Assembly: GCA_004375895.1 (NCBI GenBank) | Contig: SOJW01000020.1 | Span: 1,170 to 65,169, forward strand | From: Candidatus Stahliibacteriota bacterium | GTDB taxonomy: Bacteria; Hydrothermota; Tepidihabitantia; B3-TA06 | Length of the DNA stretch: 64,000 nt | Direction: 5' to 3' | In this document: one piece after another, positions 1-64,000 of the stretch | How positions within the stretch are numbered: the stretch's first letter is position 1 | Layout of the letters: every line of letters begins with the position of its first letter | Notes under the pieces: generated by a model | What the model was told of the DNA's origin: nothing | Databases searched by the model: none | The model's input: only the letters and a program-made list of their open reading frames with translations | Position numbers and translations under genes: made by a program

Positions 1-2
1 AG

Positions 3-710
3 CGCACCGGCAAGCGGACGATGATGTTCCTCCGGGGACCTGTATTCGCAAACATAATCCTTGCCGACGAGATCAACCGCACCCCGCCAAAGACTCAGGC
101 CGCGTTGCTTCAGGCGATGCAGGAGCGCCAGGTCACGGTGGGCGGCATCACCTACGACCTTGATCTTCCCTTCGCTGTGCTGGCCACTCAGAACCCAATC
201 GAGCAGGAGGGAACCTATCCTTTGCCCGAGGCGCAGCTTGACCGCTTTATGTTCTCCATACCCGTGGATTACCCGTCGTCTGACGAGGAGGAGGAGATCG
301 TGAAGGAGACCACCTCGGCGTATCTGCCCAAGCTTCAGGAGGTTGTCTCGAAGAAGGAGATCCTTGAGTTGCAGATGCTGATGCGCCGGGTGCCGGTCTC
401 GGATGCGCTTATCAAACAAGCGGTGGCGTTGGTGGCAAGGACAAGGCCCAACAAGGCCAACAAGCTTGGCTACATCAACCAGTATGTGAGCTGGGGAGCG
501 GGTCCGCGGGCGTCGCAGTATCTGATATTGGGGGCAAAGGCGCGGGCGATACTTCGGGGTGAGCTGACACCGGGTGAGGAGGATTTGAAGGCCATGGCGC
601 ATCCGGTATTAAGGCACAGGTTGGTGACCTCGTTCGCTGCCGAGGCTGAGGGTGTTACCACCGACGATCTCGTGGACAGGCTGCTTGCCGAGGCCGGCGC
701 TTTCACTTAA
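3..710 (+). CDS. MoxR-family AAA+ ATPase, C-terminal part (5' end outside window)
   Basis: ORF open to the left edge; [28 protein letters not shown]...[23 protein letters not shown] is the MoxR core. Confidence 0.85.
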
Positions 711-736
711 AGTTCGTGTGGCGCTTGGCAGGGGTG

Positions 737-838
737 TCAAATGGGGGATTCTACGATGCGGATTTCATCCTCGGTCAGGTCGTAGAGCTTGTATACAAGC
801 TTGTCAATCTCACGGTCGAAGCAATCGGTAGAGCAGAG
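737..838 (-). pseudogene. Relic of a restriction-modification enzyme C-terminus (no start codon)
   Basis: Minus-strand frame reads ...DREIDKLVYKLYDLTEDEIRIVESPI*; identical 23-aa motif to ORF 1990..2187; stop lies inside the GTGTCAAATGGGGG motif. Confidence 0.5.
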
Positions 839-840
839 AT

Positions 841-1941
841 TTAAGATTCCTTGCCAGCACGACCATGTTTGTGGCGATGGTGAAGGTCGGGCTTGTGACG
901 GTGACTATGGGTTACTTGCTCGTGCTCATGCAGATGAGAATGACTGTCGCCTGTCGTGCTTTCGTTATCCGAATGTGCGTGGTGTAGGTCGTCGTGGCGG
1001 TGGCGATGCTCATGCACAATCGGTCCATGAGTATGAATATGCGCGTGTCTTTCGCCGAGAAGGAGCCAGGCTCCAGCCACCATGAGTAGCGCTGAGACAG
1101 CGAACTGCCAGGTGAATGTCTCCCTGAAAAGCAGGAAAGAGAGGAGCATGCCAAAGAACGGGGCTGTTCCGAATAATGCGCTCGATCTTGCCGCTCCCAT
1201 ATTCCGCATGGCAAGGATAAAGAGAACGATACTGACGCCGTAGCTTAAGCTGCCGATGGCAAGGGCCAGGGCTATCAACTCAAAAGGCGGTAGCTTCTGC
1301 CGCAAGAGCAGCGCCAGGACAAGTGAAAAAAGCCCTGCAGCCAGTCCCTTAATCACAACTATCGCAAAAGGGTCTTTTCCGGAAATTGCGCGTGTGAAGT
1401 TGTTGTCCGCCCCCCAAAGCACGCAAGCACCGAGCACTCCAAGAGCGCCCAGGGAGAAACCCCACGCGCCGCCCCATTTTAGGGACAAAAGAATGCTTGC
1501 GAGCGTGATTACGGCGACTGCTATCCAGGTGCGCAAACCGCCGGACTCGCGGAAGAAGAGCACTGCGATGAGCGTTGTTGCGACAGCTTCGAAATTCAAA
1601 AGAAGTGAAGCAGTTGCAGCAGGCGTTGACTTGAGGCCGAAGAGAAAAACAATTGGCGCGGCTACCCCACCCGCAAGAACTGCTCCGGATAACCACGGCA
1701 GATCCTTAAGACGAAGAGGGGCCTCAGCCTGAGTCCAGGTTTTGCGAGTCTTGCGCAGTAACAGCAAAAGGAATGCCCCCAGCCCGCTTCCCAAATAAAG
1801 AAAGGAAGCCAGCGGAACCGGTTCTACACGGCTCAAAAGCAGCTTGGCCGCAGGTGCGCTAGCTCCAAACAGGGCTGCCGCCAGAAGGACTTGAAGGATT
1901 GGGAGTAGAAGCTGACTCTTGTAAGCGCCTTTGTTATTCAT
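841..1941 (-). CDS. EamA/DMT-family multipass transporter with a His-rich C-terminal tail
   Basis: Hydrophobic multipass protein with two EamA-like halves; last ~68 aa contain 22 His (HAHIHTHGPIVHEHRHRHDDLHHAHS...HSHRHKPDLHHRHKH). Confidence 0.8.
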   Translation of the reverse strand: MNNKGAYKSQLLLPILQVLLAAALFGASAPAAKLLLSRVEPVPLASFLYLGSGLGAFLLLLLRKTRKTWTQAEAPLRLKDLPWLSGAVLAGGVAAPIVFLFGLKSTPAATASLLLNFEAVATTLIAVLFFRESGGLRTWIAVAVITLASILLSLKWGGAWGFSLGALGVLGACVLWGADNNFTRAISGKDPFAIVVIKGLAAGLFSLVLALLLRQKLPPFELIALALAIGSLSYGVSIVLFILAMRNMGAARSSALFGTAPFFGMLLSFLLFRETFTWQFAVSALLMVAGAWLLLGERHAHIHTHGPIVHEHRHRHDDLHHAHSDNESTTGDSHSHLHEHEQVTHSHRHKPDLHHRHKHGRAGKES

Positions 1942-1989
1942 CTTGAGGATACGATACTTGAGCGGAGAAAAAAATCAAGGGAAATACAT

Positions 1990-2187
1990 TCAATTCCCTT
2001 CCACAATCCTTATCTCATCCTCGGTGAGGTCGTAAAGCTTGTACACCAGCTTATCAATCTCCCGGTCGGTGTAGTCAATCTGACGCTTGAGCGCTTCGCT
2101 TTCGTGGGAGGACACCCTCTCAGGGTGTCCGGGCAGTCTGGAGAGGCTGCCCTCCTTTGAAGTCTCAAACTCCCTTAACTTATCCAT
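1990..2187 (-). CDS. 65-aa ORF carrying an RM-methyltransferase-type C-terminal helix (relic or small protein)
   Basis: ...DREIDKLVYKLYDLTEDEIRIVEGN*; LVYxLYxLTxEEIxIVE tail is typical of type IIG/type I RM enzymes; own consensus promoter 5 nt upstream of the ATG. Confidence 0.5.
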   Translation of the reverse strand: MDKLREFETSKEGSLSRLPGHPERVSSHESEALKRQIDYTDREIDKLVYKLYDLTEDEIRIVEGN

Positions 2188-2192
2188 GCCTA

Positions 2193-2221
2193 AATATACT
2201 CCAATTGTTAGGGAGTGTCAA
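2193..2221 (-). promoter_or_regulatory. Sigma-70 promoter, probably leaderless, for the 65-aa ORF
   Basis: Minus strand TTGACA-17 nt-TATATT-taggc-ATG; the -35 lies inside a GTGTCAAATGGGGG motif copy. Confidence 0.6.
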
Positions 2222-2231
2222 ATGGGGGGTA

Positions 2232-3461
2232 TCAGGTGATTAAGAATTCTTCTTCCTTGGCTTGTTTCCTTTGATTACATCTTCTATGGGCAAGTTGAGC
2301 GTTGCTTTCGACTGTTTTTCCGCCCTTCGCCCAAGGTACGATGTGGTCTAGTGTTACATTTTGATAGCGCTTGACTTCTTTTTTGCAAATCTGGCATATA
2401 TGTTTTGAATCCCGGCGCCAAATCTTTTGTTTCAAAGCCGCGGGAAAATTTCTCGTTTGATCTAGCTTTTGGGAATGCTTTAACACTAACTCACTTATTA
2501 TCTTCACTCTCTCCTCCCTCTTTGTTTTTTGTCTTATAGCACCCAATACACTCTTTTTGTACTTCTCGGAGGGATCAACTATGAAATCAAGTAAATCCTT
2601 CTTTAGCGCATCCGGTTTCCTTAGGATATAATACTTGTTGATCAGTAAACCTATCGCAAGAAACAAGCTAATGAAATGGGTTCTTTTACCGAAAGAAGAC
2701 GCTTGGATATCTTGTTTTGAAAACAATGTTTCGATATTCGCCAGGGTTTTTCTGAATTTGGATTTCAATTTTGATGATTTACTCTCCGATATATTTCTAT
2801 TGGTTTTTAAGCAGGAATCAAGCTCAGGCTTCCTACCGCTTGCCACGACACCCTTATTCAAGCAGTTACAAAGATCAATGATGTCGTCTAGTGGAATCAT
2901 TCTCTTGACGTTCTCGTTCGTGTATATAAGATCTTCATAGAAGTGTCTATGCTCAAGGTAAATTTCCTTTACCATTTCAAGGATGTTAGTTTTATCATAT
3001 TCATTATTCCATTTTTCCATGTTATTCAACTTTATGCCAGTACTGTTAATTCTTTGGAACAGAAAATTAATATCTGGTTGATTGAAATTCTGAAGATAGT
3101 GGCCATTGAATTTGTAAGTCGTGATCTTCTGTTGAGTCGTGCGATCTAAGTCTTTGAAAAAATATTCCTTACCATCTATCTTTATTACGAATTTGTTGTC
3201 TAGAAATCTATAGATAGCTGTAAGCCTTTGTTGCCCATCAACCACATAATGAACGCTGCATCCCTTCTTTGCATCGTATTCTTCTGTCAGATAGAACTTC
3301 GGAATTGGCATCCCTTTCAGAATAGAATCGATTAATAATTGCTCATCCCTAAGCTTCCATATATAACCTCTTTGCCAATCGGGATCAGAAATTAACTCCC
3401 CCCTATCCATTTTCCCCTTTAGCTCATGAATTCTCAATTCCCAATTATAGTATTCTACCAC
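2232..3461 (-). CDS. DUF262 (ParB-like, DGQQR) + C-terminal HNH endonuclease; GmrSD-like candidate type IV restriction enzyme
   Basis: YVVDGQQRLTAIYRF and FQRINSTGIKLNNMEKW (DUF262); CQICKK...LDHIVPWAKGG...NAQLAHRRCNQRK (HNH); GTG start after GGAGG; markedly AT-rich. Confidence 0.85.
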   Translation of the reverse strand: MVEYYNWELRIHELKGKMDRGELISDPDWQRGYIWKLRDEQLLIDSILKGMPIPKFYLTEEYDAKKGCSVHYVVDGQQRLTAIYRFLDNKFVIKIDGKEYFFKDLDRTTQQKITTYKFNGHYLQNFNQPDINFLFQRINSTGIKLNNMEKWNNEYDKTNILEMVKEIYLEHRHFYEDLIYTNENVKRMIPLDDIIDLCNCLNKGVVASGRKPELDSCLKTNRNISESKSSKLKSKFRKTLANIETLFSKQDIQASSFGKRTHFISLFLAIGLLINKYYILRKPDALKKDLLDFIVDPSEKYKKSVLGAIRQKTKREERVKIISELVLKHSQKLDQTRNFPAALKQKIWRRDSKHICQICKKEVKRYQNVTLDHIVPWAKGGKTVESNAQLAHRRCNQRKQAKEEEFLIT

Positions 3462-3480
3462 GGTAGCCTCCTTTTAGAAA

Positions 3481-3508
3481 ATTATAACCAAAATCCTAAA
3501 CTTGTCAA
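3481..3508 (-). promoter_or_regulatory. Consensus sigma-70 promoter of the DUF262-HNH gene
   Basis: Minus strand TTGACA-16 nt-TATAAT, then AAAAGGAGG and GTG start. Confidence 0.7.
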
Positions 3509-3562
3509 CCCCTCTTTGCGCTGGGCGGTGACTTGACATCTCCCTTGGGTCAGGTCAGCGTC

Positions 3563-3587
3563 GGTTTTTGCCAAAAATACCCCGAAA
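3563..3587 (+). repeat. Right-boundary box copy 1 (GGTTTTTGCCAAAAATACCCCGAAA)
   Basis: Near-identical to 8089..8115; followed by TGACGAGTT (3658..3666), as in copy 2. Confidence 0.7.
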
Positions 3588-3605
3588 TTGCCCCAAAATG
3601 TCCAA

Positions 3606-3649
3606 CTTTTGGGTAGCTTTTGACCACCTTTTGACCACCTTTTGACCAG
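3606..3649 (+). repeat. Four tandem 11-bp units CTTTTGACCAC/G (iteron-like)
   Basis: cttttgggtag cttttgaccac cttttgaccac cttttgaccag; exact 11-bp period; related pair at 12586..12607. Confidence 0.85.
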
Positions 3650-3706
3650 CTTAATTGTGACGAGTTCGATGTAAACCTGGCCTGGTTTGCCCGGCAAGGG
3701 CAGGGC

Positions 3707-3735
3707 TTGACATCGCCCTTGGGGAGGGGTATAGT
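3707..3735 (+). promoter_or_regulatory. Sigma-70 promoter of the GlmL-like gene
   Basis: TTGACA-17 nt-TATAGT, 18 nt before GTG 3754; the -35 region CTTGACATCNCCCTTGGG is duplicated at 3533..3550. Confidence 0.6.
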
Positions 3736-3753
3736 AGTGGAATGGAGTAGTTT

Positions 3754-6606
3754 GTGAGATTGCGAGACGCAAAGCTTATCCTTGTTACCGACGTGGGCAG
3801 CACCACGACCAAGGCGCTTTTGATTGCGCGCGAGGGGGACAAGTTCCGCTTCGCCGGTGAGTTAGAGGTGCCCACCACCGTGGAGAAACCTGCAGAAGAC
3901 GTCAAGATTGGGGTGCTTGAGTCGGTGCGGGGGCTTGAGCAAAAGACCGGCACCACGCTCCTTGCCGACGGCAAGATAGCGATCCCATATTTGACCACCA
4001 GCTCGGCGGGCGGCGGGCTACAGATACTTGTGTTCGGGCTATCCGCACTTGAGACCGGCCGCGCGGCCCAGATGACCGCCTACGGCGCTGGCGGGGTGAT
4101 TCTGCGAACCTTCACCATAGACGATCAGATACCGGCGGTGGACAAGATGCGTCTCATCCGCGAGCTTCACCCTGATTTGATTCTGATGGCCGGCGGCGTT
4201 GACGGCGGTGCGATCTCGGGCGTGGTTCGTCTAGCCGAGCTTTTGTCCCTGGCCGATCCTGAGCCGAAGTTCAGGCTCTCGGAGCGCATCCCGCTTGTCT
4301 TCTGCGGCAATGTGGACGCGCGCGGGTTCGTTACACGTGTGCTTGAGGGGAACTTCGAGCTGTATATCACCGACAACATCCGCCCCAGCATGACCGAGCT
4401 TGCGACCGAGCCTGCCAAGCGCAAGGTGCACGAGCTTTTCATGGAGAACGTGATGGAGCGCGCGCCTGGCTACGCCGAGCTTAAGAACTGGGTGGCCGCG
4501 GACATCATGCCCACCCCTGCCGGGGTCGAGAATATCTTAAGGCTCTACGGCGAGAAGCTTAGCCAAAACATCCTTATGGTAGACATGGGCGGCGCGACCA
4601 CCGACATCTTCTCGAATATAGGCGGAGCGTATCATAGAACGGTGGCGGCCAACATCGGGATGAGCTACTCGGTATCGAACGTCCTTGCCGAGGTCGGCAT
4701 AGAGCGGATAATGCGGCACCTGCCTGGGGGTTTCACAGAGACCGAGGTGCGGGATTACATCTCGGGCAAGATGCTTAACCCGACCTACGTGCCCGGGCAG
4801 GCATGCGAGCGTGTGCTGGAGCAGGCCGCGGCCATTGAGGGGATCAACCTAGCCTGGGAGCAGCACAAGGATATGAACTTCAAGGTCTCGCGGATCGGAC
4901 GCCTGGACAGGAGACGATTACGCAAGGACGTCAATAAGTTCGAGGAGCTGTTTTATCTGAACGAAGAGCGCTACTTCCAGCTTTCGGATATCGATTTGAT
5001 CATCGGTGCTGGCGGCGTACTCTCGCATGCCGACCGAGTCGAAGAGGTCTTATGGATGCTTGCCGAGGGGTTCAGGCCATCGGGGATCACGAAGCTCGCG
5101 GTTGACCGCCACTTCAAGAGCCCTCACCTTGGGGTGCTGGCAAAGCTGGACGCTGAGGTTGCGCTTGATCTTTTTAAGGGCGAATGTCTGCAGGAGATCG
5201 GCTACGTTGTAGCGCCTGTGGGCAAGCTTCATCCCAAACGGCTGGCACTGACCATCAAGGATGCCCGAGGCTCAAAGGCCTATGCCCTTAAAGGCGGGGA
5301 GCTGCTGTATCTTCCCCAGGGCGGCGAGTTGGAGATACTGCTGGAGAAGGGGTTATGTATTCGCAACAACCTTGAGCGCTTTGAGTTAAAAACCTCCCTG
5401 CCCGTGCTTTTCGACTGCCGTGGCAGGGGCGAGAAGCTGTTGGGCGTGCCGCTTGCCTGCTCAGGGATAGAGGAGTTCTCACCAGCCGCAGGGACGTTCA
5501 AAACAGAAGTAAGGAAGGAAGCGGCTGAGATATCTGCAGGCACCTACAAAATCCAGCGCCGGCTCCCATACGAGGGCGAGATATTCGTCAAGCCCGGCCA
5601 GGAGGTGAAGCCTGACGATATCATAGGAGAGAACCGGTTCGGGCCGCCCAAGCTTTATATCATCGATATGCAGCGGGTGGTAGGATACGATAAGCCGTTA
5701 AGCGAGGAGGACTTCCTTGAAGGTCTCAAGGTAAAGATCGGTGATACGGTCAAACTCGGCCAGAACATCTTTCACTTCAAGCCCAAAGGCGCATTGCAGA
5801 TTCCATACAACTATCAATCCCCCATCAGGGGCATAGTGACGGGTATCGAGCAAGCCAGTAAGATGATAATAATGCGGGAGATCCAGGACTACGACGGCAG
5901 ACCCCACGTTGTAGACGTAGCCGGGAAGCTGGACATAAAGCCCGGACACATCAAGGCATACATGAAGTTCCAGGAGGGCGACTTTATCGAGATCGGTCGT
6001 ATAATTGCCCAAAACACATCCCAGGGCCGATTCCTGGTGGCAAAGGCCACCTCAACCGGGATGTTGAAGAAGATAGATACAAAGAAGGGCACGGTTACGA
6101 TCCAGTACCACATCACGCCGATACCGTTGCGCTCGTTCGTTTCGGGCAAGGTGAGCAGGGTGAAGGAGAACCTCGGCGTCGAGATAACCGGTCAGGGCAC
6201 AACGCTTTACGGCATCATAGGCTTCGGCGGCGAGGCTTCGGGCAAGATTCTTCTGAGCTCTCGCGAGCCGGACAGCTCTGCCAAAGCAAAGATTGTGGTT
6301 ACCTTTAATCCCGTTGACGAGGCTTTCTTGAGAAAGGCTGCTGAGGCAGGTGTTGCCGGGCTAATCGCGCCCTCGATTCACAACGCCGATTGGGTTCGCT
6401 TCTACGGGGAAGAGATCGGCGTGGCGCTGACAGGCGACGAGCAAATCCCGTTTACGTTGATACTTACCGAGGGGTTCGGTCGCTTTGCGATGAACGAGCG
6501 CTACCGCAGCTTCTTTGAGGCCGCGACGGGCAAGCTAGCCAGCCTTTCGGGCCGCACCCAGATACGCGCCGGCGTCACAAGACCCACGGTTATCGTAAGC
6601 GAATAG
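3754..6606 (+). CDS. GlmL/MutL-type ASKHA ATPase domain fused to a ~450-aa uncharacterised C-terminal region
   Basis: VTDVGSTTTKALL and MVDMGGATTDIFS phosphate-binding motifs, as in the glutamate-mutase accessory protein GlmL; C-terminal half has repeated KxGDxVxxGQxI barrel-like motifs. Confidence 0.6.
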   Translation: MRLRDAKLILVTDVGSTTTKALLIAREGDKFRFAGELEVPTTVEKPAEDVKIGVLESVRGLEQKTGTTLLADGKIAIPYLTTSSAGGGLQILVFGLSALETGRAAQMTAYGAGGVILRTFTIDDQIPAVDKMRLIRELHPDLILMAGGVDGGAISGVVRLAELLSLADPEPKFRLSERIPLVFCGNVDARGFVTRVLEGNFELYITDNIRPSMTELATEPAKRKVHELFMENVMERAPGYAELKNWVAADIMPTPAGVENILRLYGEKLSQNILMVDMGGATTDIFSNIGGAYHRTVAANIGMSYSVSNVLAEVGIERIMRHLPGGFTETEVRDYISGKMLNPTYVPGQACERVLEQAAAIEGINLAWEQHKDMNFKVSRIGRLDRRRLRKDVNKFEELFYLNEERYFQLSDIDLIIGAGGVLSHADRVEEVLWMLAEGFRPSGITKLAVDRHFKSPHLGVLAKLDAEVALDLFKGECLQEIGYVVAPVGKLHPKRLALTIKDARGSKAYALKGGELLYLPQGGELEILLEKGLCIRNNLERFELKTSLPVLFDCRGRGEKLLGVPLACSGIEEFSPAAGTFKTEVRKEAAEISAGTYKIQRRLPYEGEIFVKPGQEVKPDDIIGENRFGPPKLYIIDMQRVVGYDKPLSEEDFLEGLKVKIGDTVKLGQNIFHFKPKGALQIPYNYQSPIRGIVTGIEQASKMIIMREIQDYDGRPHVVDVAGKLDIKPGHIKAYMKFQEGDFIEIGRIIAQNTSQGRFLVAKATSTGMLKKIDTKKGTVTIQYHITPIPLRSFVSGKVSRVKENLGVEITGQGTTLYGIIGFGGEASGKILLSSREPDSSAKAKIVVTFNPVDEAFLRKAAEAGVAGLIAPSIHNADWVRFYGEEIGVALTGDEQIPFTLILTEGFGRFAMNERYRSFFEAATGKLASLSGRTQIRAGVTRPTVIVSE

Positions 6607-6617
6607 ACTATACTAAA

Positions 6618-6632
6618 GGTGTCAAATGGGGG
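6618..6632 (+). repeat. GGTGTCAAATGGGGG motif copy (left boundary of AT-rich islet 2)
   Basis: Same 15-mer at 733..747, 2215..2229 (1 mismatch) and 13958..13972 (1 mismatch). Confidence 0.8.
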
Positions 6633-6656
6633 AAGAGATATAGAGGGAAACGGCTG

Positions 6657-6685
6657 TTGACAACGAAGAGATTCGGACTATTATT
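6657..6685 (+). promoter_or_regulatory. Putative promoter of the DUF488 gene
   Basis: TTGACA-17 nt-ATTATT in AT-rich DNA; GGAGA SD before ATG 6716. Confidence 0.4.
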
Positions 6686-6715
6686 ATATAATAAAACAGA
6701 AAGGAGAAACGGATA

Positions 6716-7183
6716 ATGAAACCGTGGGTTCTCTATACAATCGGTTATCAAGGTATTTCAATCGAGGAACTGATTGGGGATCTCAAACAAAATAACGTGA
6801 AGTGCATAGTGGATGTTAGGCGTAATGCTATTTCCCGAAAGCAAGGTTTCTCAAAAGAATCTTTGCGGAAGTCATGCCAAGCTGCTGAGATTGAATACTT
6901 CCATATCCCTCAGTTGGGCATTGAAAGTAAGATGCGACGTGGGCTAAAGGCTAATTGGGAATATGTAAAGTTATTGGACACTTACGAGAAAGAGCTTCTC
7001 CCTCAGAAAGAAGAATATATAAATGAGCTTAGGAGAATCGTCGAATCGCAAGTCTGCGCGCTTTTCTGTTTTGAAGCGACTCCCCAACTATGCCATCGTA
7101 GTAGGCTCGCTGCTAAGTTAGAAGAAATATCCCATTTAAGGATTAGACATCTGGAGCCTGCTTGGGACTTAGCAAGTACATAA
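6716..7183 (+). CDS. DUF488-family protein
   Basis: LYTIGYQGISIEELI...KCIVDVRRNAISRKQGFSK...FCFEATPQLCHRS matches the DUF488 pattern. Confidence 0.75.
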   Translation: MKPWVLYTIGYQGISIEELIGDLKQNNVKCIVDVRRNAISRKQGFSKESLRKSCQAAEIEYFHIPQLGIESKMRRGLKANWEYVKLLDTYEKELLPQKEEYINELRRIVESQVCALFCFEATPQLCHRSRLAAKLEEISHLRIRHLEPAWDLAST

Positions 7184-7974
7184 AAAAGAAAGTTCTCATA
7201 ACAATTAAGACCTATCCCCTTCCTTCTCCATTCCACAGAGAAATAGTTTGTACTGGTGGGATTGAAGAAAACGGAGGGTTTATAAGACTTTATCCCATAA
7301 GTTTTAGATACCTAGATTGGTGGAGGAGATACAGAAAGTATGACTGGATAGAAGTGGAGTGTGAAAAAAGCAATGACCCTCGCAAGGAAAGCTATAAACC
7401 CAATCAGCAATCTATTAGGATAATTGGATATATCCCAACCAAAAGGGGGAATTGGGATGAAAGAGCCAAACACGTTTTGCCTAATTTGTCAAAATCCATA
7501 GAGGAGCTTAAAGAGCAACAGAAAATCGAGAAAACTTCTATGGGGATCATAAGACCCAAAGAGATAGAGGATTTAGTCGTAGAAAAGGATGAAGAAGATT
7601 GGCCAGATAGATGGAAGAAGGTTTTCAAACAGCTAAACCTCATAGGTCCAAATCAAAAGCCACTCGATAAAATACCCTTTAAGTTCTCCTATAAATTCAC
7701 TTGCGACGATGAAAGATGTCGGGGCCATAAGATGATGATCTCTGATTGGGAAGTCGGCGCATGTTATCTCAATGTTCTGAAAAGCGGTTCTTCCCCAGAA
7801 GAGGCGGCTCAAAAAGTACGCCAACAGTTTTTCGATAGGATCTGTTCCCCAAAACGGGATACGTATTTCTATGTAGGTACGCTTCTAATACACCCCCAAA
7901 CCTGGATCGTCGTGGGACTTTTTTATCCTAAAAAGAAAAACTTTCCTCAAAATAAACAGAAAAGATTTTTGTAA
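7162..7974 (+). CDS. Hypothetical 270-aa protein, no family recognised
   Basis: Long ORF in an AT-rich islet with no in-frame ATG near the 5' end (TTG 7162 overlaps the DUF488 stop by 22 nt); CDDERCRGHKMMISDWE Cys/His cluster. Confidence 0.6.
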   Translation: MGLSKYIKKKVLITIKTYPLPSPFHREIVCTGGIEENGGFIRLYPISFRYLDWWRRYRKYDWIEVECEKSNDPRKESYKPNQQSIRIIGYIPTKRGNWDERAKHVLPNLSKSIEELKEQQKIEKTSMGIIRPKEIEDLVVEKDEEDWPDRWKKVFKQLNLIGPNQKPLDKIPFKFSYKFTCDDERCRGHKMMISDWEVGACYLNVLKSGSSPEEAAQKVRQQFFDRICSPKRDTYFYVGTLLIHPQTWIVVGLFYPKKKNFPQNKQKRFL

Positions 7975-8088
7975 CCATAATTTTGATCCCTTTATTTCCT
8001 ACCTCTTACTTTTCGGCCTTTTGGCGTAGAGTAGGTAGAAGAGGGGGCGGAGGGAAATTGTGGCGGCCTTTTTTCACAAATCTGCACC

Positions 8089-8115
8089 GGGTTTTGCTCA
8101 AAAATACCCCAAAAA
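8089..8115 (+). repeat. Right-boundary box copy 2 (GGGTTTTGCTCAAAAATACCCCAAAAA)
   Basis: Aligns with 3563..3587; TGACGAGTT recurs at 8139..8147. Confidence 0.7.
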
Positions 8116-8170
8116 ATGCGACGAATGCCATTAAAACCTGACGAGTTTGCGCGGCGTGGGACGATATATC

Positions 8171-8198
8171 TTGACAAATAGACCGTGGCGGCTATGCT
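8171..8198 (+). promoter_or_regulatory. Sigma-70 promoter of the small OM protein gene
   Basis: TTGACA-16 nt-TATGCT, then TAGGAGG and ATG 8218. Confidence 0.6.
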
Positions 8199-8217
8199 TA
8201 TAAAATTAGGAGGCAAG

Positions 8218-8700
8218 ATGAAAAGGACACTTATGATTTCTGCGCTGCTTTTAATTGCTCTCGCAGGGGCAGCCCAGGCAGCGCACGCAAGCCATGGGGA
8301 CGTGGGCATCGGCTTCCAGCTTGGAGAACCAACCGGTATTACCGCCAAGTTCTGGCTTGACCGTACCAGCGCGATAGACGCGACCGTGGGCTGGAACTTG
8401 ATCAGCGACAGGTTTACCCTCCAGGCCGGGTATCTCTACCACTTCCCTCTGGATGTTCCCACAGGAGCCCTTGCCGCTTACGTTGGCGTGGGTGGATTGC
8501 TGGGCGGAGGCAGCTACCGTCCTGACCATCCCCACTATCCAGACGAGGCGTACATACTACTTGCCGGGCGCATTCCACTTGGTCTAGAGTATATCTACAG
8601 CCCGGTAAGCTTCTACGCGGAGCTTGACCCTCTTATTACCCTCTTGCCTGCAGTAGGACTCGGCTTCGGCGGAGGAATCGGCTTCAGGTTCTACTTTTAG
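8218..8700 (+). CDS. Small secreted protein, predicted outer-membrane beta-barrel
   Basis: Signal peptide MKRTLMISALLLIALAGAAQA; alternating Gly/aromatic beta-strand pattern; C-terminal GFRFYF. Confidence 0.6.
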   Translation: MKRTLMISALLLIALAGAAQAAHASHGDVGIGFQLGEPTGITAKFWLDRTSAIDATVGWNLISDRFTLQAGYLYHFPLDVPTGALAAYVGVGGLLGGGSYRPDHPHYPDEAYILLAGRIPLGLEYIYSPVSFYAELDPLITLLPAVGLGFGGGIGFRFYF

Positions 8701-8749
8701 TTAACCCCACGAAGTTGCTTCACCCGACGGGGGTGCAGGCGCACCTTCG

Positions 8750-8791
8750 CACCCAAAGGACGGGCACAAGCACCCAAAGGACGGGCACAAG
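8750..8791. repeat. Perfect 21-bp tandem duplication
   Basis: cacccaaaggacgggcacaag x2. Confidence 0.9.
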
Positions 8792-8844
8792 CGGGGACCC
8801 TGAAAATAAATACTCCTTTTGCGTAACCCTCTAAAGCATCACTC

Positions 8845-9546
8845 CTACCGCGTTACCGAATCAGGCGGCGTTATCGGGTGAGGGTCTTCCTGTGCGGAAA
8901 GTGACGATATCTCGAACGCCTGTGAAGGGGTGATCTGGGTGCCGCGATGCCTGAGGTATATCCTGGCCCAATCGTAAGGAGCTATCGTCACGTGCCAGGA
9001 GAGACCCATCTCCCAATCTTTGAAGAAGAAGAGGTAATGGGAAACGACCAGGATGTTAGGGCGTCCGGATGTTCCTGTCCAGGAGGCCTGTTCGTCTATT
9101 CCCAGTTCAGGATGGTTCTCAGCCAGCCACGGGATAAACCTGTCACGGACTTCAATAGCACTCTGTTCGTCTGTAGCGAAACCATCTACAACCGCAATCA
9201 ACACTTGCACAGTGTCGCGGTAAGAACCTCTTTCACCTTGTATGGTAACAACTACCGTGTCTTTAAGGCTCGAAGAATCAGGGATAACCGTAACCTCTGC
9301 GACCTTGTTCCCGTTTATAGGCGAATACTCTAGGAGAACCTCTGCACCCTCGGCTGAAGCCCTGATCTCTATCTCTTCTCCTCCCTCGTCTTCTTCAGGC
9401 CATGCAAGAAACACGCAGCGCCGCCCCACAAGGGCTTCCATTGTTCCAGGCACGACCTCAAGAGAGAATGCCTCATCCTTTGAACAGGCACTGAAAGAAC
9501 CTATCAAAAGGATTACGGTTACCACAAAAAGCTTTACCCTTAACAT
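8845..9546 (-). CDS. Hypothetical lipoprotein
   Basis: MLRVKLFVVTVILLIGSFSAC lipobox at internal Met; upstream ORF extension has no support. Confidence 0.6.
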   Translation of the reverse strand: MLRVKLFVVTVILLIGSFSACSKDEAFSLEVVPGTMEALVGRRCVFLAWPEEDEGGEEIEIRASAEGAEVLLEYSPINGNKVAEVTVIPDSSSLKDTVVVTIQGERGSYRDTVQVLIAVVDGFATDEQSAIEVRDRFIPWLAENHPELGIDEQASWTGTSGRPNILVVSHYLFFFKDWEMGLSWHVTIAPYDWARIYLRHRGTQITPSQAFEISSLSAQEDPHPITPPDSVTR

Positions 9547-9702
9547 ACTCTTTCTCTCCTTTCTACAAGAATTGATGCCCGCATTTCTGGACACAAAAGT
9601 CTTTATTCTCGAATTCACTCCTAATCCTGCCTTTAGAGAAGAGAGATTCAACACTCTCTAAAAATCTTCTGCGATTTTTTTGTCGAAGACAAAAAGGAGC
9701 AT

Positions 9703-9921
9703 TTACTTCCCCTTGAGGTTGGCCTCGAACCAGCGCAGGATGTGGTTCAGCCGTGCTATGCGACGGTCGGTGCGACCTGAGCGAGGAGGTTCGGGAATTT
9801 CGGCAGGATAACTCACCATCCCGGTGTGAACGCCGAGTTTCTTGCCTGCGACTTGACTCAGGGCACGTGTGGCCCGTCATATATCGCCAGGAACGAAGCG
9901 GAGAGTGATATTGCAATTCAT
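9703..9921 (-). pseudogene. Possible relic of an alpha/beta-hydrolase (S9 peptidase-like) C-terminus
   Basis: Minus frame LRFVPGDI*RATRALSQVAGKKLGVHTGMVSYPAE...RLNHILRWFEANLKGK* with an in-frame TGA. Confidence 0.3.
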
Positions 9922-9933
9922 CCATCCTAGCAC

Positions 9934-10686
9934 TCACTTCAAAGGCTTGGTGCCTATCAGGATGGGGACTTCCGGATAATTGGGATCGTCTAACTTGAGG
10001 TTTGCAAGCGTTACCTCAAAGCCCACCTTCTTTGCAAGATCAATCCAGGTTGCAAGATGGAATATCCCCAGAAGATGGCGGTCTGCTTCGATCGCAAGAT
10101 CGCCTCCGCGCCGGATCAGGAATATGAAGGTGGCTTCAAAGGTGGTATCTCGCGGATCAGGATCGTACTGATTCTCTATAAGGGTTATCTCTACCCCGCC
10201 CTTGGTGTGGGTTGAGACCGTGGTCTTGTTCTGTTTGAAGCGCTCCGGGGTCTCTTCTTCCATGTAGGTGAGGAACACCCCGCCTGGATTCAGATGAACG
10301 TAAGCGGTCTGGAACGCGGCGCGGAGATCCTCAACCGTGAGCATGTAGGAGATTGAATCGAAGATGGTCACCGCGTCAAAGGTCTTACCTAATCTGACCG
10401 AACGCATATCGCCGGATAGATATGTGACTTCGGGATTGAGTTTTTTTGCCCCCTCGAGCATCTGTGAGCTTACGTCAACGCCGGTGATTTCAAAGTAGCG
10501 CTTCAAGGTAAAGTCGTTGTGCCCGCCGCCGCAGCCCAGATCGAGTAAGGTTTTAACCTCTATCTTTGAGTGTTTGATGATCAGATCGCGGAACTTCTTT
10601 GACTCCTCTATATAGTCCTCAGGCGGGCTGATTATGGGCCAGGTCCATGCAAGGTCATTGTATAGCCTGTTCTTGTTCTTATCCAT
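9934..10686 (-). CDS. Class I SAM-dependent methyltransferase
   Basis: Motif I LLDLGCGGGHND; acidic loop ITGVDVS; typical ~250-aa size. Confidence 0.85.
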   Translation of the reverse strand: MDKNKNRLYNDLAWTWPIISPPEDYIEESKKFRDLIIKHSKIEVKTLLDLGCGGGHNDFTLKRYFEITGVDVSSQMLEGAKKLNPEVTYLSGDMRSVRLGKTFDAVTIFDSISYMLTVEDLRAAFQTAYVHLNPGGVFLTYMEEETPERFKQNKTTVSTHTKGGVEITLIENQYDPDPRDTTFEATFIFLIRRGGDLAIEADRHLLGIFHLATWIDLAKKVGFEVTLANLKLDDPNYPEVPILIGTKPLK

Positions 10687-10707
10687 TTCCCATCCAAGGC
10701 ACAGACC

Positions 10708-10826
10708 GTGGAGGATACCCTCTCAGGGTGTTCCTTCTCAGGGTCCCAATATGTCATCCCTGCGGGATGACATGGGCAGGCTGAGAGCCTACCCTCCATA
10801 AGTCCGTTCTCCATATTAAAAGAAGG
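10708..10826 (+). repeat. REP-like repeat copy 1
   Basis: gtggaggatacc[ctctcagggtgt insertion]ccttctcagggtcccaatATGTCATCCCTGCGGGATGACATgggcagg... Confidence 0.9.
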
Positions 10827-10858
10827 TTTTCTTCCGATATTCCGCATACTCCGGGTAA

Positions 10859-11353
10859 TCATTCCTCACCCTCAACCCAAGCCCTCCATAGCCAGGGATA
10901 ATCATCAACCTTTTTCACCAGGCCTTTTCTGACTGGATTGGCACAGATGTATTCGACCTTGCTTTCGGCATGTTCATAGGAACGCAGGATGCGGTCAAAG
11001 TATTCCTTCTGCCACACCTTACCTTCCCTGCCTAACGCTCTATTGATACTGCGGGCTGAAGCTCCTTTTATCCCCTGCATAATCTCTGCTAGGCCGTAGG
11101 TGACGCCTTGATCATCCTTCAATGGAGTAATAATCATATGGACATGGTCAGGCATAACGACAACACCGTGAAGAAAAAACTTTTTCCCGTGGTCGTGCAG
11201 GCAGTGTTTAATAACCAGATGCCGAACTGATTCGGGAAGTATCCAGCGTTTGAAAGTTGAAAAGGTTACAAAAAGGGATTTCCCTTCTCTCTGCAGATGG
11301 GGCAGCTTCCGGCAGTAGCTTTCTTTAGCAGGTTTTGCAGACGGTCGTTTCAT
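10859..11353 (-). CDS. REP-associated tyrosine transposase (IS200/IS605 Y1 HUH family, RAYT-like)
   Basis: HUH motif MPDHVHMII; catalytic-Tyr helix VEYICANPVRKGL; 164 aa; no TnpB partner. Confidence 0.8.
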   Translation of the reverse strand: MKRPSAKPAKESYCRKLPHLQREGKSLFVTFSTFKRWILPESVRHLVIKHCLHDHGKKFFLHGVVVMPDHVHMIITPLKDDQGVTYGLAEIMQGIKGASARSINRALGREGKVWQKEYFDRILRSYEHAESKVEYICANPVRKGLVKKVDDYPWLWRAWVEGEE

Positions 11354-11370
11354 TTTCTAATCCTTTCCCC

Positions 11371-11475
11371 GTGGAGGATACCTTCTCAGGGTCCCAATAT
11401 GTCATCCCTGCGGGATGACATGGGCAGGCTGAGAGCCTACCCTCCATAAGTCCGTTCTCCATATTAAAAGAAGGA
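11371..11475 (+). repeat. REP-like repeat copy 2
   Basis: Same orientation and sequence as copy 1, without the 12-13 nt insertion. Confidence 0.9.
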
Positions 11476-11799
11476 CCGAGTAGATGCCGGTGGTCACCAG
11501 CTTACCCCTCTCTTGGCAAGGTCCGAGTAGATGAAAAGACCAAGGCCTATTACGAACATCCCGGCCCCGATGTAGCGCGGCCAACCGATGAAGACCATCT
11601 TCACCGGATCGGAAAGACTCATGAACCCCCAAGCCGCCCACATGAGGAACATAACAATCATAATGAGAGCGAAAACCCCTCTGCTCTTCCCTTCCCCGGG
11701 CCGGCGGCGCATGAGAATGTAGTAAACGTTGCGGGTAACCGAGGTGGCAAGCCAGACTGCGAAAGCCGCAAAGAACCATGGGGTGATCTCTATGGACAT
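11476..11799 (-). pseudogene. ICMT/PEMT-family membrane methyltransferase, frameshifted and truncated at the REP repeat
   Basis: GGAGGAG SD + ATG 11799; TM N-terminus in one frame; family motif KLVTTGIYSV in the adjacent frame runs into the repeat where RHPxY should follow. Confidence 0.5.
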
Positions 11800-11974
11800 G
11801 ATTTCTCCTCCATCTAAAGGAATAGCAGGTTTATTAACGATTATACTGAGGATCATAAGAAATTCACCCTTCCCCTTAATCCCCTTACCCTATGGGGTGC
11901 AGTAAAATTGGCACCCCAAGGGGCACGCTGCCCACCAGGGGAGGGGAATTGCTGTTTCCAGCTCAAGCGTAAGG

Positions 11975-12020
11975 TTCTCCTCCCCCTTGACGGGGGAGGG
12001 TTAGGGTGGGGGTGAATAAA
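11975..12020 (+). repeat. GC-rich CCCTTGACGGGGGAGGG-TAGGG module, copy 1
   Basis: cctcccccttgacgggggagggttagggtgggggtgaa; second copy at 12395..12445. Confidence 0.75.
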
Positions 12021-12124
12021 AACGCCCTGTCCGGTTTTACTTACCCGGTAAACCATACCTGAAAAGAGTTCATGTTAATTCAGTCTACTGGGATGAGGTG
12101 GGGTGTCAACCAATTCCTTCCCTA

Positions 12125-12255
12125 GTCATCGCGAGGCTGTCGCAGACAGCCGTGGCGATCTCATAGCACTAGCTTTGAACGGCCACTACCTGCTATGAGA
12201 TTGCTCCCTGCGTTCGCCCTCCGGTGCTTCGTCTCCTTCGGAGACTCGCAATGAC
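12125..12255. repeat. ~130-bp palindromic element
   Basis: Outer GTCATCGCGAG / CTCGCAATGAC and inner GCGATCTCATAGCA / TGCTATGAGATTGC inverted repeats; each arm has its own small hairpin. Confidence 0.75.
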
Positions 12256-12394
12256 AATAAAAAGAAATAAAAACGGGCCGACTTGAAAGTCGGCCCCTAC
12301 GAGGTTATTATTCAATGCTTTCGGGTTGGAACAGGCTTTTGAACAGACACGATGTATTGACCATGGACAGAGATAATCGAATACTACCGCCTCA

Positions 12395-12445
12395 TCCTTA
12401 ATATACCCCTCCCTTGACGGGAGGGGGTAGGGGGAGGGTGAATTA
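12395..12445 (+). repeat. GC-rich CCCTTGACGGGAGGGGGTAGGG module, copy 2
   Basis: cccctcccttgacgggagggggtagggggagggtgaa. Confidence 0.75.
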
Positions 12446-12585
12446 ACAACAGCGGGCCGACCTAACGCTTGTGCCCCCGTCGGGTACGAAGCGGACGCCA
12501 TAGGCGTCAACGTCGGCCCCTACATTTTTCGCTCACCCCACACAGCTGCTACGCATCGTCGCGGGGACCCCGTAAGGGTGTCCAG

Positions 12586-12630
12586 CTTTTGACCAGCTTT
12601 TGACCAGTATTTGGGGAGTTTTTGTCACCC
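12586..12630 (+). repeat. Two 11-bp CTTTTGACCAG units plus an inverted, degenerate boundary box
   Basis: cttttgaccag x2, then tatttggggagtttttgtcaccc, resembling the reverse complement of TTGCCAAAAATACCCCGAAA. Confidence 0.6.
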
Positions 12631-12643
12631 TTTTTCTGAGACT

Positions 12644-13798
12644 TCAAAACAGCTGAACCCCTGCCGAGAATCCAGCCCAGATGCGGGTCCAGGTATTGCC
12701 GGAGCGGCCCTCATAAAGAGCAAGATCAAAGATGGGTATATCCGAACCGTCCTCCTCGGTGGAGACCCAGACGTTAATGGTCGGGCCTGCGGTTACGGCA
12801 AGCTTGGGGCTAATCTGCCAACCGGCGGTAATGCGCAGCTTGTTGAGCATGTTGAGTCCTTCCTGACTCCAGAATATCAGCCCTTCTGAGACATTGTAAC
12901 CCACAGCGTCGATATCGAGGAAGAACGGATCGGCCGGTATGTGTCCGCCGATCCCCAGTCCCAGCCTGCTTCTGAGAGGTGAACCCAGCGGCTGCAGTCC
13001 GACGGCATAAACGTTGTAGACGTGCTTGGAGCCGAGCTTTATACCCACGTTGAGAAGTGAGCTTTCATCCGTCCAGGCGTTAACGTGGAACTGCCCGTTC
13101 TTGACGATGCTGACGATGCCGATAGGTACGCCGTCGTGATCGGTGGCTACGTTAACCACGCCCAGCTGCAGGCCACGGGCGTGCCCCGCGATGTTAACCA
13201 CACCCGCCTGCGTGTACGTCTCGCCAAGCGCAATGTTAACCACACCTATCTGGACGGTACTGTTCCTGCCTACCATATTCCCGGCACCGGCAATCTGCAC
13301 TCCGGTTACGTCACCCAAGGCGAAGTTCATCACTCCGGCAAGTTGCAGCCCTGTGACATGGGTAAGTGTAATGTTTGCCACTCCGGCGAGCTGTGCACCC
13401 TCAAAGTCGCCTCGAACCACATTAGTTACGCCTGCGATTTGGGCAACACTGAATTCTCCACCGACAACGTCAATTAAGCCTGCGATCTGTAAGCCGGCCA
13501 CGTCGCCGCCTGCGAAGTTGCCCACACCTGCGGCTTGAAAACCTGTGACGTGACCCTTATCTATGTTTAATACAGAGCCTATCTCGCAGCCCTCGATGTT
13601 ACCGATAAGACCTCCGATTATGTTAAGCGAGAAGTTAGAAGTAACGTGAGTGTAGGGTGGACCATTCGAACCAAAGCCGGGAACGAACGAAACGGATACA
13701 GGCCTGTGGACAGGCTCGGCTTGGGCTGAGATCACCGACGGCATGAAAAGCGCCATGATACTGACGACTAAGATACAAATCCTTTCTGAGTTGCGCAT
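12644..13798 (-). CDS. Secreted repeat protein (LA_2272-like AGxxNxAxGxVxGxQxAG repeats) with beta-barrel-like C-terminus
   Basis: GGAGGAG SD + ATG 13798; signal peptide ...MPSVISAQA; about 10 tandem repeats, e.g. GLQIAGLIDVVGGEFSVAQIAGVTNVVRGDFEGAQLAGVANI. Confidence 0.7.
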   Translation of the reverse strand: MRNSERICILVVSIMALFMPSVISAQAEPVHRPVSVSFVPGFGSNGPPYTHVTSNFSLNIIGGLIGNIEGCEIGSVLNIDKGHVTGFQAAGVGNFAGGDVAGLQIAGLIDVVGGEFSVAQIAGVTNVVRGDFEGAQLAGVANITLTHVTGLQLAGVMNFALGDVTGVQIAGAGNMVGRNSTVQIGVVNIALGETYTQAGVVNIAGHARGLQLGVVNVATDHDGVPIGIVSIVKNGQFHVNAWTDESSLLNVGIKLGSKHVYNVYAVGLQPLGSPLRSRLGLGIGGHIPADPFFLDIDAVGYNVSEGLIFWSQEGLNMLNKLRITAGWQISPKLAVTAGPTINVWVSTEEDGSDIPIFDLALYEGRSGNTWTRIWAGFSAGVQLF

Positions 13799-13811
13799 AA
13801 AACTCCTCCTT

Positions 13812-13843
13812 GTGATCTTTTGCGCGAAGCGCAAAAGGAGCAT
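13812..13843 (-). repeat. ATGCTCCTTTT-hairpin-AAAAGATC element copy in a 5' UTR
   Basis: Minus strand ATGCTCCTTTTGCGCttcGCGCAAAAGATCAC, between promoter 13938..13965 and ATG 13798. Confidence 0.7.
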
Positions 13844-13937
13844 TGAAAACATTTGCTCCTCCTTTTGAGGACTGAACTTAAACTCTCTTGAAAGGGGCAC
13901 TCAATCTACGAAAGTAGTGCCATCCTAACTAAATAGA

Positions 13938-13965
13938 ATTATAGCTGAGACCGCGGGGGTGTCAA
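13938..13965 (-). promoter_or_regulatory. Consensus sigma-70 promoter of the repeat-protein gene
   Basis: Minus strand TTGACA-16 nt-TATAAT; the -35 lies in a GTGTCAAATG motif copy. Confidence 0.65.
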
Positions 13966-14076
13966 ATGTGGGATGGATAAAAGAACGCTGGTCGAGCGGG
14001 TGCCTGTGCCATAGAGGGGGAAGCCCGCTGCCGATACGATGCTTCCGACGGACGCCAATCGAGTCGGCAGGCGTCC

Positions 14077-14104
14077 TTGACAGGGTAAAGCTAACGGCTA
14101 TACT
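14077..14104 (+). promoter_or_regulatory. Sigma-70 promoter with no obvious downstream gene
   Basis: TTGACA-16 nt-TATACT; only 14-aa and 28-aa mini-ORFs follow. Confidence 0.5.
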
Positions 14105-14366
14105 CTGGTTGTCGTGATGAAAAAGCTAGCACAGACCTCTATAGATGAAGGTGCAAGGTGAGAAGAGTATTGTATCGGGGGGCTATTTTGTTGATGGCAA
14201 CCATTGCCCTCTCAAGTTGTTCGCGGGTAACATCGTCTCGATAATCAAAAAGTTATGATAGATACCTCCCTGACTACCGAACCCATACTAGAAACAAGAT
14301 AATTCAGGTTTTAGCGTCTGCGACCACCCCGGCAACTATCTCTCGACTCAAGAACGACCAAAGTAG

Positions 14367-14395
14367 TTGACAGCCCTGCTAAGTTCGTGTATAGT
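14367..14395 (+). promoter_or_regulatory. Sigma-70 promoter of the Roadblock/GTPase cluster
   Basis: TTGACA-17 nt-TATAGT; AAGGAGG SD before ATG 14426. Confidence 0.65.
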
Positions 14396-14425
14396 TCGTT
14401 TTAATGAAGAACTCAAGGAGGCAAC

Positions 14426-14893
14426 ATGCCTGGACTTAAGGATGAATTGCAAGAAGTGCTAACCCACCTCAACCGATCGGCGCCTGAGATAAAATCTTCG
14501 GCGTTCGTGAGCCTTGATGGACTCATGCTGGCCTCGGCCCTGCCTAGCAGCACTGATGAAGACGCAATCGCCGCTATGAGTGCCACTGTCCTGGGATTGG
14601 GTGAGCGTACAACCAAGGAGTTCGCGGTAGGTGAGCTGGAACAGGTCTACTTCAAAGGCGGCGGAGGCTACATAATACTTCAGGCTGCAGGGGATGACGG
14701 CGTCCTGGTAGCGGTTACAGACGAATCCGCCAAGCTGGGGATACTGTTTCTTTTGCTTTCCAGGACAGCAGAGGAGATTCGCATCATAGTTAATCGAGCT
14801 ATAGCCCCGAAGGTCCCTTCCCCCCCGCCACAGCCTGAAGATAGGTCATCCGGGCCTGCTACAGGCCAATCACCATCCCAGTGGAGCCCCTGA
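14426..14893 (+). CDS. Roadblock/LC7 (MglB/CvnB-like) protein with Pro-rich tail
   Basis: SAFVSLDGLMLAS...AAMSATVLGLGER...VYFKGGGGYIILQAAGDDGVLVAV is the Roadblock/LC7 fold pattern. Confidence 0.8.
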   Translation: MPGLKDELQEVLTHLNRSAPEIKSSAFVSLDGLMLASALPSSTDEDAIAAMSATVLGLGERTTKEFAVGELEQVYFKGGGGYIILQAAGDDGVLVAVTDESAKLGILFLLLSRTAEEIRIIVNRAIAPKVPSPPPQPEDRSSGPATGQSPSQWSP

Positions 14894-14985
14894 GTTTAGC
14901 GATGCCAGAGGATTTGAACAACAAGAAGAACACAGGACAACCCAAACTTAATATGGGGAGTGGCGCGCTGAGTAACCTCTTGTAG

Positions 14986-15270
14986 ATGACAGACGAATTG
15001 AGGGTTTACACGTGTCTCTTAGTTGAGAACTCCGGGAGGAAGGATTGCTGCATCATGATGCCTCGAGAAGGGGAGTGTGTTCCTACAAGGGGTGGGCTGC
15101 CATTCTGGAACCGTTTGCTGGCTCGAGGGCCGGTGGAGCGTGAAGGACTCAAACACTACCTGATATGCCTCATCGGTATTCAACCTCTCACCTCGGTCTA
15201 CTGTCCTTCAGGCATCCCTCGCCGCGTAAATAAAGGGGCGATCAATCTTGTTTCAGGAGAAAGCAAATGA
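14986..15270 (+). CDS. Hypothetical Cys-rich 94-aa ORF (coding status uncertain)
   Basis: Stop overlaps the GTPase start (ATGA); weak SD; occupies the position of CvnC/DUF742 in conservons but has no DUF742 motif. Confidence 0.3.
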   Translation: MTDELRVYTCLLVENSGRKDCCIMMPREGECVPTRGGLPFWNRLLARGPVEREGLKHYLICLIGIQPLTSVYCPSGIPRRVNKGAINLVSGESK

Positions 15271-15797
15271 AGCTTGCAAAGGTTGTAATAGTGGGTAAGG
15301 ACGAAGCAGGGAAATCAACGCTTGTGCAAAACATCGTTCCGGGGGCCATTAACATCGAGCGTCACGGTCGCACCATAGCGTTGGATTACGGCAATCGAGA
15401 ACATCTAGGTTGCAAGCTACACCTTTTCGGCACCCCGGGTCAGGCTCGTTTTCGCATAGTGCGCGACGTAGTGGCAAGGGGGATGGACGTGGCGGTGTGG
15501 GTCTTGGATTACTCCAGGCGATTCGACGATCGTGATAAAGAGATCCTTGAGTTTCTCAGCGAGTCAAAGGTTCCCTTTATCGTGTTCGCCAACATAAAGC
15601 CGGGGGTACAGAAGGAACGCCGCCGGGTTACCCGGCTTATAGGAGAGCCCGAGGGACTCAAGGACATAATTATCGGATCGGCCAAGTCCGGCTTCCGTGT
15701 GACCGAGCTCCTTGACGAGATCGTCAGCGTTCTTGAGACACTGGATGACCCTAGAAACCGGGAGGAAGCACTGAAGAAATCCGCTTCCAACCGATAA
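15267..15797 (+). CDS. Small Ras-like GTPase, CvnD/MglA-like (COG2229-type)
   Basis: P-loop GKDEAGKST; switch II LHLFGTPGQARF as in conservon CvnD; no canonical NKxD (ANIKPG at that position). Confidence 0.75.
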   Translation: MKLAKVVIVGKDEAGKSTLVQNIVPGAINIERHGRTIALDYGNREHLGCKLHLFGTPGQARFRIVRDVVARGMDVAVWVLDYSRRFDDRDKEILEFLSESKVPFIVFANIKPGVQKERRRVTRLIGEPEGLKDIIIGSAKSGFRVTELLDEIVSVLETLDDPRNREEALKKSASNR

Positions 15798-15861
15798 CTA
15801 GAAAGCAAGGGTTATCCAGAAGGAGGCGAGGGGAGATCGCCTGCAAGAATAAGCAATAGGT

Positions 15862-16710
15862 CTATCCCGTGGTCCCCGATTGAGCACTTCGTGTTCGGTC
15901 TGGGTGATTACCCTTGCGGCGCCGTAATGGGGAGATAGCAAGGGAGAGGAGGAAGACGGCCGTTCCCAGAATCACAATCGTTGCACCCGATGGGATATCG
16001 ATCCAGTAGGAGATTGCGAGCCCGCTCACTGTGTAGGCAAGGCCGAAGAGCGCTGAAAGCGCAAGCACCCGGCCGTAACGCTCCGACCACTGAAGTGCTG
16101 TAGCCGCGGGCAGCACAAGTAGTGCCGAGACGAGGATTATCCCCACGAGCTTGATGGCTGAAACGATCCCCAGGGAGACCAGTCCCAGGAGAAGATAGAA
16201 CAAAAATCCCTCGGGTATACCCGACGCGCGAGCAAGCTCGGCATCAAAGCTTGAGGCAAGAAGCTCCTTGAAGAAGAGGGCAAGCAGGACGAGAATGAGG
16301 AATGCTGCGGCGGCAATAATCCAGAGATCTGTAGGGGTAACCGCCAGAATCGAGCCGAACAGGTAGCTTGCAAGGTCAGTGATGTAGCCCGGTTTAAGGG
16401 AGAGAAAAAGCACCCCCAGAGCCATGCCTGCGGCAAAAAAAATGCCGATCGCCGTGTCCTCCTTGATCCTTCCACGGCGGGTTACCGCACCTATGCCAAG
16501 ACCGGCGGCCACGGAGAATACCGAGGCGGAAAGAAAGACAGGAATACCTAAAAGATGTCCCAGGGCCACACCACCGAACGCGGCGTGAGCGATACCCACC
16601 CCGATGAAGCTCATCCTGCGAAGAACCACGAAGAACCCCAACACGGAAAGCAGGATCGAGACCAGCACCCCGGCGATCAGTGCTCGCTGCATGAACGCAG
16701 CCTGGAACAC
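15862..16710 (-). CDS. Metal (Zn/Mn) ABC transporter permease, ZnuB/TroC-type
   Basis: FMQRALIAGVLVSILLSVLGFFVVLRRMSFIGVGIAHAAFGG; multipass; start overlaps the upstream stop. Confidence 0.85.
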   Translation of the reverse strand: MFQAAFMQRALIAGVLVSILLSVLGFFVVLRRMSFIGVGIAHAAFGGVALGHLLGIPVFLSASVFSVAAGLGIGAVTRRGRIKEDTAIGIFFAAGMALGVLFLSLKPGYITDLASYLFGSILAVTPTDLWIIAAAAFLILVLLALFFKELLASSFDAELARASGIPEGFLFYLLLGLVSLGIVSAIKLVGIILVSALLVLPAATALQWSERYGRVLALSALFGLAYTVSGLAISYWIDIPSGATIVILGTAVFLLSLAISPLRRRKGNHPDRTRSAQSGTTG

Positions 16711-17558
16711 TATTTCTTCCCCTTCTCCGATTTTGGTGTGTTACGGGTGTTACGGGTGTTACGGGTACGGGCGGGGTCCCCCCGCGAAGGCTTCGCCTTC
16801 GCGGGGGGTTCAACCATCCGGTGGGGTACCTTTCCGTGGAAGATCGCCTCCATCTGGGTCCCGTATAACCGCTGGAAATGCTCCTCATCCCAGATCTCGG
16901 AGGGACAAGCGTGCAGATGCACACTCTTCGCCACGCAGGCCACATCGTCAACGAAACTCGGCACCACCACAAGATCGTGGCTTGCCACCAGTATGGTGAG
17001 GGAAAGTTCCTCCTTCAACTCGCGGATAAGGGAATAGAAGCGGTCCTTTGCCTCAACGTCCGCGCCTGAGGTGGGTTCGTCGAGCAGGATAAGCTTCGGC
17101 TCACCAACAAGCGCACGGGCGATGGCCACGCGCTGCTTCTGCCCGCCGGATAGTGCCCCTACCGGACGGATGGCCACATCCCTAAGCCCCACGCGAGCAA
17201 GCATAGTAAGTGCGATCTCGCGGTCGTGCCTGCCCGCTCGTCTTATGAGACCTAAAGCCGGGTACCGTCCCATGAGCACCACATCCAGGGCACTCACAGG
17301 GAAGCGCCAGTCAACCACGCTCTCCTGGGGAACGTAACCTATCCTGGCGCGCTTGAGATCATAGTAACGCACCCTTCCCTGGGTAGGCTTGATAAGGCCT
17401 GCTATCACCTTGAGAAGCGTTGTCTTCCCGCCCCCGTTCGGGCCTATGAGCGCCGTAGATGAGCCCGCCGTTATCTGGATGTTCACATCATGAAGAGCCG
17501 TGAGCTCTTGAAAGCGTACGCTGACGTCCTCAAGGCTAACCAGGATTTTGGAACTCAC
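16710..17558 (-). CDS. Metal ABC transporter ATP-binding protein (ZnuC/TroB-type) with repeat-encoded C-terminal extension
   Basis: Walker A GPNGGGKTT, signature LSGGQKQR, Walker B LILLDEP; tail EPPAKAKPSRGDPARTRNTRNTRNTPKSEKGKK is encoded by the hairpin + GTGTTACGG array. Confidence 0.85.
   Translation of the reverse strand: MSSKILVSLEDVSVRFQELTALHDVNIQITAGSSTALIGPNGGGKTTLLKVIAGLIKPTQGRVRYYDLKRARIGYVPQESVVDWRFPVSALDVVLMGRYPALGLIRRAGRHDREIALTMLARVGLRDVAIRPVGALSGGQKQRVAIARALVGEPKLILLDEPTSGADVEAKDRFYSLIRELKEELSLTILVASHDLVVVPSFVDDVACVAKSVHLHACPSEIWDEEHFQRLYGTQMEAIFHGKVPHRMVEPPAKAKPSRGDPARTRNTRNTRNTPKSEKGKK
16736..16808 (+). repeat. GTGTTACGG array + GC hairpin element, copy 1
   Basis: gtgttacgg x3 + gtacggg, then ccccccgcgaaggcttcgccttcgcgggggg; lies inside the znuC-like 3' end. 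Confidence 0.85.
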
Positions 17559-18445
17559 CTGCCCCCCATAGCCTCTGAAAGTACCGCCAGGTTGCGATCC
17601 ATTAGCTTGATGTAGGATTCATTCTGCTTGCCCAATGGGTCCAAGAAGAGCACCTCAACGCCTGCCTCTTTTGCGATAACCTGAGCCGCCTTGGGCGAGA
17701 GCTGGGGCTCGGCAAAAACCGCGCGTGCACCGGTCTTCTTGATAGACTCGATCACCTCCTGTAGGTGTCTCGGAGTAGGTTCCTTGCCTGGCGAGGAGAC
17801 GATTACGGCAACGCGTTCAAGACTGTAACGTAAGGCGAAGTAGATCCAGGCGGGATGCAAGGAGACGTACTTTTTTGAGCCGAACTCGGCTACCGCGGCC
17901 TCGATGCGAATATGAAGCGAGTCAAGCTCCGTGAGGTACCGATCCCTCTCTTTTTCATAGACCGCCTGGGCCCGAGGATCGATGCGCCCTAATTCCTCGG
18001 CTATGGCGGAGCAGATAATCTTGGCGTAGGCAGGATCAAGCCAGATGTGGGGATTGGCGCTGTGGTGGGGGTGAGCTTCACCTTGATTCTCGGTGATTAA
18101 TTCTATCCCTTCAAGCTCGGCAGCGGTGATAACCGGAGCACCCTCGGGCAAGAGTCCGTGGATCCAGCGATCGGCGTCAAGACCGATGCGGACCACAAGA
18201 TCGGCCTGGGCCGCTGCTCTGGCCTGGGAGGGTGTGGGCTCAAAGGTGTGAGGTGATGCCCCCGGAGAAAGCAGCGTGGTAACCTGGACCCGGTCGCCGC
18301 CCACCTGCCTGGCGAAAGCCGCAAGGACGGGTATTGTAACAACCACCTTGACCTTGTCGGTTGAGGGTTTAGATGGCTTGTTCTTGCAATGGATCAAACC
18401 GAAGATACTCAACAGGACGCTCGCAAGAGCCACTGCACGCCTCAT
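17555..18445 (-). CDS. Metal ABC transporter substrate-binding lipoprotein (ZnuA/TroA-type)
   Basis: Signal/lipobox ...FGLIHC; SPGASPHTFEPTP and HIWLDP metal-binding motifs. Confidence 0.85.
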   Translation of the reverse strand: MRRAVALASVLLSIFGLIHCKNKPSKPSTDKVKVVVTIPVLAAFARQVGGDRVQVTTLLSPGASPHTFEPTPSQARAAAQADLVVRIGLDADRWIHGLLPEGAPVITAAELEGIELITENQGEAHPHHSANPHIWLDPAYAKIICSAIAEELGRIDPRAQAVYEKERDRYLTELDSLHIRIEAAVAEFGSKKYVSLHPAWIYFALRYSLERVAVIVSSPGKEPTPRHLQEVIESIKKTGARAVFAEPQLSPKAAQVIAKEAGVEVLFLDPLGKQNESYIKLMDRNLAVLSEAMGGR

Positions 18446-18472
18446 GAATCCTCCTTGTTCTCTTGGCTAATA

Positions 18473-18500
18473 GAATTAGGAAGAGAAAGCGAAATGTCAA
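18473..18500 (-). promoter_or_regulatory. Putative promoter of the metal-uptake operon with overlapping CTAATtctATTAG palindrome
   Basis: Minus strand TTGACA-16 nt-TAATTC; AAGGAGG SD before ATG 18445. Confidence 0.4.
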
Positions 18501-18522
18501 GCCAGATTTTGCTCCTTTTTGA

Positions 18523-18560
18523 ATGCTCCTTTCGTTGCTACGCAACGAAAGTTCGCAGAA
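18523..18560 (+). repeat. ATGCTCCTTT-hairpin-AAAGTTCGCAGAA element copy (plus orientation)
   Basis: atgctcctttcgttgctacgcaacgaaagttcgcagaa. Confidence 0.75.
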
Positions 18561-18600
18561 AAGAGAGAAGGCCGACCTTGGGGTCAAAAGATCGCAAGCA

Positions 18601-18631
18601 AAGAAAAGAGACCGACTTAAAATCGGCCTCC
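18601..18631 (-). terminator. Rho-independent terminator after the EF-G paralogue
   Basis: Minus strand GAGGCCGAttttaagTCGGTCTC followed by TTTTCTTT. Confidence 0.6.
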
Positions 18632-18640
18632 ACAGATTCA

Positions 18641-18677
18641 TTCTGCGATCTTTTCCCCTTCTAGGGGAAAAGGAGCA
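18641..18677 (-). repeat. AATTAATGCTCCTTTT-hairpin-AAAAGATCGCAGAA element copy abutting a stop codon
   Basis: Minus strand (AAT TAA)TGCTCCTTTTCCCCtagaaGGGGAAAAGATCGCAGAA; the TAA is the EF-G paralogue stop. Confidence 0.8.
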
Positions 18678-20756
18678 TTAATTCTCTTTAGCCTTTTTCG
18701 CTTCCTCGATGACCTTGGCCGAGAGCTCACGAGGCACCGGCTCGTAGTGATCGAATGTCGCGGTGAAGAACCCGCGTCCCTGGGTTACCGATCTGAGAGT
18801 CGTCGCGTACTTGTACATCTCCGCCTCGGGCACTAAAGCCTTGATCACCTGGTTGCGACCCACCGAGTCCATGCCCTGTATCTTTCCCCGCCGGGAGTTC
18901 AAATCGCCTATAACGTCGCCCATGAACTCCTCGGGAACGGTTACTTCGACGGTCAGGATGGGTTCAAGCAGTATGGGTTTTGCCTTCTCACAAGCAGCGC
19001 GGAACGCTATCTGCGCGGCCAGCTTGAAGGCGATATCCGATGAGTCCACTTGGTGAAAGCTTCCGTCGTAGACCGTGGCCTTGAGGTCAACCATCGGGTA
19101 GCCGGCCAAAAAGCCCTGTGCAACGGTCTCGCGCACACCCTTCTCCACGGACGGGATGAACTTGGAGGGGATGGCGCCGCCGAAGATCTCCGAGGCGAAC
19201 TCCGCCCCTGACCCCAAGGACAGAGGCTCCAGGCGAAGGAACACGTCGCCGAACTGACCGCGACCGCCGGTCTGCTTCTTGTGACGTCCCCGGGCGGTCG
19301 CCTCTAGGGTGACGGTCTCGCGATAGGGGATGCGCGGCTTGCGGGTATCCACCGAAACCCCGAACTTCTTCTTGAGCTTGGACAGGATGACGTCGAGATG
19401 CAGCTCGCCCATGCCTGAAATAAGCTGCTGCTTGAGTTCGGGGTCAAACCGGTAGACGAAGGTGGGGTCCTCGTCGTGCAACCTGGCGAGCGCATTGGAG
19501 ACCTTTTCCTCGTCGCCCTTGGACTGGGGCACGATAGCCACCGAGATGGGCGGGTTGGGAAACTCCATCTTGCCCATGGAGTGAGCCGCCTTGGAGGAGA
19601 GGGTGTCTCCAGTGCCGGTGGACTTCAATTTAACCAGACCGCCTATCATGCCGCAGGAAAGTTTACCGATCTCGGAGCGCTCGCGGCCCTGGATGGAAAG
19701 GATCTGTCCGATACGTTCCGAGGAGCCCTGATCGGTGTTCTTAAGGGTGGAGCCGGATGCAATCTCGCCAGAGAAGACACGAACGTAGAGCAGATCACCC
19801 AGATGAGGGTCGGAGACGGTCTTGAAAACGTAGGCCAGCGCGTCGCCCGCGGGATGGGGAGCGATTTCCTTCTCTTCACCACCTTCCTGCACCTTTAGTG
19901 GAAGTATCTCAAGGGGCGAGGGGAATAAGGAGGCCGCGAACTCGATGAAGGGCTTCACACCGACGAGAGAGAGCGCGTCTCCAGCGAACAGAGGATAGGC
20001 TGCCCCCTCGGCGATACCCTTCCTGAGCACCGGGGTAAGCTGCTCCACCGTTGGGATGTTACCTTCGAGATAGGACTCCAAGAGGTCCTCATCCAGCTCG
20101 ACAATAGCCTCTATGAGCTTCTCGCGGTAGGTTCCCACGTCGCCTTTGACGTCGGCAGGGATCGGAGCCTCCTCGGTCTTGCCGTCCTTGGTCACATAGG
20201 CCTTTTCGTTGAGGAGATCTACCACCCCGGAAAGGCTTGAGCCTGAACCTATGGGTATAGTTATCGGCGCAACCGAGGTCCCGTATGCATCAACCATTTG
20301 GCTATAGTCGGAGGCAAAGTCGGTATCCTCCTTGCCCAGCTTGTTTATAAAGAGCGCCTTGCTCTTTTTTTCTTCGGCAAGACGTTCCCAGCTCATCTCG
20401 GTGCCCACCCCGATGCCTTCGGCAGCATCTATCACCACTACACCAAGATCAACCGCGCGGGCACCGGAGATCATCTCGCCCACAAAATCCGCATAGCCCG
20501 GGGTGTCAACCATGTTAAAGATGGTGCCTGCATGCTCGCACGAAGCAAGGGCAAGGTTGAGACTGATCTTTCTCTCTATCTCGGCCTCGTCGAAGTCGAA
20601 GATCGAGGTGCCTGCGTCCACCTTGCCCTGTCTGGAGTTGGCACCGGTGAGGTAAAGGACAGCGTCGGCCAGACTGGTCTTTCCCGAGCCGCCGTGTCCG
20701 AAGAATCCAAAGGTCCTTATCTTCTTAGGATCGTTCACCAAACCTCCTTCAGACAA
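18678..20756 (-). CDS. Elongation factor G paralogue (EF-G2-type)
   Basis: Five-domain EF-G architecture; G1 GHGGSGKTS instead of AHIDAGKTT; DTPGYADF G3. Confidence 0.85.
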   Translation of the reverse strand: MSEGGLVNDPKKIRTFGFFGHGGSGKTSLADAVLYLTGANSRQGKVDAGTSIFDFDEAEIERKISLNLALASCEHAGTIFNMVDTPGYADFVGEMISGARAVDLGVVVIDAAEGIGVGTEMSWERLAEEKKSKALFINKLGKEDTDFASDYSQMVDAYGTSVAPITIPIGSGSSLSGVVDLLNEKAYVTKDGKTEEAPIPADVKGDVGTYREKLIEAIVELDEDLLESYLEGNIPTVEQLTPVLRKGIAEGAAYPLFAGDALSLVGVKPFIEFAASLFPSPLEILPLKVQEGGEEKEIAPHPAGDALAYVFKTVSDPHLGDLLYVRVFSGEIASGSTLKNTDQGSSERIGQILSIQGRERSEIGKLSCGMIGGLVKLKSTGTGDTLSSKAAHSMGKMEFPNPPISVAIVPQSKGDEEKVSNALARLHDEDPTFVYRFDPELKQQLISGMGELHLDVILSKLKKKFGVSVDTRKPRIPYRETVTLEATARGRHKKQTGGRGQFGDVFLRLEPLSLGSGAEFASEIFGGAIPSKFIPSVEKGVRETVAQGFLAGYPMVDLKATVYDGSFHQVDSSDIAFKLAAQIAFRAACEKAKPILLEPILTVEVTVPEEFMGDVIGDLNSRRGKIQGMDSVGRNQVIKALVPEAEMYKYATTLRSVTQGRGFFTATFDHYEPVPRELSAKVIEEAKKAKEN

Positions 20757-21807
20757 ACTTGGTAATCTCAGAAAGCTTTTTGGAGTCCAGGCGTTGGGTA
20801 ACAGCCTTCATCAAGTTAAGGAGAGCTGAGTAGTCCTCCTCATAGATTGCCGAGACGTGTGAGTGGATGTAGCGCGATGGCAAACCCAGTGCTATGGAGG
20901 GGACGCCGATCTTTGAGATGTGTATAGCACCGGTGTCGTAGCCGCCGTGAAGGGATGTCAGGTGATACTTGATGCCCTCGGCCTCTGCAACCTCGCACAC
21001 GAAATCGCGCAAGGCTACGTTAGGTATCATGGTTGAGTCGTGAACAAGCACTGCGGCTCCTGCCCCGAACTTCTCTACCGCGTCGGAATCGGCACCAGGG
21101 GTGTCTGAGGAAAGCGATACGTCTATGGCGAACGCCACATCAGGCTCAACCAGACCGGCGACGGTTCGAGCGCCGCGAAGCCCTACCTCCTCCTGAACGG
21201 TCCCGGCCAGATAGAGCCTTGAGGGATGTTTTGGAAGATCGTTGGCTAATTCGGCGAGCACCGCACATCCCACCCGGTCGTCCCACGCCTTGGCCGCCAG
21301 TACCCCGTTGGCAAGCGGTCGGAAATCCCCGACCGGTACGATAGGGTCGCCGGGGCGCACACCTGCATCGGCTGCCCCCTTCTCTCCGACCACACCAAGG
21401 TCTATGAAGAGCTCGTCTATCTCTGGAGGCTTCTTTCGTTCGTCCTCCTTCATGGCGTGCGGTGGTTTGGAGCCTATGATCCCTTCGAAATCACCCTTGC
21501 GGGTGCGCACATTGACCCGCTGGCTTAAAAGCACCTGCGGCCACCAGCCGCCTATGGGCAGGAAGCGGATGTAGCCTTCCTTGGTGATGTGCTTGACCAT
21601 GAACCCGACCTCGTCCATGTGGGCGGCGAGGAGGATCTTAGGGCCTTTCGCCTCGCCCTCATGTGAGGCGACTACCGAGCCGAGCCGGTCGGTGGATACA
21701 CTCATAGGGCCTGAAAAGTGCCCCGCCATGATAGCACGAACGTCGCCCTCGTAACCGGAAGGCCCAAAAGCCTCGGTCAACTCTGCAAACATCGCGTGTC
21801 TTTCCAC
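20749..21807 (-). CDS. M42-family aminopeptidase (FrvX/CelM-type)
   Basis: LTEAFGPSGYE..., HMDEVGFMV, VQEEVGLRGA. Confidence 0.85.
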   Translation of the reverse strand: MERHAMFAELTEAFGPSGYEGDVRAIMAGHFSGPMSVSTDRLGSVVASHEGEAKGPKILLAAHMDEVGFMVKHITKEGYIRFLPIGGWWPQVLLSQRVNVRTRKGDFEGIIGSKPPHAMKEDERKKPPEIDELFIDLGVVGEKGAADAGVRPGDPIVPVGDFRPLANGVLAAKAWDDRVGCAVLAELANDLPKHPSRLYLAGTVQEEVGLRGARTVAGLVEPDVAFAIDVSLSSDTPGADSDAVEKFGAGAAVLVHDSTMIPNVALRDFVCEVAEAEGIKYHLTSLHGGYDTGAIHISKIGVPSIALGLPSRYIHSHVSAIYEEDYSALLNLMKAVTQRLDSKKLSEITKFV

Positions 21808-21815
21808 AAATCCTC

Positions 21816-23711
21816 CTAGATGTCCAGATTCTCAACAAACTGTGCGTTTTTTTCTATGAACTCCCGTCGCGGCGCGACCTCCGAGCCCATGAGCACCGAA
21901 AAGACCTTGTGAGCCTCGGCCGCATCCGCCACGCTGACCTTCTTTAAGATGCGCTTCTCCGGATTCATGGTAGTCTCCCACAGCTGCTCCGGATTCATCT
22001 CACCCAGTCCCTTAAATCGCTGCACCTCCAGACGCTCCGGATGGGATTCACCCTTACGGAACGCCTCAAGCTCCTCCTCGGAGTAAAGGTAGACCTCCTT
22101 CTTTCCCTTTTTTATTCGGTAAAGCGGTGGCTGCGCGATGTAGATCATTCCGTTCTCTATAAGATCGCGCATGTGCCGGTAGAAAAGGGTTAAAAGCAGT
22201 GTTCGGATGTGCGAGCCGTCCACGTCCGCATCGGCCATGATGATGATCTTGGAGTATCGCACCCGTGAATCGTCGAAGCTCTCCTCACCGAAGCCCGTCC
22301 CCACCGAGCTGATGATGGCCTTTATCTCCGTATTGGCCAGTATCTTATTAAGCCCGGACTTCTCCACGTTGAGTATCTTTCCGCGCAGGGCAAGCACGGC
22401 CTGGAAGCGGCGGTCGCGTCCTTGCTTGGCCGAGCCGCCTGCCGAGTTTCCCTCGACTATGAAGAGCTCGCACTCATCTGGATTGTCGGACGAGCAGTCG
22501 GCAAGCTTGCCCGGCAGGGTGTCGGAGGCTAAAAGGCTCTTCTTTCGTTCGAGTTCGCGCGCTTTACGCGCCGCCTCTCGCAAGCGCGCCGCTGCAGTTG
22601 TCTTCTGAAGGATGAGATTTAAAACCCGCGGCTGCTCATCGAAGTGACTGGATAGTCCCTCCGAAACTATGGATTCTACTACTCCTCGCACCTCGCTGTT
22701 GCCAAGCTTTGTCTTTGTCTGCCCCTCAAACTGGGGGTTGCGCATCCGCACCGAGATTATCGCCGTAAGCCCCTCACGAACGTCCTCACCGGTAAGATCG
22801 ATGGCCTTGCCCTTGGAGTTGGATTTGCGCGCGGCCTCGTTTAAGGTCTTTGTTAGCGCCGCCTTGAAACCCACAAGATGCGTTCCCCCCTCATGGGTGT
22901 TGATGGTGTTGACAAAGGTAACGATGTTCTCGGCGAAGCTGTCTGTGTACTCGATGGCAGTCTCCACCTCGATCCCGTTGCGCGAATCCTTGAAGTATAA
23001 AGGTTTGTGAAGCCTGATGCGCCCCTGATCAAGGTAGGCCAAAAAGTCTACGATGCCCCGCTTGAAGGCAAAGACCTGCTCTGTTCCCTTGACCTTATCC
23101 GCAAGCTTGATAGCGAGATCAGGATTAAGATAGGCGACCTCACGCAGCCGGGTGGCGATGATCTCAGGATTGAAGCTGGTGCGTTTGAAGATGGTAGGAT
23201 CAGGGATAAAGGTCGTCTTCGTGCCGGTCTTCTTCGTATTGCCCTTGATTTGTATCGGCCCTGTGGTTACCCCCTTCTCGTAGGACTGAACATAGATCTT
23301 GCCCTGGCGGTAAATCTCCACCTCCATCCACTGTGAAAGCGCGTTCACCACCGACGCACCCACCCCGTGCAGACCGCCGGAGATGGTGTATACCTTGCCC
23401 GAGAACTTGGCCCCGGCGTGAAGAAGGGTCATAACTACCTCAAGACCGGGAAGACCCAGTTCAGGATGAATATCAACAGGGATACCGCGCCCGTCATCCT
23501 CAATGGAGATCTTGTCAGGCTCCTGGAGGGTAACGGTTATGTGCTTGCATACCCCGGCCATAGCCTCGTCTATAGAGTTGTCGACGATCTCTACAACCAG
23601 ATGGTGCAGACCTCGCACACCCACGTCGCCGATGTACATGGCCGGACGACGCCTGACTCCCTCCAGTCCCTTCAAGACTTGAATCTTTGATGAATCGTAG
23701 CGTTCTGTCAT
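21816..23711 (-). CDS. gyrB: DNA gyrase subunit B
   Basis: GLEGVRRRPAMYIGD, HHLVVEIVDNSIDEA, EGNSAGGSAKQGRDR, PLRGKILNVE. Confidence 0.95.
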   Translation of the reverse strand: MTERYDSSKIQVLKGLEGVRRRPAMYIGDVGVRGLHHLVVEIVDNSIDEAMAGVCKHITVTLQEPDKISIEDDGRGIPVDIHPELGLPGLEVVMTLLHAGAKFSGKVYTISGGLHGVGASVVNALSQWMEVEIYRQGKIYVQSYEKGVTTGPIQIKGNTKKTGTKTTFIPDPTIFKRTSFNPEIIATRLREVAYLNPDLAIKLADKVKGTEQVFAFKRGIVDFLAYLDQGRIRLHKPLYFKDSRNGIEVETAIEYTDSFAENIVTFVNTINTHEGGTHLVGFKAALTKTLNEAARKSNSKGKAIDLTGEDVREGLTAIISVRMRNPQFEGQTKTKLGNSEVRGVVESIVSEGLSSHFDEQPRVLNLILQKTTAAARLREAARKARELERKKSLLASDTLPGKLADCSSDNPDECELFIVEGNSAGGSAKQGRDRRFQAVLALRGKILNVEKSGLNKILANTEIKAIISSVGTGFGEESFDDSRVRYSKIIIMADADVDGSHIRTLLLTLFYRHMRDLIENGMIYIAQPPLYRIKKGKKEVYLYSEEELEAFRKGESHPERLEVQRFKGLGEMNPEQLWETTMNPEKRILKKVSVADAAEAHKVFSVLMGSEVAPRREFIEKNAQFVENLDI

Positions 23712-24046
23712 CTCTTCCTCTTAAAACTCCGAGTCTTAGGAACTCCGATTTGAAATCTGATTCCCTTCACCACCTCCTTCCCCAACTTCTCGTTGATGCT
23801 CTGGATCAACTTCTCCTTTAAAGCACTAAGCTCGGTGAGCCAGACATTGGTTGGCACTGCAACATAAAGTATACCCGATTTTATCCCCAATGCAACACAT
23901 CTTTTAGCGATCCCTGGTCCTGCGGCCTTGGGCCAAACCTTACAAGCATCATAGGAGGCAAGCCGCTTGCCCAGCCGTCCTTTGATGACCCGCTGCAGCG
24001 CCTGCCCCAGGTCCTCAAACCGGCCTGATCTTTCCTTGCCTGACAT
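23708..24046 (-). CDS. DUF721 (DciA-like) protein
   Basis: Internal Met MSGKERSG...; classic recF-DUF721-gyrB position; the upstream 127 codons of the ORF overlap recF and are discounted. Confidence 0.65.
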   Translation of the reverse strand: MSGKERSGRFEDLGQALQRVIKGRLGKRLASYDACKVWPKAAGPGIAKRCVALGIKSGILYVAVPTNVWLTELSALKEKLIQSINEKLGKEVVKGIRFQIGVPKTRSFKRKR

Positions 24047-25085
24047 GGAAACGTCTTCCTTCAACTGCGGGGGGGCGGGCCGAGGCATAAAAAAGCTGAC
24101 CCTTGGAACGAATAAGATCGAAGAGCAGGTGTGTGTTGTCGTTATCAAGCTCGGCAGCCACGTCGTCCATGAGATAGATTGGCCTGCGACCTGAAGCAAG
24201 AGCTGTCTCGGCCTCAGCCAGGGCAAGCGCGAGGGCGGCAAGCCGATGCTCGCCGTAGGAACCGAAGACACGCAATGGGCGAGAGTTGAGAAGAATACGA
24301 AAGTCGTCGCGGTGCGGACCGCGGCGGGTGTAGCCAATCTGACGCTCCGCCTCCCTGCTTCGAGCCAGAACCTCAAGATAGTTTTCTTTCCCGCCCACGT
24401 TTGGAAGATACTCCAACCGAATCTCATCAGCGGGCAGGAAACGCCGGCTCATCTGCTCAAAGTGACCATTGAAGTTTTGCCAGTACTCCAAGCGCCGCTC
24501 GCGGATCTCGCCTGCCAGCTCGGCCAGGCGCTTATCCCATACCGAAAGCTCATCGTCGCCTCCACGCCTGCGCAGCAGCGCGTTGCGGTGGGCAAGTACC
24601 CTGCGGAACTCTGAAAGCATCCATCGGTAAGCGTGAGAAAGCTTGGCTACAGCTTCGTCGATGAACGTCCTGCGGTATGCAGGGGGACCAGCCACAATGC
24701 GGCGGTCGTCCAGGAGAAAAACCGAAACAGGCAGCCACCCGGCATAAAGGGAGCGTTTGGCTATCTCGCGCCGGTCAAAGAAGTAGTGCTTGCGTTCGGC
24801 AGGCGAGAAGTAAACCCTCGCAGACCACTCCTTATCCTTGGAACTTCTTGCCTTCCCAGCTATACGGAAATGAGGGGCTTCAAAACCCAGGAGCTGATCG
24901 TCCTGGATGGTACGGAAGCTGCGGCCCGAGGCAAGCACGGTGATCGCCTCCAAAAGATTCGTCTTACCCGAGCCGTTAGGCCCGAAGATAATGTTGGCCC
25001 GCGGATCGAACTCCAGACCCTGCTCGGCAAGGTTGCGAAAACCAGAGACGGAGATCTCAGCAAGCCACACAGTTTCACCCCACAA
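24015..25085 (-). CDS. recF: DNA replication/repair protein RecF
   Basis: FRNL...IIFGPNGSGKTNLLEAI Walker A; C-terminal LMDDVAAELD; exact start uncertain (TTG 25085 or GTG 25070). Confidence 0.9.
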   Translation of the reverse strand: MWGETVWLAEISVSGFRNLAEQGLEFDPRANIIFGPNGSGKTNLLEAITVLASGRSFRTIQDDQLLGFEAPHFRIAGKARSSKDKEWSARVYFSPAERKHYFFDRREIAKRSLYAGWLPVSVFLLDDRRIVAGPPAYRRTFIDEAVAKLSHAYRWMLSEFRRVLAHRNALLRRRGGDDELSVWDKRLAELAGEIRERRLEYWQNFNGHFEQMSRRFLPADEIRLEYLPNVGGKENYLEVLARSREAERQIGYTRRGPHRDDFRILLNSRPLRVFGSYGEHRLAALALALAEAETALASGRRPIYLMDDVAAELDNDNTHLLFDLIRSKGQLFYASARPPAVEGRRFHVRQGKIRPV

Positions 25086-25106
25086 GAGCGCGAAGCGCTC
25101 TTGTGG
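25080..25106 (-). terminator. Hairpin after the SPFH gene
   Basis: CCACAAGAGCGCgaaGCGCTCTTGTGG perfect 12-bp stem. Confidence 0.5.
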
Positions 25107-25128
25107 GGACCCAGGATAAACCTCTCAT

Positions 25129-26085
25129 CTAAGGACCGATAAGCCCTTTGAGATCTATGATGGTGGACTGATCGGAAACGATAACCTTCACGTCGTCGGC
25201 GATCTTGTCAACGTAGAGGTACTTGATGTAGTTCGGGTTGGTGCGAAGCTCACGGGAAACGATCTTGATCGCCTTTGCCTTACCCTGTGCTTCTATCTCC
25301 TTGCGCTCCGCCTCCTTGCGTTCCTCCTCCAAAACGTACTCCATCTTCTGGGCCTTCTGCTGGGCTATCTGCTTTTCTTCAACCGACTTGGCGAACTCCC
25401 CGGTGAACTGAACGTTTCGGATCGCCACCCCTTCGATGATTATCCCGTCCAGTCCAAGCTGGCGCTTGATTTTCTTGTATATTTGATCCTGGATCTCCTC
25501 GCGTTTGTTTGAGTAGATGTCCATGATACCGTAGCCGGACATGGCCATACGTACAATGGAGCGTATAGCGGGCCTCACCACCTTATTCTCGAAGTCGGGT
25601 CCGATAAGGCGGTGGATATCAAAGACCTTTTCCGGGTTCAACCGGTACCAGACGGTGAGATCAAGTCCCACCTGCAAGCCTTCGTTGGTAGGCGCCCACA
25701 ACGCGTCATCCGTCCCCTTGCGCCGCCCCTCCTCGGCCTCACTCGACATGGTGTAGTCGATGCGGCGAAGGTCGTAAAGCGAGGTCTGAGTGATGACGGG
25801 CGGGATGAAGTTGATGCCCTCACGGGCAACGCTGTAGGTCTTTGGGATGATCCAGAAGATAACAAGTGCGTGGCCCACAGGGACAATTCGGATGAAGCTT
25901 GCCAGTATGGCCAGAAACAGTACAACCACCGCTCCCAGTACATAGGCGATGGGTTTAACCCGCCTGCGGGTCTTGCCGACCTCGCCCGTTGACTGCCGCT
26001 TAACAAGCATCCGCTGAAGCCTGAAGCCGAAGAACAAAAGCACACCCACTCCGATGAGGAGTATGACTATCAGGAATCCGATCAT
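25129..26085 (-). CDS. SPFH/band-7 (prohibitin/HflC-like) membrane protein
   Basis: N-terminal TM, SPFH core, C-terminal coiled coil EEKQIAQQKAQKMEYVLEEERKEAERKEIEAQGKA. Confidence 0.85.
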   Translation of the reverse strand: MIGFLIVILLIGVGVLLFFGFRLQRMLVKRQSTGEVGKTRRRVKPIAYVLGAVVVLFLAILASFIRIVPVGHALVIFWIIPKTYSVAREGINFIPPVITQTSLYDLRRIDYTMSSEAEEGRRKGTDDALWAPTNEGLQVGLDLTVWYRLNPEKVFDIHRLIGPDFENKVVRPAIRSIVRMAMSGYGIMDIYSNKREEIQDQIYKKIKRQLGLDGIIIEGVAIRNVQFTGEFAKSVEEKQIAQQKAQKMEYVLEEERKEAERKEIEAQGKAKAIKIVSRELRTNPNYIKYLYVDKIADDVKVIVSDQSTIIDLKGLIGP

Positions 26086-26126
26086 AAAGCCTCCTTAAGC
26101 TCTTGGTTCAATCGTTGTAATTTGTG

Positions 26127-26154
26127 ATGATAACGCCCTGGGGGTTAATGTCAA
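26127..26154 (-). promoter_or_regulatory. Sigma-70 promoter of the SPFH gene
   Basis: Minus strand TTGACA-16 nt-TATCAT; AAGGAGG SD. Confidence 0.6.
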
Positions 26155-26205
26155 CAACTTACCCTACGCGGATACTTCGTCTCCGCACGGGGATGCCGAA
26201 AATTA

Positions 26206-26260
26206 ATGCTCCTTTTCGCTGAAGGTGACGTGTGCTCCGGAGTGCTAAAAGCTCGCAGAA
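26206..26260 (+). repeat. AATTAATGCTCCTTTT...AAAAGCTCGCAGAA element copy
   Basis: atgctccttttcgctgaagg...gctccggagtgctaaaagctcgcagaaATGAATCTG; tail matches 18631..18648. Confidence 0.7.
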
Positions 26261-26306
26261 ATGAATCTGGATGGGCGAGCTTTAGATCACTCCGAACTTA
26301 GATACC

Positions 26307-26334
26307 TTGACAACCCGGTTCCTGATTTTATAAT
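26307..26334 (+). promoter_or_regulatory. Consensus sigma-70 promoter of the zinc-ribbon gene
   Basis: TTGACA-16 nt-TATAAT; ACGGAGG SD; ATG 26366. Confidence 0.7.
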
Positions 26335-26365
26335 CGCGTTTACTGGTTATCACGGAGGTCTTGCG

Positions 26366-26725
26366 ATGTTCGAGATAGAATGCCCGACTTGCGAGGCAAG
26401 GTTTTCTGTTAGAAGAGAACTCAAGGTCGGGGACAAGCTTGAATGTCCCGAGTGCGGCGAGTTGCTGAAGGTTATCTGTGACGATTCCTTAGAGATATCC
26501 TATTGCGATGAAGAGGAAGGCAAGGAACCCGATTCATATGAGGAATCATTGGATGAGGTGCAGGGGTTAGGGAAAAAGTCAGGCCGGCCGGTATTTCCGG
26601 AGGACGAGGAGAACGAACCCATCGAGCTCCCGGAAAGAAGCACCCTCTTTGATGACGCAGATAAAGAGGAAGAAAGTGAGGAAGACGAAACCTCAGAGGA
26701 GTCATTGGAAGAGAACCAGGGTTGA
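26366..26725 (+). CDS. Zinc-ribbon protein (LysW-like CPxC...CPxC) with long acidic tail
   Basis: MFEIECPTCEARFSV...KLECPECGELLKV, then ~75 aa rich in D/E; promoter and SD place the start at 26366, not 26261. Confidence 0.65.
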   Translation: MFEIECPTCEARFSVRRELKVGDKLECPECGELLKVICDDSLEISYCDEEEGKEPDSYEESLDEVQGLGKKSGRPVFPEDEENEPIELPERSTLFDDADKEEESEEDETSEESLEENQG

Positions 26726-26796
26726 ATCCAGAGGTCTAAATCAATACCTTCCCACAGCCCATGTTGCCATGGGTTGCGGGGCGGATTCTGCCCTCC

Positions 26797-26825
26797 TTGA
26801 CATCACCCTTCAGAAGGGCTAAAAT
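26797..26825 (+). promoter_or_regulatory. Sigma-70 promoter, leaderless-type, of the PGM/PMM-glmS operon
   Basis: TTGACA-17 nt-TAAAAT-7 nt-ATG 26833; no SD. Confidence 0.6.
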
Positions 26826-26832
26826 CATCCAA

Positions 26833-28143
26833 ATGGTGAAGTTTTCCGTAGCAGGTCTCCGAGGAGTCGTCGGGGAAGACCTTAAGATAGGTGATTTCGT
26901 AGGCCTCTCCCAGGCGTTCGCCCGGTTCATGGAAGCCAAAGAAGTGCTTTTGGCCAGGGACGCGCGGGAGTCAGGCGCCGAGATTCATAGGGCGGTTCAG
27001 ATTGGTTTGATGGACGCAGGCGTGAAGGTGCTGGATACAGGGATGGTCACTACCCCTACAGCGGTCTTTGGCACCAGGGCCTTTGATGCTGATGCAGGTT
27101 TAGTTATCACCGCGAGCCACAACCCAGCTGATCAGAACGGTCTTAAGTTCCTCCAGCCGGGTCGCTTCCTTTTACCCGCTAGAAGCGAAGAATTTATCAA
27201 TTTTGTCAAGGATAAAGGGCCGGTATCTGGTGGTCTAAACGGCGGGTATGAGCGTGTCAACGCCCTTGACAGGCACCTTGCCGTACTGCTTGAGCTTTTT
27301 GGAAAGGACTCAAAGGAGCCTCGCCTGCGGGTTGGGCTTGATCCGGTGAACGGTGCGGCCGGACCTGAGGCGAGAATGCTGCTTGAGGAACTGGGCTGCG
27401 AGGTTCATGCCGTCAACTTCGAGCCGAACGGTCGTTTCGGACGAGGCAGTGAACCTGTGTCCGAAAATCTTCAAGGGTTGAGGTCTCTGGTAAAGGAGAA
27501 GGGGCTTGATGTGGGATTCGCATTCGACCCGGACGGTGACCGGCTTGCTTTTGTGGACGAACGTGGTCGGGCTCCTGGCGAGGAGTACACCGTTCCGCTC
27601 TCCGCTCGCTGGGCGCTTGAGAGAAGGAAAGGAGATATTGTCGTCAATCTTTCAACCTCTCGGCTTATCGAACAGGTCGCCGAGGAGGCTGGAGTTGCCG
27701 TGCATCGCACACCGGTAGGTGAAGCGCACGTGGTTGATCGCCTTTTAGAGATCGAGGGGTGTTGCGGAGGCGAAGGCAACGGCGGATTTATTTTACCCCG
27801 CGTCAACGCCACCCGTGACGGGCTCCTTGCCATGGCTGTTTTAGTCCAGCTTAAGCGCAAGCACGGTTCTCTCGCCGAGATGGTGGATGCGCTGCCTACC
27901 TATCACCGGCACAAGGAGAAGTTCGAGATGGAATGGTCAGAGAGATTAGCGGAGATGGTTTCTTCCTTTTTCCCTTCCGCCAGAAAGGATACCCGGGACG
28001 GCCTGTGGCTCTCGGAGGAGGATTTCTGGCTGCACCTGCGGCCCTCGAATACAGAGCCGGTGGTGCGATTGATACTTGAGGCGGATTCGAGGGAGCGGGC
28101 GGATAACATCTTTGAAGAGGTGAAAAGAGTATGTGTGGGATAG
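26833..28143 (+). CDS. Phosphoglucosamine/phosphomanno-mutase family protein (GlmM-like)
   Basis: MVKFSVAGLRGVVG start; active-site TASHNPADQNGLKF; FDPDGDR metal loop; overlaps glmS. Confidence 0.85.
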   Translation: MVKFSVAGLRGVVGEDLKIGDFVGLSQAFARFMEAKEVLLARDARESGAEIHRAVQIGLMDAGVKVLDTGMVTTPTAVFGTRAFDADAGLVITASHNPADQNGLKFLQPGRFLLPARSEEFINFVKDKGPVSGGLNGGYERVNALDRHLAVLLELFGKDSKEPRLRVGLDPVNGAAGPEARMLLEELGCEVHAVNFEPNGRFGRGSEPVSENLQGLRSLVKEKGLDVGFAFDPDGDRLAFVDERGRAPGEEYTVPLSARWALERRKGDIVVNLSTSRLIEQVAEEAGVAVHRTPVGEAHVVDRLLEIEGCCGGEGNGGFILPRVNATRDGLLAMAVLVQLKRKHGSLAEMVDALPTYHRHKEKFEMEWSERLAEMVSSFFPSARKDTRDGLWLSEEDFWLHLRPSNTEPVVRLILEADSRERADNIFEEVKRVCVG

Positions 28144-29963
28144 TTGGGTATCTCGGGAGCCGCGATATAGAGTCGGTTATACTTGTTGGTCTTGAGAGGC
28201 TTGAGTACCGGGGCTACGACTCCTGCGGCATCGCGGTCGCAGATGAAGGAAAGATCAAGATCACCAAGGTCACCGGAAGGCTGCAGAATCTCAAGGATGC
28301 ATTAGAGAAGCATCCCCTTTCGGGAGATGTAGGTATCGGTCACACCCGTTGGGCCACGCACGGACCGCCAACTCAGCGTAACGCCCACCCCTTCACCGAT
28401 CCCGAAGGGCTTTTTGCGGTCGTCCATAACGGGATCATCGAGAATCACGCCGAACTTCGCCGTGAGCTCGAAGCCAAGGGGCATAAGTTTGTCTCGCAGA
28501 CAGATTCTGAGATTATACCTCATCTTCTGGCCTCTTACTACAAGGGCAATCTACTGAAGGCTGTCCTTCGGACGCTCAAGCGTCTTAAGGGCAGTTTTGC
28601 CCTGGTTGCGGTGATGCGCGATCGTCCGGATTGTCTTTTGGGTGTCCGGATGGGTTCACCCCTGGTGGTCGGTATAGGCAAGGGGGAGTTTGCCCTCGCA
28701 TCCGACCCGCTGGCTCTTGTGGGTATCACCCAGCGTATGATAGCTCTTGACGACGGGGAGGTGGTTCTAATCCATAGGGGCCATCTACCTGAGGTTTATT
28801 CATTCGACGGCAAACGAATCAAGGCGAAGGTTGTTCCTATTGAGTTCAGTCCCAAGGCGGTTTCCAAAGGGCGTTACCGGCACTTCATGCGCAAGGAGAT
28901 ATTCGAACAGCCCAAGGTTATCGCAAATAGCCTCGAGCGCCGGATACGCAACGGGCGCATCGTGCTGGGATCTGCCTATCGCTTTTACCCTGAGGAGCTC
29001 GCTGATTTCGAGCACATCCTTATCCAGGCCTGCGGCACAAGCTACCATGCCGGTCTGGTGGCACGCTACTTTATCGAACGCTTCACCGGCGTGCACACTG
29101 AGGTCGAGATCGCATCCGAGCTTATAGATCGCACCTCCATCTTCGGCAAGCACGAGCTCATGATCGCCATCAGCCAGTCGGGTGAGACCGCGGATACCCT
29201 GGCCGCCCTGCGTGCGGCGCGTCGCAACTCCAATCTTAAGGTGCTTTCAATAGTCAACGTGAAACGAACCTCTGTCGATCGTGAGTCCGACTCGTCAATC
29301 TACATCCACGCCGGGCCGGAGATAGGCGTGGCTTCAACCAAGGCCTACACTGCAGAGCTATTTGCACTCCTTATCTTCACCCTGGAGCTTGCCCGACGTA
29401 AAGCTACGATGAAACCAAGCCAGTTAAGGAAGATCAAGTCAGCCTTTTCGGCCTTGCCCGACCAGATGGCCCAGGTGCTCAAACAGGACCGCCGGATTCG
29501 CGAGATCGCCAGGCAATTCCAAAAACGAAAATCCTACCTCTTCCTGGGGCGTGGGGTTAACTTTCCCACCGCTTTGGAGGGGGCGCTCAAGCTCAAGGAG
29601 ATAAGCTACATCCACGCCACCGGCTACCCGGCGGGTGAGATGAAGCACGGGCCGATATCACTTATCGATTCCAAGACGCCTGTTGTGGTCGTAGCACCAC
29701 GTGATGCGACCTATGAGAAGATGAACGCAAACATCGAAGAGGTGGCCGCGCGCGGAGGACAGGTGATCGCAGTGGGTACGGCAGGCGACCATGAGTTGGC
29801 CAAGCGCAGTGCTGCGTTTATCCCCATCCCAGAGGCCCCGGACTACATCCTTCCATTCCTTACGGTTATCCCCTTGCAGCTTCTTGCCTATCACACCGCC
29901 TGCTTCCGTGGCTGCGACGTGGACAAGCCGCGCAACCTGGCAAAGAGCGTGACCGTAGAGTGA
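28131..29963 (+). CDS. glmS: Glutamine--fructose-6-phosphate aminotransferase
   Basis: MCGIVGY N-terminal nucleophile; two SIS domains; C-terminal NLAKSVTVE. Confidence 0.95.
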   Translation: MCGIVGYLGSRDIESVILVGLERLEYRGYDSCGIAVADEGKIKITKVTGRLQNLKDALEKHPLSGDVGIGHTRWATHGPPTQRNAHPFTDPEGLFAVVHNGIIENHAELRRELEAKGHKFVSQTDSEIIPHLLASYYKGNLLKAVLRTLKRLKGSFALVAVMRDRPDCLLGVRMGSPLVVGIGKGEFALASDPLALVGITQRMIALDDGEVVLIHRGHLPEVYSFDGKRIKAKVVPIEFSPKAVSKGRYRHFMRKEIFEQPKVIANSLERRIRNGRIVLGSAYRFYPEELADFEHILIQACGTSYHAGLVARYFIERFTGVHTEVEIASELIDRTSIFGKHELMIAISQSGETADTLAALRAARRNSNLKVLSIVNVKRTSVDRESDSSIYIHAGPEIGVASTKAYTAELFALLIFTLELARRKATMKPSQLRKIKSAFSALPDQMAQVLKQDRRIREIARQFQKRKSYLFLGRGVNFPTALEGALKLKEISYIHATGYPAGEMKHGPISLIDSKTPVVVVAPRDATYEKMNANIEEVAARGGQVIAVGTAGDHELAKRSAAFIPIPEAPDYILPFLTVIPLQLLAYHTACFRGCDVDKPRNLAKSVTVE

Positions 29964-30110
29964 GTGGATACGGCTCAAAGATGTACAGTGAGAGGAGATT
30001 CATAACGAGCAAGAGGTACCTTGCGGGGGCGGCAGGGATCAAGAGAGGTGAGGTGAAGGGTAAGGATCTTAAAACCTCCTCATTTATTTGAGGAGAGCAA
30101 AGGAGGATAC

Positions 30111-31190
30111 ATGGTTAAGAATATTGCAAATCGACCAAAAGAGCAGGACGATAGGCGCAAGGCGTTGGATACCGCGATCGGCCAAATCCAGAAGCAATTT
30201 GGGGAAGGTGCTATCATGCGGCTTGGGGAACACCCTGCAAGGATAAATGTTCAGGTCATCCCTACCGGTTCCCTGACCCTTGACGTCGCTCTGGGTATCG
30301 GTGGGCTTCCCAGAGGTAGGTTGATCGAGATCTTCGGATCGGAGGCCTCAGGTAAGACCACTATTGGGCTTCAGGTAGTGGCAAGTGCTCAGAGGATGGG
30401 TGGGCAGGCGGCGTTCATCGATGCCGAGCACGCCCTTGATCTGACCTACGCCCAGGCGCTGGGAGTCAACGTAGAAGAGCTCCTTCTCTCCCAGCCGGAC
30501 ACCGGCGAGCAAGCTCTTGAAATCGCAGAGGTGCTCACCCGTTCCGGCGGCATAGATGTTTTCGTTATCGACTCGGTTGCGGCCCTTGTGCCGCGAGCAG
30601 AGATAGAAGGGGAGATGGGTGACGTGCACGTGGGACTTCAGGCGCGGCTTATGTCACAGGCACTCAGAAAACTCACTGCGGTTATCTCTCGCTCCAATAC
30701 CTGCGCTATCTTCATTAACCAGATTCGTATGAAGATTGGTGTAATGTGGGGCAACCCGGAGACCACACCCGGCGGTCTGGCGCTTAAGTTCCACTCAACC
30801 ATCCGTCTGGACATCCGGCGTATCGCCTCTATCAAAAAGGGCGACGAGGTCATCGGCAACCGCACCAGAATCAAAGTCGCAAAAAATAAACTCGCACCGC
30901 CCTTCCGCAAGGCCGAGTTCGACATCATCTACGGCAAGGGCGTAAACTACCTTGGTGAGCTTGTTGATGTCGGTGTGGACCTAGGGTTCGTTCAGAAGTC
31001 CGGCACCTGGTTTTCCTACGACGATGAGCGGATGGGCCAGGGCCGTGACGCGGCCATCGCTTTCCTTGAGGAGAATCCCGAGGCTAAAGAGAAACTCGAA
31101 AAAGAGGCAAGAGAGAAGCTCTTCCCTACCCCTACCGCCCCCAAGGAGGTCGTGGAGCCTGAAGCAGCAGAAGAGGAGAAGAAGGATTAG
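30111..31190 (+). CDS. recA: Recombinase RecA
   Basis: [38 protein letters not shown]. Confidence 0.97.
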
Positions 31191-31199
31191 TGTTCGTCC

Positions 31200-31661
31200 A
31201 TGAAGGCCAAAGACGAACGCGAACGGGTTCGGGCAGCGGCTTTGAGACTCCTGCGTTACCGGGAAAGAAGCGTCGCCGAGATGCGAGAGCGGCTGCGCCG
31301 CAAGGGATTCGATCACGAGACAATCGATGTGGAGATCGAGAATCTCAAGGAGCAAGGCTTACTTGACGATGAACGCTTCACCGGTATCTGGATCAGGCAC
31401 AAGCTTACTATCTCCCACAAGGGGAAGCGCTTGATAAGAGCCGAGCTTGCCGCAAAGGGGATCAGCTCTGAGCTCTTCGCCAAGATATGGGCAGCACATG
31501 CAGATCAGGAGCGCCGCTCCGCCTGCGAGTGGGCCAGAGCCAAAGCAGAAGGTTATTCCTCACTTGAGGGCTTCGAGCGTCGCGGACGCATCAGGCAAGG
31601 CCTTTACCGCAGGGGCTACTCGCAGGAGGCTATCCAGGAAGCCCTCAAGGAGATCGGATGA
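31200..31661 (+). CDS. recX: RecA regulator RecX
   Basis: ALRLLRYRERSVAEMRERLRRKGF; three-repeat helical pattern; follows recA. Confidence 0.85.
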   Translation: MKAKDERERVRAAALRLLRYRERSVAEMRERLRRKGFDHETIDVEIENLKEQGLLDDERFTGIWIRHKLTISHKGKRLIRAELAAKGISSELFAKIWAAHADQERRSACEWARAKAEGYSSLEGFERRGRIRQGLYRRGYSQEAIQEALKEIG

Positions 31662-34282
31662 ACTCAGCCGAGCTTAGAGAGGCGTTCCTTAGATTCTTTG
31701 AAGAGCGCGGACATACGCGGGTGGATTCTGCACCGCTTGTTCCCAAACGAGACCCTACCATACTCTTCAACGTTGCGGGTATGGTTCAGTTCAAGCCGTT
31801 GTGGGCCGGCTTGGTCGAGCCACTTCCCTACACCCGCGCCGTCTCGGTTCAGAAGTGCCTGCGGTTGGAAGACTTGGATGTAGTAGGCTCTGACGCCACC
31901 CACGATACCTTCTTTGAGATGCTGGGCAACTTTTCATTCGGTGACTACCAGAAGGAGGAGGCGATACGCTGGGCCTGGGAATTCATCATCCAGGTGATGA
32001 ATCTGCCTGCCGAACGGCTTTGGGTTTCGGTTCACGAGCAAGATGAGGAAGCGGCTTCTATCTGGCGTGATGTGGTGGGAGTACCTAAAGAGCGTGTGGT
32101 CTATCTGGGCGATGAGCATAACTTTTGGGAACCTGCAGGCGGCAGGGGTGCGTGTGGGCCGTGTTCGGAGATATTCTGGGACCTTAAATGGAAGGAAGGG
32201 GACTGCGGACTTGGACCGGCTGAGGACGAAGATGCGGAAGCGCGCTACACCGAGATATGGAACCTGGTGTTCCCTCAGTTTGACCAGCAGGAATCGGGCT
32301 CCCGTCCCCTCCTCAAGTATCGGGGTGTAGACACCGGCGCCGGTCTTGAGCGTATGGTGTTGGCCGCCCAGAACGTGGAAACCATCTTCCACACCGATCT
32401 CTTCTATCCTTTAATGCAAGCTGCGGCGGATACATTGAAAGTCAAAATCTCAGCCGATACCTGGGAGTTCCTGGCTATCACCGCCGATCACATACGTGCA
32501 GCCACCTTCGTGATTGCCGAAGGCGTACGTCCATCGAACACCAAACAGGGATACGTAATAAGAAGGGTTCTCAGACGTGCCATAGGAGCACTTTACCTCT
32601 TAGGGATTCAGGAGTCACTCCTGTACAAACTCTCGGGCCATGTGATTGAGCAGATGCGGCACGTCTACCCTGAACTCGAAGATCGCCGCGAGCAGGTGGC
32701 GCTCATGATTAAGGGAGAGGAGGAACGATTTCTTAAAACCCTTGAGGGTGGTATGCGGTTATTCTCCGATTCCGCCCACGCGGGAAAGATATCTGGAGAA
32801 GATGCCTTCAAGTTGCATGACACCCATGGCTTTCCTATAGATCTAACCAAGTGGCTGGCTAAACACAAGGGGGTCGAGGTCGATTTACAAGGTTTTCAAG
32901 CCGCTATGGAAATTCAGAGGGAAAGATCGAGAGTTGCCATTGCTAGTGCGGAAATAAGGGAAGTAGTATCAGACGAACCTGTTAAAACAACTTTCGTCGG
33001 ATACGATCATGGCAGTTTGAAGACAAGTACGGAAATTGTTGGTGTTGAGAAGTATTTAAGTGGGATAGGGATAGTGCTTGAAGAATCTCCTTTTTATGCT
33101 GAAGCTGGAGGACAAGTGGGAGATTCAGGTAAGATAATCCTGAATGATGGCACGGAATTGAAAGTTGAAGGTTGCGAGTTTGACGCCAGAGGTAAACATA
33201 TCTGTCTTGTAACAGGGATTCAATCAGGGTTTAATCTAAGAACCTTACTCCGTCAGCAAGTTGATGTGGAAGTCGACCTCAACCGCCGTATGGAAATCGA
33301 GCGGGCGCATACCGCCACTCACCTCCTCCACGCGGCGCTGCGCAAAATCCTGGGCGAGCACGTAAAGCAGGAAGGTTCGCTGGTAGAACCCGGCCGGCTG
33401 CGCTTTGACTTCTACCATCCCGAACCGATGAAGACTGAGGAGATTACAGAGGTTGAAAAACAAGTCTATGCCTGGATAATTGCCAATCATGAAGCGAAGC
33501 CAGACGAAATGAGTCGGGAAGAAGCGGAAGCACTCGGGGCATTGGCATTTTTTGGAGAAAAGTACGGCGATAAGGTCCGAGTACTTCAAATCAGAGACAA
33601 GAATACTGAGGAGCTCATATCCGCCGAGCTGTGCGGTGGAACCCACCTGGACCGCACCGGCGATATCGGGATGTTCATTATCGCATCAGAAACCGGTGTT
33701 GCTGCAGGCATCCGCCGCATCGAGGCGCTTACCGGCCAGCGCGCCTTTGCAGAGATCGAGCATACCAGGGAAGTAATCTCAGAACTCTCCAGCTCCATCG
33801 GCACCGACCGGGACAAGCTGGTCAAAAGAGTGGAGGAGCTTAAAACCAGCCTCTCCGCCGAGACCAAGGCGCGTGAGCAGCTCGCCCGCCGGTACGTAGA
33901 GAGTCTTGCCGAAGGTATCCTTAAGAACTCTCAAAAGATTGACGACGTTGAGTTTGTTACCGGTCGTGTCGAAGGCATCTCCCGCGATGAGTTGCGTCTG
34001 CTTGCCGATGCCCTCAAGTCCCGACGCGATCGCATCGTAGGACTCCTGGCCGCACCTGACAAGAACCGGTTGGCCGTGCTCTGCTTCTCCTCCAAGTCTA
34101 CTTCTAAAGACTATCCCGCCGGAGAAATGCTTAAAAAAGTCGCCTCCAGGTTCAAGGGCGGAGGCGGCGGTTCTGCCACCCTTGCCGAGGGCAGCATTGC
34201 CGAGGCATCTTTGGATAAGCTCACGTCGGTATTCTTGGAAGTCGTTAATGCAGCCGCTGCTGCCAGAAGGGAGGAAAAATGA
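31658..34282 (+). CDS. alaS: Alanine--tRNA ligase
   Basis: REAFLRFFEERGH, FTNAGM-like FNVAGMVQF, editing-domain HTATHLLH, CGGTH. Confidence 0.97.
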   Translation: MNSAELREAFLRFFEERGHTRVDSAPLVPKRDPTILFNVAGMVQFKPLWAGLVEPLPYTRAVSVQKCLRLEDLDVVGSDATHDTFFEMLGNFSFGDYQKEEAIRWAWEFIIQVMNLPAERLWVSVHEQDEEAASIWRDVVGVPKERVVYLGDEHNFWEPAGGRGACGPCSEIFWDLKWKEGDCGLGPAEDEDAEARYTEIWNLVFPQFDQQESGSRPLLKYRGVDTGAGLERMVLAAQNVETIFHTDLFYPLMQAAADTLKVKISADTWEFLAITADHIRAATFVIAEGVRPSNTKQGYVIRRVLRRAIGALYLLGIQESLLYKLSGHVIEQMRHVYPELEDRREQVALMIKGEEERFLKTLEGGMRLFSDSAHAGKISGEDAFKLHDTHGFPIDLTKWLAKHKGVEVDLQGFQAAMEIQRERSRVAIASAEIREVVSDEPVKTTFVGYDHGSLKTSTEIVGVEKYLSGIGIVLEESPFYAEAGGQVGDSGKIILNDGTELKVEGCEFDARGKHICLVTGIQSGFNLRTLLRQQVDVEVDLNRRMEIERAHTATHLLHAALRKILGEHVKQEGSLVEPGRLRFDFYHPEPMKTEEITEVEKQVYAWIIANHEAKPDEMSREEAEALGALAFFGEKYGDKVRVLQIRDKNTEELISAELCGGTHLDRTGDIGMFIIASETGVAAGIRRIEALTGQRAFAEIEHTREVISELSSSIGTDRDKLVKRVEELKTSLSAETKAREQLARRYVESLAEGILKNSQKIDDVEFVTGRVEGISRDELRLLADALKSRRDRIVGLLAAPDKNRLAVLCFSSKSTSKDYPAGEMLKKVASRFKGGGGGSATLAEGSIAEASLDKLTSVFLEVVNAAAAARREEK

Positions 34283-34965
34283 ATGCTTTAATAGCACTTT
34301 TACTGATCGCCGCGGGTTTCAGTGACCCCGGCATCCCAAACGGCGAGCGGGTCGTCTACCTTGGCTATGATCAGGGAACCACCCGCGAGATAATCCACGA
34401 AATCTACGATAAAGGAGACCACTACTACTCCATCCACAAGCACATAGATACCACGAAAATAATCGTCAAGTGCTGGGTGCGTAAGAGCGATTTTTCCACC
34501 ATCCGGATGATAAAGGATCGCTCGGGCCGCTTTCAGCTTGGGGTGGAGTCTATAGAGGGGGGCATCCTGGTCTCCGACGGGTTCAAGGGCAAACAATCCA
34601 TGCTCAAGCATGAGGGTCGCTTCTACGACCGCCATACGTTGATCGAGGCGTTTCGCGCCTTCCCGTTCGATGATCCGGGGACCATCGAGTTCGGGTTCTT
34701 CGAGTCCAATGTAGGCACGGTCATCACAGGCGCCTGCGTATACGGAGGGATACACACAATCCAGACCGAAATCGGTGATTTCCGGTGTCACAAGCTGACC
34801 CTGGGGTTCAAGAGCTTTATTGTGAAGACCCTCTACAAGGTGGTGCTGGCCGGGCGCAGCTTTGATTTCTACTACGAGGTTGATGCACCTCACCGCATGA
34901 TCTACTGGACCGACAACAAGGATGGCTACATGAAGCTTATACGCATAGAAAACGAGGGCGAATGA
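34279..34965 (+). CDS. Hypothetical secreted protein
   Basis: Signal-like MNALIALLLIAAGFS; 4-nt overlaps with alaS and scpB; antisense ORF 34300..34893 discounted. Confidence 0.55.
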   Translation: MNALIALLLIAAGFSDPGIPNGERVVYLGYDQGTTREIIHEIYDKGDHYYSIHKHIDTTKIIVKCWVRKSDFSTIRMIKDRSGRFQLGVESIEGGILVSDGFKGKQSMLKHEGRFYDRHTLIEAFRAFPFDDPGTIEFGFFESNVGTVITGACVYGGIHTIQTEIGDFRCHKLTLGFKSFIVKTLYKVVLAGRSFDFYYEVDAPHRMIYWTDNKDGYMKLIRIENEGE

Positions 34966-35666
34966 GCGAGCCCTGGCAGATTATTGAGGCGCTGCTTTTT
35001 GCCTCGCCCGAGAGTGTCAGCAGCAGGCGCTTGGCGAATGCTACCAACCTTGCTCCTTCCGAGGTAGAAGCCTGCATCCAAAAGCTCAACAGGGATTACG
35101 AAGGGCATGGCCGGTCGTTTCAAATCCGTAAGCTGGCTGGCGGCTGGCAGATGGTTACCCTTCCGCGCTTTGCCCCGTGGATTGCCCGGCTCTTGCAGCG
35201 TAAGGGCCGCGGCCGCCTGTCCACGGCTGCTTTGGAGACCCTGGCTGTGATCGCCCATCGCCAGCCGATAAACAAGCCCGATATCGATCAGGCAAGGGGG
35301 ATCGAGTCATCCTATATCCTTTCCTCCCTTCTTGAACGCGGTATTATACGCATCAAGGGACGGGACAAGCGGGCAGGGCATCCCTACGTGTACGTCACCA
35401 CCTCCAAGTTTTTGGAGTTCTTCGGCCTGGCATCGCTTGAGGAGCTGCCCGATCTTGAGGAACCCTCGGTAAAGGAAGCCGACATCCTGCCCATTGAGGA
35501 GGGGGATGAGACTGGGCAAGCAGAAGAACATCGGGAAGAATCGGCGGGGGAAGAGGTGAATCAAGATGCTCTGGCCGCCATAGGTTACCGCATCGAGAAG
35601 GCTAAGAGTAAGCAGAAGTCAAAACGGAAAGAGGCATCCCATGGAGAGTCCAATGAAACCCCTTGA
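34962..35666 (+). CDS. scpB: Segregation and condensation protein B
   Basis: IIEALLFASPESVS..., two winged-helix repeats, LETLAVIAHRQPI. Confidence 0.85.
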   Translation: MSEPWQIIEALLFASPESVSSRRLANATNLAPSEVEACIQKLNRDYEGHGRSFQIRKLAGGWQMVTLPRFAPWIARLLQRKGRGRLSTAALETLAVIAHRQPINKPDIDQARGIESSYILSSLLERGIIRIKGRDKRAGHPYVYVTTSKFLEFFGLASLEELPDLEEPSVKEADILPIEEGDETGQAEEHREESAGEEVNQDALAAIGYRIEKAKSKQKSKRKEASHGESNETP

Positions 35667-36183
35667 TCCCCAAAGGCCTCAGGCTCTTTTGATATGCGGG
35701 CTGCTTTCTGCCGACAGCCGGTTGATGAAGGAGATAGAAACGACACTAGTAGAGCACTTTGGACCCGTGGGTCTGCGGAGCGAGATCGTTCCCTTCACCT
35801 GGACCGATTACTACAACGCGGAGATGGGGGAGAAGATTCTACGGCGCTGGCTTGTCTTCTCTAGTCCGGTAAACCTTTTGGAATCCTGGCGGTTCAAGCT
35901 TGCCAGTTGCGAAGTCGAGAATGACCTACGTAGGGAGGGTAAGCGCAGAATAAACATAGACCCCGGATTCATCCGACTGGAGGGCCTGTGGCTTTTAACC
36001 ACCAAGGCGGCCGGGCACCGCGCATACCTTGATGAAGGGATATGGATCGAGCTTACCTTAAGGTTTCTGCGCGAGCACTGCGAGGAGTTGCCCTGGACAT
36101 ATCCTGACCACCGTGATCCAGTAGCACAGGCATTCTTCTTAAAGGCAAGAGAGCTTTTGAAGAAAGAGCTGCGCGATGTTTGA
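35641..36183 (+). CDS. DUF4416-like protein
   Basis: FTWTDYYNAEMG...INIDPGFI pattern as recalled for DUF4416. Confidence 0.5.
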   Translation: MESPMKPLDPQRPQALLICGLLSADSRLMKEIETTLVEHFGPVGLRSEIVPFTWTDYYNAEMGEKILRRWLVFSSPVNLLESWRFKLASCEVENDLRREGKRRINIDPGFIRLEGLWLLTTKAAGHRAYLDEGIWIELTLRFLREHCEELPWTYPDHRDPVAQAFFLKARELLKKELRDV

Positions 36184-36541
36184 GGCCCAGGTTAGGGTTC
36201 CCTTAAGTTTCAGTCACCGCCTGGAAGGGTTCGGGAGCGAGTCCCAGAAGGTTCACGAACATACCTGGGATGTTGCTGTTACCCTTGCCACCGCTGCGTT
36301 GGATCAAAGGGGCGCAAGCGTAGATTTCGTTGGGTTAAAGAAAGACCTTGCCGAACTGCTTGAGCCGTATCAGGGTAAGCTTCTTAACGACTGCGAGGCC
36401 TTTCACGAACTGCAGCCTACAGCTGAACATATCGCGATCTGGGTGGCCGGGAATCTGGCCAAGACTTACCCGGGTCTTATCCGCGCGGTAACCGTCGGTA
36501 CAGGAGAAGAATGGGCTCGGTTTATTTTAGAGGGTTCCTGA
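36176..36541 (+). CDS. 6-pyruvoyl-tetrahydropterin synthase/QueD-family protein
   Basis: SFSHRLEG...HEHTWDVAV...VDFVGLKKDL...LLND...PTAEHIAIWV. Confidence 0.65.
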   Translation: MFEAQVRVPLSFSHRLEGFGSESQKVHEHTWDVAVTLATAALDQRGASVDFVGLKKDLAELLEPYQGKLLNDCEAFHELQPTAEHIAIWVAGNLAKTYPGLIRAVTVGTGEEWARFILEGS

Positions 36542-36652
36542 TGTAATCCTTTCAGTTCATTCTTCCGCAACCAGCGAATAAGTCTGCTTTAGTTTTTCCG
36601 CCACGAATTCGCACAGAGGTTTACGTGTTGGTTTTCAGCTCGGCCCGCACGA

Positions 36653-36686
36653 TCTCCGATCTTTTCCCCGTAGGGGAAAAGGAGGA
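36653..36686 (-). repeat. AATTAATCCTCCTTTT-hairpin-AAAAGATCGGAG element copy abutting a stop codon
   Basis: Minus strand (AAT TAA)TCCTCCTTTTCCCCtacGGGGAAAAGATCGGAG; the TAA is the stop of gene 36687..38183. Confidence 0.8.
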
Positions 36687-38183
36687 TTAATTTGCGCTCC
36701 TTATTGTGAAGGTCAAGGCATTACCTTCGTGCTCCATACCTATCAGCAAGGCCTTCATCTCAAACGCGTCTAAAAACGGAAAGAGCTTTTCCTCAACGTT
36801 CGCCGGGGTAAAGCCTGCGGTGCGGTCGGCGGCGTAGATCAGGTACTCCTTTAAGGCTTCCCTGAACAGCGGCCAGTTGAGGCAGGCAACGGGTTCGGTT
36901 ATTCCTGCCGCTTCAAGATAGCCTGCGAACTCCTCCGAGCCGTCAAGGGTTAGACCGGCAGAGTACGCGTCAAGCAACCAGGGGACAAGCGCTGAGTCCG
37001 AGGTAACGGTAAGGTAGGAGTTATTAAAAAGATAGGTTATCGGCGGCAGATCCTCGCCCAGATCGAGCATGGTGTAGGCAACCTCGCCGTGAGTCAGGGT
37101 GGTGTCCCAGGCTGCGGGGAAGAACCAGGGTGCGAGTGCAGTCCAGCTCTCGAACGAACGCTCCGAGCCTGCCTCCACAGAAACCAGCCAGCGAGCCGGG
37201 GCATACCATCTATCTACATCCCAGCCCTGCATGATAAACATGGCTTCGTCCTTAAGGTCGACAGCTATCCGGGCAAACTCCTTTTCTATATCGAGATTAC
37301 CCAGAACCTCTAGCGCTCCCTCCTCTGCAGAAAGCTTGCCTGCTTCCTTCCAGACCCTGTAGGGATTGACACCGGCAAGGCTTATGAAGAGCGCGGCGTC
37401 TGCAGGTATCTTTGAGTAATCTTCAGGAGGCTTTGCATTGGCGATGAGGCCGCCCAGGACGCCTGAGGGTTTATCCATCTGGATTATTGCTTCGATTCCG
37501 TTCTCGCCTTCCTGGATAATCCATCTTGCTTCATCGAAGATCAAGTATTTACCGTGCTTACGCAAGAGCCCGTAGGCCAGCGGCTCAATGCCTCTACCGA
37601 TTGGGAAGGCTTTCTCTTCCTTCAGGTCTTCGGAGGAGGCGATCGCAAGACCCTTAAGCAGAAGCTTTTCCGAGGAGGCATACCAGAAGTAGTCTCCGGC
37701 AAAGAATGCCGCGGTGCCGCCCGTGAAAACTGTGTAGGGGATGCCTTGTGAGGACTTCTCATCGCCTTTAGCGATAATACTGCGCCACATCGCCTTTACC
37801 TTCCAGCTAGGCTGGGTGATGAGAAGGAAGCGCTTCTCGCCGTAGCTTGCGTAGATGAAGCGTGCACCAAGAACGTCCCAGAATCTGCCCTTGGTCTGTT
37901 CCTGAACCTTACTCACTTTCTCAAGGTTTGAGAAGTCTTTGTCTATCTCGTGCTTGCGGGCCAGGTGTCCTATTTTCGATGACTTGTAGAGTTTGCCGGC
38001 AGCTGTAAGATCGGCAGTCATATAGCTTTCCGCGCCCTTGGGAAGGAGCTCTTCCAGCACACCTACCTCGCGTTCTAGACCCGGGGTATCGGTCATCACC
38101 GCATAGGCGATCCCAGCTCCTATCACAAGCACTCCCAGACCTATCCCCACACCGATTAGAATTCTTTTAAGCTTTTTATTCAT
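36687..38183 (-). CDS. Membrane-anchored hypothetical protein (last gene of the A2M operon)
   Basis: N-terminal TM KRILIGVGIGLGVLVIGAGIAYAV; 4-nt overlap with the upstream gene. Confidence 0.6.
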   Translation of the reverse strand: MNKKLKRILIGVGIGLGVLVIGAGIAYAVMTDTPGLEREVGVLEELLPKGAESYMTADLTAAGKLYKSSKIGHLARKHEIDKDFSNLEKVSKVQEQTKGRFWDVLGARFIYASYGEKRFLLITQPSWKVKAMWRSIIAKGDEKSSQGIPYTVFTGGTAAFFAGDYFWYASSEKLLLKGLAIASSEDLKEEKAFPIGRGIEPLAYGLLRKHGKYLIFDEARWIIQEGENGIEAIIQMDKPSGVLGGLIANAKPPEDYSKIPADAALFISLAGVNPYRVWKEAGKLSAEEGALEVLGNLDIEKEFARIAVDLKDEAMFIMQGWDVDRWYAPARWLVSVEAGSERSFESWTALAPWFFPAAWDTTLTHGEVAYTMLDLGEDLPPITYLFNNSYLTVTSDSALVPWLLDAYSAGLTLDGSEEFAGYLEAAGITEPVACLNWPLFREALKEYLIYAADRTAGFTPANVEEKLFPFLDAFEMKALLIGMEHEGNALTFTIRSAN

Positions 38184-38818
38184 AAGGCCTCCTCTTTGAT
38201 TAGTCGGACTAAACTGTCTAGTCCCATTCCATCTATTTTTTCCTGAGTCAACCGAGCTGCTGCCAGATAGCCGAGCTTTAAGTCCAACGTATCCTTGCTT
38301 TTAAGCAATGTCTCAATCCTTTCTTTCTCTTTAGGCAAATCTTTCAAACTTACATCCTCTGCTAGCCTCCTCGCCTGCCCGGAACATATCACCGCCAGCC
38401 CCTCGTTGAGCCATAAAGGGACCTCATATGGCTCAAGCACAAGGTGCACGTACTCGTGAACCACTACCTCCTCAAGCACCCCGCGACGTTCAAGAACAGC
38501 CAGGGGCTGAACGATGAGCTCCCCGTTTCTTACCGCCGCACCATGCCAGATAGAACATCCGGTCCAGGCAGCAAAATCCCCACTCGAAGGCGCCACCCGT
38601 AACACACCACCCCGTAACACCCGTAACACACCATTCTCCCACCCTACCCCCATCGAATGATCTTCAAAGTAATCATCAACTACCCTTTCTGAGGTTCTCA
38701 GAACCTCCACCCACCTAGAAATCTCCTGTCGGTTAACTTCTTCCCCCGATGTAATGATTACCCATCTATCCATGGGCACCACCGCGCTCCAGAGAATCGC
38801 CAAGAAAAGCCTTACCAT
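38180..38818 (-). CDS. Peptidase-MA-like metalloprotein (HExxH...NEGLA)
   Basis: VVVHEYVHLVLEP...WLNEGLAV; carries an in-frame GTGTTACGG-element insert (GWENGVLRVLRGGVLRVAPSSG). Confidence 0.6.
   Translation of the reverse strand: MVRLFLAILWSAVVPMDRWVIITSGEEVNRQEISRWVEVLRTSERVVDDYFEDHSMGVGWENGVLRVLRGGVLRVAPSSGDFAAWTGCSIWHGAAVRNGELIVQPLAVLERRGVLEEVVVHEYVHLVLEPYEVPLWLNEGLAVICSGQARRLAEDVSLKDLPKEKERIETLLKSKDTLDLKLGYLAAARLTQEKIDGMGLDSLVRLIKEEAL
38575..38640 (-). repeat. GTGTTACGG element copy 2, inside a coding sequence
   Basis: Minus strand gagaatggtgtgttacgggtgttacggggtggtgtgttacgggtggcgccttcgagtgggg. Confidence 0.8.
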
Positions 38819-39834
38819 CTCTTCACCTCAGTTCCTGGATAGTAGTGCGCCAGTATCTCTTTGAAACCCGCGCCATCATCTGCCATGCCTGCCGCTCCCC
38901 ACTGGGAAAACCCGACCCCGTGTCCAAGACCGTGTCCTGTGAATATAAAGCCCTCCCCATCCTTGTGCACCTCGAACCACGAACTTTTAAGAGTCCCCCA
39001 GCCCAACTTTCGGGTCATAATCATCCTGAACTGCCAGCCAAGATAGATCACTGACTCCGAACCTCTAATCCTTATCTCTATCACCCGATTGTCAGGGGCA
39101 GACTCAACGACCTCTATATCAGATACGTGGGTGATATCCAAGGCCTGCGCGATCTGGGATGAGGTGAGCGTGTATCGCCACGAGTAGTGAGGGGAGGCTG
39201 AGCAATAGTGGTCCGGAACCGAGCGAAGATACGGTGCATACTCATCAGGCCAGATCGAGCGAGCGTCTGCGGTGCGTCCGCCAGAGGTCGAGTGGTAATA
39301 TATCTTGCAAGGCTCCCCGTGATAGGTTAAAAACATCCCTTCTGTCTCGGCTACCGCCTTCCCGGTTGCGGCGGTTACCGTTTCCAGCCCTCTATATGAC
39401 TGGCAGTGGGTGAGGTCGCATAAGTCCCAAGGCTCGTCTTGATGCCTGCAGCCGGTGTAGATGAACGTCCGGCAGAGCACGACCTGGGCCTTGAGTGCCT
39501 CAAGCTCAGCCCCCGGAACCATCTCAGCACCTACCACAGATGCAAGGTAGGCATCTTCTTCTACTTTATTAACCAGAATCAGCTCGCCGTCCTCTGCCCA
39601 AACCTCAAGAGATCCTTCATAACTGCGAGACTTATCCTTCCATTCGATGCTGAAGCCTTCGGATGGTGATCTGTAACGCTCACTGGACTTTTCGTTTACG
39701 TATAAATTGCTTCTCCTAGCTTTGAGTATATCCTTATGCCCGTCAACGATGACTGCTGCTTCCTCTAGATGGTGTGAGGAAAGAATGTTGACATTCACTC
39801 CGACGATCATCATGATTAACTTAATGCTCAGCAT
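38812..39834 (-). CDS. SpoIID/LytB-domain protein
   Basis: YYHSTSGGRTADARSIW...PYLRSV...GHGLGHGVGFSQWGA. Confidence 0.85.
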   Translation of the reverse strand: MLSIKLIMMIVGVNVNILSSHHLEEAAVIVDGHKDILKARRSNLYVNEKSSERYRSPSEGFSIEWKDKSRSYEGSLEVWAEDGELILVNKVEEDAYLASVVGAEMVPGAELEALKAQVVLCRTFIYTGCRHQDEPWDLCDLTHCQSYRGLETVTAATGKAVAETEGMFLTYHGEPCKIYYHSTSGGRTADARSIWPDEYAPYLRSVPDHYCSASPHYSWRYTLTSSQIAQALDITHVSDIEVVESAPDNRVIEIRIRGSESVIYLGWQFRMIMTRKLGWGTLKSSWFEVHKDGEGFIFTGHGLGHGVGFSQWGAAGMADDGAGFKEILAHYYPGTEVKRW

Positions 39835-40729
39835 AGACCCCTCTGAAGTAGTCTGAAAATACTATGCCTGCGATGCGGGCCGCGTCCTTGCCCTCGCCTC
39901 TATCCAGGAAAACAACCACCGCGATCTCGGGCGCCTCGTATGATGCGAATCCTACGAACCAGCCGTGTGTGACCCAGTTGCCGAGCACGGTTGATGAGCC
40001 TGTCTTGCCTGCGACCTGCACCGTTGTTATATCGGCATGTTTACCGGTTCCGCTTCGCACCACGTCTCGCAGGAGCGGTCTTATTTTAGCCAGAGCCTTT
40101 TGATTGGGGAAGGAGGAGAGCACTTCTGGCTGTCCCTCAGAAAGCCTTGGTCTCAGCAGTTCCCCTTGGGTTGCTATGCCTGAGATCAGCGCAAGCATCG
40201 CCACCGGGGTGAGCTGAATCGAGTAACCCTGACCGATAGCGAATGCAAGCTTTGCTGAGTCGGATGAGGGAGTCTCGACGATGCTCTCCGCCTCTCCGGG
40301 CAGATCAACGCCGACTCGTCCATCTAGCTTGAGTCTTCTAGGTAATGCGGCCAGGTCCTCCGCCGATAAATCTTTTGCCAGGCTCTGGAAGTAGAGGTTG
40401 CATGATTGTGAAAGAGCCCTTGAGAAGTCCACAATACCGTGTCCTCCTCGTAGCGAGCAGCGCAATGTCTCGTCCCCTGGACAGTAGAAGCCGTCTGGAA
40501 GCTCTATTCCCTTTTCTATGGCCACGAGTCCGGTGAGGAGCTTGGCGACCGATCCTGGCGGGTAACGCTTGGCAAAGAGGGTCTCCGGATCGGTCGCCGC
40601 AAGAAGTCTACCTGTCGCAAGATCCATCACCGCCACAGCGCCTCTCGAGCCTATCAATTCGGCACAGCGCTCGGCGAACGCACCCTCGGGTAACGCAGCC
40701 GCGAGGGCCAGGATGATAAGTCCGCTCAC
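39821..40729 (-). CDS. Transpeptidase-domain-only penicillin-binding protein
   Basis: SxxK (PGSVAK), SxN (SQSCN), KTG (GKTGSS); 302 aa with no glycosyltransferase domain. Confidence 0.8.
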   Translation of the reverse strand: MSGLIILALAAALPEGAFAERCAELIGSRGAVAVMDLATGRLLAATDPETLFAKRYPPGSVAKLLTGLVAIEKGIELPDGFYCPGDETLRCSLRGGHGIVDFSRALSQSCNLYFQSLAKDLSAEDLAALPRRLKLDGRVGVDLPGEAESIVETPSSDSAKLAFAIGQGYSIQLTPVAMLALISGIATQGELLRPRLSEGQPEVLSSFPNQKALAKIRPLLRDVVRSGTGKHADITTVQVAGKTGSSTVLGNWVTHGWFVGFASYEAPEIAVVVFLDRGEGKDAARIAGIVFSDYFRGVYAEH

Positions 40730-43700
40730 TCCTCGATCACGGTGATTACGGCTTCTGATGAGTGGCCGCGTTTATCCGGGAAGTACATGAGCGATACCAC
40801 TGCGGGCATGGTGTGGTAAACCCCGGGTAGGTAGGGTTCGATGACGTAGGATAGCTCTCGCCTGCCTCCCCACAGTCGGCTTATGAAGAGTGCGGTGTGG
40901 TCGTCGTGGATCTCGCGCCCGGAGTACATGTAGCCCCAGCTCTCATAGTCGTAGTAGCCGCGCCAGTATCGCTCGCCCGAGATGGGGTAGCGCGAGTTGT
41001 CCTTTACCACCTCAAAGCCGGCAGGGATCGGGTCCTGAATCATCACGTACTCGAAGTTCTCCGTGCAGTCCACAAAGAGCTTCACGAATAAAGGCTCTCC
41101 TACCTTGACCGGTCCGGAGAGCCTCTTCTTGTCGTAGACCAGTCTGTCTTTCTCCACGCGCGGGATCAACCGGTAGTACTCGCGGGTGATCTTCAGGTCG
41201 GTTCCGCCTGCCGTGATACCCTCCTCCTTGCTGTAGTATGAAAAGACCAGGCTCGTGAACAGGTTCCCGGAGCCCTTCTTGTGTATCTTGAGTGAGTTTT
41301 CCCCGTGCACCACACCTGATAGTTCGAGATCCAGTGGACGGTTGAACTGTAAGATCTCGTACTGCGAGATCTTGTAGCTTGCGATCCTGCGGTTGTTGAG
41401 CAGGAACTCGATCTCCATCCGAGGGCTGGTGTCCTTGGTGGTTTTGAAGAACTCGGCTAAAGCCAGGAGTGCCAGGGCGGAATCTTTCGAGGATTTCCAG
41501 TGGTTACCACGCCGCTCGCGCAGGAGCCAGTATATGATCTTGGGGATCATCCCCTCGCTGGGGTAGATGGCAAGAAATGCCCGCAGGGTCGTAGCTGTAA
41601 TCTCAACCGGGTCATCCTGCCAGCGCGCAAAAATGTGAACCCTGCCGCTCCAGTATACCATCTCCTCGTCTGCTATCGCCTCTTGCTTGAGACGCTCAAG
41701 CGTCTGGCGCGCCTTGGGGTCCTCACCGATCTCGTGGTAGGAAAGCGCCATAAACGCCTGCGAGTAGGGGTCGAGTTGGGTCTTCTCAAGAGCTAGAAGC
41801 TGGGCTTTTATGAACTCTTTGTCCTGGTCGGGTGCCATGGAGAGAGCGTAGAGCATGTAGGCGCGGTCGGTGGTGGCGACGTCTTTATCCTTGCGCAGCA
41901 TCCTGTTGATGGCTTCCAAGCCTCTTCTTATCACGGTTGGGTTCACATCGTAACCAAGCTGGGTGGCATACAGTAGCCCGTGCATCACGTAGGTGGTGTT
42001 GAAGTGCATGGTCTCGTCGTGCTCGAACCATCCCCAGCCGCCGTCTGAGTGCTGGTAGCCGTAGAGCTTGGCAAGGCCCTTGGCTATCATCTTTGGCAGC
42101 TCGGCGGCAAGCTGCGGGTCTCCGCGCTTGGGATCCCGGATGAGGTCGGCGACCACAAGATCCGGGAAGAAGCACGACATGGTCTGCTCCACGCATCCGT
42201 ATGGATATTTCGCAAGGTAGGAGAGCCCTGCAAAGAGTGCTGAGCTCAGTGTAGGGGTAAGTGTCAGCTTGCCAGTGATGGTTCGCAGCTCTGCCTCCTC
42301 GGGTATACTGAAGGTGCGGGCGATGCCTTGGTCAGGCTTGGGCATGAACGCCGAGATCACGAGGTTGCGCTCTATCCCGTGAGGGTTGGCCGGGATGGTA
42401 AGCTGCATGGCGTCCGAGGCATCGGTTCCTATGGCCTTGGCAATAAGGGTTACGTCGCCCGGGGCCTCGCACCGCACCGGCCAGTCCACACGGAAGGTTG
42501 AGCCTGGCTGGATGGTGTCAGTATGGGTGGTGTTGTCGAAAAGTTTTAACCCTTTGACCGAGAAGGAGAGCCTGACCTCCTGGGATGTGGGAGTGTAGTT
42601 GTGGACGATGGTCGGGATAACCAGGCTGTCTCGCTCGGTTACGAACCTGGGCGGCACGATGCGAACCAGAAGATCCTTGGTCACCAGGATCTTTTCTCGC
42701 GACTCGCCAACCTTGGTGTCCATGCTGATTGCGCGTGCAGTGGCTCGCCAGGTGGTCAGGTTATCTGGCCAGATTAACTCAACCTGGGCGCGGCCAGAGC
42801 CGTCTGTTCTCACAAACGCGTTCCAGTATGCCACGTCCTTGAACTTCTTGCGCACCTTCGGTTCTTCGCGTCCCTTGTAGGCGGCAAGCACCACGCTGTC
42901 CGCTGCCGCGGCAGAAAGCCTCTGATATTGCCGCTCGTAGCCGTAGAATGAGTAGTATACAGAGGAAGAGGTGGCAACCTGATCGGCACGCTCGCCGTAG
43001 AAGTAGTCCTCGATTGAGGGTGCGATCTCTGCGGCAAGCGAGTAGAGCGCCTCGTCCACCACGGCAAGAGAGATATCCGCCTTGATGGGTTTGCCCCGGA
43101 CGTCCTTGACCAGCACGTTCAACTTGGCCCGCTCGCCCGGCTCGTAGCGCTGTCTCTCAGGGACAAGCTCCACCGTGAGCATCCTTGCTTTGCGGTTCAC
43201 GAGCATCTTCTCTTTGTGTTCGAAGAACTCCCCTTCGTAAATCCCGCACACCGAAAGGAACACGTTAGGCACGAACATGGAGCGAACCTTGAAGCGCAGC
43301 ATCGCGGTGTTCCCCTCAAGTTCGATTATGTCAACGTCGTACAGGTTGTCCGCCTCAAGTGATGCGATTATGCTGGCGTTCTCGTAAGGGGTTATCACCA
43401 GCGCCTCGGCCCAGTCACCCACCTCGTAGGTTTCTGCATCGAAGATGATCTGGATTCTGTCGGTTTTCCAGGTGTAGTAGCCGCCGCGCTCGGAGGAGTA
43501 GAACCAGCGTTTCTCCTCGCTTTCGTTGCCTTGCTTGTCCTTGGCCTTCGCTATAACATAGTAGGGGCCTGCTTGGCTGGGGGTGAAGGTGAAGGTGGTG
43601 AATCCTATCTTGCCTGTAGAGGTGGTTTTTCTGGCGAGGACCTTGTCCTCCTTGTCCCAGTAATGCCGGTAAACTACTATCTCGACCGTGCCGGGAACAG

Positions 43701-45330
43701 GTTTATTGAGGATATCGTGGGTGTGAATGTCGATCTCAAGCTTCTCGCCAGGCTCCACCACGTAGCGGGTGGGTTTCAGGTCAACCAGCACTGCGGAGGA
43801 GGCCACGAACGCTGAGGCCTCACCGGATTCAGCACGACGGGATTCGTCCCGGACCTGCGCCTCGAAGGTGTAGCGGTAGTTGCGGTCCTTCTTGGGTGTG
43901 ACGTAGGTGAAGGTGATGCGGCCCTGCGAGTCGGTCTTGCCGGCAAGCTCGTCCACGTAGGAGGTGCCGTACCAGTAGTAGCGATGGTGCTCGCGTCTGT
44001 ATATCTTCAGCTTGGTCTCCGCCTTGGCCACCGGAGCGCCGAAGAAGTAGTCGGCCGCCACCTCGATCTTTACCGTATCGCCCTGCACGTACTGCTCGGC
44101 GTCTAGCTCAACCTCCACCTTGTAGGAGGGCTTGCGGTACTCCTCCACCCGGAACTGAACCGAGTGGTAGGTTTCCTCAAGGGTGGCGCTTAACGTATAT
44201 CTTCCCAGACGTGATGATGAGGGCACTATCAACGAGTCCGCAAACGCACCCCAGGAGTCACTGGCGAGGGCGTGTCGGTAGATCTCGTTGCCCTCTGGAT
44301 CTGTCACCACCACCTCGACCTCATCGCCTGCAGGGGTACGGTAGGTGCCGCGGCGCATCCGCCGGACTACTCCCTTGAAGTAGACGGTCTGGTCAGGCCG
44401 GTAGATGGGTCGTTCGGTGTGCAGATAGACCTTTATTGCCCCGTCCTGACCCTCCTCATCGGAATAGTAGTAGTACTTATCCAGGAGCGCGAAGTTATCG
44501 CCGTCCTGGACCAGCACCCTTAACCTGGTGGTGTCGAAGGAGGTATGGAAGAGTCCTTTGCCGTCGGTGCGGCCGGTGGCTATCCGGTTGGTGTCCGAAA
44601 GCACCACCACCACTGCCCCTCGGCGAGGCTTGCCGTCTTTTGCGTTCACTGCGAAGACGTATACCTCCCGAGGGTCTTGCTTGGTTACCACAGACATCTC
44701 CGAGACCACCACCGGCGTGTATGCTACGCGCGTCCCGTAGTAGGCCTCAACAAGGTAGACGCCAGGCTTGGTGATCTCAAGGTCTATGGTCTCGTAATGA
44801 TAGCGACCGTAGTAGTAATAGTCGTCCTTATCCTTCTTCTTTTTCTCGAACCCAATAGACCACTCCCGAAGCACCTCATAGCCCTCAAGCCGAGGTATAC
44901 TATTCGGCCCGAGGCGTTCGGGTGTTTCGGCCTCCTTCTTCTCGAGCGGTGGAAGACCGAGATAATCCCTTAACCCTATGCGGCTTTCCTTACTCATCAT
45001 CTCGCGGGCAAGATAGCGGGTGTTGCGCTTGGTTCTATCGCCAAGGCCTTCCAGCATGTGGAAGAAGTTGACAGGCTTGGCCTTGCCCCGCACCCTGGGC
45101 GAGCGCATGTTCTTCTGAGCTTCGAAGAAATCTATCGGGTCCTCGATTGCGTACAATCGGAAGTGGATTACGTCCAAGTCTCTGGTTTCCAGTCGGATCT
45201 CTGTTTCCTCCCCGGGTGAGTATATCCGGGAGGTTGAGAGGTGAATGTAGGGGTGGGCAAAAAGCCCTCCCGTTAAGGTGGCAAGCAAAGCAAGAACTTT
45301 CACGATACCCTCCTTTCGGGGCAGTGGCAA
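40726..45330 (-). CDS. Bacterial alpha-2-macroglobulin with thioester motif
   Basis: 1534 aa; MG-domain repeats; thioester KYPYGCVEQT (codons near 42184..42198); signal peptide. Confidence 0.9.
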   Translation of the reverse strand: MPLPRKEGIVKVLALLATLTGGLFAHPYIHLSTSRIYSPGEETEIRLETRDLDVIHFRLYAIEDPIDFFEAQKNMRSPRVRGKAKPVNFFHMLEGLGDRTKRNTRYLAREMMSKESRIGLRDYLGLPPLEKKEAETPERLGPNSIPRLEGYEVLREWSIGFEKKKKDKDDYYYYGRYHYETIDLEITKPGVYLVEAYYGTRVAYTPVVVSEMSVVTKQDPREVYVFAVNAKDGKPRRGAVVVVLSDTNRIATGRTDGKGLFHTSFDTTRLRVLVQDGDNFALLDKYYYYSDEEGQDGAIKVYLHTERPIYRPDQTVYFKGVVRRMRRGTYRTPAGDEVEVVVTDPEGNEIYRHALASDSWGAFADSLIVPSSSRLGRYTLSATLEETYHSVQFRVEEYRKPSYKVEVELDAEQYVQGDTVKIEVAADYFFGAPVAKAETKLKIYRREHHRYYWYGTSYVDELAGKTDSQGRITFTYVTPKKDRNYRYTFEAQVRDESRRAESGEASAFVASSAVLVDLKPTRYVVEPGEKLEIDIHTHDILNKPVPGTVEIVVYRHYWDKEDKVLARKTTSTGKIGFTTFTFTPSQAGPYYVIAKAKDKQGNESEEKRWFYSSERGGYYTWKTDRIQIIFDAETYEVGDWAEALVITPYENASIIASLEADNLYDVDIIELEGNTAMLRFKVRSMFVPNVFLSVCGIYEGEFFEHKEKMLVNRKARMLTVELVPERQRYEPGERAKLNVLVKDVRGKPIKADISLAVVDEALYSLAAEIAPSIEDYFYGERADQVATSSSVYYSFYGYERQYQRLSAAAADSVVLAAYKGREEPKVRKKFKDVAYWNAFVRTDGSGRAQVELIWPDNLTTWRATARAISMDTKVGESREKILVTKDLLVRIVPPRFVTERDSLVIPTIVHNYTPTSQEVRLSFSVKGLKLFDNTTHTDTIQPGSTFRVDWPVRCEAPGDVTLIAKAIGTDASDAMQLTIPANPHGIERNLVISAFMPKPDQGIARTFSIPEEAELRTITGKLTLTPTLSSALFAGLSYLAKYPYGCVEQTMSCFFPDLVVADLIRDPKRGDPQLAAELPKMIAKGLAKLYGYQHSDGGWGWFEHDETMHFNTTYVMHGLLYATQLGYDVNPTVIRRGLEAINRMLRKDKDVATTDRAYMLYALSMAPDQDKEFIKAQLLALEKTQLDPYSQAFMALSYHEIGEDPKARQTLERLKQEAIADEEMVYWSGRVHIFARWQDDPVEITATTLRAFLAIYPSEGMIPKIIYWLLRERRGNHWKSSKDSALALLALAEFFKTTKDTSPRMEIEFLLNNRRIASYKISQYEILQFNRPLDLELSGVVHGENSLKIHKKGSGNLFTSLVFSYYSKEEGITAGGTDLKITREYYRLIPRVEKDRLVYDKKRLSGPVKVGEPLFVKLFVDCTENFEYVMIQDPIPAGFEVVKDNSRYPISGERYWRGYYDYESWGYMYSGREIHDDHTALFISRLWGGRRELSYVIEPYLPGVYHTMPAVVSLMYFPDKRGHSSEAVITVIEE

Positions 45331-45426
45331 TATCTTTTCAAATTATCCAATCTTAGTTAAGACTCGGGCCTTCGGCCCTCGTCTTCTGAAGCCTCCCGGA
45401 GACTGGAGCCTCCGAGAGACGTTCAG

Positions 45427-46143
45427 TCAGTCCAGTATCTTGAACCTGTAGAACCCGGCAAAGGCTGGATTCGCCTCATCCGGCCGCCAGGTCTCCTCGT
45501 CAAGCGACATAAGCGTCTCAAACTTAACCAATCTCATCTCCCCCGGCGTCTCTTCGCCCGAAACGCCGTCCGCTCCCGGCCCTGTGTGATAAAGCACGTA
45601 TGGCTCGCCCTTAAGCTCAAAGTAGATCATCACGTGCGAGGACTTGTCTTTTGGCGTGAAGAACAACAAATCCCCTGCCAGCACACCATCGTCCAACCTT
45701 CTCGTGAGCTTTACCGTATGGTAATTCATAAGATGCGGAACGTCGGCAAAGTTGCCCAGCTTGCCCCTCTCGCGGTCCCCCGGCTCATACGGACCGTCGG
45801 CCAGGCGAAAGATCTCTGTCCCGATGTAGGGAACCTTCGGGTAGTGAAACGCCGCGATCTCCGGGATCGAGGGGTCTAAGAGCTCGCCGAACTGCGCGCG
45901 CCAATCCTCGTCATGGGACTTGAGTGCCTCCCTGTATGAATACAGAACAAGGCCTGCGCAGTCTCTAACGTCATCTTGCGGGTTAAGGTGTCTTGATAGC
46001 GCTATGGTTACAAACCATCGGCGGAAGTTGTGGCGGTCGGCTGATGTTTTGAGCTCTGCCGCGTCAGGGAAGCCGTCTCTGTCCGCATCCACGGCTTGAT
46101 GTGGGGTTGCTCCCAGGATAAAGAGAAATATCAAGGTATACAT
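45427..46143 (-). CDS. DUF1175 (YfaT-like) protein
   Basis: GAGGAGGAG SD + ATG 46143; DADRDGFPDAAEL...FRRWF...DCAGLVLYSYREAL; the longer ORF to 46329 overlaps the tRNA. Confidence 0.7.
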   Translation of the reverse strand: MYTLIFLFILGATPHQAVDADRDGFPDAAELKTSADRHNFRRWFVTIALSRHLNPQDDVRDCAGLVLYSYREALKSHDEDWRAQFGELLDPSIPEIAAFHYPKVPYIGTEIFRLADGPYEPGDRERGKLGNFADVPHLMNYHTVKLTRRLDDGVLAGDLLFFTPKDKSSHVMIYFELKGEPYVLYHTGPGADGVSGEETPGEMRLVKFETLMSLDEETWRPDEANPAFAGFYRFKILD

Positions 46144-46225
46144 TCTTTTCTCCTCCTCAATTGTTAGAATCTGTACCGTTATTTGACGCCACAAGCGACC
46201 CAAAAGGTTTGCTCTTCGGTTTGGC

Positions 46226-46254
46226 AGTATAGAGCGGTTGGGCTTTATTGTCAA
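46226..46254 (-). promoter_or_regulatory. Consensus sigma-70 promoter of the DUF1175/A2M operon
   Basis: Minus strand TTGACA-17 nt-TATACT. Confidence 0.65.
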
Positions 46255-46282
46255 GTAACTCCAGTTCACCAATAAAGGTGAA

Positions 46283-46300
46283 CCGGGCCTTGTTGCCCGG
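46283..46300 (-). terminator. Hairpin just 3' of tRNA-Thr
   Basis: CCGGGCaacaagGCCCGG followed by a T-rich run. Confidence 0.5.
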
Positions 46301-46305
46301 CTGTA

Positions 46306-46377
46306 AGCCGACGAGTGGATTCGAACCACCGGCCTACGCTTTACGAAAGCGTTGCTCTACCGCTGAGCTACGTCGGC
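46306..46377 (-). tRNA. tRNA-Thr (anticodon CGT)
   Basis: GCCGACG/CGTCGGC acceptor, GCTC/GAGC D-stem, ACGCT-TTCGTAA-AGCGT anticodon arm, GGTGG-TTCGAAT-CCACT T-arm; 72 nt, no encoded CCA. Confidence 0.9.
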
Positions 46378-46406
46378 AAAATAATCAGCGTCATCCTCTA
46401 CTTTGA

Positions 46407-46434
46407 ATTGTAGCTGGGTTCCGAGTTCTGTCAA
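46407..46434 (-). promoter_or_regulatory. Sigma-70 promoter of tRNA-Thr
   Basis: Minus strand TTGACA-16 nt-TACAAT, about 30 nt upstream of the tRNA 5' end. Confidence 0.55.
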
Positions 46435-46605
46435 CATCACGTTCGAGATTGGCGTTATTGGTTCGGATGAGTTGTGGTTGCACGCCCCGCGACTCAAGCC
46501 ACTCCTCAACCCGCGCAAGATCGAAGCGAAAGACCTTACCAAGACGATACTGAAGGATTCACCGTCCCCCCCTGTAACTTTCAATAAAATAGACTTATAA
46601 TTAAT

Positions 46606-46634
46606 TTGACATCGTTCGGAATTTAATCTATAAT
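46606..46634 (+). promoter_or_regulatory. Consensus sigma-70 promoter of the SDR gene
   Basis: TTGACA-17 nt-TATAAT; AAGGAGG SD before ATG 46717. Confidence 0.65.
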
Positions 46635-46716
46635 TCGTCAATGATAAAAATAATAGGATGTCAACGGCTTCAATGACAGATTTTAAAAACATCAACCCGG
46701 AAACAAGGAGGCTAAG

Positions 46717-47565
46717 ATGAATGAAATGAAAGGCAAGGTCTGCCTGGTGACAGGGGCGAACTCGGGGATTGGCAAGGAAACCGCTCTGGGATTGGCAAAG
46801 ATGGGCGCGACCGTAGTTATGGCCTGCCGCAGCAAGGAACGAGGCGAGGCAGCCAGGCTCGAGATCAAGAGGGAGAGCGGAAACACCTCGGTTGATCTGA
46901 TGCTTGCCGACCTCTCATCGCAGAGCCAGATTTACAGGCTGGCAAAGGAATTTAAGGAGCGCTATAAACGCCTGGACGTTTTGATAAACAACGCCGGGAT
47001 CGGTCTTGCCGAACGAGCCAAGAGCTCCGACGGTATCGAGATGTTCTTCGCCGTCAACCATATCGCACCTTTTTTGTTAACTCACCTGCTGCTTGAACGG
47101 CTCAAGGCCAGCGCTCCGTCCCGCATAGTCAACGTTTCCTCCTTCATGCACGCATGGGTGAATGGGTTAAATCTTAACGAACTACCAGGCAGGGAAAAAT
47201 TCTTCGGTATCCCAGCATATACCCACTCCAAGCTTGCCCTGCTCATGTTCAGCTACGAACTCGCGCGGCGGCTCGCAGGAACCGGGGTCACGGTCAACGC
47301 ACTCAATCCTGGCTTTGTGAAGACCAACGTGGGGCATCAGGTCAGGGGAGCTCTTAGGATAGTCAGGTGGGTGATTTTTAACGTCTTTCGGGCGATTACT
47401 CCCCAGGAAGGTGCGCAAACCAGCATCTATCTGGCGTCCTCACCTGAGGTGGAGGGCGTCACCGGAAAGTATTTCTCTAAGCAAAAGCTCAAAGCCTCTT
47501 ATGACCGCGAGGCCTGGCAGCGGCTATGGAAGGTAAGCGAGGAGCTGACAGGGCTGGCGTCATGA
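46717..47565 (+). CDS. Short-chain dehydrogenase/reductase (retinol-dehydrogenase-like)
   Basis: TGANSGIGKETA, NNAGI, S...YxxxK (YTHSK). Confidence 0.85.
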   Translation: MNEMKGKVCLVTGANSGIGKETALGLAKMGATVVMACRSKERGEAARLEIKRESGNTSVDLMLADLSSQSQIYRLAKEFKERYKRLDVLINNAGIGLAERAKSSDGIEMFFAVNHIAPFLLTHLLLERLKASAPSRIVNVSSFMHAWVNGLNLNELPGREKFFGIPAYTHSKLALLMFSYELARRLAGTGVTVNALNPGFVKTNVGHQVRGALRIVRWVIFNVFRAITPQEGAQTSIYLASSPEVEGVTGKYFSKQKLKASYDREAWQRLWKVSEELTGLAS

Positions 47566-47620
47566 AGAAAACAATCAAGCTGTAGGCTAAACTCTAAAGG
47601 AGGGTGAACCGAAGAGCAAA

Positions 47621-47654
47621 GTCCCCACGAAGTCGTTTCCAACCCCGTGGGGAC
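47621..47654. terminator. Bidirectional hairpin between the convergent SDR and LuxC-like genes
   Basis: GTCCCCACgaagtcgtttccaaccccGTGGGGAC; related CCCCACGAAGT module at 8705..8735. Confidence 0.5.
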
Positions 47655-47683
47655 GTGTTTAGCCCCCCAGTTTTTTCTTGTTC

Positions 47684-49123
47684 TCAGCTTATGTTGAGCC
47701 CCTCCTCTATATCAGTCCATCTCAAGAGATCGAGTATGTTGAAGCGTCCGTCGTGATGCCAGGTGAGTGAAGGAGCGGTCATCTTGCCCAGAGGGCAGAT
47801 GCGATCTGCCCCTAGTTGGCCCATCTTATTCGCCAGGGATAAGAACCTTTCTTGTGGCAGAGCTGCGCCTACCGTCTGCAGGTAGCCCTTTATGGGTTCG
47901 ATCAATCCAACCACTTCTGATACGTCTTTCACCGGCTTGATGCGGATGGTTCGATTCAGACACGACGGCACGAATGCCGGATCGCTCTCGTAGATAACCG
48001 TCCAGTCCGTACCCCGTGAGCTCGCATGAAGTGCTACACCTTGGTCTTCAAACTCCCGGAACTCGTATGAGCCACGTAGCTGGTTGATATGTGCCGATTC
48101 GTCAGGCGAGATCCTCCCGCGAGGGATCTTTTGGTTAAAGGCCTCCATCTCGCTAGCCAACAGCCTCGCAAACTCCTTGGGCGTGGTCTGGCCGCCTTCT
48201 TCGGTGTAGAAGACGTGAGGGGAGAGGCAACCCTGCTGGTCAAAGACTGATGCGTCTATCGCCGCCTGTACCGCCGTCTGCCTGACGCGGTCCGCTGCCA
48301 GGTATTCGCGGCCTATGACCCCGAAGCTGAGCTTATGCCCGTAGGCGATGAAGCGGGTTCGGACAGGAACCCGCTTCCGGACTTCATTCACCGAATGTTC
48401 AGCGCCGTAGACGATCACCGCATCCGAGTAGCCAAAGGCTATCTTTTCGATCTCCTCGTCTCCGCCTTTCCAGCAAACCATAGCGACAGAGCGAGCCAGC
48501 TCAGGATCTACCTCAGCAAGCGATTGGGCGAACAGGGCGGCAAACAACGGCTCCTCAGAGGCGGATTTGCCAAGGATGGCCGACTTCATGAGCAGCGCAT
48601 AGACGATGTTTGCCACAGGCAGCCCTGGGACGTTGCCAGCAAACACGGTGGTCGTGAGGCGAGGCCCATACGCCTTGCACATTCCATCGCTATTCGGTCG
48701 CGGTCGAAACTGATCCAGAAACCGTGGATCGCCTAACTCGTCTTTAAGAAGGAGCCTCAGGTTTTCTCCATTGAACATAGAGATGATCCCATCCAGGGTT
48801 TGGGTGACCATCGGTCCCGAGTAGCCTGTGATTAGGGGCAGCAGCGCCTCGGCTTGTTGCCGCAGGGGGTAATTCCCATCGCTCCAAAGGTCCATAACCT
48901 TGTCTATGGCCTTGATAACGTCATAAACCGAGAGATGGGATAGATACCCTTCTCGCGCCTGGTTGAGGCGCGAGATGACTTCAGACAGCAAAGACGGTGT
49001 GAGCACGGGCGAATGCATCGTAACTCGATCCTTGCCTGTTCCGAACTCAAGGGTTACGAACTCTCCGATGTCAGCCTCATCAAAGCCGGGCAGGAAGAAT
49101 GCTGGAATTGATGTTTCTGTCAT
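47684..49123 (-). CDS. LuxC-family acyl-CoA (acyl-protein) reductase
   Basis: ~480 aa aldehyde-dehydrogenase-like fold with a QQGCLSPH active-site Cys region; follows the LuxE-like gene. Confidence 0.7.
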   Translation of the reverse strand: MTETSIPAFFLPGFDEADIGEFVTLEFGTGKDRVTMHSPVLTPSLLSEVISRLNQAREGYLSHLSVYDVIKAIDKVMDLWSDGNYPLRQQAEALLPLITGYSGPMVTQTLDGIISMFNGENLRLLLKDELGDPRFLDQFRPRPNSDGMCKAYGPRLTTTVFAGNVPGLPVANIVYALLMKSAILGKSASEEPLFAALFAQSLAEVDPELARSVAMVCWKGGDEEIEKIAFGYSDAVIVYGAEHSVNEVRKRVPVRTRFIAYGHKLSFGVIGREYLAADRVRQTAVQAAIDASVFDQQGCLSPHVFYTEEGGQTTPKEFARLLASEMEAFNQKIPRGRISPDESAHINQLRGSYEFREFEDQGVALHASSRGTDWTVIYESDPAFVPSCLNRTIRIKPVKDVSEVVGLIEPIKGYLQTVGAALPQERFLSLANKMGQLGADRICPLGKMTAPSLTWHHDGRFNILDLLRWTDIEEGLNIS

Positions 49124-49131
49124 CTTGCTGG

Positions 49132-50298
49132 CTACTTCATTTTTTGGGCACTGATCAGCTCGTCAATGGCAACGGAACAACCGCGGGATTCAGCGCCTGC
49201 TGCTCTGCCGACGCATTCAAAACCTCTCCCGATCTCATAGCCGAGGTCGTCGGTCTGTACAGCCTGTACCGTGTTTATATTGCCAAGGGAATAGTGGCGC
49301 AGGAGTCCGGTTTCACCTTTTGGCAATGGCTCCAGGGTATCGGGATCAACAACAAGGGTTCTTGTCCAGGCTGGATTGACCTTGTAGCGCGGTTCTTTCA
49401 AACCCTTCACAAGGTTGCGCAATACGTTATCAGGGAAGACCGCCTGGACCTCGGTCATGCCGTAGTTGTTTAACATGTACTCCGGTGGGACACCCGTAAC
49501 CTCTTGCGCCAGTTTGACGAACTCTTCTCTGGTCAATTCCCTTGATTTGCCTTTGTAGCCTGCACCATCGACGAAACGGCTGCCGGAAGGTAGGTTGAAG
49601 GAAAGGCCCTTTTCACGGCAATAGTCAAAGAAGTGGACATACGCAAATGTCGTGCCCACGATAATCACCGGCTCGCCATCATCTTCTGCCTGCTTCAACC
49701 TCGCGGCAAGGCCCTGAAAATCGAGCCCCTCAGGACCGACGAAGTATTCCAGTTCACCGATATGGTGGCCTTCTATGACTTTGCCTATCCCATATGTTGC
49801 TGTGGCAGTGGCGGGTAGTTTATCCAGAGGGGGTGCGAGCAGCAAGGCATGGAGGTTCTTCTCCCCGGAGGGGTAAAAGAACCCTTCTATGGATTCGAGA
49901 TAGGATAGATCCAGCAATCGAACGCCCATCTCATCCATATGTACCTTAGACCGCCTGGTCTGATCCCGTGTCCCACTGCTCTCGAGGATTCTCACCGCCT
50001 GTTCAGGGGGGAAGGTGCATAGATCGACTTCCTTGAAGGCATCTGTGGGAACTGCAAGAATCTCGGTCCAGGAGCGGATGTCTCCGGGCGCAACACCGCG
50101 TTTCTGGCAGTATTTCCGATAGGGCGTATTCTCATTGTATTGATACTCGAACAGACGAAGAGCCAGTTCATTGAACCTCTCATCGGTGCCTGGTTGATCA
50201 ACGCCGCCCTTTATGAAGGCGGTGATGTCTCGCTCCAGATCGCGGACAAAGTCCGAATCTATTGCATACTTGTTTGTTTTTTTTGTGGTTTTCGGCAT
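49132..50298 (-). CDS. LuxE-family acyl-protein synthetase
   Basis: FNELALRLFEYQYNENTPYRKYC, ESSGT adenylation motif, C-terminal ESRGCS. Confidence 0.7.
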   Translation of the reverse strand: MPKTTKKTNKYAIDSDFVRDLERDITAFIKGGVDQPGTDERFNELALRLFEYQYNENTPYRKYCQKRGVAPGDIRSWTEILAVPTDAFKEVDLCTFPPEQAVRILESSGTRDQTRRSKVHMDEMGVRLLDLSYLESIEGFFYPSGEKNLHALLLAPPLDKLPATATATYGIGKVIEGHHIGELEYFVGPEGLDFQGLAARLKQAEDDGEPVIIVGTTFAYVHFFDYCREKGLSFNLPSGSRFVDGAGYKGKSRELTREEFVKLAQEVTGVPPEYMLNNYGMTEVQAVFPDNVLRNLVKGLKEPRYKVNPAWTRTLVVDPDTLEPLPKGETGLLRHYSLGNINTVQAVQTDDLGYEIGRGFECVGRAAGAESRGCSVAIDELISAQKMK

Positions 50299-50317
50299 TT
50301 AGCTCTCCTTTTTAATA

Positions 50318-50339
50318 CTTGATACTTAAATGTATCAAG
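50318..50339. promoter_or_regulatory. Perfect 8-bp inverted repeat (CTTGATAC-6 nt-GTATCAAG) abutting the luxE-like SD
   Basis: Read directly; lies 20-40 nt upstream of ATG 50298. Confidence 0.4.
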
Positions 50340-50640
50340 CACTTTCGGCTAACGTTTTCAGGCTTTTAGAAGCGGTAAAGCCTGCGTTAGTCTTTGCTGA
50401 AACACCCGCTGTGGGCGAAGCAGTTCTTCATCTCTAAAGAACGACTCTTTTTGTTCATTGATTGATTATAATCAAAAAATTGCATATGTCAAGTGAACAT
50501 TTAGGTCATTTTCCAAATAGGAATGGATAGCCAATAAGACTACAGATGGTTCCATTTAGTTGGTTCCTTTAGATAAATGTAATAAAATAATATTATTTAG
50601 GGATGTTCGGGCATTAATAGAGTGAGTTAATCAAATGGGC

Positions 50641-50668
50641 TTGACAAAGGAAAGAAAAACAGTAATAT
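50641..50668 (+). promoter_or_regulatory. Sigma-70 promoter of the STAS/stressosome operon
   Basis: TTGACA-16 nt-TAATAT, about 150 nt before ATG 50826. Confidence 0.55.
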
Positions 50669-50825
50669 GTCCAAAGATTCCCCGCTTACAAGTATGGGTA
50701 GTGTGGGCATAGAGAACTGTAATGCTTGCTGTGACTGAATCAGGCTTAAAACCAGATTCGCTGCAAGCAAGAGACTCGCTTTTATTGCGCGAGGAAACCC
50801 TTAAATCGCTGAAAGGAGAAGAAAA

Positions 50826-51245
50826 ATGATAGAGAAAACCAAATTCAAACTCTGGTACGACGAGGAAAACGGGGTGATGCGCACAGTTATCTTTGAGACA
50901 TTAGACGCGGAGGCTTCCTCTAGCTTATTCGATTCTATCAAGGACAATTTTGAACCCGAGCAGCACCGCTACTTCCTCGCCGACCTGAGCACCGAGGAGG
51001 CTCAAACCCTCCACGATAAGGAGACCCGCAGGACGTTGCGCAAAAAGATGCCCCAGGTCAATTGGGGTAAGATAGCGATCCTGGGGGCGAACCCCGGACT
51101 CCGGATGCTTACCAAAATCGTAATGACAGCGGTAGGAAAAGCGAGGGATGCCAAGTTCTTCGACAAGGAAGAAGAAGCCCTTGCCTGGTTGAAAGCCGAA
51201 AAGGAAAAGGAAAAGGAAAAAGAAAAAGAGAAGGAATCAAAGTAA
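50826..51245 (+). CDS. STAS-like (SpoIIAA-like) protein with (EK)n tail
   Basis: ...YFLADLS...KIAILGANPGLRM...DAKFFDKEEEALAWL; tail KAEKEKEKEKEKEKESK from a GAAAAG microsatellite. Confidence 0.55.
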   Translation: MIEKTKFKLWYDEENGVMRTVIFETLDAEASSSLFDSIKDNFEPEQHRYFLADLSTEEAQTLHDKETRRTLRKKMPQVNWGKIAILGANPGLRMLTKIVMTAVGKARDAKFFDKEEEALAWLKAEKEKEKEKEKEKESK

Positions 51246-51270
51246 TCACCTCATTGTGAAGGAGTGAAGT

Positions 51271-51915
51271 ATGGCCAAAACCAAAGGGATAGCTGATCTG
51301 GAGAGCCGAATTGCAAGGATGGAAGAGATTCTTTCAGTGGCGGCATGCGGCGATTTCAGTGTCCAGATTGAGATCGATATAGAGAAGGCAGACGCCCTTA
51401 CTGCAATAGAGACCGGGATAAATCTCCTGATTTCCGATATGGGCGACGAGGTCCACGAGAGCACGAAGAAGGCCGAAGAGCTTGAGGAAAAACTGGCCCT
51501 TATCGGGCAACAGCGCAAGGCGATCGAGGAGCTTTCAACACCCATCATCAAGATATGGGATCGGGTGCTGGTTCTGCCCCTTATCGGCACCCTTGATACC
51601 CGGCGTTCGCAGAGACTCACCGAGGCCCTCTTGACTGATATCGCTACCACCCAGATCAAGGTAGCCATCCTTGACATCACCGGCGTTGCCACCGTTGATT
51701 CGGCTGTTGCCAATCACCTGATGAAGACCGTTGCCGCGGTGCAGCTTCTGGGTGCCTCCTGCGTTATCACCGGCATACGGCCGGAGGTCGCCCAGACCAT
51801 CGTGCATCTGGGGGTGGATCTCTCAGGGGTAGAGACACTCTCTACCCTGGCTGAAGGTTTGAAGTGGGCCTTTGGGCGTCTGCACATAAGGATGGTAGAA
51901 GAGCGGAAAGTCTAG
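51271..51915 (+). CDS. rsbR: RsbR-like stressosome protein (short N-domain + STAS)
   Basis: LSTPIIKIWDRVLVLPLIGTLDTRRSQ...AILDITGVATVDS...ITGIRPEVAQT. Confidence 0.8.
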   Translation: MAKTKGIADLESRIARMEEILSVAACGDFSVQIEIDIEKADALTAIETGINLLISDMGDEVHESTKKAEELEEKLALIGQQRKAIEELSTPIIKIWDRVLVLPLIGTLDTRRSQRLTEALLTDIATTQIKVAILDITGVATVDSAVANHLMKTVAAVQLLGASCVITGIRPEVAQTIVHLGVDLSGVETLSTLAEGLKWAFGRLHIRMVEERKV

Positions 51916-51917
51916 GC

Positions 51918-52355
51918 ATGCTAGAGAACACCCCTATTCCTATCCTTAAGCTGAAGGATTTCCTGCTCGTCTCAATCCAGATCGACCTGCACGACCGGAT
52001 GGCCCAGCAGCTTCAGCAAGATATCCTCGAGCGCATCTCCCAGACTCAGGCCAAGGGCGTACTCATTGACATCTCAGCCCTTGAGATGGTTGATTCCTTC
52101 ATGGGGCGCACCCTTGCGGACACAGCCAGGATGGCCTCTACACTTGATGCGGAGATCGTGATCGTGGGTATGCAGCCCGCGGTTGCCATCACATTGGTGG
52201 AGTTGGGGCTTCCCTTAGGTGGGGTAAGAACAGCAATAAACCTTGACGAAGGCTACGAACTCCTGCAGGAGAGCCTGAAGGAGAAGGCCTCAGAGAAGCA
52301 AGGTATCGAGGAGGAAAGCGAAGAAGAGGAAGCGGATGATAGTGGTTCCGATTAA
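51918..52355 (+). CDS. rsbS: RsbS-like STAS protein
   Basis: IPILKLKDFLLVSIQIDLHD...VLIDISALEMVDS...IVGMQPAVAITL. Confidence 0.8.
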   Translation: MLENTPIPILKLKDFLLVSIQIDLHDRMAQQLQQDILERISQTQAKGVLIDISALEMVDSFMGRTLADTARMASTLDAEIVIVGMQPAVAITLVELGLPLGGVRTAINLDEGYELLQESLKEKASEKQGIEEESEEEEADDSGSD

Positions 52356-52728
52356 AGAGGAATCTGACATCGTCCACGCACGCGCCGCAGCAAAAGATGT
52401 GGCTCGAAAGTTAGGTTTCGGGCTTGTTGATCAGACCCGGATCAGCACCGCGGTATCTGAGCTGGCCCGAAACATCTACCTCTACGCAGGCGAAGGAGAA
52501 GTTCACATAGAAGAACACCCCGATTCTCACCGCGGGATTCGCGTAACCTTCATCGATAATGGTCCGGGAATAGATGATGTGGAACTGGCTCTAAAGGACG
52601 GCTGGTCCTCAACGAAAGCCATGGGGAAAGGATTGCCCGGTGCAAAAAGGCTTACTGACCATATGGAGATCAACACCCAACCAGGTCATGGAACCACCGT
52701 CACAATAGAGAAATGGCTGGCGCAATGA
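52336..52728 (+). CDS. rsbT: RsbT-like serine kinase (HATPase_c)
   Basis: ISTAVSELARNIYLYAGEGEV...FIDNGPGI...GKGLPGAKRL...GHGTTV. Confidence 0.8.
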   Translation: MIVVPIKEESDIVHARAAAKDVARKLGFGLVDQTRISTAVSELARNIYLYAGEGEVHIEEHPDSHRGIRVTFIDNGPGIDDVELALKDGWSSTKAMGKGLPGAKRLTDHMEINTQPGHGTTVTIEKWLAQ

Positions 52729-53061
52729 ACGATACAGCTAAACTAAGGATAGAAAAACTTAAGGGATAACCCCAAGATTGACGGCGACGGTTTTTATAAA
52801 CTGTTGGACTTAGTAATTAGCTATAATCCCCCAACCAGGCTTATCTATCTCTCTGGACCAACACTCATTAGAATCTCAAACATATACCCTTCATCTCTCC
52901 ATAATCGAAGCCCACAGTTCTATCGCTTGTATCCAGACAAATTTGCAATTTGAATTGAGCGACACCCTCGTGCACAGAGGCAGGTGAGGCTGTTGTCCAT
53001 CTTTCCCTCACCCTATCACGATACCCTGGTAACAATCTCTTGGCGCACAGACTATTGCCTC

Positions 53062-53089
53062 TTGACATACAGGAATAGACGGATAGAGT
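53062..53089 (+). promoter_or_regulatory. Sigma-70 promoter, leaderless-type, of the TonB-dependent receptor gene
   Basis: TTGACA-16 nt-TAGAGT-5 nt-ATG 53095. Confidence 0.55.
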
Positions 53090-53094
53090 TCGCT

Positions 53095-55437
53095 ATGCGC
53101 AAGGGAATAATATGGGCAGTTCTTTTTCTCACGGAGTTCCTTTTTGCCGCCGAGACCGGAATGGTTGCAGGGTTCGTGCGCGAAGCGGAGTCAGGCGAGT
53201 TCCTGAGCTACGTCAACGTTTATCTCGCGGATAAAAGCATGGGCACCGCCACCAACAAGCAGGGCTACTACGTGCTTTCACGTGTACCCGAGGGCAAGCA
53301 CACCTTGATCGTTTCGATGATAGGTTATCGGGAGGAACGCTTAGAGATAGACGTCAGAGCCGATAAGAGGCTGCGCCGCGACTTCTACCTTAAGCCCCAG
53401 CCCCTGGGTATGGAACCGGTCGAGGTAACAGCGGAGCGTGCGCGTTTCGAGCACGAGGTGGACGTGGGGGTGAAGCGTATGGACTTTACCGAGATGAGGC
53501 AGATACCCGGTTTCGTGGAGCAGGATTTGTTTCGCTCCCTTGCGATGCTGCCCGGGGTCGTTTCAGTCTCCGATTTCACCTCCGCCCTCTATATTCGCGG
53601 GGGAACCATGGATCAGAACCTCATCCTTCTCGACGGGGTAACCGTGTACAATCCATATCACCTTATGGGATTCTTTTCCACTTTCATTCTCGAATCCCTC
53701 AAAGGGGCGGAATTATATACCGGCGGTTACCCGGCCCGGTACGGCGGAGCGATTTCCTCGGTGCTTGACGTGGAGATGAAGGCGGGCAACAGCGAACGGA
53801 TAGCCGGTTATGGAGAGATCGGACTTTTGACCTCCAAGCTTGTCGTAGAGGGGCCGCTTCCCTGGGGTGCCAAAGGTTCCTGGCTCGCGGCAGGACGAAG
53901 GACTTACATCGATGCCATCACCTGGACGCTGGATAAGATATTCAATCCCGATTTCTCCATCTATCTTCCTTACCACTTCTACGATCTTCAGGCCAAGGTG
54001 AACTGGGACGCAAGTGAGCGCTCACGATTCACCTTATCCGGGTTCTTCGGCGACGACGTGCTTAGCTTTAAGGAAGAAGAAGAGGTGGACTTGGACTTCC
54101 GGTGGGGAAACGGAACCCTTGGTTTGAGGTGGCGTTATCTGTTCACGCCTCAGCTTTTCTCGCTTCTGGGGTTCAACGCCACACGCTACCGGCTTGATAC
54201 CGAGGTGATTGAAAGAGACGAACCTGATTTTGAGGAGACGAGTAAGAAAATAGAGGAATATACCTACGGGTTGGAAAGCGGTGTCGGCGAGCTGGGATTG
54301 CAATGGGGGCTGACCTGGTTCAGCGGTCCTGGACATACGGTGGAATTTGGAGTGGAGAGCAAGGTTATAGAGACCATGAACTTCATGGAAGAGGGTTGGG
54401 CGAGATACGATAAGGATAAACGGAATCAACCGGATACCTCCTGGGATACGGTCCGGGTCAACCAGCGCGATACGTTCTGGCTTGCCGCCGTCTATCTGCA
54501 GGACAAGTGGGAGCCTGGTCCGTTCTGGGTCATTGAGACCGGTGTGCGTGGAGAGTATTTCTCGAATGGGAACTACTGGCGTGCCTCGCCCCGATTGGGC
54601 ATCAAGCGTCGCCTTACCGCCGACTGGGCAATAAAGGCCGGGGCAGGATTATACTATCAGTACTTATACGTTCCTTATCCCCGTGACGAGATGATGCTCA
54701 AGATCCCCATTCAGTTCTTCCAGCAATGGATGGGAGCGGCTGAACGTTATCCTCCTCTGAAGTCTACCCTATTTACTTTGGGAACCGAGCATCTGTTTCC
54801 CAAAGACATGAGTGCCTCTGTCGAATTCTACTACAAGGATCTGCGCAACCTGCGGGAGGCCGACCTGATGGGTGGAGAAGGTCCGACTACGGACACGGCG
54901 TCCATAACTCTCGGACAGGGTTACTCCTACGGCGCAGAACTGCTCCTCAAGCGCGGCTACTCCTGGGTCGGCTACTCCTACTCGGTCACACGCTACCGGT
55001 TCGGCGATGAGGATTGGTTCTTTCCCGTGCACGATTCCCGTCACAACCTCAATCTGTCCTTTGCATTGCCCCTGGGCAAGAAGGGTTGGACCCTGACCTC
55101 GGCGTGGGTGTTTTCCTCCGGGTTCCCGTTCACCGCCCAGATCGGCTGGTATCAGCATGTTAATGAAGAGGGAGAGATTGACTGGATGCCTATCTCGGGC
55201 AGACGGGGCGAGGTTCGTTATCCGCCCTATCACAGACTTGATGCAGGCTTCACGAAATCCTTCAGGCTGTTTAAACGCTTTGACGCCGAGTTCTACATCC
55301 AGGTGCTCAACGTTTACGCCAGGCGCAACGTACTCTTCTACGACTACGAGATCGACGAAAACGGAGTCACCCAAAGAGAAGCAGTACCGATGCTGCCCGT
55401 ACCCATACCCAGCTTTGGAATAAGGGCCAGGTTGTGA
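53095..55437 (+). CDS. TonB-dependent receptor with CarboxypepD_reg-like N-domain
   Basis: Signal peptide; GFVREAESGEFLSYVNVYL...YYVLSRVPEGKHTL; plug LPGV...IRGG; C-terminal beta-barrel ending in aromatic-rich strands. Confidence 0.85.
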   Translation: MRKGIIWAVLFLTEFLFAAETGMVAGFVREAESGEFLSYVNVYLADKSMGTATNKQGYYVLSRVPEGKHTLIVSMIGYREERLEIDVRADKRLRRDFYLKPQPLGMEPVEVTAERARFEHEVDVGVKRMDFTEMRQIPGFVEQDLFRSLAMLPGVVSVSDFTSALYIRGGTMDQNLILLDGVTVYNPYHLMGFFSTFILESLKGAELYTGGYPARYGGAISSVLDVEMKAGNSERIAGYGEIGLLTSKLVVEGPLPWGAKGSWLAAGRRTYIDAITWTLDKIFNPDFSIYLPYHFYDLQAKVNWDASERSRFTLSGFFGDDVLSFKEEEEVDLDFRWGNGTLGLRWRYLFTPQLFSLLGFNATRYRLDTEVIERDEPDFEETSKKIEEYTYGLESGVGELGLQWGLTWFSGPGHTVEFGVESKVIETMNFMEEGWARYDKDKRNQPDTSWDTVRVNQRDTFWLAAVYLQDKWEPGPFWVIETGVRGEYFSNGNYWRASPRLGIKRRLTADWAIKAGAGLYYQYLYVPYPRDEMMLKIPIQFFQQWMGAAERYPPLKSTLFTLGTEHLFPKDMSASVEFYYKDLRNLREADLMGGEGPTTDTASITLGQGYSYGAELLLKRGYSWVGYSYSVTRYRFGDEDWFFPVHDSRHNLNLSFALPLGKKGWTLTSAWVFSSGFPFTAQIGWYQHVNEEGEIDWMPISGRRGEVRYPPYHRLDAGFTKSFRLFKRFDAEFYIQVLNVYARRNVLFYDYEIDENGVTQREAVPMLPVPIPSFGIRARL

Positions 55438-56291
55438 TGAGATTCAGGATAATACCCGCAATCATCCTTCTTTTATCCGTAATCGCCTGCGACACCACTC
55501 CGGAAACCTACGAGGGTGAACCTAACATCTACGCGGTGCTCACTACCGACTCCTCGTTCGCGTGCATCATGGTTGGAAAAACCACTTCAATAGACGATAC
55601 CCTGACGCTGGAGCCTGATACCATCATGGATACCTTCTGGCGTGACGATACGTTTGAAGTCTGGCCGGAGATAGTTTTCCCGTGGAACGGGGTCAGCGGG
55701 GCTGAAGTCAGTCTCAAACAGGGGGGACACAGATATGTTCTCCTCGAGGATCCCGACTCGGCAGGCTATTACGGTTCCGATTCCATTCAGTTCTCAGCGA
55801 GGAAAACCTGGGAGCTTGAGGTTACCTATCCTTCGGGAGAGGAGATCGAGGCGCAGACCACTATTCCTGGAAACTTCGAGATTACGTCACCTTTGGTCGA
55901 TACCCTTTCGGATACCGACGTCCTGGAGTGGACTCCCTCAGCTCACGCTGCCGGATATCTTATAGAGTTGCTCCAGTGGTTGTCGTGGGAAGATGAGGAA
56001 GAGGATACACTGGTTGTTGATTCTTCTTTTGACTGTCTCATGCTTGTTCAAGCCGATACAACTTCCTTGCCCATGCAGGAGTTGGAGTTATTCGATTATC
56101 TTTGGGCTTGGGCTGACTCTTTGATTATCTTCGTATCTGCTCTGGACACAAACGCTTATGACTACCGGTATTATGGAGAAGATCGCTGGGACCCTGACAT
56201 CCGCGTGGAAGACTACATGCACATCGAAGGTGCTTGGGGTGTGTTCGGCTCCCAGACGGTGGCCTGTTCTCAGCGCTACGTCCTCCGGTGA
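55434..56291 (+). CDS. DUF4249-like lipoprotein (TonB-receptor partner)
   Basis: Lipobox LLLSVIAC; 4-nt overlap with the receptor gene. Confidence 0.55.
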   Translation: MMRFRIIPAIILLLSVIACDTTPETYEGEPNIYAVLTTDSSFACIMVGKTTSIDDTLTLEPDTIMDTFWRDDTFEVWPEIVFPWNGVSGAEVSLKQGGHRYVLLEDPDSAGYYGSDSIQFSARKTWELEVTYPSGEEIEAQTTIPGNFEITSPLVDTLSDTDVLEWTPSAHAAGYLIELLQWLSWEDEEEDTLVVDSSFDCLMLVQADTTSLPMQELELFDYLWAWADSLIIFVSALDTNAYDYRYYGEDRWDPDIRVEDYMHIEGAWGVFGSQTVACSQRYVLR

Positions 56292-56434
56292 TATAAATCC
56301 CGGTCTGAGGGCAGACACCCGACCCTCTGAGGCTCATCCGCTCGGTATTATTCACAAAGACCTACGTGTAGAGAAAGGCCGGGGCTCAGGCCCCGACCTG
56401 GTTTGAGCTGAACCCCTTCTAGGGGAAATTTATG

Positions 56435-56476
56435 CCCGTGTTACGGGTTACGGGTTACGGTGTTACGGGTTACGGG
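56435..56476 (+). repeat. GTTACGG/GTGTTACGG array, copy 3
   Basis: cccgtgttacgggttacgggttacggtgttacgggttacggg; includes the stop codon of the GDH paralogue. Confidence 0.85.
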
Positions 56477-57738
56477 AAGATACCTCGTCTCTTGTAGATT
56501 CTCTCCAGTCTGGTAAGTGCCTCGATGCGTGCCGCGGTGCACCAGTCGGTCTTGAACTCCGCTGCGCGGTCGCGCACCCGGTGGTAAGCGTCCTTCATCT
56601 TGTTCTGCAGTTTGCGGTCTACCTCTTCAAGTTCCCACAGCTCGCTTCGTTTGTTCTGCAGCCACTCGAAGTAGCTCACGATCACGCTGCCGGAGTTGCA
56701 CAGGATGTCTGGGAGCACCTCAATTCCCCTCTCCTTCAAGATCTTTGAGCCATCTCGATCGCAGGGGCAGTCGGCTCCCTCGACCACCAACTTGACGTTG
56801 AGCTTGGGTGCGGTCTGGGCGGTGATCTGATACTCCAACGCGGCTGGGATGAATATATCGGCTTTTGTAGCAAGGAAGGCCTCGTGATCTATCGGTTTTG
56901 CATTGGGGTAGCCTGCTATGCGTCCGTTCTCCTTGTCGTATGTCAAAAGGTCGGAGGGATCGATTCCACGAGGGTTATAGATCGGGCCGGAGGTATCCTC
57001 GACCGCAACGAGTTTTGCTCCTTTTTGATTGAGCAAGATGGAGGTCCAAACACCTACACTTCCGAATCCTTGAACCGTGTAGGCAGCACCCTCAAGATCG
57101 AAGCGGTGACCAGCTGCCCATTCCTCGATGGCAAAGACAAGCCCCTGGCCCGCTGCTTTGTCATGCCCGACGCTGCCGCCCAGGTGGATGGGTTTGCCGG
57201 TGACCACGTGTGTTTTGGCCTGCCTTTTTTCCGGAGGCATGGTAGAGAGGTAGGTATCCAGTATCCAGGCCATAGTCTGGGGGTTTGTGTTCACGTCCGA
57301 GGTGAGTATGTCGTACTCCGCTCCGATGTTCGAGCCAAGGGAGTAGGTAAAGCGGCGGGTGATTCGTTCCACATCAGAGAAGTTGTAGTCAGAGGGGTTG
57401 AACTGGACCCCGCCTGCAGCCCCGCCGAATGGGATACCGGCGATAGCCGCCTTACACGTCATCACAGTAGCAAGCGCGCGCATCTCTCCCAGATCAACCC
57501 AGGGATGAAAGCGAAGTCCGCCCGAGTAGGGACCCATCACGTTGTTGTGCTGCACACGATAGCCAGTGAACATCTCCACCCGACCGTTTGACATCTTAAC
57601 CGGGAAGTTGACGGTAATCTCGTTGGTAGTCTTGGCCAGGATTTTGAGAACCTCACGGTCTAGCTTCATCAAATCCGCGGCATTATGGAGCCCCTCAAGA
57701 ACGTCGCCGTAGAAACCGGTTTCCTTCTTCATCATCAC
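56470..57738 (-). CDS. Glutamate-dehydrogenase-family paralogue lacking the catalytic lysine
   Basis: Full-length Glu/Leu/Phe/Val-DH fold, but IPFGGAAGGVQFNP (K->A) and GPYSGGLR (K->S); GFGSVG Rossmann motif intact. Confidence 0.85.
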   Translation of the reverse strand: MMMKKETGFYGDVLEGLHNAADLMKLDREVLKILAKTTNEITVNFPVKMSNGRVEMFTGYRVQHNNVMGPYSGGLRFHPWVDLGEMRALATVMTCKAAIAGIPFGGAAGGVQFNPSDYNFSDVERITRRFTYSLGSNIGAEYDILTSDVNTNPQTMAWILDTYLSTMPPEKRQAKTHVVTGKPIHLGGSVGHDKAAGQGLVFAIEEWAAGHRFDLEGAAYTVQGFGSVGVWTSILLNQKGAKLVAVEDTSGPIYNPRGIDPSDLLTYDKENGRIAGYPNAKPIDHEAFLATKADIFIPAALEYQITAQTAPKLNVKLVVEGADCPCDRDGSKILKERGIEVLPDILCNSGSVIVSYFEWLQNKRSELWELEEVDRKLQNKMKDAYHRVRDRAAEFKTDWCTAARIEALTRLERIYKRRGIFP

Positions 57739-57742
57739 TCCT

Positions 57743-57845
57743 TACGGTTTGCTGTTACCGTGTGTTACGTGTGTTACGGGTGTTATTTCCTTGTGATTCA
57801 AGCTGATTATGAGAATCCCCCGAAGGGGGGCGGGTGTTACGGGGC
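57743..57845 (+). repeat. GTGTTACGG composite element, copy 4 (between the two GDH genes)
   Basis: gtgtgttacgggtgttatttcctt...tgagaatcccccgaaggggggcgggtgttacgggg. Confidence 0.85.
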
Positions 57846-57848
57846 TGC

Positions 57849-59111
57849 TCATGGGAAGATCCCACGTTCCTTGTATACCGTTTCAAGACGTGAGAGAGCG
57901 ACGATGTAGGCCGCGGTTCGCCAGTCTATGTTGTGCTCTCGAGCCGTATCGCGAACGCGTTCGTAGCCTGCAACGATCTTGCGGTGCAGTTTTCCATCCA
58001 CCTCTTCAAGATCCCAGAACTCGCTGCGCTTGTTCTGCAGCCACTCGAAGTAGCTTACGATCACGCCGCCGGAGTTGCAAAGGACGTCTGGAAGAAGATC
58101 GGTTCCCTTTTCATGAAGAATCTTATCACCGTCCGGATCGGTGGGACCGTTTGCGCCTTCGGCAACCAGCTTCACGTTAAGCATGGGAGCGGTCTTTAGT
58201 GTGATCTGGTTCTCAAGAGCCGCCGGGATGAAGATGTCGGCCTTGGTCGCAAGGAAGGTTTCGTGATCAATAGGTTTGGCCTTTGCGTAGCCGCCAATCA
58301 ATCCCTTATTCTTTTGCGTATACTCATAAAGGTCGTCGGGATCGATCCCCTTTGGATTGGCAATAGCCCCGCTTACGTCCTCGACAGCAACGAGCTTTGA
58401 ACCGTGTGGTTTGAGGAGACGGGACGCCCAGGAACCCACGTTCCCGAACCCCTGAACGAAGTATGCCGCACCCTCAAGATCAAAGTTGGTATCTTTGGCC
58501 CACTGCTCGATGGTAAAGACCACACCCTGGCCAGTAGCCTTGTTGCGGCCTATGCTCCCACCCGACTCGACAGGCTTGCCGGTAACTACATGGACTGCCG
58601 CCTGACGCTCGTGGGCAGGCATGGTGGAGAGGTAGGTATCCAGGATCCAGGCCATTATCTGAGGGTTGGTGTTTACGTCCGGTGCAGGGATGTCGAACTC
58701 AGGCCCTATGTTCGAGCCCAGGGCAAAGGTGAATCGGCGGGTGATGTGCTCAAGCTCGCTTGCCGAGTACTTGAATGGATCGATCTGGATGCCGCCTTTT
58801 GCTCCACCGAACGGGAGGTTCACTATGGCCGATTTCCAGGTCATCCAGGTAGCCAGCGCCCGAACCTCATCAATGTCCACGGCAGGGTGATAGCGCAGCC
58901 CCCCTTTGTAAGGGCCAAGCGCGTTGTTGTGCTGCACCCGGTAACCGGTGAACATCTCGATGTGGCCGTTGTCCATCTTAACCGGAAAGTTGACGATTAC
59001 CTCATTGTTGGTTCTAGCAAGTATCTTGCGGATCTCAGGATCCAGATGCATCAAATCAGCAGCCTTGTTAAACTGCTTGGTTACGTTATCGTAAACGCTC
59101 GCCTTTTTCAT
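57849..59111 (-). CDS. gdhA: Glutamate dehydrogenase
   Basis: GPYKGGLRYH, active-site signature LPFGGAKGGIQIDP, PAPDVNT, GFGNVG. Confidence 0.92.
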   Translation of the reverse strand: MKKASVYDNVTKQFNKAADLMHLDPEIRKILARTNNEVIVNFPVKMDNGHIEMFTGYRVQHNNALGPYKGGLRYHPAVDIDEVRALATWMTWKSAIVNLPFGGAKGGIQIDPFKYSASELEHITRRFTFALGSNIGPEFDIPAPDVNTNPQIMAWILDTYLSTMPAHERQAAVHVVTGKPVESGGSIGRNKATGQGVVFTIEQWAKDTNFDLEGAAYFVQGFGNVGSWASRLLKPHGSKLVAVEDVSGAIANPKGIDPDDLYEYTQKNKGLIGGYAKAKPIDHETFLATKADIFIPAALENQITLKTAPMLNVKLVAEGANGPTDPDGDKILHEKGTDLLPDVLCNSGGVIVSYFEWLQNKRSEFWDLEEVDGKLHRKIVAGYERVRDTAREHNIDWRTAAYIVALSRLETVYKERGIFP

Positions 59112-59123
59112 CTCTTTAGCCTG

Positions 59124-59426
59124 CTAACAATACTCGTCGCACTGCCAAACACCGCCTGCAGGCTTGGGAAAGACGCAGTGATGACGGTTCTCGCAGTTGC
59201 GGCACAGTCCTTTGAACTCCACCTCGTCGGCGGCCTCCGGCTTGGCAACCCTTGGGACTACCTTAGTCTTTGGACCCTCGTAGCCATCGAACTCGTCGCA
59301 GTGCATTATTGGACGAGCGGGGTCACGAGGAAAGGTGCAGGTTGCAGCGTTCTTGCAGGTAGAGCAAAGCCCCCGATACTTCGGCTTAACAGCCTTTTTG
59401 GTCTCTTGAACTGTTGATGTCTGCAT
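59124..59426 (-). CDS. Small protein with two Cys4 modules
   Basis: GLCSTCKNAATCTFPRD...HCDEF and GLCRNCENRHHCVFPKP...QCDEY; AAGGAGG SD; first gene after the sigma-54 promoter. Confidence 0.7.
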   Translation of the reverse strand: MQTSTVQETKKAVKPKYRGLCSTCKNAATCTFPRDPARPIMHCDEFDGYEGPKTKVVPRVAKPEAADEVEFKGLCRNCENRHHCVFPKPAGGVWQCDEYC

Positions 59427-59502
59427 GAAATCCTCCTTTGCGTGTGATTTCTTTTCACGAGCTTTTCCAGGAGCCGTTCTTGTGAGCGACTCACCCCCTA
59501 GC

Positions 59503-59520
59503 TTGCAATATTCGTGCCAG
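59503..59520 (-). promoter_or_regulatory. Sigma-54 (-24/-12) promoter
   Basis: Minus strand CTGGCACGAATATTGCA matches YTGGCACG-N4-TTGCW exactly. Confidence 0.85.
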
Positions 59521-59641
59521 GCTAGCCTAAATGTGAGTTACGATGAGGATGGCTTAGTTAAGTCAAGCTAGATTAAATAGTTAGAAGTGGATGGATGGGC
59601 TTTGGGATGCAGCTTCAGTCTCCCCCTGGATTAAAATTGGC

Positions 59642-59677
59642 GGGGAGATGTGCCCCGGTGGGGAGAAACGCCCCACC
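59642..59677 (-). terminator. Tandem hairpins after the response-regulator gene
   Basis: Minus strand GGTGGGGcgtttctCCCCACC, then GGGGcacatctCCCC, then gccaatttt. Confidence 0.55.
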
Positions 59678-59680
59678 TTC

Positions 59681-61018
59681 TTACTGGGATTCTTCCATCT
59701 TCCTGAGTTTTTCGCGCAAGGTCTTTCGGTCGATCCCCAGTATTTCTGCGGCCTTTGTTTTGTTGCCGTTAACGCTTGCCAACACGTTGCGTATGTGTTC
59801 TGCCTCCACCTCGGCCAATGTCCTTTCAAATCCCTGAGCCTTTGGAGAAAAGCGCATAAGTGCCGGCAAATCCTTAACGTCTATCGTATCTTGCTCCACC
59901 ATAACCACCAGCCGCTGGATTACGTTCTCAAGCTCCCGAACGTTACCGGGCCAGTGGTAGTTCTTTAGAACCTCAAGCGCTTCGTCAGAGAAGCTAGGTG
60001 TGGGTTTGCCAAGCTCCTCTGCAAACTTTTCCGTAAAATGTCGAAGCATCAGGAGTATGTCGTCATCCCTCTCCCGCAGCGGTGGAAGATCAATGGTAAT
60101 GACGTTGAGGCGGTAGTAAAGGTCCTCCCTGAAGCTTTGCTTTTTGACAAGGGCCTGTAGGTCTTTATTTGTTGCGGCAATAATCCTCACATCAACCTTT
60201 TCGGATTTTCGTGAGCCGAGCATGAAGATCTCCTTGTCCTGCAGCACCCGCAAGAGCTTAACCTGCATGGCCGGACTTGTTTCACTGATCTCGTCAAGGA
60301 AGATGGTGCCGCCGTCTGCAGTTTGAAAGAAACCTGCCCTGGTCGTTGCCGCGCCGGTAAACGCACCCTTAACATACCCGAAGAGCTCAGATTCCAGAAG
60401 TTCATGCGGTATAGCCCCGCAGTTGATAGGCACGAAGGGTGGTGAGGCACGCGGGCTTGAGTAGTGGATAGCCCTGGCCACAAGCTCCTTGCCAGTGCCG
60501 CTTTCCCCTGTGATGAGCACCGTAGCCGGGGTTGACGCCGCCTTATGGATGGCGCTGAAGACCTCGCGCATGACCTTTGAGGAGCCGATTATCCCGTGAG
60601 GCGACGGGATATCCTCGGATACCTGCGTGGCCCTGCGCATACGTAGTTTGTCAAGCGCCTTTCTTACCGCCAAGAAAAGCTCCTCGTCGGTAAAGGGCTT
60701 TGAAAGATACTCCTCGGCCCCTTGCTTTACCGCCTGAACAGCACCCTCTACGGTGGCATATCCTGTAATCATCATCACCTCGGTGTCCGCAAGGTTCTCC
60801 CGCACGTATCGCACCAGATCCAGGCCACTTGCCCCGGGCATCTTTAAATCAGTTATCACCAGATCAACCTGGGTGTCTTCAAGCAACCTTAAGGCTTCCG
60901 GCACGTTTTGCGCGGTAAAGACCTGATAACCCTGTGATGTCAGATTACGATCGAGGACCTCAAGGGTATCGGTCGCGTCGTCTACCACCAGGATGCGTTC
61001 CCTTTCAGGTGACGTCAT
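59681..61018 (-). CDS. Sigma-54-dependent response regulator (NtrC family)
   Basis: REC (VVDD...DLKMPG), AAA+ (GESGTGKE, GAFTGA, ESELFGY), C-terminal Fis-type HTH. Confidence 0.92.
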   Translation of the reverse strand: MTSPERERILVVDDATDTLEVLDRNLTSQGYQVFTAQNVPEALRLLEDTQVDLVITDLKMPGASGLDLVRYVRENLADTEVMMITGYATVEGAVQAVKQGAEEYLSKPFTDEELFLAVRKALDKLRMRRATQVSEDIPSPHGIIGSSKVMREVFSAIHKAASTPATVLITGESGTGKELVARAIHYSSPRASPPFVPINCGAIPHELLESELFGYVKGAFTGAATTRAGFFQTADGGTIFLDEISETSPAMQVKLLRVLQDKEIFMLGSRKSEKVDVRIIAATNKDLQALVKKQSFREDLYYRLNVITIDLPPLRERDDDILLMLRHFTEKFAEELGKPTPSFSDEALEVLKNYHWPGNVRELENVIQRLVVMVEQDTIDVKDLPALMRFSPKAQGFERTLAEVEAEHIRNVLASVNGNKTKAAEILGIDRKTLREKLRKMEESQ

Positions 61019-62853
61019 TTGGTCTCCTTGTTAGTTTCATCGCGTCCATCAGGACGCGTAGGTGTGTTACGGGTGTTATTTCCTTTTGAACGGAGCGTAT
61101 GCTCCGAGTAATTGTGAGAATGCCCCGAAGGGGTACGGGTAAGGGGTAGTTTTACGGTGAAGCGTGATCCCTTGCCTTTCTTGCTTTCAACCTTGATTGT
61201 CCCCCCGTGTGAGGTGACGATCCCGTGAACCACGGCCAACCCAAGACCGGTTCCTTGCCCGACCTCCTTGGTGGTAAAGAATGGCAGGAATATCTGTCTT
61301 TGAACCTCCTCGTCCATACCCGTACCCGTATCCTCCACGATCAGAATAACCTCCTCCTCTGTTGCTCTTGTTCTTATGGTGAGCCTTCCTCCGCCAGACA
61401 TTGCCTGGAGTCCATTTACGACCAGATTGACAAGTACCTGGTTCAGCTGTGACGGGTCGGCGGTGATCTCAGCCAGCCCCTCGGTAAGATCGCGCACCAC
61501 CTCGATCCCCTCCTTTTCGCAGCGGCTCTCAAGGAAGTAAAGCCCCTCTTCCACTATCCGGTTAAGATTGACCAGTGTTTTATGGGCGGGCATCTGACGG
61601 GCGAATATGAGAAGCTTCTTTACCACCTCCCTGGCGTGAAGTGCTGCGTTTTCGATCCTCCTCATGTCCTTGCGCGCCTGTTCAGGCAACCCATCGGACT
61701 TGCGGGCAAGCTGGGCAAATCCAAGGATAGCGCCCAGGGGTTCGTTAAGCTCGTGTGCCACGCCTGCTGCAAGCTGGCCCAGAGTAGCCAGGCGATCCGC
61801 GTGACGAAGCTGTTCCTCAAGCTTGGTCCGTTCGGCTTCCCACTGCCTGCGTTCGATTATAAGCACGAGCTGAGCGGCCACCGCGTCCAGAAGGCTCTGC
61901 TCCTCTGCGATGAAAAGCTCCACCTCAAGCTCAGGCTTCTCCTCTGAGTAGAACACCTCCACCACGCCTCGTTTTACTCCATCGACTACGATATCCGCGG
62001 CCAGCCGGTAGCGGGTTTCGGTACATCTCGGCGGGCAGCAGTAATCCTTATCATCCAGTATTATCCTAGCCGAGGCTATATCCGGGTATCGCATGGCTGG
62101 TGGCAACAAATCGGCTATGCCGCCAAGGATCTTCTCGAGAGATATGCCCGGTTCCTCAACCAGTCGGGCTATCCCGTAAAGGCAGTAGAGTTCCTTGACG
62201 CGCTCACGCAGTTTGGTCTGCGCTCTGCGGCCTGCCATTGCTATCCCTATGGTCTGGGCAACGCCCTCGTAGAACTCTATCTCTTCAACGGTAAAGAAGT
62301 TCTTCTCTCTGCTTTTTAATTGAATCAGCCCGTTATTGTTATCGTCTATTACAAAAGGGATCATTGCGAGTGAGGAGTAATCACCGGTAGACGCCAGATC
62401 AGTAGGGGTTTCCTCGCCCGTTTGGGAACTCAGCGCCTCCTTCAGGTTGCCAGTCCAGAAGCTGCCGGTTTTGGTGAAGTAAGGGTAGGAGCTGTCAAAG
62501 TTACCACCTAACAGTATCTTACAGGTTTGTTCCAGGCTTGAACCATCCGGCAGGCATGGGAGCGCCAGCCCCTTCTCATCCTGTATATAGGGGAGTTTCT
62601 CGAACTGAAAGCGCTCATTGGGTTCCATCCTGGCTTCCCACCGGTAGTGCAGCTTGCCGTCGGTGATGCGCAGCTCAACCGCATCGCATCCGGAGAAGCG
62701 GATGAGCATCCTTGAGACCTCGCGCTGGAACTCAATCCTCGGCGCGCCGCGGTTGGCGAACTGCAGTATCCTCCGCGAGAGTGCCGAGAAATCGTGAGAT
62801 CTCTTGCTTGCCCTCGCTTTGGTGTCAACCGACCTTGAGCTTTTGCCTGTCAT
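61015..62853 (-). CDS. Cytoplasmic GAF-containing sensor histidine kinase with repeat-encoded tail
   Basis: H-box HELNEPLGAI, N/G boxes, no TM segment; last ~45 aa (...NNTRNTPTRPDGRDETNKETK) are encoded by GTGTTACGG element copy 5; ATGA overlap with the regulator gene. Confidence 0.88.
   Translation of the reverse strand: MTGKSSRSVDTKARASKRSHDFSALSRRILQFANRGAPRIEFQREVSRMLIRFSGCDAVELRITDGKLHYRWEARMEPNERFQFEKLPYIQDEKGLALPCLPDGSSLEQTCKILLGGNFDSSYPYFTKTGSFWTGNLKEALSSQTGEETPTDLASTGDYSSLAMIPFVIDDNNNGLIQLKSREKNFFTVEEIEFYEGVAQTIGIAMAGRRAQTKLRERVKELYCLYGIARLVEEPGISLEKILGGIADLLPPAMRYPDIASARIILDDKDYCCPPRCTETRYRLAADIVVDGVKRGVVEVFYSEEKPELEVELFIAEEQSLLDAVAAQLVLIIERRQWEAERTKLEEQLRHADRLATLGQLAAGVAHELNEPLGAILGFAQLARKSDGLPEQARKDMRRIENAALHAREVVKKLLIFARQMPAHKTLVNLNRIVEEGLYFLESRCEKEGIEVVRDLTEGLAEITADPSQLNQVLVNLVVNGLQAMSGGGRLTIRTRATEEEVILIVEDTGTGMDEEVQRQIFLPFFTTKEVGQGTGLGLAVVHGIVTSHGGTIKVESKKGKGSRFTVKLPLTRTPSGHSHNYSEHTLRSKGNNTRNTPTRPDGRDETNKETK
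61061..61150 (+). repeat. GTGTTACGG composite element, copy 5
   Basis: gtgtgttacgggtgttatttcctt...tgagaatgccccgaaggggtacgggtaagggg. Confidence 0.85.
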
Positions 62854-62864
62854 AGGTATAAACT

Positions 62865-62892
62865 ATACTAATAATTTAGCCTCAAATGTCAA
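62865..62892 (-). promoter_or_regulatory. Putative promoter of the kinase/regulator operon
   Basis: Minus strand TTGACA-16 nt-TAGTAT, 11 nt before ATG 62853, no SD. Confidence 0.45.
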
Positions 62893-62963
62893 GCGATGTT
62901 TGGACACCCCAACCCCTTGACAATAGCCACCTCGGGGATGAACTATTTGCATAAGGAGGAGAT

Positions 62964-63267
62964 ATGTTACGTAAGACGAGTATTTTGATACTACTTCTTG
63001 CCCTCGGCTTAAGTGCTGAGCTTTGGGTGAACGCCATCCGCTACCCTGCAGGCAACGTGCGGGAGAAGAACTTATTCTGGACAGGTTGAAATCTACGATG
63101 CTTCGGGCCGAGAGGTTTACAGCCGCTCTATTCAACCTGGCACCCGCAAACTTCTCTGTGCAACGGATGATATTCCGGCAGGACTTTACTTCTATCGGTT
63201 CAGGTAGGGGGATCGAATCATAGCCGCGAAGCCGGTGATTCTGAGGTTGTTTTCACCCGTAAGCTAG
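62964..63267 (+). pseudogene. Decayed secreted protein: signal peptide + T9SS-type C-terminal sorting domain
   Basis: AAGGAGG + MLRKTSILILLLALGLSA...; after a frameshift QVEIYDASGREVYSRSIQPGTRKLL...DIPAGLYFYRFR*GDRIIAAKPVIL with an internal TAG. Confidence 0.5.
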
Positions 63268-63274
63268 TGGATGA

Positions 63275-63901
63275 TTAACTTTCCGTGTGTCCAGGCAGGA
63301 GCGGCACGAACTGGCACTCGGAGAGCTCGCGTAAACGCAATCCTCCTCGAGTTTTGGTTATCAGGTTGATACGACCTTTCAACGGGATAACCATCCGGCT
63401 GCCCGGCTTGAGTTGATCCACCAGGTTAGACGGCACCTCCTCGGTCCCAGCGCTCACGATGATTGCGTCGTAAGGGGCATGCTCTGACCATCCCAGCATC
63501 CCGTCACCTGCACGAAGATGTGCTGTTCCACACCCGGCACGAACGAGCCTCTCACTTACCTCCTTTAGTAGAGAAAGATTGCGTTCGATGCTGTAGACCT
63601 CGGCGACCAGTTTGGTCAAGAGCGCCGTCTGAAAGCCCGAACCTGTCCCGATCTCAAGCACGCGGTCTCGAGAAGATAATTGGAGAGCGGTAAGCATCGC
63701 TGCCACCGTGGATGGGGCGGAGATCGTTTGAGAGCCGCCTATGGGAAGGGCTGCGTCAGTATAGGCTTTATGTTCCAGCCCCGGCGGCACGAAGAGGTGA
63801 CGAGGTACGCTCACGAACGCTTTGAGTATCCTCTCATCTCCTATGCCCTTGCTGCGCAGGGCGTGGATCAACCTTTGAAGATCTCGTTCGTTGAATTGCA
63901 T
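63275..63901 (-). CDS. pcm: Protein-L-isoaspartate O-methyltransferase
   Basis: VPRHLFVP, GGSQTISAPSTVA, VLEIGTGSGFQTALL. Confidence 0.9.
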   Translation of the reverse strand: MQFNERDLQRLIHALRSKGIGDERILKAFVSVPRHLFVPPGLEHKAYTDAALPIGGSQTISAPSTVAAMLTALQLSSRDRVLEIGTGSGFQTALLTKLVAEVYSIERNLSLLKEVSERLVRAGCGTAHLRAGDGMLGWSEHAPYDAIIVSAGTEEVPSNLVDQLKPGSRMVIPLKGRINLITKTRGGLRLRELSECQFVPLLPGHTES

Positions 63902-63906
63902 CTTCC

Positions 63907-63935
63907 ATTATAGCGTATGCTTGAGTGTGGGTCAA
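63907..63935 (-). promoter_or_regulatory. Sigma-70 promoter, leaderless-type, of pcm
   Basis: Minus strand TTGACC-17 nt-TATAAT-5 nt-ATG 63901. Confidence 0.6.
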
Positions 63936-64000
63936 CACACTCGGTCTGGCAAGAAAACCCTGTGTTCCTACACCAAGGGATGGTTACCAGGACGCCAGGG

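Follow-up and report, generated by a model that had tools for sequence, protein, structure and literature searches.

A dispersed palindromic repeat found between genes in one WOR-3 lineage, with REP-like features

In E. coli, BIMEs are mosaics in which REP or palindromic units are combined with other motifs, including those of the IHF-binding RIB/RIP type, and their protein partners are gyrase, IHF and Pol I. The subterminal hairpins of IS200/IS605 elements, like those of their miniature derivatives, are substrates of Y1 HUH transposases and are read on one DNA strand. In REPs a palindrome is set between 5' and 3' flanks (PMC3337134); REPINs, in turn, are inverted doublets outside genes, and compensatory changes are frequent in them (PMC3116915).

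We describe here a hairpin element, E, from a 64 kb window (the whole stretch of DNA that was analysed), and confirm that it is a genuine dispersed palindromic repeat, intergenic and belonging to one branch of WOR-3. With moderate confidence we place E, an imperfect palindrome of 35–37 nt, among the repetitive extragenic palindromes of the REP/REPIN/BIME kind, as a lineage-specific member that would act, and spread, at the level of DNA. With the RAYT-mobilised REPs and REPINs of Pseudomonas and Enterobacteria it has in common that the palindrome is short and imperfect and lies between conserved 5' and 3' flanks; that a genome carries tens of copies or more, predominantly extragenic and kept vertically at orthologous sites; that some copies form inverted doublets, characteristically spaced, with a hairpin in the spacer; that compensatory changes are frequent; and that a RAYT gene is present in the same genome. 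In contrast to these sequences, E combines a conserved foot and a variable tip within a single 35-nt unit, the spacer of its doublets does not belong to the copied unit but is an unrelated terminator peculiar to each locus, and some 80% of its copies are singlets (about 20% lie in doublets), whereas classical REPIN populations are mostly doublets. Like the BIMEs of E. coli, E occurs in mosaic intergenic clusters of several repeat families, forms inverted palindromic units around a central motif and lies at the 3' ends of transcription units in orientations independent of transcription; however, the two have no sequence similarity, and in E an intrinsic terminator takes the place of the IHF site as the central motif. 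The IS200/IS605 hairpins resemble E in being imperfect, with an asymmetric unpaired element near the foot and conserved single-stranded flanks, but E has no distinct left and right ends around a cargo and no demonstrable conserved target tetranucleotide.

Copies and architecture of the E hairpin

A covariance model made from 28 copies of E, all of them from other genomes, was run with filters off against the 64 kb and recovered exactly six copies, with expectation values from 3e-15 to 2e-3 (core bounds run from TGCTCC to GCAGAA); beyond these, matches with expectation values below about 1 were limited to weak reverse-strand echoes of the same six hairpins. All six had been listed in a sequence-only reading of this DNA, which also named a related sequence at 56413–56428. 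The latter is only the reverse complement of the copy 4 stem-loop, has no arms and gives no covariance-model match, and we reject it as a seventh copy. Chance does not account for the flanks either, as that reading had allowed, since both arms occur well above expectation: the left arm 16 times at no more than two mismatches (6.0 ± 2.5 expected) and the right arm 19 times at no more than three (6.2 ± 2.1 expected).

Four of the copies stand apart from one another. Copy 1 (9667–9701, minus strand; 58.4 bits) has the stem TGTC/GACA and the loop TTC, and copy 6 (36652–36686, minus strand; 58.6 bits) has the stem CCCC/GGGG on a compensated variant of the outer helix, UCC/GGA, with an orthologue at L001:3886–3920. 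Copy 2 (13808–13842, minus strand; 41.7 bits), with the stem GCGC/GCGC and a degenerate right arm (GATCACAAGG), sits between two Shine–Dalgarno-plus-ATG pairs at the head of the ORF 12644–13900, in a 100-nt block that is almost identical in L001. Copy 5 (26207–26260, plus strand; 19.9–34.1 bits) carries about 24–30 extra bases at the stem tip, so that its core measures 54 nt instead of the usual 35, and lies in a divergent intergenic region immediately 5' of the ATG at 26261. Copies 3 and 4 form an inverted doublet, which is treated below.

In an ungapped alignment of 28 copies the arms are invariant and the centre is paired. The hairpin begins with an outer helix of 3 bp (UGC/GCA); an asymmetric internal loop (UC/NUC), which is conserved, separates this from an inner helix of 9–10 bp, whose base, CUUUU/AAAAG, is conserved, whose top 4–5 bp vary and whose two apical pairs are mostly C–G. 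The picture of a variable, compensated stem between conserved arms therefore holds as to compensation, but the variation is limited to the top 4–5 bp, and CUUUU/AAAAG belongs to the helix. The family-wide 5' flank is AT-rich, of the form (T)TAA(A); the longer extensions, GAATTAA and TGAATCTG, which had been written into the first consensus, occur only in copies 4 and 5 and their orthologues. That the stems differ and yet always pair was essentially right: standard pairs fill 97.6–97.9% of cells, against about 83% after shuffling and 43–64% when the partner strand is slid. The formal test of covariation that had been proposed gave support in three alignments, with 48, 114 and 178 cells changed on both sides against 12, 27 and 51 in shuffles, and compensatory change was strong in two independent sets. 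The outer helix itself covaries, being UCC/GGA in many loci and UGU/ACA once, with GC to CG swaps in 7 and 11 rows.

This architecture is shared with the folded single-strand recombination sites of integrons (attC type), on which a tyrosine recombinase acts: outer and inner helices that are conserved, an asymmetric unpaired spacer between them and a tip that varies and tolerates insertions of up to about 50 nt. Some copies of E lie immediately 3' of stop codons, and new material has been inserted at the right arm with duplication of the arm. However, the consensus contains neither GTTRRRY nor RYYYAAC core sites, copies lie on both strands and form no same-orientation cassette arrays, the genes beside them are of the housekeeping kind and keep their synteny, and no integrase-like gene was noticed beside the copies examined, all of which makes an attC-type site very improbable. 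A short coding sequence, in which E would encode a mini-peptide MLLF...KIAE, is the least credible of the accounts considered, and we give it almost no weight. The base before TGCTCC is A in 50, G in 12, T in 6 and C in 1 of 69 copies, so that ATG, GTG or TTG is present in 68 of them, and by inspection the 35-nt copies hold the frame ...K I A E. Nevertheless, the frame is shifted in the 37-nt class, the loop of copy 4 contains a TAG, no start codon is present in copy 6 or in any UCC variant, an upstream Shine–Dalgarno sequence is absent, and what is conserved is base pairing, not codons; the mini-ORF (ATG CTC CTT ...) was rejected.

Considering our preferred reading of E as a REP-like DNA element, we suggest that it would fold to a hairpin on single-stranded DNA or as a cruciform, and that its conserved foot, comprising the AT-rich 5' flank, the 3-bp outer helix, the UC/NUC internal loop, the CUUUU/AAAAG helix and the 3' GAA, is what a trans-acting protein probably recognises. 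The tip would drift through compensated changes because it only has to pair. Copies persist only between genes, with the right arm tending to face an intrinsic terminator hairpin and the left arm facing outward, packed against a stop codon (0–5 nt) or a –35 box (7–10 nt); inverted pairs with a 36–50-nt spacer bracket a terminator, as at 18509–18677 in the window, and the AT-rich flank gives a stop codon only where a deletion fuses an ORF to it. Structure, covariation, distribution, these positional rules and the secondary origin of the stop codon are shown by the sequences compared.

Stop codons, terminators and the doublet beside znuA

Several parts lie together between the gene for the EF-G paralogue and znuA. 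Copy 4 (18641–18677, minus strand; 57.4 bits), which reads TGCTCCTTTT-CCCC-TAGAA-GGGG-AAAAGATCGCAGAA, has orthologues with a different or an identical stem in L001, L004 and L112, and the TAA of its 5' flank (18678–18680) is the stop codon of the EF-G paralogue. The intrinsic terminator of that gene follows at 18607–18631 on the minus strand (GGAGGCCGAttttaagTCGGTCTCT then TTTCTTTGCT; 11 pairs plus a T tail in the terminator scan), lies between two inverted copies of E and outside E itself, and is conserved in L004 and L112. Copies facing each other across a Rho-independent terminator, as reported for 18509–18677, are thus what was found. Next comes a partial third copy (18572–18599, plus strand), made up of the stem-loop GACC-TTGG-GGTC and the right arm AAAAGATCGCAAGC with no left arm, in an insertion of about 39 nt that duplicates the right arm and is present in L112 and absent from L001 and L004. 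Copy 3 (18524–18560, plus strand; 39.7 bits), which reads TGCTCCTTTC-GTTGC-TAC-GCAAC-GAAAGTTCGCAGAA, stands upstream of the znuA promoter, in the opposite orientation to copy 4 and antisense to the genes on either side; orthologues of it occur in L001 and L004. An extra half left arm (18508–18519, plus strand; TTTGCTCCTTTT) lies 9 nt from the –35-like TTGACA of that promoter (TGTCAA at 18495–18500 on the plus strand), and the same duplication beside a –35 box occurs in L070 and L073. As single-stranded DNA the whole doublet has a predicted folding energy of –40.4 kcal/mol (z = –5.5), with the arms of both copies paired together.

That the TAA of the element serves as the stop codon of three genes was borne out: in addition to the EF-G paralogue, the TAA at 36687–36689 beside copy 6 closes a 498-aa ORF, and the TAA at 9703–9705, one base upstream of the core of copy 1, closes a 38-aa ORF (9703–9819). 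When gene ends were compared among relatives, as had been recommended, EF-G was found to stop at its own TAA, 49 nt before E, in L001, in L004 and in the 98%-identical L112. Since these relatives keep a native TAA and the window has lost the 49 nt, the stop at E in the window is, by sequence comparison, a secondary one, a recent 49-nt deletion having fused the EF-G ORF to the AT-rich flank of E. The same kind of deletion accounts for L018:7263. E can consequently shift called gene ends and starts in annotation: the EF-G paralogue ends in KEN* in the window and in KEE* in L112, and a called ORF at L001:16584 takes in an E element.

The sequence-only reading had interpreted E as a small mobile terminator of the Rho-independent kind, with a stop codon built in, that targets or replaces the 3' ends of genes. 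It is true that three window copies provide a stop codon and that copies cluster at gene 3' ends beside terminators, and E has in common with intrinsic terminators a GC-containing hairpin that follows genes, lies between them and has T and A runs nearby. The order of these runs is, however, reversed in E, where T4–5 precedes the stem and A4–5 follows it on both strands, so that the runs lengthen the helix and no U-tract comes after the stem, for which reason we reject E as a terminator. The terminator scan flags only separate, neighbouring GC-rich hairpins and never E. Targeting or replacement of gene 3' ends was likewise an overstatement, given the native stops of relatives (49 nt upstream in the case of EF-G), the absence of an orientation preference, with half of the informative copies antisense, and the approximately 25 copies that lie upstream of promoters instead of after genes. 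We therefore regard a mobile terminator as highly unlikely.

Positions were examined across the family. The covariance-model scan that had been proposed matched genome loci 76 times and metagenome loci 146 times; about 190 of the matches are distinct, and 182 of these 190 fall outside called ORFs. Convergent spacers hold 38 copies and divergent spacers 23, while copies in co-directional spacers show no orientation bias (49 sense and 37 antisense). In about 20 of 73 copies the right arm is followed, 4–16 nt on, by the start of a strong hairpin. Nineteen convergent doublets were found, 14 of which have spacers of 36–50 nt, and these spacers are unrelated between loci.

These positions bear on whether E may instead be a cis-acting RNA element of 3' UTRs, its hairpin bound by an RNA-binding protein or nuclease, or an anti-Shine–Dalgarno-like CUCCUUUU pairing with ribosome-binding sites. 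Such an element is suggested by the 28 copies that begin 0–5 nt past a sense stop codon, by the many copies that precede a terminator and hence would be transcribed, by the complementarity of the left arm to AAAAGGAG and by a pattern of covariation that is RNA-like, in which G–U cells slightly exceed A–C cells. This last asymmetry (21 G–T against 12 A–C among 2137 cells) is not decisive: both classes are rare, so neither strand's wobble is favoured, and wobble, at about 1% of cells, is no commoner than other mismatches. Moreover, the balance of sense and antisense copies, and the approximately 25 copies that lie upstream of an outward promoter, past the preceding terminator and so largely untranscribed (a promoter that points away from E does not transcribe the copy beside it), speak against RNA, as does the lack of a matching Rfam family, and we consider an RNA element quite unlikely. 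From the orientation and position of E we infer that it acts as DNA rather than RNA; it would be recognised by a protein and spread by an enzyme of the HUH/Y1 type or a similar one.

Promoter spacing, spread and the search for a partner enzyme

For a bacterial repeat, E follows unusually sharp positional rules, through which a host function becomes testable. In 22 copies, representing about 14 independent loci, a full sigma-70-like promoter begins 7–10 nt beyond the left arm and points away from E; no promoter begins 11–22 nt beyond the left arm, and on the control side of E only scattered matches were seen. To our knowledge, a fixed spacing to –35 boxes is not a described property of REPs. 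The sharpness of this spacing suggests a host function beyond that of tolerated selfish DNA, and the observation that orthologous copies usually remain intact between related genomes though their flanks diverge points the same way.

In this light E could be primarily a host site, at which an abundant host protein binds duplex or extruded DNA and marks the borders of transcription units; from a position before or after a terminator, at about –45 to –80 relative to the next promoter, E would serve as an insulator, a roadblock or an upstream activating element, and its repeat-like spread would be secondary. The promoter spacing and the retention of arms amid diverged flanks fit this account, as do the duplication of half a left arm 8–9 nt from the –35 box in three loci and, by eye, in the window, and the recurrence, with unrelated terminators, of the layout stop codon, E, terminator, inverted E, –35 box. 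On the other hand, a recognisable promoter lies beside only about 14% of copies, many copies lie elsewhere (after tRNAs, inside repeat mosaics and in divergent spacers), related genomes do without E at the same loci, and a plain duplex operator would not predict compensatory change in the centre; we also know of no candidate protein. On this evidence we judge a boundary site of this kind unlikely, if the more plausible of the alternatives to a REP-like element. Still more speculative, and in our estimate distinctly improbable, is that E is the DNA site of a dedicated WOR-3 boundary factor, and more than a tolerated selfish repeat; its extruded hairpin foot would be read by a protein on either side of intrinsic terminators and about 45 nt upstream of the next transcription start, the promoter being often leaderless. 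If so, insulation or termination of one unit would be coupled to activation of the next, and E would be a bacterial counterpart, in concept, of the Reb1/TTF-I terminator–promoter sites of eukaryotes.

As regards the spread of E as a REP-like repeat, 38 of 46 genome matches are in MAGs of WOR-3 / 'Ca. Stahlbacteria'. The density is 6 copies per 64 kb in the window, and contigs of 280–305 kb give 3–5 exact-pattern matches each. No E was found in 81 kb of EF-G-syntenic relatives (73–81% EF-G identity), and no viral contig gave a match. The search of Rfam that had been suggested turned up no known family for E: in Rfam 15 the only window match above the gathering score is a tRNA, and a permissive scan of 18350–18800 gave only chance-level matches with expectation values above 2. 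E adds a well-supported structured repeat family, absent from Rfam, from a candidate phylum with almost no experimental genetics.

A RAYT is encoded in the window at 10859–11353 (105 bits on NF047646; cut-off 80). In contrast to the cognate RAYT of REPs and REPINs, which lies among those same repeats, it is bordered by GTCATCCCGCAGGGATGAC / CCCTCTCAGGG repeats, and its three homologues (L055–L057) are flanked by GGACGCCCTGAGAGGGCGTCC-type repeats; since all four lie beside another palindrome family, we reject E as the REP of this RAYT. No other Y1 gene was detected by tblastn and an HUH...Y regular expression in about 1 Mb of E-bearing loci, and the surroundings of the other approximately 190 copies of E are free of HUH/Y1-like ORFs for several kb. 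A gene recurrently placed between two copies was also sought and rejected, the candidates being an MBL-fold hydrolase and small unrelated ORFs. A REP-like element with no identifiable RAYT partner, co-resident with the RAYT of another palindrome, offers a natural case for the study of repeat spread and persistence.

The suggestion that E is MITE-like stands in part. Its restriction to one clade and its variable presence among relatives fit a small non-autonomous element of the MITE or REP-like kind, but no target-site duplication is visible: flank profiles are AT-rich on the 5' side, with no matching direct repeat on the 3' side, and in place of terminal inverted repeats the arms are only partly inverted (TGC-TC-CTTTT against AAAAG-ATC-GCA). 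At the EF-G site E is absent in L051–L054 and degenerate in L002, with flanks too diverged to set boundaries. A BLAST search with flanks for filled and empty orthologous sites gave one apparent case and no clean site with boundaries; in that case L119 has an extra E beside an E shared with L116, and the two loci are paralogous mosaics.

Identical cores of E are found at non-homologous loci. Degenerate copies, duplications of half an arm and mosaics with other repeat families were seen, the partners in these mosaics including 'hairpin-1', CCCTCCCC palindromes and GTCATTGCGAG repeats. Hypervariability of the stem as a rule was rejected, most orthologous pairs sharing identical cores; between L018 and L021, however, the stem is fully swapped inside flanks that are 93% identical, which we read as an occasional replacement.

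Structure, covariation and extent of the E family

The six copies of the E family of 35–37-nt palindromic repeats that the sequence-only reading had listed are all present in the window where it placed them: copies 1 (9667-9701(-)), 2 (13808-13842(-)), 3 (18524-18560(+)), 4 (18641-18677(-)), 5 (26207-26260(+)) and 6 (36652-36686(-)). In a common orientation an AT-rich flank leads into TGCTCC (left-arm side) and T4-5, then come a variable stem that pairs across a 3-5-nt loop with its complement, and finally A4-5, G, N and TCGCAGAA (right-arm side). The window contains more of both arms than expected (16 left arms against 6.0; 19 right arms against 6.2). R1, a covariance model trained on 28 equal-length copies, all from other genomes, returned the same six copies and nothing else of note when run without filters on the 64 kb. 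The sequence at 56413-56428, previously proposed as a relative, does not belong to the family, being merely the reverse complement of the copy-4 stem-loop, without arms.

The T-run and the A-run of E belong to the helix. The consensus starts from a 3-bp outer helix (UGC/GCA), which an asymmetric internal loop (UC vs NUC) separates from an inner helix of 9-10 bp, the lower half of which (CUUUU/AAAAG) is conserved and the upper 4-5 bp variable, with the two apical pairs mostly C-G; the terminal loop is usually 3 nt, most commonly TGC, but is occasionally extended by 20-50 inserted nt, copy 5 being an example. That the stems vary yet always pair had been claimed from six copies, and three alignments bear this out: 97.6% of cells are paired in the ungapped alignment A2 (28 distinct rows; shuffles 82.7%, partner slid 44-56%), 97.9% in A3 (genome loci, 69 distinct rows; 82.7% and 43-64%) and 97.7% in A6 (metagenome loci, 115 distinct rows; 83.1% and 44-61%), and cells changed on both sides number 48, 114 and 178 against 11.7, 27.0 and 51.1 in the respective shuffles. 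A3 and A6 are model-fitted, and the metagenome set was kept out of model building. The outer helix covaries too (G-C to C-G in 7 and 11 rows; one UGU/ACA variant; UCC/GGA in copy 6 of the window), as does pair 13-31, which also swaps U-A for C-G. Wobble pairs are rare – 21 G-T and 12 A-C among 2137 cells – and RNA wobble is preferentially tolerated on neither strand.

Scanning one genome per species for the pattern gave 46 loci, 38 of them in MAGs of WOR-3 / 'Ca. Stahlbacteria', the remaining eight equalling the chance expectation for 21 specified bases; a metagenome scan added 81 loci. R1 matched 76 times in the genome loci and 146 times in the metagenome loci, giving ~190 distinct copies, and found no E in viral contigs or in the 81 kb that surround the counterpart of the window EF-G gene in four relatives (73-81% EF-G identity). 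Since the exact pattern matches just about half of the window copies and occurs 3-5 times per 280-305-kb contig, a genome may fairly be estimated to carry tens of copies. The neighbours of E are ordinary chromosomal genes (recF, dciA, gyrB, M42 peptidase, znuABC, recA-recX and an EF-G paralogue, the nearest named homologues of which are from candidate division WOR-3).

Position relative to genes, promoters and terminators

Neighbouring genes were assigned to 190 copies from codon-scored ORF calls, and 182 of these copies are intergenic. Co-directional spacers hold 49 sense and 37 antisense copies, convergent spacers 38 and divergent spacers 23; set against the shares of intergenic length in E loci (58, 18 and 24%, respectively), these counts reveal no orientation bias with respect to transcription, and convergent spacers are only mildly preferred to divergent ones. 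The left arm lies 0-5 nt past a sense stop codon in 28 cases, whereas the right arm is never less than 12 nt from a convergent one. Strong hairpins follow 4-16 nt past the right arm in ~20 of 73 copies, and past the left arm in ~8.

In 22 copies, representing ~14 independent loci, a complete sigma-70-like promoter starts 7-10 nt past the left arm and is directed away from E, promoters being counted as complete when they had a -35 box with no more than one mismatch, a 16-18-nt spacer and TAnnnT. The same scan found no complete promoter starting 11-22 nt past the left arm, and three that start at 23-24 nt; two of these (L070 and L073, E-bearing loci from elsewhere) have an additional half left arm, itself 8-9 nt from the -35 box, a layout that window copy 3, judged by eye, shares. 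On the opposite side of E promoter motifs are merely scattered. At several E-adjacent promoters (L028:2462, L021:816, L018:5456, L101:3211 and others) the start codon lies 41-43 nt from E and 5-6 nt past the -10 box, which implies that this lineage has leaderless mRNAs. Just past gene ends a 22-nt motif recurs, G(G/A)GGTGTCAAATGGGGGAT, which includes TGTCAA, the reverse complement of a -35 box (window 728-749, 2209-2230, 6613-6634 and 13953-13974).

Neighbouring copies form 19 convergent pairs (right arms inside), 3 divergent and 9 tandem. The spacer is 36-50 nt in 14 of the 19 convergent pairs and contains a hairpin in most of those; since the spacer hairpins are unrelated from locus to locus, the terminator seems to be native, E having been added on either side of it. 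A recurrent unit runs from a gene and its stop codon through E, the terminator and an inverted E to a -35 box and the next gene, and the earlier observation that two copies face each other across a terminator at 18509-18677 stands as one instance of this unit, enlarged by an insertion of ~39 nt, which includes a duplicate of the right arm and a partial third copy. Of two terminator-like hairpins found in a scan of 18300-18800, both outside the full E copies, the stronger (18607-18631(-)) is GC-rich with a T tail and the weaker (18572-18587(-)) is the stem-loop of the partial copy. As single-stranded DNA the unit has a predicted fold of -40.4 kcal/mol (z = -5.5), in which the arms of both copies pair with each other.

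At this site the stop codon described as built into E proved to be secondary. In L001 and L004 (81-82% EF-G identity) copies 4 and 3 both occupy the corresponding spacer, which separates EF-G from the znuA promoter, and EF-G stops at its own TAA, ~49 nt upstream of E, the gap being filled by a different repeat, hairpin-1 (CACCCC...GGGGACCCC). Since L112, 98% identical to the window here, retains these 49 nt (GAATAA plus hairpin-1), the window must carry a very recent deletion that fused the EF-G ORF to the AT-rich flank of E, and the paralogue ends in ...KEN* rather than the ...KEE* of L112 because of this junction. Similarly, E abuts a stop codon at L018:7263 through a hairpin-1 deletion (vs L026, L032, L071 and L080). 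Among more distant relatives, the EF-G site has only a decayed E in L002 and none in L051-L054, and hairpin-1 is kept there in L002 and L051.

E as a probable REP/REPIN-like palindrome

The sequence-only reading took E for a small mobile terminator or MITE. What survives is a dispersed repeat of ~190 copies, REP/REPIN-like in kind; the stop codon is secondary at the EF-G site, and E is not a terminator, since on either strand Ts precede and As follow the hairpin, leaving a stem without a subsequent U-tract. REPs and REPINs (extragenic palindromes and their inverted doublets) have a 5' flank, palindrome and 3' flank, are extragenic and form inverted doublets at set spacing; compensatory changes are common and copies persist at orthologous sites (PMC3116915, PMC3337134). 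E has a matching anatomy, although most of its copies are singlets. Given the lack of orientation bias, the many untranscribed promoter-upstream copies and the rarity of wobble pairs, we argue that E works as DNA, not RNA, and on this ground and that of its anatomy we file it as a REP/REPIN-like extragenic palindrome.

A RAYT (REP-associated tyrosine transposase) is encoded in the window at 10859-11353(-), with the motifs HVH and YICANP, 105 bits on NCBIfam NF047646 (cut-off 80) and a Pfam Y1_Tnp match. A PEMT-like ORF, 191 aa long in L056 and 120 aa here, appears to be broken up by this RAYT, which is flanked by perfect 94-nt direct repeats (10733-10826 and 11381-11474) that contain a different hairpin, GTCATCCCGCAGGGATGAC; palindromes of the GGACGCCCTGAGAGGGCGTCC / GGACAGGCTCTCAGCCTGTCC type, not E, lie on either side of three homologues on other contigs. 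An HUH...Y regular expression that recovers all four RAYTs found no other such ORF in ~1 Mb of E-bearing loci. E thus differs from RAYT–REPIN systems in what flanks the transposase, and is therefore not a demonstrated member of one. Genes enclosed by two E copies, considered as a partner, are unrelated housekeeping genes or small ORFs. The sequences themselves show the fold of E and its covariation, its distribution and positional rules, and that the stop codon is secondary; its action as DNA, the recognition of its conserved foot by a putative protein and its mode of spread are what we infer from them. The unusual feature of E is the sharp spacing to -35 boxes and terminators; as a boundary site, or a site upstream of promoters, it may have a genuine role in the host.

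Orthologous copies usually have identical or nearly identical cores within diverged flanks; at greater distances one stem has given way to another, fully compensated one (EF-G site: CCCC/GGGG in the window, CGCT/AGCG in L001, CGC/GCG in L004). Between L018 and L021, despite flanks 93% identical, one copy differs in two stem pairs and the loop, and another has its loop inverted and a C-G pair changed to U-A with compensation, which suggests occasional replacement or conversion between copies. In the orthologous pair L018:5376-5410 and L021:6214-6248 the loop is inverted (GGA vs TCC) and the stems are identical, the footprint expected of a flip or template switch in a DNA palindrome. Within one genome (JAYELY01) the non-homologous loci L026, L033 and L039 have identical cores. 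Around copy 2 (window 13760-13900(-); L001:16540-16680) the window and L001 share a nearly identical ~100-nt block amid diverged neighbouring sequence; the copy sits between two perfect AAGGAGGAG-plus-ATG pairs, and in L001 the ORF is called from the upstream ATG, so that the counterpart is read as codons. This arrangement could be a leader or regulatory one; alternatively, the ribosome-binding site could have been duplicated by an insertion.

Mosaics of E with other repeat families occur. Hairpin-1, (T/C)ACCCCAC, a variable 5-8-bp stem (loop often TTCG, GAAG or TACG) and then GTGGGGACCCCGAAT, lies at 25072-25113(+), 12530-12575(+) and ~16770-16810 in the window, at L001:12062-12104 and at many other loci, often immediately 5' of E, and follows EF-G even in relatives without E; its clean deletion in the window (49 nt vs L112) and in L018 suggests that it is itself excisable. 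Adjoining hairpin-1 copies are 11-bp-period arrays of 3-6 units, CTTTTGACCAG / CTTTTGTCCAC (window 3588-3655 and 12568-12646; L006:3670-3760; L043:1143-1260), phased T-tracts that probably form intrinsically curved DNA. The CCCTCCCCC...GGGGGAGGG palindromes and GTCATTGCGAG...GAAGCAATCTC repeats are also intergenic (window 11979-12023, 12406-12450 and 12200-12260; L007:4100-5500), and in L007 both families and four E copies make up a 1.4 kb non-coding mosaic organized like a BIME. The octamer GTTACGGG(T) forms short tandem intergenic arrays (window 16734-16772, 38611-38633, 56429-56450, 57766-57796 and 61059-61089), one pair of which share a perfect 23-nt inverted match 22 kb apart. Finally, two adjacent paralogous genes of ~420 aa (window 56470-57738(-) and 57849-59111(-); repeat families D1 and D2) are ~70% identical in DNA.

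Follow-up and report, generated by a model that had tools for sequence, protein, structure and literature searches.

The window, a 64,000-nt stretch of DNA from an uncultured TA06/WOR-3 bacterium (Candidatus Stahliibacteriota), carries on its minus strand, between positions 36687 and 46143, six co-directional open reading frames in the order DUF1175/MagC-like protein, alpha-2-macroglobulin (A2M), transpeptidase-only penicillin-binding protein (PBP), SpoIID/LytB protein, HExxH metallopeptidase and membrane-anchored 498-aa protein. All six were found where the earlier note had placed them, and ORF, Pfam/NCBIfam and motif analyses bore out the gene content and order, the GCVEQ and PBP motifs and the 4-14-nt overlaps that it described. 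The DUF1175 and A2M genes are separated by a 123-nt gap that contains no predicted terminator, and four overlapping junctions follow (A2M/transpeptidase, 4 nt; transpeptidase/SpoIID, 14 nt; SpoIID/HExxH, 7 nt; HExxH/498-aa, 4 nt), which suggests translational coupling. Both gene order and overlaps are retained in a relative with a protein identity of about 50%. At least four WOR-3 MAGs, independent of one another, carry the same six genes in identical order, and this recurrence indicates that the arrangement did not arise by chance.

A strong promoter-like site lies ahead of the first gene. This near-consensus site (46226-46254, minus strand; TTGACA-17 nt-TATACT, 11/12 consensus matches) precedes the first start codon by about 75 nt, and a terminator-like hairpin (46281-46302) and a tRNA-Thr (46306-46377) are located just upstream of the site. 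Downstream, the flank contains the housekeeping genes recA, alaS and scpB. The six genes thus laid out probably form a single operon, a judgement from sequence that we make jointly with the rest of the explanation developed below.

The genes assigned to the operon stood, whereas the start proposed for it at 46254 did not: this position is the -35 box of the promoter-like site and was therefore rejected as the DUF1175 start, and the longer DUF1175 ORF extends into the tRNA-Thr. The start is the ATG at 46143, which is preceded by a GAGGAGG ribosome-binding site and gives an N-terminus that aligns with homologues. For the A2M gene, the most likely start is the GTG at 45303, with AAGGAGG ahead of it, giving a product of 1525 aa.

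Predicted products of the cluster

The DUF1175/MagC-like protein (45427-46143, minus strand; 238 aa, signal peptide) has an NlpC/P60 fold (PF06672, 7.7e-48; NLPC_P60, 1.6e-6), keeps the Cys of DCAG (45952-45963) and the His residues of SHVM and YHTG, and is 30% identical to E. coli YfaT (E 4e-26). According to a report cited in PMC10318531, MagC binds peptidoglycan.

The A2M (40726-45303, minus strand) carries a signal peptide and lacks a lipobox Cys. It matches the Pfam models MG2, MG3, A2M_BRD, A2M, TED_complement and bMG10, with MG2, A2M, TED, BRD and bMG10 all exceeding the Pfam cut-offs. The thioester motif GCVEQ (residues 1036-1040; codons 42184-42198, minus strand) is aligned with the corresponding site of YfhM and 60 other A2Ms. 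Its identity is only 19% to YfhM and 20-23% to mag-type A2Ms, and in a quick NJ tree, where the YfhM type was represented by a single sequence, the protein fell in a separate third clade together with Acidobacteriota, Myxococcota and Leptospirales A2Ms. The identity, the clade and the missing lipobox Cys speak against the previous assignment of this A2M to the YfhM type. DUF1175 had likewise been tied to thioester-less A2Ms, and this did not hold. GCxEQ was present at the aligned site in every complete non-proteobacterial DUF1175-linked A2M sampled, and it was kept as well in 7 of 42 gammaproteobacterial clusters of the mag type. As judged from these sequences, a thioester A2M beside DUF1175 is the norm outside Gammaproteobacteria.

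The PBP (39821-40729, minus strand; 302 aa, signal peptide) consists of a transpeptidase domain (PF00905, 7.9e-40, residues 30-293) with the motifs SVAK, SCN and KTG. It scores 1.8e-43 against TIGR03423 (PBP2/MrdA, transpeptidase part only) vs 0.0074 for PBP1c, and it matches the MrdA structure 8zpc at 2e-21. By these sequence comparisons the protein is class B (PBP2/MrdA)-like and not PBP1c. Neither a glycosyltransferase (GT51) nor a pedestal domain was found with Pfam/NCBIfam models. The pedestal domain is the part through which class B PBPs are normally activated, and they require it to cooperate with the SEDS polymerases of growth machineries, so a transpeptidase without it may serve as a carboxypeptidase or binding module.

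The SpoIID/LytB lytic transglycosylase-like protein (38812-39834, minus strand; 340 aa; PF08486, 8.8e-22; TIGR02669, 1.1e-62) carries the catalytic-Glu motif VVGAEM together with CDLTHCQ, HSTSGG and GHGVG, and aligns with the SpoIID structure 4rwr at 2.2e-30 with the Glu aligned. It passes the domain model TIGR02669 and fails the sporulation equivalog TIGR02870 (164 bits vs a cut-off of 234.75). SpoIID/LytB homologues are widespread among non-sporeformers. In sporulation, where SpoIID acts with SpoIIP and SpoIIM, the enzyme cooperates with a peptide-removing partner and needs peptide-stripped glycan. Here the fold is conserved, as are the catalytic Glu and the remaining motifs, but the host is not a sporeformer, the gene is embedded in an operon beside an A2M, and in place of the SpoIIP amidase the partners are a gluzincin and a transpeptidase.

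The HExxH protein (38180-38818, minus strand; 212 aa) appears to be a minimal gluzincin-type metallopeptidase, with HEYVH at 38444-38458 and a downstream NEGLA Glu at 38393-38407. Its earlier description as MA-like found little support in sequence (Peptidase_MA_2, 0.019) and more in structure, as the AF2 model (pLDDT 84, pTM 0.82) predicts a gluzincin fold. Foldseek matched the model to peptidase domains of clostridial collagenases (4ar1, E 2.6e-4, TMq 0.61) as well as M1/M61 peptidases. The family comprises 486 representatives, and HExxH...EG(L/F)A is conserved among the homologues.

The 498-aa protein (36687-38183, minus strand) has an N-terminal transmembrane helix (approximately residues 3-31) and a periplasmic alpha/beta body. 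Pfam and NCBIfam searches gave no match. Only 17 homologues were found, all TA06/WOR-3-like, and on this evidence the family is restricted to the TA06/WOR-3 lineage. In the AF2 model (pLDDT 73), the sole structural neighbour is T. pallidum TP0453 (3k8i, Foldseek E 6e-6, TMt 0.47), a lipoprotein proposed to bind lipid and insert into membranes.

Distribution and gene fusions across phyla

A synteny survey across phyla, as the earlier note had suggested, was run as a genome scan with DUF1175, which gave 80 loci with annotated neighbourhoods. MagC with a GCxEQ A2M and the transpeptidase, SpoIID and HExxH components was found in WOR-3/Stahlbacteria (L006-L009), Myxococcota (L010), Leptospirales (L017) and Acidobacteriota (L019, L020, L022, L023, L025, L035 and L036), and the cluster recurs in at least four phyla besides that of the host (at least five in all). 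The possibility had been raised that the arrangement is common and already characterised. It is common across phyla, and no characterisation of the cluster was found in the searchable literature.

The three enzymes were frequently observed as fusions. In Acidobacteriota they form one protein of 855-1016 aa, as shown by Pfam and by single-sequence phmmer domain order, and partial fusions join SpoIID to HExxH in L022 and the transpeptidase to SpoIID in L088. The active sites of all three are conserved across phyla, including the listed PBP and SpoIID motifs. Among the look-ups of HExxH-family members picked by search rank alone, three landed on long contigs, and all three of these members lay downstream of MagC and A2M. 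Conservation across phyla and the gene fusions both support the proposal of an envelope module that would link A2M to peptidoglycan enzymes. We consider it fairly probable, as part of the same joint explanation, that the cluster (MagC-like protein, A2M, transpeptidase, SpoIID and HExxH) represents a third type of bacterial A2M cluster, one that spans phyla.

The trio is not a fixed part of the cluster, since Acidobacteriaceae loci L026-L034 contain MagC and A2M with the enzymes absent within 10 kb. Together with the wide occurrence of SpoIID/LytB in non-sporeformers, the equivalog failure of the window protein and the housekeeping flank, these loci would suit a reading in which the trio is a growth/division peptidoglycan-editing set that merely sits beside the A2M gene pair and has no defence role. 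We regard this as unlikely, because the trio stays adjacent to MagC and A2M across at least five phyla despite varied fusion states and even in inverted orientation (L022), the overlapping genes suggest coupled translation, and the transpeptidase lacks the domain needed with SEDS polymerases.

Relation to known A2M clusters and a proposed mechanism

The Type I cluster, exemplified by E. coli yfhM (ECAM)-pbpC and Salmonella A2M, resembles the present one in that a thioester CxEQ A2M adjoins a PBP. The hypothesis for Type I, trap the protease and repair the wall (PMC5764988, introduction), applies here too. However, YfhM is a 1653-aa lipoprotein, its partner is a bifunctional class A PBP1c with a glycosyltransferase domain as opposed to the 302-aa transpeptidase here, and Type I clusters have no DUF1175, SpoIID or HExxH genes. 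The thioester and PBP look superficially Type I and DUF1175 looks Type II, and the earlier note took elements of both to be combined here, as if a YfhM/PBP1c-type pair had recently recombined with a YfaS-type DUF1175 gene. Such a recent chimera is highly improbable and already contradicted by the divergence of the A2M from YfhM and its grouping with Acidobacteriota, Myxococcota and Leptospirales sequences, by the class B-like PBP without GT51, by the occurrence of thioester A2Ms in canonical mag-type clusters too, and by the arrangement itself, which within the lineage is old, vertically inherited and fixed in its chromosomal position.

The Type II operons, P. aeruginosa magABCDEF and E. coli yfaA-yfaT-yfaS-yfaQ-yfaP, also share features with the cluster. 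In both, MagC/YfaT (DUF1175) is immediately upstream of an A2M of comparable size without a lipobox, a SpoIID homologue (YfaQ there) is downstream, a single-pass membrane protein is encoded and every product is predicted to be exported. The differences are that the thioester is intact here, whereas most mag-type clusters, though not all, have lost it, that three separate genes with intact catalytic motifs stand in place of one degenerate DUF2300 protein, and that DUF2135 (MagA/MagF) and DUF2138 (MagB), shown to bind MagD, are absent. The membrane protein here belongs to an unrelated family, resembles MagB/DUF2138 in neither sequence nor profile (hhalign E 0.12) and is encoded last in the operon rather than near its start.

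Profile comparisons further relate YfaQ, the MagE equivalent, to the trio. YfaQ matches Pfam SpoIID at 27 bits (cut-off 23), and hhalign of the SpoIID and YfaQ alignments gave a probability of 95.6% (E 1.2e-8). SpoIID is thus not an add-on as had been supposed, and the SpoIID gene corresponds to MagE in both position and sequence. The transpeptidase alignment matched YfaQ residues 36-122 (E 2.8e-5), where SxxK survives as GSLWK and SCN has become SCG. The HExxH part matched weakly (E 3.5e-4, probability 37%, 42 columns), with a conserved C-terminal HEYLH in YfaQ aligned to HEYVH of the window. A fusion profile gave a single colinear alignment to YfaQ 9-398 (probability 93%, E 3.2e-7; reversed control E 0.67), and for this reason YfaQ looks like a degenerate descendant of the fusion, probably corresponding to the whole transpeptidase-SpoIID-HExxH series. 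The cluster appears, at the level of sequence, to represent the intact form of the Pseudomonas/E. coli mag/yfa operon, which itself is poorly understood. The mag operon protects against peptidoglycan-targeting T6SS effectors (PMC12663445).

Our preferred explanation, which we hold to be reasonably probable from sequence and analogy, is that the operon encodes an exported, membrane-tethered envelope-protection complex around the thioester A2M. All six products would be exported, as their N-terminal hydrophobic segments suggest. As expected from its homologues E. coli ECAM and Salmonella A2M, the A2M, with intact bait region, TED and GCVEQ, would covalently trap endopeptidases reaching the periplasm. 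In the mag system, MagD is anchored and stabilised by MagB (PMC5764988); since the present A2M has no lipobox, we propose, as a guess, that the single-pass 498-aa protein might hold it at the inner membrane as a functional analogue of MagB rather than a detectable homologue. The MagC-like protein, going by its homology with MagC, would bind, and possibly cut, peptidoglycan. The PBP2-like transpeptidase, SpoIID-type lytic transglycosylase and gluzincin would form a physically associated cut-and-patch unit, the association being indicated by repeated fusion in other phyla and the chemistry by conserved catalytic motifs and the analogy with SpoIID. The gammaproteobacterial mag/yfa operon would then be a derived form, in which the trio collapsed into MagE/YfaQ and the thioester cysteine was often lost.

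The gluzincin could instead be no cell-wall enzyme but a protease devoted to processing or activating the A2M, or one that the A2M restrains; in that case the operon would serve mainly to control A2M maturation, with the peptidoglycan enzymes only localising the complex. In P. aeruginosa, processing takes MagD from 165 to 100 kDa and is altered when MagE is lost (PMC5764988). The retained HEYLH of YfaQ fits the same idea, as do the structural neighbours of the HExxH protein, which are true proteases or aminopeptidases (collagenase M9, M1, M61) and not known peptidoglycan amidases. We nevertheless judge this doubtful and favour the envelope-protection complex, because the HExxH domain is tied most closely to SpoIID and is not fused to A2M: among 37 long family members, 31 contain SpoIID and 21 also contain a transpeptidase domain. 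Some standalone members of the family lie outside any A2M context (L085).

Layout of the six-gene operon

Six co-directional open reading frames on the minus strand filled positions 36687–46143. The first was a DUF1175/MagC-like gene (45427–46143, 238 aa; PF06672, 7.7e-48), and it was followed by the gene of an alpha-2-macroglobulin (A2M; 40726–45303, 1525 aa), in which MG2, MG3, A2M_BRD, A2M, TED and bMG10 were each found above cut-off. Downstream were the genes of a transpeptidase-only penicillin-binding protein (TP; 39821–40729, 302 aa), a SpoIID/LytB protein (38812–39834, 340 aa; TIGR02669, 1.1e-62), an HExxH protein with a weak Peptidase_MA_2 match (38180–38818, 212 aa; 0.019) and a 498-aa protein with an N-terminal transmembrane helix and no family match (36687–38183). 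This arrangement, the core observation of the earlier note, was confirmed, as were its four overlaps (4, 14, 7 and 4 nt) and, with their positions checked, the motifs GCVEQ in the A2M, SVAK, SCN and KTG in the TP and HEYVH in the HExxH protein.

The same note had ended the operon at 46254, which proved to be the first base of a promoter-like site (TTGACA-17-TATACT) outside the DUF1175 gene. The DUF1175 gene starts at ATG 46143, behind GAGGAGG, and its N-terminus then aligns with homologues; the longest DUF1175 reading frame reads wrongly into a tRNA-Thr(CGT) gene (46306–46377). A terminator-like hairpin follows this tRNA gene, and the two together span 46281–46377 (minus), just upstream of the promoter-like site. 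For the A2M gene, the most likely start is GTG 45303, preceded by AAGGAGG. A scan of the locus found no terminator-like site between the DUF1175 and A2M genes, and an Rfam search of the leader and intergenic regions for regulatory RNA returned only the tRNA. A hydrophobic segment opens each of the six products. An anti-phage defence system was rejected, with none of the six proteins matching in PADLOC.

A third type of macroglobulin cluster

Two types of bacterial A2M cluster were reportedly defined by Budd et al. 2004 (Genome Biol). This two-type division rests on E. coli, Salmonella and Pseudomonas, with Type I comprising YfhM/ECAM and PbpC, and Type II comprising the P. aeruginosa mag and E. 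coli yfa operons. The window operon had been read as a mixture of both, and it was compared with each.

The A2M has the features of the bacterial A2M superfamily, namely MG domains, a bait-region domain, a TED and a C-terminal bMG10, all above cut-offs (MG2 83 bits, A2M 70, bMG10 70, TED 66, A2M_BRD 51). It shares the CxEQ thioester in the TED with Type I, and its GCVEQ (residues 1036–1040) aligns with GCLEQ of YfhM. However, YfhM has a lipobox (LALAGC) at its N-terminus, whereas the N-terminus of the window A2M, MKVLALLATLTGGLFAHPY, contains no Cys and hence no lipobox. Identity was 19% to YfhM and 20–23% to mag-type A2Ms, compared with 26–33% to A2Ms of Acidobacteriota, Myxococcota and Leptospirales. 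In a quick neighbour-joining tree, the window A2M grouped with the DUF1175-linked A2Ms of these three groups and not with YfhM.

The partner enzyme differs as well. In Type I it is an adjacent bifunctional class A PBP1c (GT51 plus transpeptidase), whereas the window TP matched PF00905 only (137 bits), with SVAK at residue 60, SCN at 109 and KTG at 242. Its best NCBIfam match was the transpeptidase part of PBP2/MrdA (1.8e-43), and its best PDB matches were MrdA and SpoVD rather than PBP1c; the PBP_1c model TIGR02073 gave E 0.0074 and 14.9 bits (cut-off 494). The TP domain occupies residues 30–293 of 302, and TIGR03423 was matched at model positions 302–592 only. With class B PBPs (PBP2/MrdA, FtsI) the protein thus shares the transpeptidase domain with SxxK, SxN and KTG, whereas the N-terminal membrane anchor plus pedestal (PBP dimer) domain of that class was not found in it; judged by its sequence, it is class B-like. 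A class D beta-lactamase or a BlaR sensor was rejected as marginal (E 0.005–0.009, against 1.8e-43 for PBP2).

With Type II the window shares a DUF1175 gene directly upstream of the A2M gene (BLASTP against YfaT, 4e-26). The A2Ms of that type mostly lack the thioester Cys, whereas the window A2M has GCVEQ. No DUF2300 Pfam match was found in the window. DUF2138 matched neither the window nor any non-gammaproteobacterial locus among the best 80 of 405 DUF1175 loci, and DUF2135 was absent from the window and the WOR-3 loci and present in a Myxococcota and a Leptospirales locus (L010 and L017).

These loci came from a scan with a DUF1175 alignment against one genome per GTDB species. It confirmed 405 loci, and the best 80 of these were annotated with our own ORF calls and HMMs; key calls were re-checked by single-sequence phmmer and Pfam. 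More than half of the 80 (42 loci) were of the gammaproteobacterial mag/yfa type, with DUF2138, DUF1175, A2M, DUF2300 and DUF2135. When 64 A2Ms were aligned, GCxEQ stood at the position of the YfhM thioester in all complete DUF1175-linked A2Ms from outside the proteobacteria. Seven of the 42 mag-type loci (L045, L046, L054, L058, L061, L066 and L069) also kept it, as GCVEQ or GCAEQ in the canonical order DUF2138, DUF1175, A2M, DUF2300, DUF2135; their hosts were several Pseudomonas, a Methylobacter and an Andreprevotia. GGVEQ replaced the motif in most of the other Pseudomonas loci among the 42. The thioester is therefore not confined to the YfhM type, and the description of Type II as thioester-less is not general.

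The divergence of the A2M, the class B-like PBP and the distribution of the thioester together show that the locus does not combine the two E. coli types. Of the earlier interpretation, then, the operon features and motifs stood and the mixing of the two cluster types did not. By gene content and sequence comparison, the locus is instead a third cluster type, which shares MagC with the mag operon and spans several phyla. The apparent dichotomy between thioester and DUF1175 reflects how few kinds of organism had been studied.

Three putative wall enzymes and their relation to MagE/YfaQ

The SpoIID/LytB protein scored 212 bits with TIGR02669 (cut-off 83) and 164.2 bits with the sporulation equivalog TIGR02870, below its cut-off of 234.75. 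It aligned to the solved SpoIID structure 4rwr (2.2e-30) with the catalytic Glu in register (VVGAEM against VVASEM). The HExxH protein carries HEYVH-x12-NEGLA, an HExxH with a downstream Glu ligand, and this motif does not vary within its family. Pfam Peptidase_MA_2 (PF13485) matched it at 15.2 bits, below the cut-off of 32.4; among 37 long relatives, 6 had a match with E no higher than 1e-3 (best 1.9e-5). Its confident AF2 model (pLDDT 84, pTM 0.82) matched gluzincin catalytic domains, those of M9 collagenases and M1/M61 aminopeptidases (probability 1.0, TMq up to 0.62). Its motif and its modelled thermolysin-like fold are those of gluzincins (MA clan), and it is a putative peptidase. A DUF2135 (YfaP/MagF) relative was rejected by both BLASTP and hhalign, and its sole PDB sequence match, a designed repeat protein, was spurious.

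Genes for the same enzymes were found with MagC and a thioester A2M in other phyla. The Leptospirales locus L017 contains MagC, A2M, DUF2135, TP, DUF2135, SpoIID and HExxH, and the Myxococcota locus L010 contains MagC, A2M, DUF2135, a Ser/Thr kinase, TP and SpoIID. In Acidobacteriota, MagC and a thioester A2M were accompanied by TP, SpoIID and HExxH at seven loci (L019, L020, L022, L023, L025, L035 and L036). The motifs were conserved in all phyla of the cluster: SxxK, SCN and KTG in the TP; the catalytic Glu, CxxTHCQ, GGxT and GHGxG in SpoIID; and HExxH followed by xEG(L/F)A in the third protein. The kinase in L010 (16831–18339) carries a PEGA domain and lies between the DUF2135 and TP genes, which hints at regulation by phosphorylation.

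The three enzymes were repeatedly fused. Their domains were told apart with single-sequence phmmer and hand-separated alignments. Single proteins of 855–1016 aa in Acidobacteriota contained TP, SpoIID and HExxH in that order (phmmer: about 70–360, 420–670 and 810–900), and both PF00905 and PF08486 were found in the L020 fusion. L022 had a SpoIID-HExxH fusion with a separate TP, and two further contigs had a TP-SpoIID fusion with a separate HExxH. An HExxH-family profile picked out 486 members (E <= 1e-3) from 1.84 billion representative proteins, 107 of them with E <= 1e-10. SpoIID was present in 31 of the 37 long members, with the transpeptidase as well in 21. When five family contexts were looked up by search rank alone, all three on long contigs were downstream of MagC and A2M, and the remaining two contigs, about 2.4 kb long, were too short to inform. 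Predicted from these fusions and contexts, the three enzymes form one unit.

Acidobacteriaceae loci (L026–L034 and L041) combined MagC and a thioester A2M with a conserved protein of about 247 aa, at about 15380–16140 in each, and had no TP, SpoIID or HExxH gene within 10 kb. That the three enzymes are housekeeping wall machinery merely neighbouring the A2M appears unlikely. Across the loci, the A2M is repeatedly wired, even by gene fusion, to three enzymes whose catalytic motifs are intact and whose predicted targets are peptidoglycan or peptides. In L034 the protein of about 247 aa was fused to the A2M (1818 aa in total). Conserved ORFs of 250–280 aa after the A2M in Acidobacteriota were rejected by hhalign as DUF2135 or HExxH relatives.

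Twelve of the best 80 of 405 loci had a longer DUF1175 protein and no A2M nearby (L011–L014, L018, L021, L024, L027, L030, L037, L038 and L040; 337–434 aa). They belonged to Armatimonadota, Chlorobiota/Kapaibacteria, Leptonemataceae, Alphaproteobacteria and other MAGs, and the DUF1175 gene often followed ORFs of about 683 and 700–800 aa, a separate context for this domain.

The TP, SpoIID and HExxH genes aligned colinearly with the N-terminus, middle and C-terminus of YfaQ, the DUF2300/MagE protein, with support that differed between the three parts. For the middle, the window SpoIID matched YfaQ 255–445 by pairwise BLASTP (E 1e-5), Pfam SpoIID matched YfaQ above threshold (27 against 23 bits), and hhalign of the standalone cluster SpoIID and YfaQ alignments gave a probability of 95.6% and E 1.2e-8 with the Glu kept; the homology of this part to SpoIID is solid at the sequence level. 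Support for a TP-like part at YfaQ 36–122 was moderate (standalone TP alignment, E 2.8e-5, probability 74%), with PPGSVAK opposite PLGSLWK, so that SxxK is kept, and SCNLYF opposite SCGLYF. The C-terminus has a conserved LTHEYLHLAF, and residues 502–545 matched the HExxH-domain profile with E 3.5e-4 and a probability of 37%, which is suggestive of an HExxH-like part. A profile of 22 full-length fusions gave one colinear alignment (fusion 38–497 to YfaQ 9–398; probability 93%, E 3.2e-7) with GKTGTS opposite GSGTS, against E 0.67 for the reversed-sequence control.

Our literature search found no paper linking DUF2300/MagE, or macroglobulins generally, to SpoIID; in the Mag papers, MagE has no assigned function and affects the processing of MagD (PMC5764988). 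The three enzymes may be the ancestral peptidoglycan 'excise-and-patch' partner of DUF1175-linked A2Ms, with MagE/YfaQ of Pseudomonas and E. coli a collapsed, largely inactivated descendant, a tentative reading to which we give less than even weight. If it is true, Type I (A2M plus PBP) and Type II (Mag) would be two forms of a single theme, 'A2M plus wall-repair enzymes', and there would be a mechanistic handle on the protection that the mag operon gives against peptidoglycan-targeting T6SS effectors. The orphan family DUF2300/MagE, which matters for Pseudomonas virulence and for resistance to T6SS effectors, gains a testable ancestry from a PBP transpeptidase, SpoIID and HExxH.

Proposed mechanism and conservation of the locus

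We consider it fairly probable that the six products form an exported, membrane-associated complex combining an A2M protease trap with local wall editing or repair, the single steps being less probable than the whole. The thioester A2M would trap invading endopeptidases, and the peptidoglycan-binding MagC-like protein with the TP/SpoIID/gluzincin unit would edit or repair the wall locally. This is consistent with the 'trap and repair' idea published for A2M-PBP1c (PMC5764988) and with the protection of P. aeruginosa by the mag operon against peptidoglycan-targeting T6SS effectors (PMC12663445). The 20-year-old hypothesis would gain concrete proteins with predicted, assayable activities. Alternatively, the gluzincin could be the A2M's own processing protease, which we consider improbable.

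Since the A2M has no lipid anchor and the membrane localisation of P. aeruginosa MagD depends on the single-pass MagB (PMC5764988), the 498-aa protein may, by analogy with MagB, tether the A2M at the membrane. Homology to MagB/YfaA (DUF2138) was rejected at the sequence level (BLASTP nothing, hhalign E 0.12). The protein is lineage-specific: only 17 homologues were detectable, the named ones being from candidate division TA06 (82% identity) and WOR-3. In the AF2 model (pLDDT 73), an alpha/beta body follows an N-terminal transmembrane helix. The only significant structural neighbour, over about half of the model, was T. pallidum TP0453 (E 6e-6, TMt 0.47), a membrane-associated lipoprotein for which a role as a membrane-inserting lipid carrier has been proposed (PMC5421087).

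Relatives about 50% identical had the same six genes with the same order and overlaps. The full order was found in the WOR-3 loci L006–L009, although L009 breaks off at the last gene; L004 (WOR-3) and L005 (Stahlbacteria) stop within the A2M gene. A plus-strand block, glmM-glmS-recA-recX-alaS-(228 aa unknown)-scpB-DUF4416-PTPS (26761–36541), converges on the operon end and matched the WOR-3 MAG locus L003, whose proteins are about 50% identical, in gene sizes and order; the last five window genes were assigned by Pfam, and glmM to recX by size and order only. The downstream flank recA-recX-alaS-scpB-DUF4416-PTPS was syntenic too. The conserved order and overlaps and this flank indicate that the operon is old and vertically inherited in the lineage, and a recent chimera is contradicted by the evidence and highly improbable.

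Beyond the operon, a LuxC-type acyl-CoA reductase (PF05893, 5.7e-97) and a LuxE-type acyl-protein synthetase (PF04443, 2.3e-21) were encoded at 47684–50298 (minus), adjoined by a divergent short-chain dehydrogenase (46717–47565, plus). Together these resemble a gene set for forming fatty aldehydes/alcohols, here in a TA06/WOR-3 genome.

Follow-up and report, generated by a model that had tools for sequence, protein, structure and literature searches.

Where does a stressosome take its signal from, and to what does it pass that signal, when its RsbR appears to lack a sensor domain and no classical output gene lies beside it? Signal sensing by stressosomes and their targets outside Firmicutes are open questions (PMC9237108, PMC11821858). 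Both are raised by an operon in a 64,000-nt stretch of DNA (GCA_004375895.1 SOJW01000020.1:1170-65169; hereafter the window, in whose coordinates all positions are given) from an uncultured sediment bacterium of the WOR-3/TA06 group ('Stahlbacteria'). In the reading that we favour, to which we assign a probability of roughly 60%, this operon is the sensor-and-core half of a stressosome split over two loci, and Sp1, the product of its first gene, is proposed as the sensory input.

A four-gene stressosome operon

Four co-directional ORFs, Sp1-RsbR-RsbS-RsbT, were called in the window, tightly packed with gaps of 25 nt (Sp1-RsbR) and 2 nt (RsbR-RsbS) and an overlap of 20 nt (RsbS/RsbT). All four are genuine genes of a single operon, which has the following features.

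50641..50668, + strand: putative sigma-70-like promoter of the operon, TTGACA-16-TAATAT (consensus scan, 10/12 matches)
50669..50825, + strand: 5' leader of about 157 nt with an imperfect hairpin at 50723-50769 (minimum-free-energy fold)
50826..51245, + strand: Sp1, a 139-aa SpoIIAA-like (PF11964/DUF7793) STAS-fold protein with an (EK)n tail (Pfam, AF2)
51198..51236, + strand: (GAAAAG)6.5, a hexanucleotide repeat that codes for the (EK)n tail of Sp1 (Tandem Repeats Finder)
51271..51915, + strand: RsbR, 214 aa, in which a putative HAMP-like N-domain (about 1-60) is followed by a stalk helix (to about 87) and then a STAS domain (93-213) (PDB matches, Pfam, AF2)
51918..52355, + strand: RsbS, 145 aa, one STAS domain followed by an acidic tail (Pfam STAS; PDB matches)
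52336..52728, + strand: RsbT, a predicted GHKL serine kinase of 130 aa (Pfam HATPase_c_2, HATPase_c)

Pfam, NCBIfam and PDB matches supported the gene identities, and those from Pfam and PDB bore out a preliminary description of the locus as an RsbR-RsbS-RsbT module with an extra STAS-fold gene. Both promoter hexamers (TTGACA and TAATAT) were unchanged in four relatives. As had also been described, the next gene after RsbT (ATG at 53095) encodes a TonB-dependent receptor by Pfam match and has a promoter-like site of its own at 53062-53089 (consensus scan). PADLOC gave no match for seven proteins of the locus, and a reading as a defence system is therefore unsupported despite the diversification.

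The core proteins of the module are intact in all their phospho-acceptor and ATP-binding motifs, with dN/dS values of 0.15-0.30 for RsbR, RsbS and RsbT. The closest PDB matches of RsbR were the RsbRs of Listeria, Bacillus and Vibrio (E = 3e-30 over residues 78-210), with the Pfam STAS domain at residues 93-184, while those of RsbS, whose true start is the ATG at 51918, were Listeria and B. subtilis RsbS (E about 1e-29). The phospho-sites had at first been placed at a DITG threonine in RsbR and a DIS serine in RsbS, but both belong to the beta-3 DLS-type motif, and alignment to Listeria RsbR and to Bacillus/Listeria RsbS put the sites elsewhere, all of them retained. In RsbR, alignment to 7b0u (Listeria RsbR) predicted T110 (LDTRR) and S144 (VDSAV), the equivalents of T171/T205 in B. 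subtilis and T175/T209 in L. monocytogenes with Thr replaced by Ser at the second site; both are invariant in 14 orthologues. In RsbS, the site is S60 in a retained VDSF, equivalent to Ser59 of B. subtilis.

RsbT is predicted to be a complete HATPase kinase, as previously proposed, since it matches HATPase_c/HATPase_c_2 and has all of the N box (E42/N46), the G1 box (D74-G76-G78) and the G2 box (G97-G99-G102) in its sequence. Its identity to the kinase that R-S-T-X loci encode in other phyla is 41-49%; a search of its sequence against PDB gave no match, and its orthology therefore rests on domain type and synteny.

The N-domain of RsbR, the only RsbR in the source genome, was modelled by AF2 as a helix (10-25), a connector (26-41) and a second helix (42-87). 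A profile of 17 N-domain sequences matched the poly-HAMP kinase construct 9trk_A across three repeats (E = 4e-5), and Pfam HAMP gave no match even at E ≤ 10. On the match to 9trk_A the domain looks HAMP-like.

Sp1 is a fast-evolving STAS-fold protein

An additional STAS-like protein ending in (EK)n does open the operon. Sp1 scored 26.7 bits for PF11964 (SpoIIAA-like) at a cut-off of 25, and its C-terminal end, AEKEKEKEKEKEKESK, is encoded by the (GAAAAG)6.5 repeat, with a tail length that varies between species. The gene is conserved, a condition that the preliminary description had set: it was present in every close relative, with 81% identity in the locus L015. Its AF2 model adopted a STAS fold (pLDDT 96.5), the top Foldseek matches of which were SpoIIAA, RsbS and other anti-sigma-factor antagonists, and a profile of the Sp family matched PDB entries 3bl4, 2q3l and 2ook (E 1e-9 to 0.016).

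We considered whether Sp proteins are phosphorylatable antagonists of the SpoIIAA/RsbV type. At the N-terminus of helix 2, where Ser/Thr is canonical, 52 members of the family have T, A, S, V or M, and conservation around this position is limited to flanking K/R...R residues; since the acceptor position is unconserved in the family, this candidate was ruled out, and Sp1 is predicted not to be phosphorylatable at the canonical site. The conserved positions of the family are R68, which is invariant, and R93, A118 and W121, which are nearly so (at least 90%). Helices 2 and 3 of the Sp1 model carry R68 and R93, respectively, at their N-terminal ends, presumably on the face by which STAS proteins bind their kinases. 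With a dN/dS of 0.69-0.70, compared with 0.14-0.30 for all its neighbours, Sp1 is by this measure the fastest-evolving gene of the locus.

Most short RsbRs in the source family have an Sp gene immediately upstream, the exceptions being two with an Sp gene plus an N-domain-only ORF upstream and L022 with an 870-nt gap. No Sp gene accompanies RsbRs that have sensors of their own, namely the TPR-RsbRs (L026, L028) and those with PAS in a different family of the phylum. In the sister genus Sp genes are amplified to 26-36 copies per genome, and large Sp arrays there lie far from any LuxE. Sp-family genes also occur apart from stressosomes, both on contig C73 beside a PAS/GAF histidine kinase and a LuxR-type regulator and in families f13, f17 and f20, which lack RsbT.

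The phosphatase and a second core pair lie at another locus

The module had been described as having no output partner, with no RsbU/RsbX-type PP2C after it. At this locus no RsbX-type PP2C does directly follow rsbT, the TonB-dependent receptor being there instead; elsewhere in the genome there is one. Contig C54 carries a second locus encoding SpA, RsbS2, RsbT2, KinPP2C and SpB, in which RsbS2 and RsbT2 are 75% and 72% identical to the RsbS and RsbT of the window. KinPP2C is the single SpoIIE-type PP2C of the genome and is fused to an RsbT-like ATPase; the best PDB matches of its PP2C domain were MtX (3zt9, 5e-14) and RsbX (3w40, 1e-13), and it has the Asp motifs CGD, DGLGHG, HSDG and DDAT. 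In all the genomes seen, SpB and KinPP2C are translationally coupled. SpA and SpB are 95-98% conserved, and their role may therefore differ from that of Sp1.

Both loci recur on two contigs of an independent MAG of the same genus at 95-98% identity, which ruled out a binning error for C54. In the sister genus the genes are contiguous, following the pattern Sp(n)-RsbR-RsbS-RsbT-(RsbS2-RsbT2)-KinPP2C-SpB, as in R-S-T-S2-T2-KinPP2C-SpB-LplA (L020) and Sp x3-R-S-T-KinPP2C-SpB (L041). The idea of an isolated module was thus abandoned: the phosphatase, a second RsbS-RsbT pair and two Sp genes are at the C54 locus.

Canonical output is absent at both loci

The genome, 89.9% complete, yielded no match to RsbU_N (PF08673) at E ≤ 1 in a search that the preliminary description had suggested. 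No RsbV-RsbW-sigma genes or RsbU_N protein adjoin the module; the downstream genes are unrelated and differ in every relative. Longer assemblies, including a 167-kb contig of the sister species, had no canonical output downstream either. Four GGDEF genes are present in the genome, none of them near either locus. Canonical output (RsbU_N, RsbV-RsbW-sigma factor, adjacent GGDEF/histidine kinase) is absent at both loci; with the MAG at 89.9% completeness, the assembly could lack an output gene.

Downstream of the operon lies a sigma-54-dependent two-component pair, which bears on one of the alternatives below.

59681-61018: sigma-54 two-component pair, regulator
61015-62853: sigma-54 two-component pair, histidine kinase

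The operon shares a control region with LuxE/LuxC genes

Upstream of Sp1, the window encodes LuxE-like and LuxC-like enzymes and a short-chain dehydrogenase.

46717..47565, + strand: short-chain dehydrogenase (SDR), convergent with LuxC (Pfam adh_short)
47684..49123, - strand: LuxC-like acyl reductase, in an operon with LuxE (Pfam LuxC, 325 bits)
49132..50298, - strand: LuxE-like acyl-protein synthetase, divergent from Sp1 (Pfam LuxE, 77 bits)
50299..50825, no strand: bidirectional LuxE<->Sp1 control region of 527 bp, conserved as a unit (DNA identity to G096 copies)

Neither LuxD nor luciferase was found among the window ORFs examined. The back-to-back LuxE/Sp layout is conserved in L015-L019 and in the sister species G096, with two LuxE<->Sp cassettes in G096 and three in L019, and LuxC beside LuxE with a short-chain dehydrogenase nearby is conserved in L015-L018 and G096. 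LuxE is hypervariable, with 60-62% identity between relatives as against 75-97% for neighbouring genes. Across 10 cassettes the identities of LuxE and Sp were correlated (Mantel r = 0.79, p = 2e-4); this mirror-tree sign of co-evolution, although significant, was discounted because adjacent genes share their history and because there is one clear exception, G096a versus L018, in which LuxE is 80% but Sp only 38% identical.

The 527-bp region is 96% and 89% identical in DNA to the two cassette copies of G096, which are 86% identical to each other, while the LuxE and Sp genes that flank it are far more diverged. Within it, a consensus scan found a perfect TTGACA-16-TATAAT on the minus strand (50492->50465). 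At 90% conservation among close relatives, the leader of the Sp1 operon does not stand out from the remainder of this region. It had been proposed as a structured element, and the hairpin at 50723-50769 does belong to its minimum-free-energy fold. Comparison with shuffled sequences gave z = -1.06, with 26/200 shuffles folding equally well, an Rfam scan of 50200-53200 at E ≤ 10 returned noise only, and RNAalifold on four relatives (42 predicted pairs) detected no compensatory changes in the hairpin. Close relatives retain the outer (CTTGCT/AGCAAG) and inner (AATCAGG/CCTGATT) stems but not the central one, several hairpin pairs are broken in relatives, and the more distant cassettes L019a-c are without the hairpin. 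Taken together, these data did not sustain the leader as an RNA element.

A probable split stressosome with a proposed separate input

By analogy with Bacillus, Listeria and Vibrio, RsbR and RsbS would assemble a core of STAS domains, in stressosomes a pseudo-icosahedral complex of about 1.8 MDa, and so sequester RsbT. A signal would lead RsbT to phosphorylate RsbS S60 and RsbR T110/S144 and to be released, and KinPP2C, encoded far away, would dephosphorylate these sites and reset the complex. PF11964 structures have been described as CRAL-TRIO-like carriers of small nonpolar molecules (PMC2954212). RsbR probably has only a HAMP-like stub in place of the sensor domain of other RsbRs, and Sp1 may supply the missing sensor: it is predicted to resemble such carriers and, as the proposed sensory input, would bind the RsbR stub or RsbT. 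Its ligand may relate to the fatty-acid-reductase-type LuxE/LuxC/SDR genes with which it shares the control region. It is gene order and evolutionary pattern that suggest this role for Sp. A bolder version, which we regard as doubtful, is that the stressosome sensor has moved into the Sp family as a whole, its small STAS/SEC14-like proteins serving as exchangeable ligand-specific input subunits acting on the RsbR stub or RsbT, diversifying fast, shuffled by recombination around the 527-bp region, tandemly amplified, and in some cases matched one-to-one with a LuxE-type acyl-activating enzyme. If so, the hub would read a library of lipid, fatty-acid or aldehyde signals.

Alternative explanations

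The opposite assignment, with Sp as output, seems unlikely to us. Released RsbT, or the kinase domain of KinPP2C, would switch onto Sp and thereby free or bind an effector such as LuxE/LuxC. The canonical partner-switch pair consists of a STAS protein and a GHKL kinase, SpB is coupled to KinPP2C throughout, and R68 and R93, on the presumed kinase-binding face, are among the most conserved Sp residues; an output, however, would be expected to be conserved, yet Sp1 evolves fastest at the locus and its family is amplified to dozens of copies, and Sp genes pair positionally with RsbR, not with RsbT. Direct regulation of the adjacent LuxE/LuxC/SDR pathway, which would make a transcription-factor output unnecessary, is a distinctly unlikely alternative. 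We know of no precedent for a stressosome with direct metabolic output. The conserved back-to-back layout, the exceptional conservation of the LuxE<->Sp1 intergenic region and the LuxE/Sp correlation speak in its favour, but the correlation is confounded by linkage and broken by G096a/L018, and no LuxE lies within range of the complete stressosome clusters L020, L023, L025 and L041. We give little credence to the sigma-54 pair 7 kb downstream as the output, a candidate suggested by analogy with the two-component outputs known from the Vibrio stressosome and from family f15, the latter with a STAS protein and a hybrid kinase after R-S-T-X. Its regulator is the only REC-sigma54-HTH regulator in the genome, with an 83% orthologue after RsbT-GDH-GDH in L025 and a 41% homologue immediately upstream of an Sp-RsbS-RsbT-KinPP2C-SpB locus in G076; four unrelated genes on other strands nevertheless intervene between operon and pair, the linkage may be mere conserved synteny, and the kinase is without RsbU_N or any other known RsbT-docking domain.

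Two further explanations concern the operon itself. Control by a riboswitch or other structured cis-regulatory RNA in the 157-nt leader would fit the length and conservation of the leader and the stems kept in close relatives, but is very improbable given the shuffling, Rfam and covariation results, the lost central stem, the distant cassettes that lack the hairpin, and a conservation no higher than that of the surrounding 527 bp. That the operon in the window is merely a duplicate, redundant or in decay, with the C54 locus alone functional, is scarcely credible: RsbS and RsbT are indeed duplicated and the phosphatase is at the other locus, but the window holds the only RsbR of the genome, its catalytic and phospho-acceptor motifs are all intact, RsbR, RsbS and RsbT show low dN/dS, and the sequence is 95-97% conserved in the sister species. 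The split stressosome with Sp1 as its proposed input remains our preferred reading.

The lineage offers a natural dissection of the stressosome, with an RsbR that has a HAMP-like stub and no sensor, a separate fast-evolving STAS-fold partner, a phosphatase fused to a kinase-like domain and no classical output. If Sp proteins are plug-in sensors, they would provide a tractable route to stressosome ligands and a function for PF11964, a widespread family that is uncharacterised. Should they prove otherwise, the locus would still show clearly that an absent neighbouring output can simply mean a split gene cluster.

Comparison with known systems

With the stressosomes of Bacillus subtilis and Listeria monocytogenes the window shares the order RsbR STAS-RsbS-RsbT, the phospho-acceptors and an RsbX-type PP2C in the genome. 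It differs from them in having no RsbU/RsbV/RsbW/SigB cascade and no RsbU_N protein, in an RsbR N-domain that is probably a HAMP-like stub of about 60 aa where theirs is globin-like, in a Ser at the equivalent of T205, in a phosphatase fused to an RsbT-like ATPase at another locus, and in the extra PF11964 gene. A minimal rsbR-S-T-X module is described in Vibrio vulnificus, Moorella thermoacetica and many other phyla (PMC9237108; Pane-Farre 2005 and Quin 2012, as cited in PMC4524716). It too is a stressosome without SigB, with a variable output, and the PP2C found here is closest to MtX/RsbX; in that module, however, the four genes are contiguous and the output module usually lies within a few bp, whereas here X is apart from R, S-T is duplicated, Sp genes are added and the output module is not adjacent.

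Within the same phylum, family f15 (L042, L043) likewise has RsbS, RsbT and a KinPP2C-type fusion phosphatase. It has three PAS-RsbRs, no Sp, and a STAS protein with a hybrid histidine kinase as the likely output, in contrast to the HAMP-stub RsbRs and Sp genes, without such a kinase, of the family to which the window belongs. The Shewanella 2OOK/2Q3L and Arthrobacter 3BL4 proteins (PF11964/DUF3478; PMC2954212) share with Sp the fold, a C-terminal FF-x-EEEAL-x-WL-type motif and the lack of a phospho-Ser, but they stand alone, whereas Sp genes are embedded in stressosome operons, tandemly amplified and fast-evolving. In 'candidate division TA06 bacterium B3_TA06', a sister species of the same genus, SDR, LuxC and LuxE <-> Sp-RsbR-RsbS-RsbT are arranged as in the window, but there are two LuxE<->Sp cassettes, and RsbT is followed by an LRR gene; its identity to the window is 65% for Sp and 60% for LuxE, as against 97% for RsbS and 95% for RsbT.

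Organization of the operon and its phospho-sites

Four co-directional ORFs of the window have a LuxE/LuxC pair, transcribed divergently, on one side and the gene for a TonB-dependent receptor on the other:

50826-51245, plus strand, Sp1, 139 aa; Pfam SpoIIAA-like PF11964 (26.7 bits; cut-off 25 bits), also DUF7793
51271-51915, plus strand, RsbR, 214 aa; Pfam STAS at residues 93-184
51918-52355, plus strand, RsbS, 145 aa, true ATG at 51918; Pfam STAS
52336-52728, plus strand, RsbT, 130 aa; Pfam HATPase_c_2/HATPase_c

The spacings (25 nt between Sp1 and RsbR, 2 nt between RsbR and RsbS, and a 20-nt overlap of RsbS and RsbT) fit a single operon. Searches of PDB sequences matched the RsbR STAS region to Listeria, Bacillus and Vibrio RsbR (E = 3e-30) and RsbS to the Listeria and B. 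subtilis proteins (about 1e-29); RsbT alone gave no match, and its motifs were read from the sequence (N-box E42/N46; G1 D74-G76-G78; G2 G97-G99-G102). The closest RsbR relatives (87-90%) came from MAGs labelled candidate division WOR-3 or Candidatus Stahlbacteria. Every genome compared is a MAG, that of the window being 2.2 Mb in size and 89.9% complete, with the window inside a 131-kb contig.

The preliminary description had the phospho-sites retained as DITG in RsbR and DIS in RsbS. Alignment upheld their retention but not the residues, as DITG and DIS are both the beta-3 motif. RsbR T110 (LDTRR) corresponds to Listeria T175 (7b0u numbering) and B. subtilis T171, RsbR S144 (VDSAV) to Listeria T209 and B. 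subtilis T205 with Ser here in place of Thr, and RsbS S60 (VDSF) to B. subtilis RsbS Ser59. Both T110 and S144 were invariant in 14 short RsbRs of the window's family.

A profile of the RsbR N-domain (17 sequences) matched 9trk_A (E = 4e-5), a poly-HAMP construct of a histidine kinase, and its GDFSV-I-VD...ELT-x-E-x-GINLLI stretch aligned with three repeats of that construct; the Pfam HAMP model did not match the domain. The AF2 model (pLDDT 78.6) contained a helix at 10-25, a connector at 26-41 and a helix at 42-87 continuing into STAS. Profile and model suggest that the N-domain is more than a plain coiled coil and possibly HAMP-like. Stand-alone ORFs of 78-85 aa encoding this domain alone were found in two loci (L020 5117-5353; L023 649-906 and 5598-5837), 40-46% identical to RsbR residues 1-86, with Sp genes on one side and a complete RsbR on the other; they may be fragments of genes or adaptors in their own right.

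A complete but divided stressosome gene set

The operon is not an isolated module: the phosphatase, a second RsbS-RsbT pair and two Sp genes reside on another contig of the same genome (C54), in this order:

SpA (134 aa), RsbS2, RsbT2, KinPP2C (338 aa), SpB

RsbS2 and RsbT2 were 75% and 72% identical to RsbS and RsbT. KinPP2C, the only SpoIIE-type PP2C of the genome, fuses an ATPase resembling RsbT (34% identity) to a PP2C half that retains the metal-binding Asp motifs and is closest to Moorella MtX (3zt9, 5e-14) and B. subtilis RsbX (3w40, 1e-13). C54 lacks an RsbR, the window's being the only one in the genome. Because the sister species G096 also carries both loci, on 167-kb and 123-kb contigs with proteins 95-98% identical, we rejected a binning artefact. 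These parts form continuous clusters in the sister genus. Locus L020 runs Sp x9, RsbR, Sp x2, the N-domain-only ORF, RsbR, RsbS, RsbT, RsbS2, RsbT2, KinPP2C, SpB and a lipoate-ligase-like gene that also lies 3' of SpB on C54, and L041 runs Sp x3, RsbR, RsbS, RsbT, KinPP2C, SpB. The window operon is therefore one half of a split cluster.

The sister-genus genome G076 encodes a 316-aa KinPP2C homologue (L040 5500-6450, contig C3; 30% identical), a possible pseudo-phosphatase in which the metal-binding motifs of PP2C (CGD, DGLGHG, HSDG and DDAT) seem by eye to be lost. The gene 3' of SpB in this locus encodes a REC-DUF4388 protein.

The genome has a full stressosome gene set, distributed over two loci, with no canonical output. 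None of the known stressosome outputs was found at the window locus or C54, RsbU_N had no match in the genome, and none of its four GGDEF genes lies at either locus. The genome has seven HATPase_c_2 matches, some of them on C50; around the ones inspected, which lie at the window locus, at the C54 locus and on contig C73, no RsbV-RsbW-sigma trio was seen. Each relative has different genes 3' of RsbT: they encode a TPR protein, a sodium symporter, outer-membrane proteins or glutamate dehydrogenases, and in G096 an LRR protein. The test set by the preliminary description, for an adjacent output gene in better assemblies, was therefore negative. The G096 LRR protein (L038 4984-6120, contig C22; 378 aa) is convergent, between RsbT and the TonB-dependent receptor, and absent from the window.

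Other genes of the window were as follows:

40726-45330, minus strand, bacterial alpha-2-macroglobulin, 1534 aa (MG2, A2M, TED, bMG10 domains)
45427-46329, DUF1175/NlpC-P60 protein, next after the alpha-2-macroglobulin gene
56470-59111, minus strand, tandem pair of paralogous dehydrogenases of the glutamate/leucine type, 422 and 420 aa; in L025 the same pair lies directly 3' of the stressosome operon
59681-62853, minus strand, sigma-54 two-component pair: histidine kinase (612 aa) and regulator (445 aa)

The Sp family

The extra STAS-like ORF is indeed conserved: Sp1 was present in all close relatives (81% in L015, 48-50% in L016/L017). A family profile (45 sequences) matched PDB 3bl4 (1e-9), 2q3l and 2ook, the latter two being Shewanella structures described as CRAL-TRIO-like carriers of small nonpolar molecules (PMC2954212). 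Modelled by AF2 with the family alignment, Sp1 adopts a STAS fold (pLDDT 96.5) whose C-terminal helix is extended by the EK tail; the top Foldseek matches of the model were SpoIIAA, RsbS and other anti-sigma-factor antagonists. The canonical phospho-acceptor position varies across the family (T/A/S/V/M). R68 is the same in all members, and R93, A118 and W121 in almost all.

Sp genes stand directly 5' of most short RsbRs in loci of the window's family; in two cases an Sp gene and a separate N-domain ORF come first, and in one there is an 870-nt gap. No Sp gene accompanies the RsbRs that carry a TPR sensor domain themselves (L026, L028), nor the PAS-RsbR loci of another family of the phylum (f15). 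PF11964 is an accessory family tied to short RsbRs. It is not confined to stressosome loci, because a fourth Sp gene of the genome stands in a row with genes for a 1654-aa multi-PAS/GAF histidine kinase and a LuxR-type response regulator (C73:24747-31085). A 116-aa STAS-only protein unrelated to the stressosome loci (C18:21273-21623) is encoded where the cell-division (dcw) cluster begins, with an mraZ-like gene on one side and an rsmH-like gene on the other.

Among 121 phylum genomes, 12 contain the Sp family, including all four of the window's family; RsbT occurs in the same four and in f15. Copies number 4 and 5 in the window's genus and 26 and 36 in its sister genus. The 36 belong to the 2.5-Mb genome G114, an unusually large expansion for a small signalling protein, where a single tandem array spanning roughly 10.6 kb contains about 28 of them (C68:27256-37902).

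Protein identity to G096 fell from RsbS (97%) and RsbT (95%) through SDR (90%), RsbR (89%) and LuxC (85%) to Sp1 (65%) and LuxE (60%). Sp1 dN/dS (Nei-Gojobori) was 0.69 against G096 (dS 0.31) and 0.70 against L015 (dS 0.12), compared with 0.14-0.30 for all neighbouring genes. As SpA and SpB are 95-98% conserved, hypervariability is specific to the LuxE-paired Sp1 type. Synonymous divergence was mosaic, with dS of 0.07-0.09 for RsbS/RsbT and 1.56 for LuxE against G096, and of 0.75-0.89 for RsbS/RsbT and 0.12-0.27 for Sp1/LuxE against L015, which implies recombination within the locus. G096 has two divergent LuxE-Sp cassettes and L019 has three. Across 10 cassettes, LuxE identity correlated with Sp identity (Mantel test, r = 0.79, p = 2e-4), which we regard as suggestive because linkage alone can yield such r and there is one exception.

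The leader and intergenic region

A promoter-like TTGACA-16-TAATAT (50641-50668) gives a leader of about 157 nt. The hairpin previously proposed lies within the minimum-free-energy fold (50723-50769), but folding was no better than in shuffled sequence (z = -1.06; 26/200 shuffles equalled it). Across four close relatives the leader was 90% identical, with only the outer and inner stems retained and no compensatory changes in the hairpin, which was absent from the more distant cassettes L019a-c. A riboswitch is an unlikely reading of the leader; an Rfam search gave no match. Because leader conservation does not exceed that of the remaining 527-bp LuxE-Sp region, we treat it as a conserved 5' UTR rather than a demonstrated RNA element.

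The 527-bp region (50299-50825) was 96% and 89% identical in DNA to the two G096 copies:

L038 (G096, contig C22) 8516-9046 and 10918-11444, cassette intergenic regions; 86% identity between the duplicated cassettes

The flanking genes are far more diverged (LuxE dS 1.4-1.6). On its minus strand the region bears a perfect TTGACA-16-TATAAT (50492 to 50465). It may serve to anchor recombination, act as a densely packed control region, or do both.

Possible mechanism and comparison with known systems

By analogy with characterised systems, an RsbR:RsbS core would sequester RsbT, a signal would lead to phosphorylation of S60, T110 and S144 and hence release of RsbT, and KinPP2C would reset the complex. 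We tentatively propose, at a probability of about 0.2, that Sp proteins serve as separable and diversifying input subunits of an RsbR that lacks a sensor and has a HAMP-like stub, their ligands possibly linked to the LuxE/LuxC/SDR pathway.

Less likely rivals are that Sp proteins are a partner-switch output, or that the output is directly metabolic. The sigma-54 pair is a weak candidate for the output. Its regulator is the genome's only REC-sigma54-HTH; an 83% orthologue of it follows RsbT-GDH-GDH in L025, and in G076 a homologue (41%) sits directly 5' of the Sp-RsbS-RsbT-KinPP2C-SpB locus. A decaying duplicate, which RsbS2 and RsbT2 on C54 might suggest, is very unlikely, as the operon carries the sole RsbR and intact phospho-sites.

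All parts are of known kinds (RsbR/S/T, RsbX-type PP2C, PF11964, LuxC/LuxE). PADLOC returned no match for seven locus proteins, and we found no literature linking stressosomes to PF11964/DUF3478, SEC14-like proteins or LuxE-type enzymes. The four-gene rsbR-S-T-X module has been described as the conserved minimal stressosome (PMC9237108); this set is complete in the window genome, but non-contiguous. The f15 loci encode three PAS-RsbRs, RsbS, RsbT and KinPP2C, followed by genes for a STAS protein and for a hybrid histidine kinase, probably a classical two-component output, and have no Sp genes.
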